Positions 1-37,027 of a stretch of 37,027 bases of DNA are shown here, one piece after another (position 1 is the stretch's first letter; every line of letters begins with the position of its first letter). The notes below the pieces were generated by a model. It ran no database searches. It saw only the letters and a program-made list of their open reading frames with translations, and was not told the origin of the DNA. Position numbers and translations under genes: made by a program. The stretch is from a virus. Lineage: Duplodnaviria; Caudoviricetes. The stretch spans positions 1 through 37,027 of IMG/VR virus record IMGVR_UViG_3300047282_000660; one strand, 5' to 3'.

Positions 1-413
1 GGATTAGATTGATTAGTTATATCTCTTAATTCTTGTCTATAAACGGTCCATAAATTTTTAGTAGATTCTGGAATATCACCCAATTGAGTCCAATCACATT
101 CTATAAGTAATTCGTTTCTCAATTCTCTTATTTCATTCCATTTATTTTCTATCTTTAAATTTATTTCCGATTCCGATGCATTAGTTTGTTCCCAATTTTG
201 ATAATAAACACCTTCTACTAATATTGGTGTTCCTTCAGATATATTTTTTGTATAATCAATTGGTTTTGGGGTTGTTCTTACTTCATAAATATCCCATTCT
301 GCCATTAAATTTTCCGTCATTTCAGATGGGAAACTTGTATGTGGATTATCCTCTCTTAATTTTTTCAAAGAATAAGGATAATTGATTTCATTATTTATAA
401 TTCTTAAATACAT
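1..413 (-). CDS. Tail fibre assembly chaperone (Tfa/phage tail assembly chaperone-like); 3' end lies outside the window
   Basis: Not in the ORF track; translated by hand from ATG at 413: MYLRIINNEINYPYSLKKLREDNPHTSFP...WNEIRELRNELLIECDWTQLGDIPESTKNLWTVYRQELRDITNQSN. The R..RN.LL..DWTQL.D.P...W..YRQ.LRD motif is typical of phage fibre chaperones. It starts 3 nt after the upstream TAA. Confidence 0.85.
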   Translation of the reverse strand, partial: MYLRIINNEINYPYSLKKLREDNPHTSFPSEMTENLMAEWDIYEVRTTPKPIDYTKNISEGTPILVEGVYYQNWEQTNASESEINLKIENKWNEIRELRNELLIECDWTQLGDIPESTKNLWTVYRQELRDITNQSN

Positions 414-416
414 AAT

Positions 417-1304
417 TTATTTCCAATTTGATGGTATTGATGCATAGTTTGTTAAACCAGTACAATTACGAAACGCTGCAGTTCCCAAAGGAGTTGGTGT
501 TCTTAACCACAATGTTGGTGCATTACCTGCTAAAGAATTTGAAGTTGATGCCATTTGATATACCGATGCAAATGTTAAAACATTCGTATTATTCGCAAAA
601 GTTAATACTGATGTTAAACTTCTACAAAATCTAAAAGTTGCAGAAAAGTTTGTTACTTGAGTATTCGTATCAAAAAGAGTAGATGGATAAGTTGCTAAAG
701 CAGTACATCCACTAAAACAAGATGAAAATGTTGTTGCATTTACATTATTATTAAACAATCCAGTAGGTATTGATGTTAAACCAGTTAAGAAAGAAAAAGA
801 GTCAGAAAAAGTTGTAGCATTTACAGCATAATCAAAAAGACCAGATGGAATAGATGTTAATGTAGTAGAACGCATAAAAGATGCAAAATTCTGAACATCC
901 GATAAACCTTCATATCCTATAGCCATAGTTCCTGCGGCTGGTATTGAACTTATATTACTACATCCATGAAAATTAAGTTCTCTTAATCCCACTTCTCCGA
1001 AATCTATTATACTATTAATTAGTAAACGAATTGATGAATTATTACCAACTTTAAATGATGGCATTAATCCAGTAATTTCTATTGTATATGTACCACCAGT
1101 ATTGTATGTATGGATTCTATTCGGGTCAGTAGAGGATGTTACTGTGCTTGAAAATCCATCTCCCCAATTTACAGAAAATAATGGAGTTAATGCACCATAA
1201 TCCGCTATTGGTAATGTAAATATTGTTCCACTACTTACGGTAACTTGAATTTTAAATGGTATGTTTGCTGTTTCCAATGGTATTAATTTTCTCGCTATAC
1301 TCAT
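417..1304 (-). CDS. Putative fibre-tip adhesin: PKD-like N-terminal domain plus ~25-aa LRR-like (BspA/DUF285-type) repeats
   Basis: VNWGDG...HTY..GGTYTIEITG PKD-like signature; repeats LTSIPSGLFDYAVNATTFSDSF / LTSIPTGLFNNNVNATTFSSCF / LATYPSTLFDTNTQVTNFSATF. Sits between the giant fibre gene and the chaperone gene. Confidence 0.7.
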   Translation of the reverse strand: MSIARKLIPLETANIPFKIQVTVSSGTIFTLPIADYGALTPLFSVNWGDGFSSTVTSSTDPNRIHTYNTGGTYTIEITGLMPSFKVGNNSSIRLLINSIIDFGEVGLRELNFHGCSNISSIPAAGTMAIGYEGLSDVQNFASFMRSTTLTSIPSGLFDYAVNATTFSDSFSFLTGLTSIPTGLFNNNVNATTFSSCFSGCTALATYPSTLFDTNTQVTNFSATFRFCRSLTSVLTFANNTNVLTFASVYQMASTSNSLAGNAPTLWLRTPTPLGTAAFRNCTGLTNYASIPSNWK

Positions 1305-1309
1305 AACTA

Positions 1310-4300
1310 TTAATTAAGATTTTTTCCTACTACAAATCCATAATATGTTGTACCAGCATTAAATGTAAAGAATGTTAATACATCAGTACCAGAAGATGTT
1401 AATACCGGTGCAGTTCCACCAGGCCAATCAACGTTTACTGGCCATGTAATTGAGTAAGCTCCAGCATTTACAGTTGTTAATGTAAATCCAAATCCAAGAC
1501 CCGCGCTGCCTGGTGGATTACTAAATGTTATAGTTGCACTTCCATTAAATTGTCTTCTAAAGTTATTCGCAGTGTTAAGGTCTAATGTAGCATTTCCACC
1601 TGTTCCTAAATCTGAAAATGTCTCAACAAACTTTTTTGCAAAAACATATCCATATCTAGCATCAATACTACCATCAGTACCTAAACCATTATTAATTGAT
1701 AATATAGTACCATCAAATAATAAGCCAGATTCTACATTAGCTTGTGCCGGAGTATTTTGCCATGTCAATATACCATTTTCAGCTGTACCCGAAGTTATCA
1801 ATCCACCATTTGTACCAGATGTACCAGAAGTAAAATTTGGAGGCGTTGTACCAGATGAACCAGAAGTACCACTAACACCATCAGTACCAGAAGTTCCAGA
1901 TGTAAAACCTGGAGGAGTTGTACCAGATGAACCAGATGTACCAGTTAAACCATCGGTACCAGATGTACCAGATGTAATACCAGGTGCAGAAGTTCCAGAT
2001 GTTCCACTAACACCATCAGTACCAGACGTTCCGGATGTAAAACCTGGAGGAGTTGTACCAGATGTACCACCACTACCCGCGGTACCAGATGAGCCATAGA
2101 ATGTACCATCAACACCAGAAGTACCCGATGTACCTGTACCAGATGTACCACTACTTCCGGATGTTCCTGCACCAGATGTACCAGATGTACCTGCAGTTCC
2201 GAAGTTTGTACCATCCAAACCAGAAGTACCCGATGTTCCTTCAGCTGAAGTTCCGGATGAACCAGATGTTCCCGCACCGGATGTACCAGATGAACCTGCA
2301 GTACCAGAACTTCCAAAATAAGTTCCATCTAAACCAGATGTACCCGCAGAGCCAGTTGTGCCATTTGTACCAGTTGAACCAGAAGTTCCTGCGGTACCTG
2401 TGCTTCCAGATGAACCAGAACTGCCACTAGAACCACTACTTCCGAAGAATGTACCATCTAAACCAGAAGTACCAGAAGTACCTGTTGAACCAGAGCTTCC
2501 TGCAGTACCGGTTGAACCAGATGAGCCTCCGCTTCCGCTAGTTCCAGATGAACCAGATGAACCAGAACTTCCGAAGAATGTTCCATCTAAACCAGAACTT
2601 CCCGCGCTACCAGTTGTACCAGATGTGCCTCCACTTCCAGAACTTCCTGAACTACCAGATGAACCGGATGTACCAGTTGAACCAGATGAACCAGATGAAC
2701 CGAAGAAAGTACCGTCAACACCAGATGTTCCAGATGTTGATGATGTACCAGAACTTCCAGTTGTACCAGATGAACCAGTTGTTCCAGAAGTTGCTGAAGA
2801 ACCAGATGAACCAGATGAACCAAAATACGTTCCATCTAAACCAGAAGTACCAGATGAGCCAGATGAACCGGAACTTCCTGCACTACCAGATGAACCAGCT
2901 GAACCCGCGCTTCCGGTTGAACCTGCGGTTCCAGATGAACCAGAACTTCCTGAACTACCAGATGTACCTTCCGCTGAAGTTCCAGATGAACCAGATGTAC
3001 CATTACTACCATTAATTCCAGAAGTTCCACTTTGTCCAGATGAACCAGATGAGCCAGATGAAGATGATGTACCAGAAGAACCAAAGAAAGTACCATCTAA
3101 ACCAGATGTACCAGAACTACCACTTAGACCGGATGAACCAGATGTGCCAGATGTACCGTTCGTGCCACTCGTTCCAGATGAACCAAAATACGTTCCATCT
3201 AAACCAGAAGTACCACCACTACCAGATGTACCAGAGCTTCCTGAACTTCCAGATGAACCTGCACTACCAGAACTACCATTTGTACCAGATGTGCCATCTA
3301 CACCCGAAGTACCATCTACGGCAGATGTTCCCGCGCTACCAGTTGTTCCAGATGAACCAGAACTTCCCGAACTTCCAGATGAACCTGCTGAACCAGTTGA
3401 ACCATCCGTACCGGATGTGCCGTCCACGCCTGAAGTACCATCTACACCGGATGTACCATCTACGCCGGAAGTTCCTGAAGAACCAGATGAGCCACTACTT
3501 CCAGATGTTCCAGACGTGCCTCCACTACCAGAACTACCATCAGTACCAGAAGTTCCATCTATACCAGAACTTCCTGAACTTCCACTGGATCCAGATGTAC
3601 CCGCAGAGCCTTCAGTACCGGAACTGCCACTACTTCCAGATGAACCAGAAGTTCCATCAGTACCAGATGTTCCAGATGAACCAGAACTTCCCGAACTTCC
3701 ACTTGTGCCATCAGAACCAGTTGTTCCAGAACTACCTCCACTACCAGAAGTGCCACTACTTCCAGAGCTTCCACTACTTCCAGAACTTCCAGATGAACCA
3801 GATGTTCCAGAAGAACCAGTAGTTCCCGATGAACCAGTTGTTCCAGAGCTTCCAGATGAACCAGAGCTTCCAGATGTACCACCACTTCCAGATGTGCCAG
3901 ATGAACCAGAGCTTCCCGATGTGCCACTACTTCCAGAACTTCCTGAACTTCCACTTGAACCAGATGTACCAGATGTACCATCTTGTCCTGATGTTCCAGA
4001 TGTGCCATCGGAGCCAGAAGTACCAGAACTGCCACTCGTTCCAGACGAGCCTGCGGTACCAGTTGAACCAGATGTGCCAGATGTACCAGAACTTCCAGAT
4101 GTACCAGCAGAACCTCCACTACCTCCTGTACCAGATGAGCCTCCCGTACCAGAGCTTCCAGATGAACCAGAGCTTCCAGAAGTGCCACTCGTTCCACCGG
4201 TGCCAGCAGTGCCATCCGTTCCAGATGTACCTGCTGAGCCTCCACTACCTGCAGAGCCTGCGGTACCTGATGTGCCAGAAGTTCCACCACTACCAGAAGT

Positions 4301-7300
4301 GCCACCACTTCCAGAAGAACCAGATGAACCAGAGCTTCCAGATGTGCCGGCAGTACCACCGGTACCAGTTGAACCAGAGCTACCACCACTACCAGATGAG
4401 CCACCACTACCAGAAGTTCCTGAAGTTCCACCACTACCAGAAGTGCCGCTTGTACCAGAGCTTCCAGATGTGCCACTTGAGCCTCCGGTACCAGTTGTAC
4501 CAGAGCTTCCAGATGAACCAGATGTACCAGATGTGCCTCCACTACCAGAGCTGCCGCTAGTTCCAGAGCTTCCAGATGTGCCAGAAGTTCCAGAACTTCC
4601 AGATGAGCCGCTACTTCCAGAAGAACCAGATGTTCCGGATGTGCCTCCACTACCAGAGGTACCAGAAGTTCCAGATGAACCAGTTGTTCCTGAGCTGCCG
4701 CTAGTTCCAGATGAACCAGATGTACCAGAGCTTCCAGATGTACCAGAGCTTCCAGATGTACCAGATGTTCCAGAAGAACCAGAGCTTCCTGAACTTCCCG
4801 ATGAACCAGAAGTACCAGATGTTCCAGATGAGCCTGCAGTTCCAGAAGAACCAGAGCTTCCGGATGAGCCAGAGCTTCCTGATGTTCCCGTTGTACCAGA
4901 GCTTCCAGAAGAACCAGAACTTCCAGATGAGCCATCGGTACCAGATGTACCAGATGAACCAGAGCTTCCAGATGAGCCGCTACTTCCAGATGAACCAGAT
5001 GTACCAGCCGAACCATCAGTTCCTGTCAAACCAGATGTACCAGATGAACCTACTGCCGCTGCTACGTTTCTTCTTTCTAATCTCTTAGTTACTGGATTCC
5101 AAATTACAACTTCATCAGATGAACCAGTTGGTAAATTATTTAATTGAAATGCTCCATTTCCTACGATACTACCACTAACTCCTATGCTACCACTTATTGT
5201 TAATGATGCATTGATTGTTTGGTCTTTGTTAATTTGTAAGAATGAAGCAGTATCAGTATTTGCTGCATTTAATGCGAATAAAGCAACACTAGCGGTATAT
5301 GCCAATGATGCAGTACCAACCCACATTGATGCGGTTTGTGATATTAATACGAAATTAGATGTATCAACGTTTGCCGCATTTGCTGCATATGCTGCGTAAG
5401 AAGATGAGATTGCGTAAGATGCACTCAATACTCTCATTGAAGAGGTTTGGTCATTTCTTACATAATCCACAAGATTTAATCCACTAAGATTTTCTACATA
5501 AGATGCTGTCAATGCGTAAGATGCAGATACCGCTCTACCAACACTCATTGATGCAGTCTGATTATTTTTTACATATTGAGCCGCATCTCCTAATGATGCT
5601 GATAATTGTGCTAAAGAAGCTGAATCAAATCCAGCTACAGAATCTGCAAATGATGCTTTAAATGCGTATGATGAAGATAATACCGTACCAAATACTCTAT
5701 CACCTTGGATTGTTCCTTGTATTAAAGAACCACCACTACCAATTACAACATGTCCACTCGTTAATCCTGCAAATTTGATGTTTATTGTATTATCATCAAT
5801 TGAATGAATTGTTCCAGGTAAAATTTGGTCTTCTGAACCAGTTGCATATACCTGAACCATTGGGTATCTTATTCCCAAATTATGTACAATAGTTAAATCA
5901 CTTACATTACTAAATGATACCGTTTCAGTCAATGATGTTTCCGGTTGTGGAATGTAATAACCTTGTGTTTCATTATATCTTAAAATATCGTACTCTGCGG
6001 ATGCAGTTGGTCCTACACCTTGGAATGTATATGTTCCTCTAAATGAACCAGTAAATAAAGATGCTAATATTGTATTTGATGCGGTAATATTATTATGAAC
6101 CTTAAGGTCATTTCCTACATAAACATTACCCCAAATACTTGCAGATGTATTTACAACAAATCCTTTATCTGGAGAAATAGAAGCGGTTACACTTCCACTC
6201 TTTAATAAGAATGTTTCAAATGATAAGTTTGCAATATTAATATTTGTCAAACCACTACCGTCACCAACAAATGCAGAACCACTTTGTAGTACAACATTAC
6301 CACCACTTATAAATAAACCACCACTAATTTCAGCCGAACCAGAGAAAATTCTTACCGATGTATTAATTTCCAATCCTTTGTTTGGTGAAATAACTGCTTG
6401 TGCGGAACCAGATACTATTCTATCTAATTTAAGGTCTTGCAATGCGTTTGCAGGGATATTAAACAATCCACCACCATCACCAATATAAAGTGCCGCAGTG
6501 ATTGGTACATTTACATCTAATTTAGTTGGGTCTATAATTGCTCTACCAGAACCGGATTGAATTCTATCTAATTGAAGGTCTTGAAGTGCAGATGCGGGGA
6601 TGTTAAATAATCCACCACCGTCACCTATGTATATGGATGCTGATAATGAACCACTAATTTGAACCGAACCTGTAAACTGAGAACCTACTGAACCAGATGG
6701 TGCTCCAGTTACTACTTCAAATATTCTACCACTTTGTACCGATGCTGTTGCCGAACCACTTGCTATCAATGGTGCCGCTGCCGCTTGTACGTTTGTAAGG
6801 AATCTACCATCACCAAAATAAAAATCAGCAGTAACATTATCGGTAACCAATAGAGAACCACTTAAGCTTACACTACCAGTAATTTCAGTTCCTATTTGAG
6901 AACCAGTTTTTGAAGTTATAACCACAAAACGGTCACCACTCGCTACTGATGCGGTTGCTGAACCACTGGCAATAAATGGTGCCGCAGTTGCTACTACATT
7001 CGTAATATATCTACCATCACCATAGAAGAAATCTGCGTAAATATTATCAGTTGCAGTTATACTTCCACTAACTTCAATTGAACCAGTAAATTGTGAACCA
7101 ACTTGAGATCCTGTTTTTGCAGTTATCACAACAAAAGTTTCACCACTAGCTACAGATGCAGTTGCCGAACCACTAGCAATTAATGGAGCAGCTGCCGCTT
7201 GTACGTTGGTGATATATCTACCATCACCATAAATGAATTCAGTTGCTCTTATACTTCCACTAACTTCAATTGAACCAGTAAATTGTGAACCAACTTGTGA

Positions 7301-10300
7301 GCCACTTCTATCAGTTATAACTCTAAATCCATAATCAGGTGATACCGAAGCTGTTATTGAACCAGATTTAATTTCAGTTGATATAAGTGCATCTAAAGTT
7401 AATGCAGAACGAGGAATATTTCTAAGATATGTACCTTCCGCGTATATGAACGATGATGAGTTAATGAATAAACCACCACTTATATCATTTATAAAAATAC
7501 TACCACTTACATCAATAGAACCAGTAATTTGAACACCTATTTGTGTAGAATATGCACTTTCAGTTACAGATGATGTAAATGGTGTAATTACTCTAAATCC
7601 ATAATCAGGAGAAACTGATGCGGTTACCGAACCTGATTTAATTTCAGTTGATATAAGTGCATCTTCAGTGAGTGCAGAACGAGGGATTCTTCTTAAATAT
7701 GTACCTTCTGCGTATATGAACGATGATGAATCAATTCTTATACTTCCGCTAAAATCAGAACCACTACCAAACGATTCCACTCTAAATCCGTAATCCGGCG
7801 ATACCGATGCGGTTACACTTCCACTTGCTATTCTAAATGCATCTCCAGTTAAATTTGAAAAAGGTATATCAAATAATCCTTTACCACTTCCACTAAACAT
7901 TGATGCAGAAATAGGTCTTGAAACATTTAAACTACCTGTAATTTCAGTATTTCCTATTAATTTTATTTCCGCTGGTAAATCAATTGAATCAACAATGAAT
8001 ATTTCACCAAACATTGCAGAATGCAATTGACAGTTGTAATATAAAACTCCAGGTGAACCAGATGGTGGTGTAAATGTAATTAATCCAGAATCTTCTCCAT
8101 TATTTACAACACTACTACTATATGCCCAATCAGTTCCAACTGATGGTTGGTATTTTAACCAGAAAGGATGTCCCGTTGCGTTTACATTAAATGTATATGG
8201 TATTCCTCTTTGTAATGTTAATCTTGCATTTGAACCACTTACCGAAGCATTTCTTACAATATATGCGCTTGAACCATTATTAGTTACATCAATAATTTTA
8301 TCAAGTTGATAATCAGGTGTTGGTCTTGTAGATGCAGATACTATAAGACTTCCATTGAGTCTAGAATGAACATTTACATTGAATCCTTCGGTTGGTGAAA
8401 TAGATGCGGTTGCACTTCCACTAAATATTTTTGTAGAATCAATTGCTACATTTGCTAATGTTATATTAGAAAGGTATCTACCATCACCAACAAAATAAGA
8501 ACCACTTGTTGATGTTACATTTCCTTTTACTAAAAGACTTCCAGTTATTTCAACTGATCCTGTAAATTCAGAACCACTATCTGCAGATTGAACTCTAAAT
8601 CCAAATTGTGGTGATACCGATGCTGTCACCGAACCCGATGCTATGAACGTTGATAATAAAGCGTCTGGAGTTAAAGCTGTTCTTGGAATATTAAATAATC
8701 CTTCACCAGAACCAGAATAGAAAGAACCAGAAGATAAGAATATACTTCCACTCACTTTTAAACTACCGGTAAATTGAGAACCACTTATTATAGATTCTAC
8801 TTTAAATCCAAACTGAGGTGATACCGATGCGGTTACACTTCCTGTTGCAATTCTTTTTAATTCTTCTGATAAAGCAGAGAAAGGAATATCGGTTAATCCA
8901 GCACCACTACCACTAAAGATAGATGCGGAAACACCAGATTCAAATCTAGAAATTCCTTTTGTTAATAATGAGCCACTTATTACAGCATTTGATTTAATAT
9001 CTGCAGAACCGGTTACAACAATAAATCCATTAATAGTTGCAGGAACATTTACTAATAATCCTAAATTTGGCGATATAGATGCAGTTGCCGAACCACTAAA
9101 TATTTTTGAAATATCTAAATCAGATATAGCAGAACGTGGTATATCAAATAAATTTCTACCACTACCGCTAAACGATGAACCACTTCTAACACTTACACCA
9201 TCTGCAATTAAACTACCACTTATTGAAATACTTCCTGTAAATTGAGAACCACTGGTTGCAGATTCAACCTTAAATCCAAAATTAGGAGAAACCGATGCAG
9301 TTACCGAACCAGATAAAATTCTGTTAGTATCTAATGCATCAGGTGCTAATGCTGTTCTTGGTATATTAAATAATCTTTCACCAGAACCACTAAACGATGA
9401 CCCACTTCTTAATTCAATATTACCATATGCAAAAAATCCTCCACTAACTTGCAAACTTCCACTAAAGTAAGAACCACTAATAATTGATTCAACTACAAAA
9501 CCTTTTGTAGCTATAGCAGATGCAGTTACGGAACCTTCTAATATTTTTGTAGGTGTAGGTGCCGGTATATTTGTTAAACGGCTACCATCTCCTTGAAAAG
9601 ATCCAGAAAAAGATGAACCAGTAAATTCAGTTGCAATTATTTTTGTAGAAGTTAATGATTGTGATACATTAACCGAACCACTAAATGATGAATCTCCACC
9701 TACAACCGCGAACCCATAAATAGGAGATACGGATGCGGTTACAGATCCAGATGCTATTCTATTTGCATCACCTGTAAATGCGGAAAATGGTATATCAAAT
9801 AAATTTCTACCACTACCACTAAACGAACCACTAATTTCTTTTGAAACAATTTTTTCAGATACATACAATCCTCCAGTTACAGATGTATCACCTCTAAATC
9901 TAATTTCAGCAGGTCTAACAAGTTTATCAACAATATAAATTCTACCACCCATACTACTATGGTACTGGCAATTATAATAAAGAACATCCGGTGAACCAGT
10001 TGGTGGTGTAAAAGTAATTACCCCAACATCATCACCATTATTTGTTACACCAGTATTATATCCATTGTTTGTTCCAATTGAATTTACCGTCTTAATAAAG
10101 AATGGATGTCCAGATGCATTTAGATTAAATGTATAAAGAATACCTCTTACTAAAACTATGTTAGGATTTGAACCGCTAACAGCGCCACTAAACAAATATG
10201 ATGTACTACCATCATTTGTAACGTTGAATACACAATCTGAACCTGTTGGATTCGCTAATTCAAAATTAGAAGATGATACTTCAAAACTTCCACTTATTTG

Positions 10301-12295
10301 TGAAAATATATTAACCTGAAATCCTTTTACTGGAGAAATAGATGCTGTAAATGAACCAGATGATATTTTTGATAAATCTAAATCTGGTATCGCAGATAAA
10401 GGTATTTCTCTCAATAACTTACCACTACCACTAAATGAACCGGTATAGATTTCAATATTTCCACTTACAAAAAGTGAACCTGTTATTCGTGAACCACTAA
10501 TAGGGGATTGTACAACAAACCCAAGATTAGGAGATACGGATGCAGTTACACTACCGCTCGCTATTCTTGGAGATACAATTGAAGGTACATTTGTTAATTG
10601 AGAACCATCACCTATAAAACTAAATGCTCTAACACTTCCACTCACATCTACTGAACCTGTGAATTGAGAACCATATTCATCACCCCTTCTATCGGTAACA
10701 ACTTTAAACCCAAACGCAGGAGATACCGAAGCGGTTATTGAACCTGATTTGATTTCGGTTGATATGAGTGCATCTTCAGTAAGAGCACTTCTAGGAATGT
10801 TTCTTAAATAACGTCCATCAGAATATAAAAACGATGAAGAATCAATAGTAACGCTACCACTAAAATGCGAACCACTAGCAATTGATAATACTCTAAAACC
10901 AAAAGTTGGTGATACCGATGCTGTTACAGAACCTGATTTGATTTCGGTTGATATAAGTGCATCTTCAGTTAATGCATTTCTTGGTATATTTCTTAAATAA
11001 CGTCCATCAGAATAAATAAATGATGAAGAATCAATATAAACACTTCCACTAAATAATGAACCACTACTTATTGATAATACTCTAAATCCATATTCAGGTG
11101 CTACTGATGCAGTTATGCTTCCACTTGCTATTTGTGTAACTACTAATGCATCTGGAGCTAGAGCAGAACGCGGTATATCAAATAATCCTCTACCACTACC
11201 ACTAAACATTGATGCGGATACATTACCTAATATATCAACACTACCAGTGAACTCAGAACCTCTTAGTGAAGATTCAACTTTAAATCCAAATTCTGGACTT
11301 ACGGATGCAGTTACCGAACCAGTTGCTAATTTTGTTGCCTGTGGAAGATTAAATAAATCTCTACCATCCCCATAGAAAGAACCGGTAAATTTAGCATTTA
11401 TTGAAGAAGCTGTAATTTCATTCGTTGTAAAATTACCAGTAATATCTAAAGAACCGCTAATTGTTACTGAACCTGTAAATTCAGACCCACTAGCTAAAGA
11501 TTCTACTTTAAACCCAAATTGAGGTGATACGGATGCAGTTACACTTCCAGTTGCTAGTCTTGTTGCTTGAGGTAGATTAAATAATTTTGAACCATCGCCA
11601 ACAAAAGAACCAGTAAATGAACCTGTTGCAGATGATGCGGTTATTGCAGTTGCTACTAATCTATCTCTTATTTCAACTGAACCAGTAAATTCTTGTTTAT
11701 CCGTTAATTCATCACCAAATTTGTTTGAACCAGATGAATAAATAATTGAAGAAGAAACTATATTAACAATTAATTGGTCAGCGTATATTGATTTAGATAC
11801 AAATAAATTACCACCAATTCTTAAATCTTCGGATATTCTACCATTTCCAAGAACACTAAAATTAGTATTAATATCTAAACTAGCACTACTAAATGATGCA
11901 GTAAACGAACTAGAAGCTAATCTTTCCGCAGTATTTGATATTGGGAGATTTGTTAATTTAGAACCATCTCCACTAAATTCACCTCTAAATGAACCAGTTA
12001 AATTTGCACTACCACTAAAAGAACCAGTAAATCCACCACTTAAAATGGCACTACCACTAAAAGAACCGGTAAATGCACCACTTGCTCTATCTAAATCTAA
12101 ACTACGAACAAACCCTCTATTACCTTGGTCATCCGAAACTAATATTGCAGGTGAGCCAGAAAGTGAAGCAGAGAAGTTAGGAACACCAAAATTGGGTTCG
12201 GCTTGAGACAGGTCTAGGAATTGATACCTATCGGCCGTCACATTTTTTGGGGATACAACCCTTACCCTACCCGTTAAAAGATTACTAATTGCCAT
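1310..12295 (-). CDS. Giant (3661 aa) virion fibre protein: ~24 beta-repeats, two cupredoxin-like inserts, ~1080-aa Gly-X-Ser region, fibre C-terminal domain
   Basis: Uninterrupted ORF with many F.GDG..L.N fibre motifs. The C-terminal LDL..ANNF...TITFSNPP...ITWP..VDWPGGTAP.LT..GTDV..F domain is common at phage fibre ends. Followed by adhesin and chaperone genes. Confidence 0.85.
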   Translation of the reverse strand: MAISNLLTGRVRVVSPKNVTADRYQFLDLSQAEPNFGVPNFSASLSGSPAILVSDDQGNRGFVRSLDLDRASGAFTGSFSGSAILSGGFTGSFSGSANLTGSFRGEFSGDGSKLTNLPISNTAERLASSSFTASFSSASLDINTNFSVLGNGRISEDLRIGGNLFVSKSIYADQLIVNIVSSSIIYSSGSNKFGDELTDKQEFTGSVEIRDRLVATAITASSATGSFTGSFVGDGSKLFNLPQATRLATGSVTASVSPQFGFKVESLASGSEFTGSVTISGSLDITGNFTTNEITASSINAKFTGSFYGDGRDLFNLPQATKLATGSVTASVSPEFGFKVESSLRGSEFTGSVDILGNVSASMFSGSGRGLFDIPRSALAPDALVVTQIASGSITASVAPEYGFRVLSISSGSLFSGSVYIDSSSFIYSDGRYLRNIPRNALTEDALISTEIKSGSVTASVSPTFGFRVLSIASGSHFSGSVTIDSSSFLYSDGRYLRNIPRSALTEDALISTEIKSGSITASVSPAFGFKVVTDRRGDEYGSQFTGSVDVSGSVRAFSFIGDGSQLTNVPSIVSPRIASGSVTASVSPNLGFVVQSPISGSRITGSLFVSGNIEIYTGSFSGSGKLLREIPLSAIPDLDLSKISSGSFTASISPVKGFQVNIFSQISGSFEVSSSNFELANPTGSDCVFNVTNDGSTSYLFSGAVSGSNPNIVLVRGILYTFNLNASGHPFFIKTVNSIGTNNGYNTGVTNNGDDVGVITFTPPTGSPDVLYYNCQYHSSMGGRIYIVDKLVRPAEIRFRGDTSVTGGLYVSEKIVSKEISGSFSGSGRNLFDIPFSAFTGDANRIASGSVTASVSPIYGFAVVGGDSSFSGSVNVSQSLTSTKIIATEFTGSSFSGSFQGDGSRLTNIPAPTPTKILEGSVTASAIATKGFVVESIISGSYFSGSLQVSGGFFAYGNIELRSGSSFSGSGERLFNIPRTALAPDALDTNRILSGSVTASVSPNFGFKVESATSGSQFTGSISISGSLIADGVSVRSGSSFSGSGRNLFDIPRSAISDLDISKIFSGSATASISPNLGLLVNVPATINGFIVVTGSADIKSNAVISGSLLTKGISRFESGVSASIFSGSGAGLTDIPFSALSEELKRIATGSVTASVSPQFGFKVESIISGSQFTGSLKVSGSIFLSSGSFYSGSGEGLFNIPRTALTPDALLSTFIASGSVTASVSPQFGFRVQSADSGSEFTGSVEITGSLLVKGNVTSTSGSYFVGDGRYLSNITLANVAIDSTKIFSGSATASISPTEGFNVNVHSRLNGSLIVSASTRPTPDYQLDKIIDVTNNGSSAYIVRNASVSGSNARLTLQRGIPYTFNVNATGHPFWLKYQPSVGTDWAYSSSVVNNGEDSGLITFTPPSGSPGVLYYNCQLHSAMFGEIFIVDSIDLPAEIKLIGNTEITGSLNVSRPISASMFSGSGKGLFDIPFSNLTGDAFRIASGSVTASVSPDYGFRVESFGSGSDFSGSIRIDSSSFIYAEGTYLRRIPRSALTEDALISTEIKSGSVTASVSPDYGFRVITPFTSSVTESAYSTQIGVQITGSIDVSGSIFINDISGGLFINSSSFIYAEGTYLRNIPRSALTLDALISTEIKSGSITASVSPDYGFRVITDRSGSQVGSQFTGSIEVSGSIRATEFIYGDGRYITNVQAAAAPLIASGSATASVASGETFVVITAKTGSQVGSQFTGSIEVSGSITATDNIYADFFYGDGRYITNVVATAAPFIASGSATASVASGDRFVVITSKTGSQIGTEITGSVSLSGSLLVTDNVTADFYFGDGRFLTNVQAAAAPLIASGSATASVQSGRIFEVVTGAPSGSVGSQFTGSVQISGSLSASIYIGDGGGLFNIPASALQDLQLDRIQSGSGRAIIDPTKLDVNVPITAALYIGDGGGLFNIPANALQDLKLDRIVSGSAQAVISPNKGLEINTSVRIFSGSAEISGGLFISGGNVVLQSGSAFVGDGSGLTNINIANLSFETFLLKSGSVTASISPDKGFVVNTSASIWGNVYVGNDLKVHNNITASNTILASLFTGSFRGTYTFQGVGPTASAEYDILRYNETQGYYIPQPETSLTETVSFSNVSDLTIVHNLGIRYPMVQVYATGSEDQILPGTIHSIDDNTINIKFAGLTSGHVVIGSGGSLIQGTIQGDRVFGTVLSSSYAFKASFADSVAGFDSASLAQLSASLGDAAQYVKNNQTASMSVGRAVSASYALTASYVENLSGLNLVDYVRNDQTSSMRVLSASYAISSSYAAYAANAANVDTSNFVLISQTASMWVGTASLAYTASVALFALNAANTDTASFLQINKDQTINASLTISGSIGVSGSIVGNGAFQLNNLPTGSSDEVVIWNPVTKRLERRNVAAAVGSSGTSGLTGTDGSAGTSGSSGSSGSSGSSGSSGTSGTDGSSGSSGSSGSSGTTGTSGSSGSSGSSGSSGTAGSSGTSGTSGSSGSSGSSGSSGTSGTSGSSGTSGSSGTSGSSGTSGSSGTTGSSGTSGTSGSGGTSGTSGSSGSSGSSGSSGTSGTSGSSGTSGSSGSGGTSGTSGSSGSSGTTGTGGSSGTSGSSGTSGTSGSGGTSGTSGSGGSSGSGGSSGSTGTGGTAGTSGSSGSSGSSGSGGTSGSGGTSGTSGTAGSAGSGGSAGTSGTDGTAGTGGTSGTSGSSGSSGSSGTGGSSGTGGSGGSAGTSGSSGTSGTSGSTGTAGSSGTSGSSGTSGSDGTSGTSGQDGTSGTSGSSGSSGSSGSSGTSGSSGSSGTSGSGGTSGSSGSSGSSGTTGSSGTTGSSGTSGSSGSSGSSGSSGSSGTSGSGGSSGTTGSDGTSGSSGSSGSSGTSGTDGTSGSSGSSGSSGTEGSAGTSGSSGSSGSSGIDGTSGTDGSSGSGGTSGTSGSSGSSGSSGTSGVDGTSGVDGTSGVDGTSGTDGSTGSAGSSGSSGSSGSSGTTGSAGTSAVDGTSGVDGTSGTNGSSGSAGSSGSSGSSGTSGSGGTSGLDGTYFGSSGTSGTNGTSGTSGSSGLSGSSGTSGLDGTFFGSSGTSSSSGSSGSSGQSGTSGINGSNGTSGSSGTSAEGTSGSSGSSGSSGTAGSTGSAGSAGSSGSAGSSGSSGSSGTSGLDGTYFGSSGSSGSSATSGTTGSSGTTGSSGTSSTSGTSGVDGTFFGSSGSSGSTGTSGSSGSSGSSGSGGTSGTTGSAGSSGLDGTFFGSSGSSGSSGTSGSGGSSGSTGTAGSSGSTGTSGTSGLDGTFFGSSGSSGSSGSSGSTGTAGTSGSTGTNGTTGSAGTSGLDGTYFGSSGTAGSSGTSGAGTSGSSGTSAEGTSGTSGLDGTNFGTAGTSGTSGAGTSGSSGTSGTGTSGTSGVDGTFYGSSGTAGSGGTSGTTPPGFTSGTSGTDGVSGTSGTSAPGITSGTSGTDGLTGTSGSSGTTPPGFTSGTSGTDGVSGTSGSSGTTPPNFTSGTSGTNGGLITSGTAENGILTWQNTPAQANVESGLLFDGTILSINNGLGTDGSIDARYGYVFAKKFVETFSDLGTGGNATLDLNTANNFRRQFNGSATITFSNPPGSAGLGFGFTLTTVNAGAYSITWPVNVDWPGGTAPVLTSSGTDVLTFFTFNAGTTYYGFVVGKNLN
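1805..5055 (-). repeat. Coding low-complexity 9-nt/tripeptide repeat, Gly-[Ser/Thr/Gly]-[Ser/Ala/Asp/Gly/Thr]
   Basis: Plus strand shows CCAGATGAA/CCAGATGTA/CCAGAACTT/CCAGAGCTT units at 9-nt period; protein reads GSSGTSGSSG...; visibly more GC-rich than the flanks. Confidence 0.95.
7991..8296 (-). other. Cupredoxin-like domain 2 within the giant fibre, with type-1 copper ligand pattern
   Basis: GHPFWLK ... LYYNCQLHSAMFG (His ... Cys-x2-His-x2-Met). Confidence 0.7.
9929..10231 (-). other. Cupredoxin-like domain 1 within the giant fibre, with type-1 copper ligand pattern
   Basis: GHPFFIK ... LYYNCQYHSSMGG (His ... Cys-x2-His-x2-Met). Confidence 0.7.
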
Positions 12296-12314
12296 TCCGT
12301 ATTTCCAGCTTTGT

Positions 12315-12345
12315 TATAAATATTGAAAAAATCACCTATAAATAT
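12315..12345 (-). promoter_or_regulatory. Two tandem ATATTTATA motifs, putative late promoters
   Basis: Plus strand TATAAATAT at 12315-12323 and 12337-12345, in the intergenic gap upstream of the ATG at 12295. The same motif lies upstream of three other genes. Confidence 0.6.
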
Positions 12346-12364
12346 TATAGGATAATATATATCG

Positions 12365-13291
12365 TTATTCGTTTGCACTCTCTAATATTGAGAGAACAAC
12401 CGTCAAATCTGGTGAGCCGGAAACTACAAATCCGTAACCTTCTTCTAATACTAATTTACCGGAAACTATCGGTGAAAGAGAATCTGCGGGTGGGATTGTT
12501 GCGTTTGTTACTAATTGTATTGGTAATTGTTCTACTAATGATGGAGCTTGAATAGTATTTTTAATAACATTAATCAAACTATCAACTACAAACGCAGATG
12601 CACTATAAAATGAACTTGTTACATCAAAATTTGTATTAAATGATTGAGTAAACGCCGTTTGATTCAATGTTGGTGTTAAATCTGAACCTGTTACTGATTG
12701 ATTTTTTATTACCGATGTTGCTAAATTATTCACATAATCTAATAGAAATAAAGAAGAAGAATATTCTTCAGGATAAATACTTTTAATTATATTTGAACCA
12801 TTTTTTGTATAATATGCCTTTGCTGCTTTTGTAGTTCTTATTGTTTTATCATTTACAACATCATATGCAATAGCATCAATAGCATCAACTGCATAATTTT
12901 CAAATCTAGAGGATGTAAATGTAAAAGGAGTTTCTGATAAATTGTTTAGATTATTAATATATGCTGCGGCTTCTTTTTTTATAAAAGTTTTATTAAGACT
13001 TAATAACGCAGATGCACTATCCAATGCTCCCAAATAATTTCCATTTAAAACAGTAGAACCGCTTAAAAAAAATGAAGAACTAAAAACTCCTTCAAAATTT
13101 GGTATTGCCAATTCTCTATTAGACTTTATAAGTATAGTTACAGGTTGAACTTGTAAACTATTATTAGTTATTTGAATAGAAAGCATAATGGATGATACTC
13201 CATTTGGTGCTACATATATTTCATCTTCTTCTCCCGTTAAGTTTGTTATTAACGATTGAAATCGGTTTAACGGTACAAATACATTTGCCAT
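12365..13291 (-). CDS. Virion structural protein (small beta-sandwich family of T4-like aquatic phages) with an inserted Cys-less copy of the helical domain repeated in the 4178-aa protein
   Basis: N-terminal IYVAPNGVSSIMLSIQITN and C-terminal IPPADSL...GKLVLEEG...LTVVLSILES flank LLSLNKTFIKKEAAAYI...IDAIAYDV...AAKAYY, which matches the neighbour's repeat. Confidence 0.7.
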   Translation of the reverse strand: MANVFVPLNRFQSLITNLTGEEDEIYVAPNGVSSIMLSIQITNNSLQVQPVTILIKSNRELAIPNFEGVFSSSFFLSGSTVLNGNYLGALDSASALLSLNKTFIKKEAAAYINNLNNLSETPFTFTSSRFENYAVDAIDAIAYDVVNDKTIRTTKAAKAYYTKNGSNIIKSIYPEEYSSSLFLLDYVNNLATSVIKNQSVTGSDLTPTLNQTAFTQSFNTNFDVTSSFYSASAFVVDSLINVIKNTIQAPSLVEQLPIQLVTNATIPPADSLSPIVSGKLVLEEGYGFVVSGSPDLTVVLSILESANE

Positions 13292-13313
13292 TTTTTATTT
13301 TTTTCTTTTCCTT

Positions 13314-16300
13314 TTATATTTGAAGTGCCAATGAGAACGGAGTTACTAATGAGAATAGAGATTTACTAAATGTTCTACCCACAAGAGTACCAGTTGCCTG
13401 GTTAATACTTAAACCAGTACCAATTCTAAAGTCACCATCTTGGTTACCGGATGTGAAGAATATTCTACCGCCACCCAATTCAGTAATTTCAAAAGCCGGA
13501 TTAGCTTGTCCACTACCGCCTTGGTTTGGTGGAAGTGCTTTAAACGTCACACCAGAACCATTATAAGAGTAGTCAATACCGGTTGCCACAATCAATGAAC
13601 CAAACGATTCTAATGGTGCATTTGCCGCTATAAACTCTGCTCTCGTTCTTAAATATCTGTTAGTTTCTAAAGTCTCTAATTTTTGCTGATTAATTACAGC
13701 TGCTGCACTTCCATATTGCCCGGTATAATAAGAAGATGCTGCTGCAACACTTCTTTCGTTTCCACCATACAATAAATCGGTTGCAACGGAATCAATAATA
13801 ATTCCTGTATCTCTAGAACAACTTGCTTCGTTATAAACTAAGTATGGGAATGCTCCATTTGTATAACTGATTGCTCTCTGTTTTAATTCATTTTTAGAAC
13901 CTATCAATCTAGCATACGCTTCTCTACGTTTAGTTGGTGCGAAAACAAGTTTTGTTTGTAATACAACTTTTTCAGCTACACCTTTTGCGAAATTAATACC
14001 ATCTACGGTTTGATTTTTCTGTCCTGCATCACCATTATTAGTATATGAAGGTTCTATTGCTACGGATGGAATTCTATAATAAGTTGAACCCGCTTCAATA
14101 CTTCTTTCGTTACCACCATAAACTAAGTCAGTTTTAACAGCATCAATAATAAATCCAATGTCACGAGAACAACTTACTTCATTGTATTTAAATCCACTCC
14201 AAGATGATGATAAGTAAGCAATTGTTTCTTTTTGTATAAACAATGAGTTACTTGTCAATAATCCACTTGCATTTAATGCAGATTGTGAAGGTGGATTAAA
14301 TGTAGAATTTAATACAACTTTACCAGAAATTCTACCCGCGTATCTAACACCAGTAACGGTTGGGTCTAACTGATTTTGTTCAGAAGGTACTCCGGCGTTA
14401 GTTGCTTTTGATGGGAATAGATAATAATATGTTCCAGCTACAACACTTCTTTCTTGACCACCATATAATAGGTCAGTTGCCGCTGCATCTACAATATAAC
14501 CAACATCACGAGAACAACTTGCTTCGTTGTAATAAACATTACTCCAAGAAGAAGAAACATAAGCGATAGTTTCTGCTGCAATGAATTGTTTATTTTTTCT
14601 TAATAAATCAAATGATGCCGAAACTTGCGCGGAAGCTGTGATAAATGTAATATTCTGAACAACTTTTTGTGCAATTCTACTTGCATATTTTATACCATCA
14701 ATTGTTTGATATAATTGTCCAACACTATCACCATCTCCCAACAATGTTGCTTTTGAAGGATATAAGAAATAAAATCTTCCTGCTTCTCTAGCTCTTTCAT
14801 TACCACCATAAAGTAGGTCAGTTGCTACAGCATCTACTATATATCCAACATCCCTCTTACACTTATCTTTATCATATTCAAATGTACTCCAACTAGCAGT
14901 AAGATATGCCATAGTTTCTTCTTGAATAAATGTTCTATTTTTTCTTAATAAATCAAATGAAGAAGAAACAATATTAGAAGCTGTTACAAATGTTTTGTTT
15001 TGTAATAATTGTTTAGCCAATCCACTTGCATAATCAATTGCAGTAACCGTAGGTTCTAATTGAGTTGATGTTGCGGTTGATGGGTAAGTATAATAATATT
15101 GTCCAGCAATTGTACTTCTCTCATTACCACCATAAAGTAGGTCAGTAGAAACAGCATCAATTATATGAACAACATCTCTTTCACAAACTGATTGCGAATA
15201 TGCAAATCCATTCCAAGATGAACTTAAGAATGAAATAGTTTCTTTCTTAATAAATTCTTTATTACTTCTTAATGTATTATAAGATGCCGAAACTTCAGCA
15301 GATGCGGTTACATATTCAATATTTTGTATTAAATTTTGTGCCAATCTACTTGCATAATTAATACCATCAATAGTTTGATTTAATTGTGCACCTTGCGCCT
15401 GTGAAGGGTAAATGTAATAGAATTTACCATTCATTACTGATGCCGAATTTGCGTTCCATAACAGGTCTTCAGCCGCACCACTAATGATTAAACCAACATC
15501 ACGTCTACACTTAGTTTCATCATACGATGCAGTGCTCCAAGATGAACTTAAGTATGCAATAGTTTCATTTTGAATGAATGGAATATTTGCTTTAAGTATT
15601 TCATATGCTGCAATTACATTTGAGGATGAAATTGACGCGGTATAAAGAGTTACATTTGGTAATGATCCTGTACCATTCAATATTATATTAGTTACAATTC
15701 CAATTGATGCGGAAACAAATGCTACATCTTCTAAACTACCACTAAATGATGAAGATATGTATTGTGATGTATTAGTTGTTTTAACATGTCCAACTGTATT
15801 AAGAATTGGCTGAGGAACACTAATCAAAATATTATTTACAATATTCTCACTCAATCTAGCCGCATATCTAATCGCATCGGTAGTTTCAATTACTTGTGCG
15901 TTAGTTGTTGCCAATGAAGGATATAAGTAATAGAATTCACCTGCTCTAATTGATTGTTCATTTCCAGCATATAGAAGGTCAGTTGCTACAGCATCTACAA
16001 TATATCCAACATCTCTCTTACATTTATCTTCGTTATAATCTAAATTAGGATATTTTGCATTTACATATGCTACTGATTCCGATTGTATATACTTTTTATT
16101 TTGTTGTAGTAAATCATAAGATTCGTTTACAGCTACAGAAGGAGTAAAGAATTGTTTATTAACAACCAAATTCATTGAACTTCCTTTAGCGTATCTTATA
16201 CCAGTTAATGTAGGTTCTAATTGAGAATCGGTTGCTTGAGATGGATAATCATAATAATATCTTCCAGCTACAATACTTCTCTCATTTCCACCATACAACA

Positions 16301-19300
16301 AATCAGTTGCTACAGCATCAACTATATAACCTATATCTCTACTACAACTTGCTTCATTGTATTCAAAATTACTCCAAGATGAAGAAACATACGCTATTGA
16401 TTCAGATTGAATGAATCCTTTATTTTGTCTTAAATTGTTATATGCATCCAATGTTGTGGATGATGGGCTTGCGAAGTGTATATTTCTTACAACCTTTTCA
16501 GCCATTCCACTTGCAAATTTAATTGCAGTTACGGTTTGGTCTAACTGAGAACCAATTGCCTGTGATGGATATTCGTAATAGAATTTACCATTAACAAATG
16601 ATGCAGAGTTACCACCAAATAAAAGGTCATGTGCCGCACCACTTATGATTAGTCCTAAATCTCTTTCGCACTTAGATTGGTCATAATAGAATGATGACCA
16701 AGAAGAACTCATATACGCAATAGATTCTGAAACAATAAATGCACTATTACTTACTAATAAGTTATATGCATTATTAATTCTCGGATTATTATTTGGATTT
16801 AGACTAGATGATACAAATCTTACTGAACCTGTACCATATAATAAAATAGATACTACCGTTGCAAATGAAGAAGATACTAATTTACTTTGCAATCTATCTG
16901 CACTAGCGCCTAATGTTTGAACAGCATTTGTAACTTTAATACCCGCATTTGTATTATTTACCAAAGTTGGAATTGAAGAAACTCCATTTTCTATAATACC
17001 CATCACTACACCAAAATTAGATGAAATTGAATTTACATCAGATTGAGATGCTGAAATAGATGAAGTTGTTGGAGTTAATCCGCTAACAATAATTGATGCG
17101 GAAGTATTTGTTATTAAATTAGGTTTTACATTCAATCCATTTTTTACAACATTTACAATTGTACCATAAGATGAACTTACATTTAATGCCTGATTATTAT
17201 GTGCTCCAACTCCAGTTATTTGTGTTTCATTTGTTATGTGCCACAAAGTTGGTGTTACCAATTCAAATCCATAATTAAATGAAGATACTAAAGAATCTGG
17301 TACTGAATATTCACCATTATAAATAATATTTCTTATGTGGGTAAACGAAGATGTTACTATATCTAATGTATTACCACTTGCAGAAATTGCAGATTTAATT
17401 TGAGTTTCCCCACTTACTTTAATTACATTTTCATTATTAGATACTAATGTAGGAAGTGCAGGCAATCCACCTTCAATTATCTGTGTAACAGTTGCAAATG
17501 ATGAACTTATATTTGTTACTTCACTTATTCCAGCACTTAGTGATGATGAATATTGTATTTGAGAAGTTACTTTAATATTCTTAGTTGTATTATCACTAAA
17601 TAATGGCTTATTAAGTAATATATTTTGAGCAACCGCTTTTGATACTGCTTTTGCATATTCAACACCAGCTACAGTTTCTAAAACTTGGTCATATGTTGTT
17701 GCTTTAGAAGGATAACGATAATAGTAATCACCAGCTATAACACTTCTTTGATTACCACCATACCATAAATCAGTTGCAACATTATTTACAATATATCCAA
17801 CATCCCTTCTACATTTTTCTCTATTATATTTTAAATTAGGATAAAATGCATCAATGTATTGGATAGTTTCATTTTGTATGAATTGTCTATTAGAAACCAA
17901 CAATGAGTATGCCGATTGTACATAGCTAGTTGGTTCAACTAATTCCTGGTTTGATATTACTTTTTGCACCAATCCAGCTGCAAATGCAATTCCATCTAAA
18001 GTTGGTCCTTTTTGTGCATCAGTTGTTGGTGATACGCTTGAAGTTACAGTTGCCGCTGAAGGATATAAATAATAATATTCTCCCGCTTTTGTACTTCTTT
18101 CATTACCACCATATATTAAATCAGTTGCTACATTATCAATGATATATGCAACATCTCTACTACAACTAGCTTCATTGAATTGGAAATTATTAATTCCAAC
18201 CCAAGATGAACTTAAGAATGCAATTGTTTCTTTTTGAATTAATTGTTTATTTTTTCTTAATAAATCAAAACTTGCCGATTCGGAGTTAGTTGGAGTTTGT
18301 AATATTTGATTACTTACAATTTTTTCAGAAATTCCTTTTGCATATCTAATTCCATCTAAAGTTTGATTTAATTGACCACCAGTATCACCATCGTTTCCTA
18401 CAGTTGCTAAAGAAGGATATAAATAATAATATTCTCCTGCCTCTCTTACTCTTTCATTACCCCCATATAAAATATCAGTTGCCACAGCATCTACTATATA
18501 TCCAGTATCTCTACTACAACTTGCTTCATTATAATTAAAGAATGACCAAGAAGAACTTACAAATGCGATTGTTTCTTTTTGTATAAATTCTTTATTATCA
18601 AGTAATAAATTATATGCAATTTGAGAAGAAATAGAAGCACTAGCAAATACTTTATTATTTAATATTTCTTTTACTATATGTTTAGCGTGCCTTATTCCAC
18701 TTAATGTAGGTCCTAATTGTGTTGTAGTAGCTTGTGAAGGATATAAGTAATAAAACTTACCCGCTTCAATACTTCTTTCATTACCACCATATACCACATC
18801 AGTAATTACAGCATCTAAAATATATTTTACATCTCTTTTACAAGTTTCTTGATTGTAAACAAATCCATTCCAACTTGCAGAAACATACGCAATTACTTCA
18901 TCTGCTATAAAGTTTTTATTATTGAATATTGCTTCTTTAATCTTAATTTTTTCCTGATTAACATTGTTTAATTTAAGATTTCTCAGCAATCTATCCGATA
19001 AATCTTTAGCGTATTTAATTCCGGTAATAGTTTCTTCAATTTGAGAACCAGTTGCAGCTGACGGATATAGATAATAATAAACTCCAGATTTTACACTTCT
19101 TTCATTGCCACCCCATTTAATATCGGTTGCAACTGAATCTATAATGTATCCAACATCTCTCTTACATTTAGTTTCATCGTAAGAATGTGAACTCCAAGAT
19201 GAACTTAAATATGCAATAGTTTCATTTTGAATCAATGATTTATTATATATTAACAAATCATATGCCGCATTTGATTGAGAATTTGGTAAATTAAATACTA

Positions 19301-22300
19301 CATTTTTAACAACTTTTTGTGCTAATTGAGATGCGTAAATAATACCATCTAATGTTTGATTTAATTGTGCACCTTGTGCTTGTGATGGATAGTCATAATA
19401 GAATTTACCATTAACTACGGATGCAGAATTAGCGTTCCATAGTAAATCTTCCGCTGCACCACTAATAATTAACCCAATATCACGTCTACATTTAGTTTCA
19501 TCATACGATGCAGTTGACCAAGAAGAACTCAAATATGCAATAGTTTCATCTTGTATAAACTGGATATTATTTTTTAATAATCCATATGCAGTTAAAACAT
19601 TTGATGATGAAATTGATGCAGTATATAATGTAATTGTTGGTAAACTTCCAACACCATTTTTAATTATATCGGTTACAATTGAAATTGATTGTGATATAAA
19701 TGTAGATTCAACATTTGTTGCAGAAGATGCCGAAATGTATTGTGAAGTTCCGGTAACTCTTATATTTGCATTTGTATTTGATAATACCGATGGTACTGCT
19801 ACTAATCCATTTTGTAAAATATTAATTATAGTGTTATAACTTGCACTAACAGTATTAATTGGATTACCAAAATATGAAGAAGATACTTGATAAGATGAAG
19901 AATATTGACTTCCACTAGTAATTTTTACCAAACCGGCAGTATTCTTTACCAATGAAGGTAAAGAGCCTGTTCCGTTTTCTACAATATCCAATATAACATT
20001 AAATCTATTATCTACAAATTCTTTATTTACAATTGAAATAGATTCAGTAGTAGAATATTGTGGTTGAGATGTTATTTTAATTAATCCAGATGCATTTGTT
20101 TGTAATACCGGAATTGAACCAGTACCACCACCGATAATATCAATTACAATATCAAAACCACTTTTAACTTTTTCTATTTCAGCACTAGCTGGTGTATTTG
20201 AAGAAGTAATTTGATTATTACCAGTTCTATTTACACCTCTAAATGAAGAAGAAATTATAGTTGGTTTTGAAGATAATCCTTTATCAATGATGTTAATTAC
20301 ATTACCAAAGGATGCCGATACGATTAATTTGTCAGATAAACTAGCAGAATCATTATTAAAATATTGTAATTCATTTGTCTTTTTAATACCATTTTCAGTA
20401 TTACTAATAATTGCAGGATAAACTGAACTACCACTTTCAATAATTTTTGCAACAATATCAAATCCATCTTCAATTGCCTTTCCACCTATTGCAATTAATT
20501 TTGTTAAATCTTTTGCAAAGTTAATTGCGGAAATTGTTTCATCCGATTGTGAATCGGTTGCCTGTGATGGATATGTGAAATAGAAAATTCCAGAATTTCT
20601 ACTTCTTTCATTACCACCATATACTAAATCAGTTATAACACCATCAACAATAAATCCAACATCTCTATAACATTTTGAAATATTATAATTTAGATATGGA
20701 TAGTTTTCATTTGTAAAATCAACTGTATTTTGTTGTATAAATGTTCTATTTTTTCTTATCAAATCAGCGGCTTCAATTACCGATGCAGATGGATGTAAAA
20801 GTTGTACATTCTGAACAATATTTTGAACTAATTGATTTGCGTAATAAACACCAGTTATTGTTGGGTCTAATTGTGCAGTTGCAGAAGGTACACCACCAAT
20901 TGTTGCGTTTGATGGATATAAATAATAAAACTCACCGGCTTTATTACTTCTTTCATTACCACCATATACTAAGTCAGTTCTTACCGCATCTAAAATATAA
21001 CCAACATCTCTCTTACACTTAGCTTCATTGTAATAAACTTCTGACCAAGATGAAGATACATATTCAACAACTTCCGCTGCAATAAGTTCTTTATTTTTTC
21101 TAATTAATTCACTAGCGTTTACTTTATTAGTTTCCGCTTGAGTAAATGATTGCCCAACTATAATCTTTTGAGCTAATCTAGATGCATATCTAACACCATC
21201 GGTTGTTTGAATTAATTGAGAATCGGTTGCTTGAGATGGATATAAGAAGTAGTATCTCCCTGCTTCTATTGTTCTCTCATTACCACCATATACTAAGTCA
21301 GTTAAAACATTATCAATAATATATCCAACATCTCTTTTACATTTAGATTCATTATAATCAAAAGAACCCCAAGATGAACTTAAATACGCAATTGTTTCAT
21401 TTTGTATAAATTGCTTATTGTTTACTAATAAAGTTTGTGCATTTAGTTTATTAGTTGAAGGCAATCCAAATACAATATTTTGAATCACTTTTTGTGCTAA
21501 TCTACTTGCATATTTTATACCATCTAAAGTTTGATTAATTTGAGCATCAGTTGCTTGAGATGGATACTCATAATAATATTGTCCATTTACAATTGATGCT
21601 GAATTTGCGTTCCAAATTAAATCTTCCGCTGCACCACTAATGATTAAACCAATATCTCTTTTACATTTAACCTCATCGTATTCAAATCCTCTCCAAGATG
21701 AACTTAAATATGCAATAGTTTCATTTTGAATGAATGGAATATTTGCTTTAAGTATTTCGTAAGCAGCTACCGTATTTGATGAAGAAACCGATGATGTGTA
21801 TAATTGTTTAGCAAATAATTCAATGTTTCCAGTTTCTATAATTTGTGTTACTTTTGAAATAGATGCAGAAATAAAAGATACATCTTCTAAACTACCACTA
21901 AATGATGCCGAAATATATTGAGAAGTTCCGGTTACTTTTATATTACCCACTACATTACTTACATAAGAAGGAAGTACACTTAATCCATTTGTAATAATAT
22001 TGATTACAGTTTCTATTGATGAACTTATAGATGCACTTTCCGCCATAGTTGCTGCGGTTGAAGAAACAATAGATGTGTTGGTTACAGCAATATTATTATT
22101 TGTATTTAAAATTATAGGCTGTATAGATGATAATCCATTTGTTATTATTTTACCAACTTGCCCAATAGATGCTGATAATTCATTCAATACCGAACCACTT
22201 GCTGCATTTGAACCAGACCATTGTGAAATAGAAGTAATCTTTTTAGTAAGATTTTGAGATGAAGTAAATGCAGATATTAAAGATATACCATTTTTAATAA

Positions 22301-25300
22301 TATTTGTTACTACTCCAAAATTTCTATCAATTATTCCAATTTCATCCGGTGATACATAAGAAGAAGTAATTTGTGAACCTGACGTTACATTAAGTGGAAT
22401 ATCTTTACTCCAAGAATTACCAGGTACATTTTGTGCCAGTATTGAAGGGATTGCACCTACTCCTCTTTTTATTATTCCTTCAACAATCGCAAAAGAACTA
22501 CTAATAGAACTTTGTTCAGTTGTTGTTCCAGATACAGATGAAGTAATATTTGTTAATCCTAATTTATTGTTTCTTACACCTCTTTCATCATTTAGTACAA
22601 TTCTAGGTGTTTCTAAAATTAAATTTTGTACAACATAATCTGAAATAATCTTTGAGTATCTTATTCCACCAATTGTTTCTTTCTTTTGAATTGATGTTGC
22701 TATTGATGGATAATCATAATAATATCTACCAGCAGTTACACTTCTTTCGTTACCACCATAATAAAGGTCAGTAGCGATTGCATCTATAATATATCCAACA
22801 TCCCTTCTACATTTATCTTGATTATATTTTAAAGCAGGATACGCAACATTAACAAATTGAATTGTTTCATTTTGTATTAATTCTTTATTTTGTTTTAATA
22901 ATAAAGATGCAGTTGCAGTACTGCCTGATGCTAAGTTGAAAGTTTTTCCTTGAATTAAATTTTGAGATAATCCAGCTGCAAAACGAATACCATCTAAAGT
23001 TTGTCCTAATTGTCCTTCTGAATCACCATCTCCTTCTACAATAGCTAAAGAAGGGTATAAATAATAGTAAGTTCCAGCGGTAATAGCTCTTTCATTTCCA
23101 CCATAAAGAATATCAGTTGCTACTGCATCTACGATATATCCAATATCACGAGAACAACTTGCTTCATTATAATAAAAATTAGACCAAGATGAAGATAGAT
23201 ATGCAATTGTTTCTTTTTGTATAAATTGTTTATTATCACCCAATACTTCCCACGCAGCATATCTATTAGTATTACCATCAGCATCTACAAATGATGCAGT
23301 TGATAACAATAATCTTTGAACTAGTCTTGAAGCGTATCTTATTGCCTCCGAAGTTGGTCCTAATTGCGATGTTGTTGCCTGTGAAGGATACTGATAATAG
23401 AAGAAACCATTTCTAATTGATTCTTCGTTTCCACCATATAATAAATCTTTGTTTACACCATCAATTATATATCCTAAATCTCTACTACAAGAAGCCTGAT
23501 TGTAAACAAAATTTGACCAAGATGAACTAATATATCTTATAGTTTCATCAATAATAAATGGTTTACTTCCACTTATTATTTCAAATGCGTTTATTATATC
23601 AACGTTTTCACTAGGTAAGGATGAACTATTAATTGTTGCAGGATACGTTAATGTTGATTCAATAAGTGGTCTTGAAGTTGTTGTTGAATTGACAATATTA
23701 AATTCTCCAGATAATCCTATTTTTGTTTGTGCAACATAATATAATTTATTAGGTGCGTTATAAGGAACGGTAAAAGTAATTGTTCCTTCTGCTTCACCAT
23801 TATTTATTACTCCATTATTATAATCCCAAGTTGGGTCTATACCATCTATTTTTCTAGTTCTAATCCAGAAAGGATAATTATCAGGTCCTCTATCTTCTGA
23901 TGCTGATAAAAAGAATTTATACGTTTCCCCTCTAAATAAAGTAATTGTTGGATTATTTCCAACTCCACTAAAATTATAAAATAAACTTGCACTATCGGTT
24001 ACAACAAATGAAGTTTTATGGTCATTTGGAATTGGCAAAATAGGAGAACCAGTACCATTTGTTAAAATATTATATACGGTGCTAAAACTTGCACTAATGT
24101 TTCTTGCAGTAGATAAAGAAGAAGTAATTCCGGTAATATACTCAACCAATTCACCAACTTTTATACTTTCGCTTGTATTTGAAATTAAATTTGGTCTTGC
24201 CGATAATCCTTTTTCAATAATTGTTACAATCGTAGAAAATGATGCAGATACGCTTGCAGTTGTTTGATTTGTTGCAACTTCTGATGTTCCAGTTGGATTA
24301 ATTGAAGTATATTTAATTGCATCAATTGTATTTTGCTTAAATACATATGAACCAGTACCATTTGAAAAAATTCCAAGTAAAACACCATAAGATGCACTAA
24401 TTGCATTTAAATCTGCAGATGATGCGGATATTGATGATGTTATTTGTTGTGCACCTAAAATGTTATAAGGTGAATCAAATCCATATCCCTTATTTGAAGA
24501 TTTCGCTAAAAGAGTTGGAAAATTAGTTGTACCATTATATACAATTTCTTTTATCAAATTAAAATCAGCAACAACTTCATCACTTTCTTTTATACTTGCG
24601 GTTGCAGAAGGATTTAAAGATTGAGTTAAATTAGTAACTTTTATACCTTCAGCGGTATTAAAAATTGTTACATCTGGCAACCCTTCTTCTAATCCTTTAT
24701 TTAACACATCTACAATAATAGAATAATTTTCTCTTGTTCTATTTCTTCCTTCTAAATAACCACCACTACCAGAAATTAAACGAGAACCAGATGCATACAT
24801 ACCATACAAACCAAACGAAATGTTTGAGTTGTTCAATGTAGCATGTCCACCATTATTTACTCTAATAGCGTAATATGAGAAGTTATTAAAGAAAGATACC
24901 AACTGAATGAATCCTCTACCATTAACCAAACATCCCACACCATTTGGAGAAATCTGTGTATAAGCATCCAATACCATTGAAGCAAGTGGAGAATCTGGAT
25001 TAATTACATCACCATTAACATAAAGACCTCCACCTCCCGGCGGAATATCTTCGTAAAGTTCGGTAAATGAATTCTCTTGGTTAGAAATTTGAGAACAGTT
25101 CTGAATATATGGTGAAGTTGTAATAAATGCTCCTGGTTGGAAAGCAAAACCAAATCCTCTTTCAGGATTAATTTGGTCAGGCCATAGTCTTAATCCTCCA
25201 ACTGTCACCTCTGCAATATAACACCCAGAGTTTACCCAAAATAAATCTTGCTCAGGATTCTTTGCGTTAATTTTAGTAATACGCAAACCCGCACCCCAAA

Positions 25301-25850
25301 TAGTTGTGTTCTTAGGAAGAATAACAGGATTATCTTCTAAGTAAGTACCAGCTTGCACTTTAATTACATAACCATTGAATATTGAACCAGTATCAAACCC
25401 ATATCTACCATCATATCCAGGTGTAGATAACTGTGCCGCTCTTTTAATTGTACGAAGTGGATATTGAATAGTTCTACCATCATTGTTATCATCACCATCG
25501 GTTGAAGATACATAAAGTGTTGGAACGTTAGCACCAAAATCTTTTGCAAGGATTCCAGAATATCTTTGAGTATCTAAAGATGCAAGAGCGTTTGATGCGG
25601 TTGCAGATAAAACAGCTTCAGGTCCAGCAAATTCTAATTTTCCTTTAATATTTAAAGAACCGGTTAAGAAAACCGAGCCAGTTATTTCATTTCTATCATT
25701 TACATCATTACCTAAAAAGAAACTCTTAGAAACAAAAAGTGAACCTGATATAATGGCATCATTTCCAATATCAACATTTTGTTGTATTGTGAGGGAACCA
25801 GATATATTCTGTTGTTCTTCAATCTGCTTACGAGGTATCAGTCTTGCCAT
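13314..25850 (-). CDS. Giant (4178 aa) virion structural protein: pectin-lyase-like beta-helix interrupted by 22 phycobiliprotein-like C-x-R-D modules and 22 complementary helix modules
   Basis: LYVSSTDGDDNNDG....PLRTIKRA and SPYIQNCS...MVLDAYTQ beta-helix start. C-terminal GGRIFFTSGNQDGDFRIG..L.INQATG...TPF.LAL resembles ends of large virion proteins of aquatic T4-like phages. Repeats are directly visible. Confidence 0.85.
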   Translation of the reverse strand: MARLIPRKQIEEQQNISGSLTIQQNVDIGNDAIISGSLFVSKSFFLGNDVNDRNEITGSVFLTGSLNIKGKLEFAGPEAVLSATASNALASLDTQRYSGILAKDFGANVPTLYVSSTDGDDNNDGRTIQYPLRTIKRAAQLSTPGYDGRYGFDTGSIFNGYVIKVQAGTYLEDNPVILPKNTTIWGAGLRITKINAKNPEQDLFWVNSGCYIAEVTVGGLRLWPDQINPERGFGFAFQPGAFITTSPYIQNCSQISNQENSFTELYEDIPPGGGGLYVNGDVINPDSPLASMVLDAYTQISPNGVGCLVNGRGFIQLVSFFNNFSYYAIRVNNGGHATLNNSNISFGLYGMYASGSRLISGSGGYLEGRNRTRENYSIIVDVLNKGLEEGLPDVTIFNTAEGIKVTNLTQSLNPSATASIKESDEVVADFNLIKEIVYNGTTNFPTLLAKSSNKGYGFDSPYNILGAQQITSSISASSADLNAISASYGVLLGIFSNGTGSYVFKQNTIDAIKYTSINPTGTSEVATNQTTASVSASFSTIVTIIEKGLSARPNLISNTSESIKVGELVEYITGITSSLSTARNISASFSTVYNILTNGTGSPILPIPNDHKTSFVVTDSASLFYNFSGVGNNPTITLFRGETYKFFLSASEDRGPDNYPFWIRTRKIDGIDPTWDYNNGVINNGEAEGTITFTVPYNAPNKLYYVAQTKIGLSGEFNIVNSTTTSRPLIESTLTYPATINSSSLPSENVDIINAFEIISGSKPFIIDETIRYISSSWSNFVYNQASCSRDLGYIIDGVNKDLLYGGNEESIRNGFFYYQYPSQATTSQLGPTSEAIRYASRLVQRLLLSTASFVDADGNTNRYAAWEVLGDNKQFIQKETIAYLSSSWSNFYYNEASCSRDIGYIVDAVATDILYGGNERAITAGTYYYLYPSLAIVEGDGDSEGQLGQTLDGIRFAAGLSQNLIQGKTFNLASGSTATASLLLKQNKELIQNETIQFVNVAYPALKYNQDKCRRDVGYIIDAIATDLYYGGNERSVTAGRYYYDYPSIATSIQKKETIGGIRYSKIISDYVVQNLILETPRIVLNDERGVRNNKLGLTNITSSVSGTTTEQSSISSSFAIVEGIIKRGVGAIPSILAQNVPGNSWSKDIPLNVTSGSQITSSYVSPDEIGIIDRNFGVVTNIIKNGISLISAFTSSQNLTKKITSISQWSGSNAASGSVLNELSASIGQVGKIITNGLSSIQPIILNTNNNIAVTNTSIVSSTAATMAESASISSSIETVINIITNGLSVLPSYVSNVVGNIKVTGTSQYISASFSGSLEDVSFISASISKVTQIIETGNIELFAKQLYTSSVSSSNTVAAYEILKANIPFIQNETIAYLSSSWRGFEYDEVKCKRDIGLIISGAAEDLIWNANSASIVNGQYYYEYPSQATDAQINQTLDGIKYASRLAQKVIQNIVFGLPSTNKLNAQTLLVNNKQFIQNETIAYLSSSWGSFDYNESKCKRDVGYIIDNVLTDLVYGGNERTIEAGRYYFLYPSQATDSQLIQTTDGVRYASRLAQKIIVGQSFTQAETNKVNASELIRKNKELIAAEVVEYVSSSWSEVYYNEAKCKRDVGYILDAVRTDLVYGGNERSNKAGEFYYLYPSNATIGGVPSATAQLDPTITGVYYANQLVQNIVQNVQLLHPSASVIEAADLIRKNRTFIQQNTVDFTNENYPYLNYNISKCYRDVGFIVDGVITDLVYGGNERSRNSGIFYFTYPSQATDSQSDETISAINFAKDLTKLIAIGGKAIEDGFDIVAKIIESGSSVYPAIISNTENGIKKTNELQYFNNDSASLSDKLIVSASFGNVINIIDKGLSSKPTIISSSFRGVNRTGNNQITSSNTPASAEIEKVKSGFDIVIDIIGGGTGSIPVLQTNASGLIKITSQPQYSTTESISIVNKEFVDNRFNVILDIVENGTGSLPSLVKNTAGLVKITSGSQYSSSYQVSSSYFGNPINTVSASYNTIINILQNGLVAVPSVLSNTNANIRVTGTSQYISASSATNVESTFISQSISIVTDIIKNGVGSLPTITLYTASISSSNVLTAYGLLKNNIQFIQDETIAYLSSSWSTASYDETKCRRDIGLIISGAAEDLLWNANSASVVNGKFYYDYPSQAQGAQLNQTLDGIIYASQLAQKVVKNVVFNLPNSQSNAAYDLLIYNKSLIQNETIAYLSSSWSSHSYDETKCKRDVGYIIDSVATDIKWGGNERSVKSGVYYYLYPSAATGSQIEETITGIKYAKDLSDRLLRNLKLNNVNQEKIKIKEAIFNNKNFIADEVIAYVSASWNGFVYNQETCKRDVKYILDAVITDVVYGGNERSIEAGKFYYLYPSQATTTQLGPTLSGIRHAKHIVKEILNNKVFASASISSQIAYNLLLDNKEFIQKETIAFVSSSWSFFNYNEASCSRDTGYIVDAVATDILYGGNERVREAGEYYYLYPSLATVGNDGDTGGQLNQTLDGIRYAKGISEKIVSNQILQTPTNSESASFDLLRKNKQLIQKETIAFLSSSWVGINNFQFNEASCSRDVAYIIDNVATDLIYGGNERSTKAGEYYYLYPSAATVTSSVSPTTDAQKGPTLDGIAFAAGLVQKVISNQELVEPTSYVQSAYSLLVSNRQFIQNETIQYIDAFYPNLKYNREKCRRDVGYIVNNVATDLWYGGNQRSVIAGDYYYRYPSKATTYDQVLETVAGVEYAKAVSKAVAQNILLNKPLFSDNTTKNIKVTSQIQYSSSLSAGISEVTNISSSFATVTQIIEGGLPALPTLVSNNENVIKVSGETQIKSAISASGNTLDIVTSSFTHIRNIIYNGEYSVPDSLVSSFNYGFELVTPTLWHITNETQITGVGAHNNQALNVSSSYGTIVNVVKNGLNVKPNLITNTSASIIVSGLTPTTSSISASQSDVNSISSNFGVVMGIIENGVSSIPTLVNNTNAGIKVTNAVQTLGASADRLQSKLVSSSFATVVSILLYGTGSVRFVSSSLNPNNNPRINNAYNLLVSNSAFIVSESIAYMSSSWSSFYYDQSKCERDLGLIISGAAHDLLFGGNSASFVNGKFYYEYPSQAIGSQLDQTVTAIKFASGMAEKVVRNIHFASPSSTTLDAYNNLRQNKGFIQSESIAYVSSSWSNFEYNEASCSRDIGYIVDAVATDLLYGGNERSIVAGRYYYDYPSQATDSQLEPTLTGIRYAKGSSMNLVVNKQFFTPSVAVNESYDLLQQNKKYIQSESVAYVNAKYPNLDYNEDKCKRDVGYIVDAVATDLLYAGNEQSIRAGEFYYLYPSLATTNAQVIETTDAIRYAARLSENIVNNILISVPQPILNTVGHVKTTNTSQYISSSFSGSLEDVAFVSASIGIVTNIILNGTGSLPNVTLYTASISSSNVIAAYEILKANIPFIQNETIAYLSSSWSTASYDETKCRRDVGLIISGAAEDLLWNANSASVMNGKFYYIYPSQAQGAQLNQTIDGINYASRLAQNLIQNIEYVTASAEVSASYNTLRSNKEFIKKETISFLSSSWNGFAYSQSVCERDVVHIIDAVSTDLLYGGNERSTIAGQYYYTYPSTATSTQLEPTVTAIDYASGLAKQLLQNKTFVTASNIVSSSFDLLRKNRTFIQEETMAYLTASWSTFEYDKDKCKRDVGYIVDAVATDLLYGGNERAREAGRFYFLYPSKATLLGDGDSVGQLYQTIDGIKYASRIAQKVVQNITFITASAQVSASFDLLRKNKQFIAAETIAYVSSSWSNVYYNEASCSRDVGYIVDAAATDLLYGGQERSVVAGTYYYLFPSKATNAGVPSEQNQLDPTVTGVRYAGRISGKVVLNSTFNPPSQSALNASGLLTSNSLFIQKETIAYLSSSWSGFKYNEVSCSRDIGFIIDAVKTDLVYGGNERSIEAGSTYYRIPSVAIEPSYTNNGDAGQKNQTVDGINFAKGVAEKVVLQTKLVFAPTKRREAYARLIGSKNELKQRAISYTNGAFPYLVYNEASCSRDTGIIIDSVATDLLYGGNERSVAAASSYYTGQYGSAAAVINQQKLETLETNRYLRTRAEFIAANAPLESFGSLIVATGIDYSYNGSGVTFKALPPNQGGSGQANPAFEITELGGGRIFFTSGNQDGDFRIGTGLSINQATGTLVGRTFSKSLFSLVTPFSLALQI
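13650..24740 (-). repeat. Array of 22 ~105-115-aa C-modules (L..NK.FIQ.ETIAY.SSSW..F.Y.E..C.RD.GYI.DAV.TDL.YGGNERS..AG.YY..YPS.AT) and 22 ~50-aa H-modules (Q...S....[IV]S.S[FYI]..[IV]..I[IV]..G...P)
   Basis: C-x-R-D codons located near 23480, 23150, 22805, 21660, 21335, 21010, 20665, 19485, 19160, 18835, 18510, 18160, 17805, 16665, 16340, 16015, 15505, 15180, 14855, 14510, 14165 and 13815. Confidence 0.92.
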
Positions 25851-26233
25851 TATACTATTTCTACTATTTTACCTTTTATTTCAAAAGCAGATACCGGAAC
25901 TTCATTCGGTAGTCTGGTAACATCTGCAGTGAATGTAACAATTATATTATTTCCACTTACGTTTACATCGTAACGATTTTGTGGTTGTTTTACTCCAAAT
26001 AAATATACATCAATATAATCTCTAACATCATCAACTTCCAACAAATCAAAAAGAAATTTTTTATTAAGTAATGTAAGAGTAAATAATACATTATTATTCA
26101 CTTCCAATATATCTGGAACATATGAATAAATGAATGTATCTGTATTTACTCTTAATACAAAATTTTTAAATTCTAACCTTTGTCTTTTTAAAAGGTCATT
26201 ACCTCTATCTATATTTGGAAGTTTTCTTGCCAT
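25850..26233 (-). CDS. Hypothetical virion protein (127 aa), small beta-domain paralogous to neighbours
   Basis: TAATG stop/start overlaps at both ends; IDVYLFGVKQ...Y.V......I.VTF....EIKGKI. Confidence 0.75.
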   Translation of the reverse strand: MARKLPNIDRGNDLLKRQRLEFKNFVLRVNTDTFIYSYVPDILEVNNNVLFTLTLLNKKFLFDLLEVDDVRDYIDVYLFGVKQPQNRYDVNVSGNNIIVTFTADVTRLPNEVPVSAFEIKGKIVEIV

Positions 26234-26589
26234 TATCTATATATTTCTAAATCTCCATTTATTTTTATTTCATCCGTTTCTTCTATTTCATATGGATTTC
26301 CAAAACGGTCTAAGGTTGGAAATTGCGTTCTAATAAATTTTAAATAAAAAGTATTAGGACCATTTTCAATTATATAATCGTTTTCTCTAATAAATAATCC
26401 ATTAATAAAAACATCAAATCTTGCACCATCTTTTCTTAAATGTCTTAATGTTTTATATAAAGTTTTTACTCTTAAATTATCTTTTTTAAAAATCCAATAA
26501 AATGGGTGTGTCAAATCAAACGGTTCTAATATAAACTCATTTGGTTCATTAACTTCTTTCATTATATTTTTTAAATCTCTAATATTCAT
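26233..26589 (-). CDS. Hypothetical virion protein (118 aa), small beta-domain paralogous to neighbours
   Basis: Tightly packed in the operon; FDVFINGLFI...Y...F...YEIEETDEIKINGDL. Confidence 0.75.
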   Translation of the reverse strand: MNIRDLKNIMKEVNEPNEFILEPFDLTHPFYWIFKKDNLRVKTLYKTLRHLRKDGARFDVFINGLFIRENDYIIENGPNTFYLKFIRTQFPTLDRFGNPYEIEETDEIKINGDLEIYR

Positions 26590-26598
26590 ATTTTTAAA

Positions 26599-28263
26599 TT
26601 AAAAACTTCTAACCGCTCTAACTCTTGCATTTGATGATTTACCAATATAACTTCCAGTTCCTGTACCAAGATTTACAACTTTTGCAAACACCGGAAATCC
26701 TGATAATTGAGAAGATGACCAATAATCAGTACTTGCTAATCCACCTATGTCATTTCTATTTTGACCTATAAAAAATAATTCGGTATAACTTGGCAGATAC
26801 CAATCAGAATACCCACCTTCTACTAAATCTGAACACAATTTAGCGGCTATTCCTGATTGTACGCATCCAGCCAAAATATTATTTGTATTAGTTTGTCCTT
26901 CACCAACATCATCAGAAGTGGTTATATCAGTACCTTGACAACCAAAAGATGCAGCGGTTGAAACATCGGTAGATGTTATTATTAAACCATGTTGTTCTCC
27001 AGGCACATATCCAGGATAACCATTTGGAATTATAAATGCAACAATACCACCTAATGCAGAATCTCCAATATTATATGTAATTGGACCAGCAGTTGTTGTG
27101 GTTGTGGTAGTTGTTGTGGTTGGTGCTGCAGTAGTTGTGGTAGTTGTTGTGGTTGGTGCTGCAGTAGTTGTGGTAGTTGTTGTTGGATAAACATACGAAG
27201 TATCTAATTCTTGGAATTTACCAGTTATTGCAATTTCATCTTGTGCTTCCAAACTAAAACTTAATCCGCTAAATGAAAAAATAATTTCATTCGTTCCACC
27301 ACTAAACGTATATGTGTAAAACGTTGGAGATATGAAATCACCATTTATGTAAACTTGAAACCAGTTATCAGTATCAAACACCCCAACTAATTCTGATGGT
27401 AAAAGTGGTTTTCTAACATTTACTAATTTTGCTGTTGTTGAATTTACAAAAGTAGCTATTTGTGAACCTCTTATTGCAACAAAGTTAATCACTTCTGCAT
27501 ATTCATTGTATAAATTTGCACCTGTAAACAAATCACCGGTTAAATCAGTTTCAATTCCAAATACAACTCTTTTTGGAGAAAATGATTTTGAAACAGTTGG
27601 TTTATTATTAACTTGGTCTGGTAAAAGATATGCACTTACATTTACATTAAATGTTGTTCTAATTAATCTTTCCGTGCCGTTTGCTACTTCTTGTGTTGTT
27701 TCAAACGAACTTATAACAGATCTAAACTTAAACCCATCAACGTTTCCCCAATATTTTTCACTTTCATTTTGAAATTGCTCAATAATTTTATTCATATGCT
27801 CAGTAAATGAAGTCCATATAGCAACTTCGTATATAATCGTTACATATGCCGGTACTGTAATATTGTAAAATTCATATGTAGGTTTAGCACCCGTCATTAT
27901 ACTAAACTTATCATATCTATTTTTTTGAGAATACTTTTTTGCAAAAGGCATTGTAATAACTTCCCTAAAATGTGGAAGATTTTCATCCTTTTCAATTGAA
28001 TTTCTTTTAAACATCACCAAAGGTATTTGAATTTTACCTCTTTGGTCTCTTAAATATCCTTTTTCTCTTGCACTAGCCCATCTTTCAGCATTCCCATATA
28101 TTAATGGAACTTTTACTAAATTACCATTTTCTTCTAAATCAGGAATAATAACTTTTGACATGTATTCTGCTATCGCAGTATCAACGTCAATTATTTTAAC
28201 GCCTTTCTGAAATTCTTTATCAATAGATAACTGTTTTGCTCTATTTGTTTCTCTTCTTTCCAT
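26599..28263 (-). CDS. gp15: T4 gp15-like tail terminator/sheath stabiliser with C-terminal extensions (beta-domain, poly-Thr linker, DUF1566/Lcl-type C-type-lectin-fold domain)
   Basis: KVPLIYG..ERW...KIQIPL...P.YV.I.YEV.IWT....MNKIIEQ resembles gp15 and the gene follows gp13 and gp14. The C-terminal DWYLPS..EL...YWSSS...VRAVRSF is a DUF1566-type signature. Confidence 0.75.
   Translation of the reverse strand: MERRETNRAKQLSIDKEFQKGVKIIDVDTAIAEYMSKVIIPDLEENGNLVKVPLIYGNAERWASAREKGYLRDQRGKIQIPLVMFKRNSIEKDENLPHFREVITMPFAKKYSQKNRYDKFSIMTGAKPTYEFYNITVPAYVTIIYEVAIWTSFTEHMNKIIEQFQNESEKYWGNVDGFKFRSVISSFETTQEVANGTERLIRTTFNVNVSAYLLPDQVNNKPTVSKSFSPKRVVFGIETDLTGDLFTGANLYNEYAEVINFVAIRGSQIATFVNSTTAKLVNVRKPLLPSELVGVFDTDNWFQVYINGDFISPTFYTYTFSGGTNEIIFSFSGLSFSLEAQDEIAITGKFQELDTSYVYPTTTTTTTAAPTTTTTTTTAAPTTTTTTTTTTAGPITYNIGDSALGGIVAFIIPNGYPGYVPGEQHGLIITSTDVSTAASFGCQGTDITTSDDVGEGQTNTNNILAGCVQSGIAAKLCSDLVEGGYSDWYLPSYTELFFIGQNRNDIGGLASTDYWSSSQLSGFPVFAKVVNLGTGTGSYIGKSSNARVRAVRSF
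27101..27183. repeat. Exact 33-nt tandem repeat (2.5 copies) encoding a poly-Thr/AAP linker
   Basis: GTTGTGGTAGTTGTTGTGGTTGGTGCTGCAGTA at 27101-27133 and 27134-27166, partial copy at 27167-27183. Confidence 0.95.
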
Positions 28264-28730
28264 TATACAATTCTCATTTCAGTTTGTATAGAACTACGTC
28301 TAGTCATAAATGTTGAACATATGATTGAGAATTTTTCTCCATTTCCAGATTCAGTTCTACCACCTACTAAATAGTCTTCTCTTACATTATCAATTTCAAA
28401 ATAAGCATCATTATGAAAAATAATATCACCAATCTCAGGATAAAAATCTTTATCTTTTAATGTCAATCTATTAAAACGAAATTCTACAGTTTGACCAACA
28501 TCAGAACCAAATCCTTCATAATTTGCCTGTGCTTCATCTCTTTGAATAATTGCAGTACATTCAACTCCTTGATAATACGATTTACTCAATGATTCACCAT
28601 AGAGATTAAGTTTACTATCTTCTACAATTAATTTGTAAAGAACTACAATGTTTTCAACCACTGCATCAACTAATTCTCTAGATATTCCTTCAAAGAATTT
28701 TATATCTCTTGATAATGCAAATCTTGCCAT
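28263..28730 (-). CDS. gp14: T4 gp14-like neck (head closure) protein
   Basis: NLYGES...EGFG...F...YPEIGDIIF....FEIDNV resembles the gp14 P.EGDLIYF...FEI motif; lies between gp13- and gp15-like genes. Confidence 0.7.
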   Translation of the reverse strand: MARFALSRDIKFFEGISRELVDAVVENIVVLYKLIVEDSKLNLYGESLSKSYYQGVECTAIIQRDEAQANYEGFGSDVGQTVEFRFNRLTLKDKDFYPEIGDIIFHNDAYFEIDNVREDYLVGGRTESGNGEKFSIICSTFMTRRSSIQTEMRIV

Positions 28731-28734
28731 AATA

Positions 28735-29901
28735 TTAACCTATATAGATTGCTAACGGTACTTTTCGTAACATTTCTTGATGAGCGTTTGTTTCTGTATT
28801 TCTATTCTCAAATTGCTTTGTTCTACTTAGTTCTTCCAAAGTTTCTCTTAATTGTGTCATTAAAGTTTCTTTTTCAGTTGTTGCTTCTGCTCTTAATGCT
28901 GCGCCATCCAAACTTATTTCAGAACCTGGAATCGGAATTTGTGAATATTTTTCTCTCACAGCACCTAACATTTCTTTAACAAGAGCTAAACAGTATTTTC
29001 TAATCCATTGTTTACCCACATCATTTATTCCACCATATTCCATAAAATCATAAGGAATATCAGAATAATCTGAAATTACGTTTGGTGTTACATTTGTAGA
29101 ATTTTCAGTAAAATCATCTTTTACAAAATAATCAAAATATAATTTTCCATAAAGATTAATGTGATTTGTTGTAGGTTTTGGAAATACTCTCATTTTTCCA
29201 TTTACAATATTAAAAGTAAATGCCGATTTTCTGAACTGGTCATTAAATTCAATCGCCTGAATTCTCAACATATCTTCAAATATTGGCATCAATATAAACT
29301 GTGCCGCTGGCGAATAAGAACCAAATCCGAACTCATCAATCAAATTCAATGTACCCTGTCCACTTACTGAATAAGGGTCAAAGAAACGATTGATTGCAGG
29401 TACTGGTTCGTGAAAAACTTTTACAATTTCTATACGTTTTCCACTTTCAGAAACAGCCGCCCAAAGAGTATCTAAATTATATTCTTGTTGACCAGGAATT
29501 AATTCTACATACCCTTTTTTAATATCGGTATTACCACCAACTCCTGCCAAAGTTCCATATGCATCGGAAATTGAAATTAACGTAGGAAGGTTTGACCCTT
29601 GAACTAATTTACTAGAAAGATTTGTAGATTTAGATTTTCCTCTTAATGTATCTAAATTATTTCTAATATTAAATTGATTTACCTGCGCACCGTATTCTGA
29701 TACCGCTTCTTCAAAACAAGCATAGAAATTTTCATCTATTAATTCTATATTTTGAATAGGATACCCCAATCTTCTTGCACACCAAAGAGCAACTTTAGGT
29801 GCTTCTTCTTGGAACTCGTAATCATTATCATATATTCCAAAAGGGGTCTGCCCTGGGAAAAACGAAGATGATCCAGGATATATTAATGTTTCTAATGCCA
29901 T
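28735..29901 (-). CDS. gp13: T4 gp13-like neck (head-tail adaptor) protein
   Basis: RRLGYPIQNIEL...FYACFEEAV and WIRKYCLALVKEMLG..R.K....IPG..ISLDG..L..EA..EKE.L match the conserved N- and C-terminal gp13 motifs. Confidence 0.88.
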   Translation of the reverse strand: MALETLIYPGSSSFFPGQTPFGIYDNDYEFQEEAPKVALWCARRLGYPIQNIELIDENFYACFEEAVSEYGAQVNQFNIRNNLDTLRGKSKSTNLSSKLVQGSNLPTLISISDAYGTLAGVGGNTDIKKGYVELIPGQQEYNLDTLWAAVSESGKRIEIVKVFHEPVPAINRFFDPYSVSGQGTLNLIDEFGFGSYSPAAQFILMPIFEDMLRIQAIEFNDQFRKSAFTFNIVNGKMRVFPKPTTNHINLYGKLYFDYFVKDDFTENSTNVTPNVISDYSDIPYDFMEYGGINDVGKQWIRKYCLALVKEMLGAVREKYSQIPIPGSEISLDGAALRAEATTEKETLMTQLRETLEELSRTKQFENRNTETNAHQEMLRKVPLAIYIG

Positions 29902-29926
29902 TATAAGTACTTATTTTAACGTTACC

Positions 29927-29935
29927 TATAAATAT
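29927..29935 (-). promoter_or_regulatory. ATATTTATA motif, putative late promoter for the neck operon
   Basis: About 25 nt upstream of the ATG at 29901; extended context ACCTATAAATATTA is shared with the copy at 12337. Confidence 0.6.
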
Positions 29936-29958
29936 TAGAAATAGGAAGTTTAGTTATT

Positions 29959-30528
29959 TTAAAAAATCTCTATTGGAAAATGCGTAGAAACATTAGATGC
30001 TGGGTATATTTTTCTGGATGTATTGATTGGAAATAGAGAATTTGTTAGAGTGGCCATAACCATATTTGCACCCGTACCGAATATACCAAAATTATATTCT
30101 CCTGCTGTGAGTGTTGTTGTACTATTATTTACCGGTCTCACATCATAAATATCCCATTGTGTTAGAGAGCCACCCACTCTTTGAGAAACTACGGATGGAT
30201 TATTAATTCTAGATTTTGTTTCAAAACTTTTGTTTGAAGAACCCCCATCTATTGTACCACCACTACCCGCTACTACGGATAAAGTACCAGTAACACCATA
30301 TGTCAATTGTGACCAGTTATCAGATGTACTTTGTGTTATTCTTATCATTCTAAATCCAGTAAATGTAATTGGTTGTGTTACAACAAATCTTCTTGTTGTA
30401 CTAATATTTGTTCTAACCAAATCCCCAGTAGATGCCTGTCTAACTCCGCTAACTATATATGAACTAAAGTTTGAATAAAAAGGTTTATCTGATACTATTT
30501 GGTATCCGTTTTCAAATGTAATACTCAT
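29959..30528 (-). CDS. Hypothetical protein (189 aa), possibly a fibre-associated beta-rich protein
   Basis: Starts 1 nt after the 899-aa stop and fills the gap to the next promoter motif; no family recognised. Confidence 0.7.
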   Translation of the reverse strand: MSITFENGYQIVSDKPFYSNFSSYIVSGVRQASTGDLVRTNISTTRRFVVTQPITFTGFRMIRITQSTSDNWSQLTYGVTGTLSVVAGSGGTIDGGSSNKSFETKSRINNPSVVSQRVGGSLTQWDIYDVRPVNNSTTTLTAGEYNFGIFGTGANMVMATLTNSLFPINTSRKIYPASNVSTHFPIEIF

Positions 30529-30529
30529 A

Positions 30530-33229
30530 TTATGCTATTTCGTAACTTCCGTTCCAAATAAATCTGTCACTAGATATCCAAGTAAATGGTGCAGTTGCGT
30601 TTACATCACCAGCAGTTCCACCTGTGGTTTGGTATTGTATAGGTGCTTTATGATTGAATCCTGCTCTTGCGCCTGCTACTGTAGCATTATACCAAGCAGT
30701 ACCATTATCCAATAAAGTTGCACTCATTAAGATAGCATCTGCATGTGATGCTGTGAATGGCATTGATACATACCATTCTCCAGAACCAAGTGTAGTTGTA
30801 GTTCCAATTACAATATTACCTCTTACAAAGCAAGTCTTACCAATTACTTTATAGTAACCTTCAATCGTTCCATCTCCGATTGCAGGATTTGAAGATGCTG
30901 CTGTCCATTGTGGAGTGTATGCAGTCCATCCGTTATCAATTCTACTTTCGTTTATAGTTACTGAACCAGTTAAATTTGTTGAACCACTTAATATAGTTGA
31001 ACCACTAACCTGTAATCTATTGTTTATAGTAGCCAATCCACTATTATTTATTTGTAAATTACTACCACTATTTAATACAAGGTTTGATGCACTTGCAAAT
31101 AAAGTTGCTTCACTAATTGCAGTTGAACTTACAATTAAAGAACCTGTTATTATTTGAGTTCCATTAAAGTTATTTGCGTTTAGTGTTGCAAATGTAGCAA
31201 AGTTTACAATTTGTGTAGATGATGATATAAGAGTTGCTGCCTTTAATGATGCGGTGTACGCTTCCAATCCATTAACTTCACCTCTTATAGAACCAGTAAA
31301 TGTATTAAGAGATGCGGTTGTTTGCCATATTCTTGCAAATGAACCAGTAACAATATTAAGTGATGCCGTTGTTTGCATTATTCTTTGCAATACAGAATCA
31401 TTAGAACCTGTATAAGTATTTAATGCAGTCACATCACCACCACCTGCTCCAAATCCCAGTGCGGTAATTTGTGCTGCGCCACTTATTAATGTAGTTGCTT
31501 TTAATGATGCGGTGTACGCCTCAATACCATCTATTTCCGCTCTTATAGAACCAGTAAAATTGTTTAATGATGTCACATCTCCACCACCTGCTCCAAATCC
31601 TAAATCAGTTATTTGTTGTGATGAACTTATTACACCAACAGGTAAATATTGTGCAACCGATGCCGTATTTACTAAATGAGAATCATACGGAACATCATTA
31701 ATATATAAACTTGCAGTTGTCCCTGCTACTAAAGTACTTATATAAAAACTTCCACTTGGTGTAAAACTAAAAGCAGGATTTGCTCCTAAAGTAGAATTAA
31801 AATAAATTGGAGCTGCTCCAGTGTCAGTACTAAATGATAAAATTGAATTTCTATTGTTATTCGTATCATTTGCGTATATAGATACATTGCCATTATTTCC
31901 AACAACAGATAATGCACCCATTCCTAAGCCAATAGAAGCCGCATCATCACCAAAATAAACTCTAGGTTCACCATTAGTTCCATCCAAATAAATTGAACCC
32001 GTAACAGAAAGTTCTGACTCAAAAGTTGATTTTCCAAATCCATCAACATAGAATCTACGAGTTGAGAAATCTTGTGCATCAGAATCTGTCCAAACTTCAA
32101 CTTGTCCAGCTAAGTTGCCATTAGCCCAATCATAATTGTAAACTTTTAATCCAGTAAATCTGTTTGTGAAATCACCTTTAGTAATACCATAATTTATTTG
32201 AACAGCATTTCCTTGAATAGTTGAGTTTACACTATCACCAACTAAACTTCCACTTACTAATTCGGAAACATTTGTTGTTGATGATGATATAAATCCAAAA
32301 TCAGTTATTTGTTGTGATGAGCTTATTAAACCATCTATTGATGCCGGTGAAATACCCGATGTTCCAGATGTACCATCAGAACCAGCTGAACCTGTAATTG
32401 TTAATCCGCTTGTACCAGAAGTTCCATTAACACCGGAGCTCCCATTACTTCCACTTATATTAATAGATGATGAATATTCCAACGCAATTATTCTTAAATC
32501 TATTGAAGAAGAATATTCATTAAAAGATGATGTTGTTAATAATGAACCACTATCCAATAAAACCGAAATACCCGATGTACCAGAAGTACCATGTGAACCA
32601 GATGAACCTGTTATTGTTAATCCACTAGTTCCTGATGTGCCACTACTACCATCAACTCCAGAAGTACCTGCTGAACCTGTAATTGTGATTCCACTTGTTC
32701 CACTACTACCATCTACACCAGATGTACCACTACCACCAGTTATCAAAGAAGCGGTTGCTACTAAAATAGTAACATTACCAGGACCACCAACCCAAATATA
32801 ACCTTCTTTAAGAGAAGCAGTAAGTGAACCTGTTAAATTAATATCACTAATTTGAATTTGATTATCTGCATTTATAGAAATAGATGCAGTTTGATTATTA
32901 TCACCAATGAAATAAATTGTACCTTTTGAAATCCAAAGGTCTTTCCAAGCATTTGTTGCCGAACCTAAACTAAAAGAAGATGTTAAATCACCATCGGCAA
33001 CATTTGGTATAATTGAACCAGATATACGAAGTGAACTACTTAATACATTTCCAAAAGTACCGGATGTACCAGAAGTTCCATCTCTACCACTAACACCTGC
33101 TTGCGATATTGTTAATTGTGGTTGAGAAACTTGGACATTAATATTAGTTACAGCATTTTCTACCGCTACACCAGTCTTTGGGACTTCAACCGTTACAGTT
33201 GTTATATCTTTTTTTATTTCTACGGACAT
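30530..33229 (-). CDS. Fibre-like virion protein (899 aa): GTS triplets, coiled-coil-like segments, receptor-binding-type C-terminal head
   Basis: GTSG runs; LNNFTGSIRAEIDGIEAYTASL / LNTFTGSIRGEVNGLEAYTASL heptad-like repeats; the C-terminal WTAYTP.W......IG.GT..GYYK.IGK..FV...SMPF...GSYE domain is typical of phage fibre heads. Confidence 0.75.
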   Translation of the reverse strand: MSVEIKKDITTVTVEVPKTGVAVENAVTNINVQVSQPQLTISQAGVSGRDGTSGTSGTFGNVLSSSLRISGSIIPNVADGDLTSSFSLGSATNAWKDLWISKGTIYFIGDNNQTASISINADNQIQISDINLTGSLTASLKEGYIWVGGPGNVTILVATASLITGGSGTSGVDGSSGTSGITITGSAGTSGVDGSSGTSGTSGLTITGSSGSHGTSGTSGISVLLDSGSLLTTSSFNEYSSSIDLRIIALEYSSSINISGSNGSSGVNGTSGTSGLTITGSAGSDGTSGTSGISPASIDGLISSSQQITDFGFISSSTTNVSELVSGSLVGDSVNSTIQGNAVQINYGITKGDFTNRFTGLKVYNYDWANGNLAGQVEVWTDSDAQDFSTRRFYVDGFGKSTFESELSVTGSIYLDGTNGEPRVYFGDDAASIGLGMGALSVVGNNGNVSIYANDTNNNRNSILSFSTDTGAAPIYFNSTLGANPAFSFTPSGSFYISTLVAGTTASLYINDVPYDSHLVNTASVAQYLPVGVISSSQQITDLGFGAGGGDVTSLNNFTGSIRAEIDGIEAYTASLKATTLISGAAQITALGFGAGGGDVTALNTYTGSNDSVLQRIMQTTASLNIVTGSFARIWQTTASLNTFTGSIRGEVNGLEAYTASLKAATLISSSTQIVNFATFATLNANNFNGTQIITGSLIVSSTAISEATLFASASNLVLNSGSNLQINNSGLATINNRLQVSGSTILSGSTNLTGSVTINESRIDNGWTAYTPQWTAASSNPAIGDGTIEGYYKVIGKTCFVRGNIVIGTTTTLGSGEWYVSMPFTASHADAILMSATLLDNGTAWYNATVAGARAGFNHKAPIQYQTTGGTAGDVNATAPFTWISSDRFIWNGSYEIA

Positions 33230-33230
33230 C

Positions 33231-33608
33231 TTACTTAGTTACGTTTTTAGATAACTTAACTTTACCTTCTAATAATCTCGTAACTTCATTTCCATTTACC
33301 ATTTCCAAATCATAAAGTGCTTCACCAAAATCTAAAAGTGATGAAGATACAGCTGATATGTAAACTGCTATTGAACCAGAAGATAATGGTGTTGTTCCAT
33401 TAGAGCCACTTAAATTAATACCAGTACCATCCGCTTTTAAGGATGATGATAAAGAAAGTAAAGGAGAAGAATCATAAGAAGTTCTTAACTGCATTCTTCC
33501 ATGATAACCAGTTAAGTCTATTGCAGAACCACTTTCGTCTGTCCAATTTATTTGAAAATTTGTGGTTGCTCCTTGCTCTATAATGAATGAATATTTACCC
33601 GCTGCCAT
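33231..33608 (-). CDS. Small Ig-like/BppU-like virion adaptor protein (125 aa)
   Basis: IEQGAT...IDLTGY..RMQLR...YDLEM....VTRLLEGKV....VT, a widespread phage structural family usually preceding a fibre gene. Confidence 0.7.
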   Translation of the reverse strand: MAAGKYSFIIEQGATTNFQINWTDESGSAIDLTGYHGRMQLRTSYDSSPLLSLSSSLKADGTGINLSGSNGTTPLSSGSIAVYISAVSSSLLDFGEALYDLEMVNGNEVTRLLEGKVKLSKNVTK

Positions 33609-33628
33609 ATATTTAATGTGTTTACCAC

Positions 33629-33637
33629 TATAAATAT
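33629..33637 (-). promoter_or_regulatory. ATATTTATA motif, putative late promoter
   Basis: 20 nt upstream of the ATG at 33608 and just downstream of a terminator. Confidence 0.6.
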
Positions 33638-33656
33638 AAACAATTCTTAAAGGGGT

Positions 33657-33689
33657 AAAATAAAAAAAGGAGTGTTTTAAACTCCTTTT
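33657..33689 (-). terminator. Rho-independent terminator after the 222-aa gene
   Basis: Minus strand AAAAGGAGT-TTAAAAC-ACTCCTTTT followed by TTTATTTT. Confidence 0.8.
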
Positions 33690-33696
33690 CTATTAT

Positions 33697-34365
33697 TTAC
33701 GATTTTAATTGTACCGTTCCTAAATCTAGTATCAAATCTTTTCCGGCAACATTTCCCATATTTGCTCTTGATGCTGATACATAAATTACAGCGTGTGTTT
33801 GAGCCGTACCATTAAATGTACTACTACTAAAAGAATTATATCCAGCAATATTTGAAACCACACCATTATAACTTAATATTTTTAATCCTTTAACATCGTT
33901 TGAATCTTTTAATTGACTATTAAATGCTGGATTTAATGCTGAAATAGGTATTGCAACTTTAGCAATAGAACCTGTTGCAATTGATGCAGATAAGTTTGCT
34001 TGTGTTCCTACATTTACCCAAGAAGCTGACCTAAATAACGCAACGCCAGCTCCAATCCTTAAACTTCCGGTTGCCCAATAGTTAGTATCTCCTTTTATTA
34101 TGTTTGCATCTTTTGGGTATTTTGCTTCAAAAGCCTGATTAGAACTACTTACTAAAATACCATTTTCAGTATAAATTCCTAAATCAGCATCAACCGTTGC
34201 ACTATTTAATGATTTTTGTCCATTTATTAAAACAGTATAATCCGTAGAACCGCTTCTTTTTGCATCCGTTGTTGGATTTAATGCCATACTTGCCGATGCT
34301 TGCAAACTATATCCCCAAGATGGATTCCAAGTACCGGTTCTTCTTATTGTTTTATTTTGTCCCAT
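33697..34365 (-). CDS. Putative capsid decoration/accessory protein; C-terminal half paralogous to the major capsid insertion domain
   Basis: Immediately after the capsid gene, with its own upstream motif and terminator. SASWVNVGTQANLSASIATGSIAKVAIPISAL aligns with capsid SASWADLGFDTALSASVAS...GRIVKLTIAKSAI. Confidence 0.65.
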   Translation of the reverse strand: MGQNKTIRRTGTWNPSWGYSLQASASMALNPTTDAKRSGSTDYTVLINGQKSLNSATVDADLGIYTENGILVSSSNQAFEAKYPKDANIIKGDTNYWATGSLRIGAGVALFRSASWVNVGTQANLSASIATGSIAKVAIPISALNPAFNSQLKDSNDVKGLKILSYNGVVSNIAGYNSFSSSTFNGTAQTHAVIYVSASRANMGNVAGKDLILDLGTVQLKS

Positions 34366-34381
34366 ATTTTAATTTATTTAG

Positions 34382-34390
34382 TATAAATAT
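34382..34390 (-). promoter_or_regulatory. ATATTTATA motif, putative late promoter
   Basis: 16 nt upstream of the ATG at 34365 and just downstream of the capsid terminator. Confidence 0.6.
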
Positions 34391-34404
34391 TAAATTTCGT
34401 AAAC

Positions 34405-34440
34405 AAAATAAAAAAGGGAGTGATTTCTCACCCCCTCTTT
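34405..34440 (-). terminator. Rho-independent terminator after the major capsid gene
   Basis: Minus strand GGGGGTGA-GAAA-TCACTCCC (one G-U pair, GAAA tetraloop) followed by a T-rich tract. Confidence 0.85.
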
Positions 34441-34468
34441 TAATATGAATCGTAGTTAGATTCGATTA

Positions 34469-36136
34469 TTAGATTCTATTCAAATCCTTAATCAAGATCT
34501 TACCATAGAATTCTGGACGAACCATCTTCTTAGCGTATCTAGTCATCACACCTCTTCTTGGAGTGAAGTTTTGTGGGTCATACACTAATGGAGTCATAAT
34601 CAATGGTACATATGGAGCGTAAACAGCACCAGTCTCTAAGAAGTTATTACCTCTGAAACCTAACAAGATTTCGTTAGAAGTCATATAAGGATTCTTATAA
34701 ACAGTGTATCTGTTGCTTAATGCACCTACTTGAGTTACACCAGCTGCGAATTGTAAAGCATCTTTATCAGCGTTTACAGAGAAGCCTGGAATAGATTCCA
34801 AGATAGTACATACATCTGGAGATGCAACGATAAAGTTAGCACCACCACGAAGTGTTAATTGGTGAATCTTGTTAGATACCTTATTGATTTTAACACCCAA
34901 AGTCTGATACCAAGTATTCTTAGTATAGTAAGTGTTAGCTCCAGAAGGTACTGAAGAACCCCATCTTGCTTGGCCTACAAGACCATTATCAAGATATTCT
35001 TCACCAATTGTTGCTGACCAGTAATCAGTAGTTAATGCATTGCTCTTTAACATATCTAAGATTTCCAAATCAATCTCTAAAGAGATATAATCAGATAACA
35101 TAGAAGTTAATTCAGCTTCCGCATCAATTGAGTGGTAAGCGTTAAGGTCTTGCGCTAATTCAGGAGTCCATACTGCTTTCAACTTACGAGTCTTAGCAAC
35201 GATAGCCTCTGATTTCAACTCAAGATCAATTTCAGGAATATCTAAAGCAGTTACCGTGTTACCAGCACTGTTTGCAGTTTGGTCTTCGAAATCACCTCTG
35301 TCATATGCAACTGGTTGCTCAGAGTAGATAACTGTTGCAGCACCTGCGTTTGCTAAAGCAGCTCTTTGTGCAAGAGATGTAGAAACGAATAATACTACGT
35401 TATTACCTGATACATAGTTGAATTGATTTAATGTTGAATGAACACCAGAAGCTACAGTGAATGAACGAACAGCTTCGAAATCAGCTACTGAACTGATTGC
35501 AGATTTTGCAATTGTTAATTTAACAATTCTACCATCTGTACTATCAGCACCGATAGATGCTACAGAAGCAGATAAAGCAGTATCAAAACCTAAATCAGCC
35601 CAAGATGCAGAAGCTTGTGCAGTTGTACTTGCAGCTACAGATGCATCGTTTACAGAGTAACCATATCTAGCTTCACCATAAAGACCGTTAGAAGCCGCGT
35701 TAGTTCTACCGAAGTTGTCAGCTGAACCAGTTACGTTAGTACCACCAAAAAGTGATTTACCACCGAACTGTGCAGGACCACCTTGTGCAGAACCATATTT
35801 GAAATCTAAGAAGAATACAAGACCAGAAGGAAGGTTCATTGGTTGAACACTAACGAATTCTTTCGCAGCGATTTCACCAAAGATTCTTCTTACTAATGGT
35901 AATGCAACACCAGACCATTCTTCAGAACCTGCTGAAGTACCAGTTTGAGTAGCCTCGTCAAGCAATTGCTTAGCTTGGTTCTCTAACAACACTGCCATAG
36001 AGTGTTGCTCTCTTTCTTTTAAACCTTCAAGAAGACCAGTTTTTTCCCATTTGTTCTTCAATTGACGTGTTTCAGCCAACATTACAGCTTGTGGGTTTTT
36101 GCCTTCCATAAGTTTACCTAAATCAAAATTTGCCAT
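34469..36136 (-). CDS. gp23: Major capsid protein, T4 gp23 family
   Basis: LLENQ, LVRR, VSVQPMNLPSGLVF, AKTRKLKAVWTPELAQDL.AYH.IDAEAEL...EID.EI and YAPYVPL....DP..FTP..GVMTRY are hallmark gp23 motifs. Confidence 0.97.
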   Translation of the reverse strand: MANFDLGKLMEGKNPQAVMLAETRQLKNKWEKTGLLEGLKEREQHSMAVLLENQAKQLLDEATQTGTSAGSEEWSGVALPLVRRIFGEIAAKEFVSVQPMNLPSGLVFFLDFKYGSAQGGPAQFGGKSLFGGTNVTGSADNFGRTNAASNGLYGEARYGYSVNDASVAASTTAQASASWADLGFDTALSASVASIGADSTDGRIVKLTIAKSAISSVADFEAVRSFTVASGVHSTLNQFNYVSGNNVVLFVSTSLAQRAALANAGAATVIYSEQPVAYDRGDFEDQTANSAGNTVTALDIPEIDLELKSEAIVAKTRKLKAVWTPELAQDLNAYHSIDAEAELTSMLSDYISLEIDLEILDMLKSNALTTDYWSATIGEEYLDNGLVGQARWGSSVPSGANTYYTKNTWYQTLGVKINKVSNKIHQLTLRGGANFIVASPDVCTILESIPGFSVNADKDALQFAAGVTQVGALSNRYTVYKNPYMTSNEILLGFRGNNFLETGAVYAPYVPLIMTPLVYDPQNFTPRRGVMTRYAKKMVRPEFYGKILIKDLNRI

Positions 36137-36164
36137 TTTTACTTATGTTTTTGTTTGTTTGTTA

Positions 36165-37027
36165 TTATTTAACGATACCAGCTAATTGCTTAAAGCGGTT
36201 AGCTAATTCGTTAGAGCTTTCAGCGATGATTTCTTTCTTAGGAGCTGTTGTAGCTTGTGGCTTAGAAGCAAAACCTTCGGTCATTGTCTTCTTAGCTGCT
36301 ACTTTTCTTTCAGTACCAGTGAACTTCATGCTTTCTGCTAAAGTTGCGTAAACCAATTTAACTTCTCTTACAGAAGTTGTTCTGTCCAAATTCTCAACAA
36401 CTTTAACTTTCTGTTCGTTAGTTAAGTTATAAGAACGGAACAATTTGTTTGCGAAAAGTAATTTTGCGTTTAACAAATTTACTTCGTTGATTGTTGATTT
36501 CAAAGATTTGATAGCTGCATAAGCTTCTTTAAGCTCTTCTGCCATTTTCTCTTTTTCTTCGTCATGAGCTGGTTCTTCAGCTTCTTCAACTTTTTCTTCG
36601 TCATCACCATATCCCATTTCACGTAAGATTTCATCTAAGTCGATTTCTTCTTCGTCATGAGCTGGTTCTTCAGTTGGAACTTCTTCAGCTTCAACTGCAG
36701 GTTCAGCTTGTGGTTCAGCAGCTACTGGTTCTTCAACCGGTGCTTCTTCACCTTCTGCTTTTGGCTCATCTTCATGTGCCATTTCTTCTTCGCCTTCTTC
36801 TTCAGCGATTTGAGCTTCTAACTCTCTGATGATAGATTCTAAATCTAATTCATCTTCGTCATCAGCTTCTTCCATGTCATCCATTTCAGGAGCCATGTCT
36901 TCACCTTCATGTACTTCAGCTGCATCTTCTGCTTTATCTTCAGCAGAATCTTCATCTTCAGCTTCATTAAGGTCTTTAACTTTTTCGTAGTCTTCTACTT
37001 CAGAACCTGGTTCACCAGATTGCTTAG
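36165..37027 (-). CDS. Prohead core/scaffolding protein (gp22-like by position); 5' end lies outside the window
   Basis: The frame stays open from 36896 to the window edge (...KQSGEPGSEVEDYEKVKDLNEAEDEDSAEDKAEDAAEVHEGEDMAPE), so the ORF-track start is internal. Very acidic, coiled-coil C-terminus ending RFKQLAGI, directly upstream of the capsid gene. Confidence 0.8.
   Translation of the reverse strand, partial: KQSGEPGSEVEDYEKVKDLNEAEDEDSAEDKAEDAAEVHEGEDMAPEMDDMEEADDEDELDLESIIRELEAQIAEEEGEEEMAHEDEPKAEGEEAPVEEPVAAEPQAEPAVEAEEVPTEEPAHDEEEIDLDEILREMGYGDDEEKVEEAEEPAHDEEKEKMAEELKEAYAAIKSLKSTINEVNLLNAKLLFANKLFRSYNLTNEQKVKVVENLDRTTSVREVKLVYATLAESMKFTGTERKVAAKKTMTEGFASKPQATTAPKKEIIAESSNELANRFKQLAGIVK

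Follow-up and report, generated by a model that had tools for sequence, protein, structure and literature searches.

The window analysed here is the whole 37,027-nucleotide stretch of virus record IMGVR_UViG_3300047282_000660. A single reverse-strand ORF encoding 4178 aa lies in a myovirus structural cluster, where the neighbouring genes encode Gp23, Ad2, a gp15-like protein and a fibre chaperone (Table 1). The protein was assigned as a phage tail fibre or virion protein by homology to PHROGs 4527 and 5342 and by this gene context, and we consider it very probable that it sits on the virion as an appendage. A Pfam scan of the whole protein, host-domain flanks included, returned nothing relevant, and a Foldseek search against viral models recovered homologous phage proteins only, with low global TM. 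Between the two halves of a host domain the chain consists of helix units (H) and larger helical cores (C). By eye, the insert at the tip of branch 1 resembled the two H...CxxHxxM cupredoxin-like inserts of a neighbouring 3661-aa fibre but without the CxxHxxM ligands, and it was missing from some homologues.

Table 1. Features of the giant ORF and its downstream neighbour, in window positions.
Feature	Coordinates	Strand	Basis
Giant virion/fibre-type protein, 4178 aa	13314..25850	-	PHROGs 4527 (short tail fiber, E 4e-193) and 5342 (tail fiber)
Host domain, N-terminal half, aa 105-362; putative beta-helix by sequence look	24765..25538	-	aligns to S-PM2 p091 and S-RSM4 paralogue
H1-H5, five helix H units (extended segment plus ~18-aa helix ending IIxxG)	24057..24749	-	HMM
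Beta-rich insert, branch 1 tip, aa 606-725	23676..24035	-	by eye
C1-C3, phycobiliprotein-like cores (helices A-G), Cys788/899/1014	22614..23594	-	CxRD
H6-H10	21831..22517	-	HMM
C4-C7; C4 of tip type; Gly-Gly turn joins C7 to H11	20475..21770	-	CxRD and model
H11-H16	19656..20486	-	HMM
C8-C13	17616..19595	-	HMM
H17-H21; 59-aa spacing H18-H19 as putative branch exit mark	16836..17522	-	HMM and model
C14-C16	15825..16775	-	HMM and model
H22, tip helix; absent along with C17 in homologue L004	15675..15728	-	HMM and model
C17-C22, predicted trunk return path	13623..15614	-	HMM and model
Host domain, C-terminal half	13371..13598	-	relatives' alignment; phrog_3442
308-aa protein downstream, single unsplit Cys-less copy of the domain	12365..13291	-	sequence comparison

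Profile HMMs for the two module types read the protein as H5 C3 H5 C4 H6 C6 H5 C3 H1 C6, with 22 H units, 22 C units and exactly 22 CxRD cores between positions 13623 and 24749. This agreed with the equal numbers, the order and the span proposed in a sequence-only reading of the window. Because both HMMs were trained on modules of the 4178-aa protein itself, the result counts the modules but does not test them independently. The identical string was returned by a helix profile that had been refined on homologues, at a threshold where each shuffled protein gave ~0.2 false hits. When H was treated as an opening and C as a closing bracket the depth never fell below zero and its final value was zero, also as proposed. 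Never-negative order was found in 3456 of 14400 permutations of the runs (24%) and was rejected as stand-alone evidence for this reason.

The expectation that homologues with other repeat numbers would stay balanced was borne out. Counting that of the window, 21 distinct closed ORFs were compared, and 19 were balanced, in 11 layouts of 12 to 25 pairs; among contiguous blocks of 1-14 modules, 65 of 525 were balanced. Both unbalanced ORFs were explained. The L023 ORF starts beyond an assembly break, and H1 and H2 can be seen in the DNA upstream of it; H1 of L033 was seen by eye with a score below threshold. The helix profile used for these homologue counts was trained on those proteins, three helices had weak scores (0.4, 3.3 and 6.9 bits), and H calls before residue 300 were discarded (a weak L058 hit at residue 26). 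Relatives had lost or gained modules in a balanced manner: L004 lacks the H22 and C17 pair, L006 lacks this pair and a further six H and six C, and L029 carries an extra two H and two C. The length of an H run followed the length of the C run after it (H5C4, H6C5, H7C6 and H8C7; H1C6 and H2C7). It is comparative balance, and not never-negative depth, that constitutes the strong evidence.

The proposal that the modules might be of a pigment-protein type was supported by comparison of predicted folds. A model of C7 with H11 matched a whole phycobiliprotein globin (VIA Z 15.9, 1.9 Å, 120 aligned residues), and comparisons to phycobiliproteins gave Z 15-16 at 1.7-1.9 Å from helix A to helix H with 12-20% identity. 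With a single core alone the match mostly ended at chain residue 142-151. Foldseek matched phycobiliproteins with prob 1.0 and TM(target) of ~0.6 but E>0.1. A profile of the cyanophage modules matched CpcA (E 2e-4), and 51 of its 54 PDB hits were biliproteins or derivatives. PF00502 matched 0 of 22 cores at E<=10 and gave no match to the whole protein. In the models C is the phycobiliprotein fold minus its last helix and H provides that helix, which together with the AlphaFold confidence described below supports the view that each domain is split, with H on the outward path and C on the return. The cores begin at the equivalent of about chain residue 30 (rows 602-722 against 30-177) and the N-terminal X/Y helices, which we take to be the residues before ~30 of the phycobiliprotein chain, were missing. 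CxRD stood at the start of helix E in 22 of 22 window cores and in 100% of 646 modules, with C, R and D invariant and the adjoining positions variable, and it aligned with KCARD of phycocyanin alpha, the alpha-84 site. Each core has one Cys and the window's H units have none. We consider it probable that bilin is bound, likely as one covalent bilin per domain. The fold is kept without CxRD, because Cys-less or degenerate versions of the domain occur in the 308-aa neighbour and in P0073 and P0032.

Unsplit domains with the order core then helix H were found next door and in cyanophages. In the 308-aa downstream protein the domain is inserted in a small domain, and L203 encodes a 119-aa homologue of this protein without the insert. 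The host domain and a helical CxRD domain are common to the window's protein and cyanomyovirus proteins annotated as short tail fibre, tail fibre or virion structural (PHROG 4527, 5342 and 701; S-RSM4 SRSM4_214 and S-PM2 p091), annotations that give neither fold nor function. By eye SRSM4_214 and p091 are also nested, with 7/7/7 and 5/5/5 pieces. Their order is helix A, core, helix H with cuts between A and core and between core and H, whereas in the window family H lies upstream and A stays with the core. The cyanomyovirus version also has a conserved Cys before helix H, presumably the phycobiliprotein beta-153/155 site, which lies beyond the reach of the HMMER alignment. The two flanks of the host domain are separated by ~110 aa in S-PM2 p091 and by 180 aa in relatives of 644 aa, and because they are this close the chain is taken to return to its starting domain, as the sequence-only reading had it.

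The pairing of helices with cores was assessed by covariation and by structure prediction. The covariation set held 597 H-C pairs (~149 effective), which are phylogenetically non-independent. The nested register gave a top z of 12.2 with 6-7 pairs at z>4, and the other registers gave 0 (+1/-1 shifts), 1 (parallel) and 2 (first-in-first-out) such pairs. Leaving out the outermost pair kept the signal (z 11.7). In swaps on held-out data the nested partner was preferred in 27-28 of 36 cases. It is the nested register, and none of the shifted ones, that covariation supports. The AlphaFold model of H17-H22 with C14-C18 had a pLDDT of 82 and a pTM of 0.70; five of its helices were at pLDDT 77-93, and H17, expected to be an orphan there, was at 58-69. 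In the model of H6-H12 with C4-C7, H8-H10 were at 66-86 and H6, H7 and H12 at 30-52, so that of the sub-tree H7-H10 with C4-C7 proposed earlier H8-H10 were confident but H7 was low. Helices expected to dock received high confidence in both models, one of them across ~700 residues. The alignments were shallow (10 and 25 rows), and docking is read from confidence because the AlphaFold output gave no contacts. Nested pairing, one branch point included, was supported by covariation and by the H17-H22 with C14-C18 model, and discontinuous A1-B1-C-B2-A2 domains with forks, as in recursive insertion, are indicated by covariation, AlphaFold and balance. We find it highly likely that the modules form a nested tree in which each helix completes a distant core in a single chain.

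Two other arrangements of the same modules were weighed. Phage fibres are often oligomeric and covariation does not separate cis from trans, so H and C might pair between fibre subunits by domain swapping to form a network. We regard this as improbable given the confident single-chain model, and because tip links of ~20 aa and a depth that no balanced homologue takes below zero suit pairing in cis. Even less probable is that an H-only bundle and C-only rods are separate structures whose equal counts reflect a length match. The absence of a contact map and the pLDDT that H17 reached even without its predicted partner would fit this, but the covariation is register-specific, the helix supplied by H is exactly what the core is missing, and there are the unsplit domains described above.

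Within the nested tree one junction gave conflicting signals. AlphaFold favoured C7 with the adjacent H11, as a hairpin, over H7:C7, whereas covariation favoured H7:C7 in 16-17 of 21 related cases. A complex prediction of H7-H11/C4-C7 with C13 scored 0.17, with a mark of 0.32, and counts for neither pairing. Because H7 and H11 conflict in their pairing with C7 and C13, the branch sizes of 3, 4, 6 and 3 given in the sequence-only reading are not fixed and the exact tree may differ from the one drawn there. The loss of C7-C12 in L006 and L033 was considered as proof of H7:C13 and rejected, since either pairing requires keeping the long link after C13.

As the window is a fragment of 37 kb, the evidence on bilin genes comes from relatives' records. 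A haem oxygenase (HO) and a bilin reductase were encoded in 4 of 4 distinct near-complete module carriers. In 4 of 5 records the two genes were neighbours; the remaining record is a shorter contig with a 2778-aa ORF identical to that of G001. The enzyme genes lay ~110-140 kb from the module gene (G001-G004 and G006). The enzymes were thus only in the same genome, and clustering of the module gene with HO and (pre-)PcyA, as for BBAGs, was not found. CpeT was present in only 1 of 5 relatives and the CpeS lyase in 0 of 5. HO or reductase was found in 0 of 10 partial module carriers (41-71% complete), and 4 of 5 reductase-bearing partial contigs (37-79% complete) had no module; both sets are fragments. 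Among cultured phages, 348 of 350 domain hits were named Synechococcus, Cyanophage or Prochlorococcus phages. The cultured capsid relatives (Flavobacterium immuto, Mel-JY01 and RM378) were absent from both the domain and the reductase hit lists. As a general rule, the idea that HO and reductase exist only to pigment the module protein was ruled out by Pelagibacter phage Mosig, which has both enzymes but no CxRD modules, and by the 297-kb relative G011, which has both and only a Cys-less domain copy.

This loose tie between enzymes and modules, the persistence of Cys-less copies and the 40-415-aa beta-rich inserts that relatives bear on helix spacers would all suit a purely structural scaffold, in which the same nested tree only spaces adhesive beta-domains, its fold having been borrowed from phycobiliproteins, and CxRD serves folding or a different modification. 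We think this unlikely, as C, R and D are invariant beside variable neighbours, the window's H units offer no partner Cys for a disulphide, and the module carriers are phages with a bilin supply. The phycobilisome-like energy antenna suggested by the sequence-only reading fared poorly. Such a true antenna, passing excitation from the tree's bilins to a host photosystem or to the copper sites of the neighbouring fibre, would fit the fold in 22 ordered copies and the cupredoxin-like inserts of the 3661-aa protein. However, psbA was found in 0 of 5 relatives and we know of no reaction centre in any virion. Among cultured phages, those closest in capsid include ones of Flavobacterium and Rhodothermus, and the cores start at helix A, without the N-terminal helices with which phycobiliproteins build alpha-beta units. 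BBAG-type bilin globins also fluoresce weakly, at 3-7% as given in PMC10151467. Energy funnelling is unlikely, and a true antenna is very improbable.

The explanation that we favour with some confidence as a whole is a branched virion appendage of 22 split domains that is likely bilin-bearing. Tip pairs (H5:C1, H10:C4, H16:C8, H21:C14 and H22:C17) would fold first and each subsequent core would zip onto the next outward helix. The trunk would be H1:C22, H2:C21, H6:C20, H17:C19, H18:C18 and H22:C17, with 57-59 aa helix spacers permitting side branches to leave it, and the chain would terminate at its origin within the fibre's host domain. Size would shift as helices and cores are gained or lost in equal number. 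Bilin could come from the phage haem oxygenase and a PcyA/PcyX-type reductase, or from the host in cyanophages. Its attachment point would be the CxRD Cys, and a dedicated lyase is probably not involved. The role is the weakest step: a pigmented host-facing appendage, stiffened by bilin binding, may serve attachment or survival in sunlit water and not energy harvest.

Phycobiliproteins (CpcA/ApcA/CpeB; PF00502) and BBAGs have the globin-type fold from helix A to H and the KCxRD motif in common with the window's domain, and BBAGs co-occur with HO and a ferredoxin-dependent bilin reductase (PMC10151467), as window-family domains do. The window's domain differs in being split and permuted, with helix H from upstream, and in having 22 copies per phage chain. 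No description of the window's protein family was found in the literature, with subscription papers outside the scope of the search. The earlier statement that the architecture had no description was overstated, because Si3 of the cyanobacterial RNA polymerase subunit RpoC2 is described as a single chain in which domains are inserted into domains recursively, with nodes that fork; Si3 has 8-10 small beta hybrid-motif domains at 6 levels inside an enzyme (PMC13114784, PMC11515920). The window family, known here from sequence and models, instead has 12-25 helical domains, nested to a depth of as many as 9, within a fibre and in a layout that varies freely among relatives yet stays balanced.

The eleven layouts point to a rule of natural design by which balanced blocks would alter how large a branched protein of one chain is and what form it takes. 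A phycobiliprotein-like fold with a pigment-attachment motif is placed in phage structural proteins, those of cultured S-PM2 and S-RSM4 included, and the family is a candidate client for phage bilin genes. PMC11480375 calls the purpose of these genes outside cyanophages speculative, and PMC3037559 gives the role of phage cpeT as unresolved. The family could also be the light-sensitive component of the tail that has been invoked to explain light-dependent adsorption independent of photosynthesis (PMC6628666). More broadly, and as a doubtful extension, large aquatic myoviruses, cyanophage or not, may make coloured particles bearing trees of split, bilin-loaded phycobiliprotein domains. Their own ho, pcyA, pcyX, pebS and cpeT genes would then serve the virion trees and not the antenna of the host, and the pigments would act as a light switch for light-dependent adsorption.

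The sequence-only reading had given the order H5 C3 H5 C4 H6 C6 H5 C3 H1 C6, where H is a short module and C a long one, and this order was borne out in the 4178-aa ORF with 22 helix units (H) and 22 CxRD cores (C). Balance, with H opening and C closing a bracket, also extended to homologues with other repeat numbers and was found in 19 of 21 distinct closed ORFs, the window's included, when open-ended ORFs and H calls before residue 300 were excluded. The 19 balanced ORFs fell into 11 layouts with 12-25 pairs each, among them H5C3H5C4H5C8, H5C3H8C7H5C3H1C6 and H5C3H5C4H4C2H4C6H5C3H2C7; of the two unbalanced ORFs, L023 reflects an assembly break and L033 has an H1 that was visible but below threshold. 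Because only 65 of the 525 contiguous blocks in the window string are balanced, chance would not be expected to produce the balanced gains and losses that recur among relatives. H-run length tracked the next C run and not the preceding one. At three loci in other records (L014:3461-18748, L037 and L040) spacers after H helices carry beta-rich inserts, about 40, 160 and 415 aa long, which left the balance undisturbed.

The only PDB matches to a profile of the window's 22 cores were two phycocyanin alpha sequences, both weak (E 0.5 and 1.1), and the cyanophage-module profile matched CpcA at E 2e-4, 51 of its 54 matches being biliproteins. Taken together from the AlphaFold model of aa 1084-1866, C7 and the adjacent H11 superposed on the phycobiliprotein globin in full (Z 15.9, 1.9 A), and in a second model a lone core aligned in most rows to chain residue ~142-151 at most. 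Since the pair covers the full globin and the lone core stops short, the models argue that C is a phycobiliprotein-type fold minus its last helix and that H is the missing helix. Shorter relatives showed a growth series at one insertion site: the 644-aa forms hold a single Cys-less domain, and the next steps have 3 and then 4 pairs, with part of this parsing done by eye. In S-PM2 p091 the insertion flanks are separated by 110 aa, which supports the earlier proposal that the chain returns to its start, the host fibre domain (a putative beta-helix).

Across 597 helix-core pairs, clear couplings appeared in the nested (bracket) register only (top z 12.2), with none above 4 after a shift by one core, and their spacing fitted helix H running antiparallel to G. 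Removing the outermost pair left the signal in place, and held-out swap tests preferred the nested partner in 27-28 of 36 swaps sampled from those possible. An AlphaFold model of five cores and six helices across a branch point reached pLDDT 82 and pTM 0.70; H17, the predicted orphan, scored lowest, and the other five helices scored 77-93. From this confidence H18 is predicted to dock on a partner ~700 residues downstream. Covariation and model confidence supported the nested pairing proposed earlier, except at the H7:C7 junction, where signals conflicted. There, C7:H11 with H7:C13 is favored by a Gly-Gly hairpin between C7 and H11, by the first AlphaFold model (H11 about 60, H7 about 30) and by short core-helix hairpins in P0056-type relatives, whereas couplings trained on unambiguous pairs favored the original H7:C7 with H11:C13 in 16-17 of 21 related cases (counted without L024, a truncation artefact). 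We rate the two as near even; the trunk and two 3-domain branches are identical under both.

The nesting rule is general across the family, with differing cut points. In the cyanophage proteins SRSM4_214 and p091 helix A runs outward and core-plus-H runs on the return, and a conserved Cys lies just ahead of helix H; this Cys is a candidate for a second bilin site like those that T-type lyases serve. The cpeT gene of S-RSM4 is located just upstream of SRSM4_214. In four small relatives (P0056, P0058, P0119 and P0055) the host domain is Cys-less, and a permuted domain with helix A last sits in it around 2-3 nested helix/core pairs; this is a third cut point. The 2234-aa relative P0032 keeps the H-run/C-run layout with CxRD lost from many cores and is a natural control for pigment dependence.

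Features of the window and of two cyanophage relatives
Feature	Record	Coordinates	Strand	Description
4178-aa ORF	window	13314-25850	(-)	matches PHROGs 4527 and 5342, labelled cyanophage 'tail fiber'
Neighbouring 3661-aa fibre	window	1310-12295	(-)	two cupredoxin-like inserts, each with an H...CxxHxxM motif (about 9970 and 8032)
Downstream 308-aa protein	window	12365-13291	(-)	one unsplit Cys-less domain copy, core then helix order
T4 gp15-like tail protein	window	26599-28263	(-)	Thr-rich linker joins Lcl C-terminal-like domain
S-RSM4 SRSM4_214	L026	9277-22725		domain nested at other cut points; 7/7/7 pieces by eye
S-PM2 p091	L028	9124-19140		domain nested at other cut points; 5/5/5 pieces by eye

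The 37-kb contig carries a myovirus structural cluster (16 ORFs scanned) of major capsid Gp23, head-tail adaptor, gp15-like protein, fibre chaperone and two giant ORFs, and the nearest cultured capsids were those of Microcystis phage Mel-JY01 (53%), Flavobacterium phage immuto (50%) and RM378 (40%). The motif in the inserts of the 3661-aa fibre follows the type-1 copper ligand pattern; this fibre is also rich in 'ASGSVTASVS' repeats and contains a lengthy Gly-Ser-Thr triplet tract scored as collagen by Pfam. The homologue of the 308-aa protein at locus L203 is 119 aa and is without the unsplit helical domain.

The topology resembles that of Si3, an insertion of cyanobacterial RNA polymerase, as described in PMC13114784 and PMC11515920, and the fold resembles those of BBAGs (globins associated with bilin biosynthesis) and phycobiliproteins, but the phage protein is a member of none of these. 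Unlike phycobiliproteins, the phage family has no PF00502 match and no N-terminal pairing helices, and its domain is split and permuted. No description of the fold or nesting was found in the literature searched, which covered sources other than subscription papers and Table S8 of PMC3037559.

CxRD was invariant (646/646 distinct modules), and in the window each core has a single Cys and H units have none. PMC10151467 describes CxRD as a bilin attachment motif and reports lyase-free bilin binding by BBAG-1/-3 globins. Haem oxygenase and bilin reductase genes were adjacent in four of the five long records with the 4178-aa-type gene; the fifth, a shorter contig, has an ORF identical to that of G001. 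No psbA was found in the five long records carrying the gene and no CpeS in G001-G004 and G011, while CpeT was found in one long record. The CpeT-like protein of the psbA-less phage G001 (L092:1486-2172) starts with a hydrophobic signal-peptide-like segment. At E<=1 the domain matched 350 of 50,697 cultured-phage records, 348 of them named Synechococcus, Cyanophage or Prochlorococcus phages. Against the CxRD and enzyme evidence stand Cys-less copies of the domain, together with Pelagibacter phage Mosig and the 297-kb relative G011, where both enzymes were present and the CxRD module was not found; these enzymes probably serve other uses too. In Mosig (L093) haem oxygenase and pcyA/X lie directly upstream of neck genes, with no family module found in the genome. 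Among fragmentary records, which carry little weight here, four of five reductase-bearing contigs (37-79% complete) yielded no module, and ten module carriers (41-71% complete) yielded neither haem oxygenase nor reductase. Weighing these together, we predict that the modules likely bind bilin. The earlier reading of an energy-funnelling antenna was not accepted; we favor a pigmented attachment or protective appendage as the proposed role, and a bolder reading would be light-gated adsorption.
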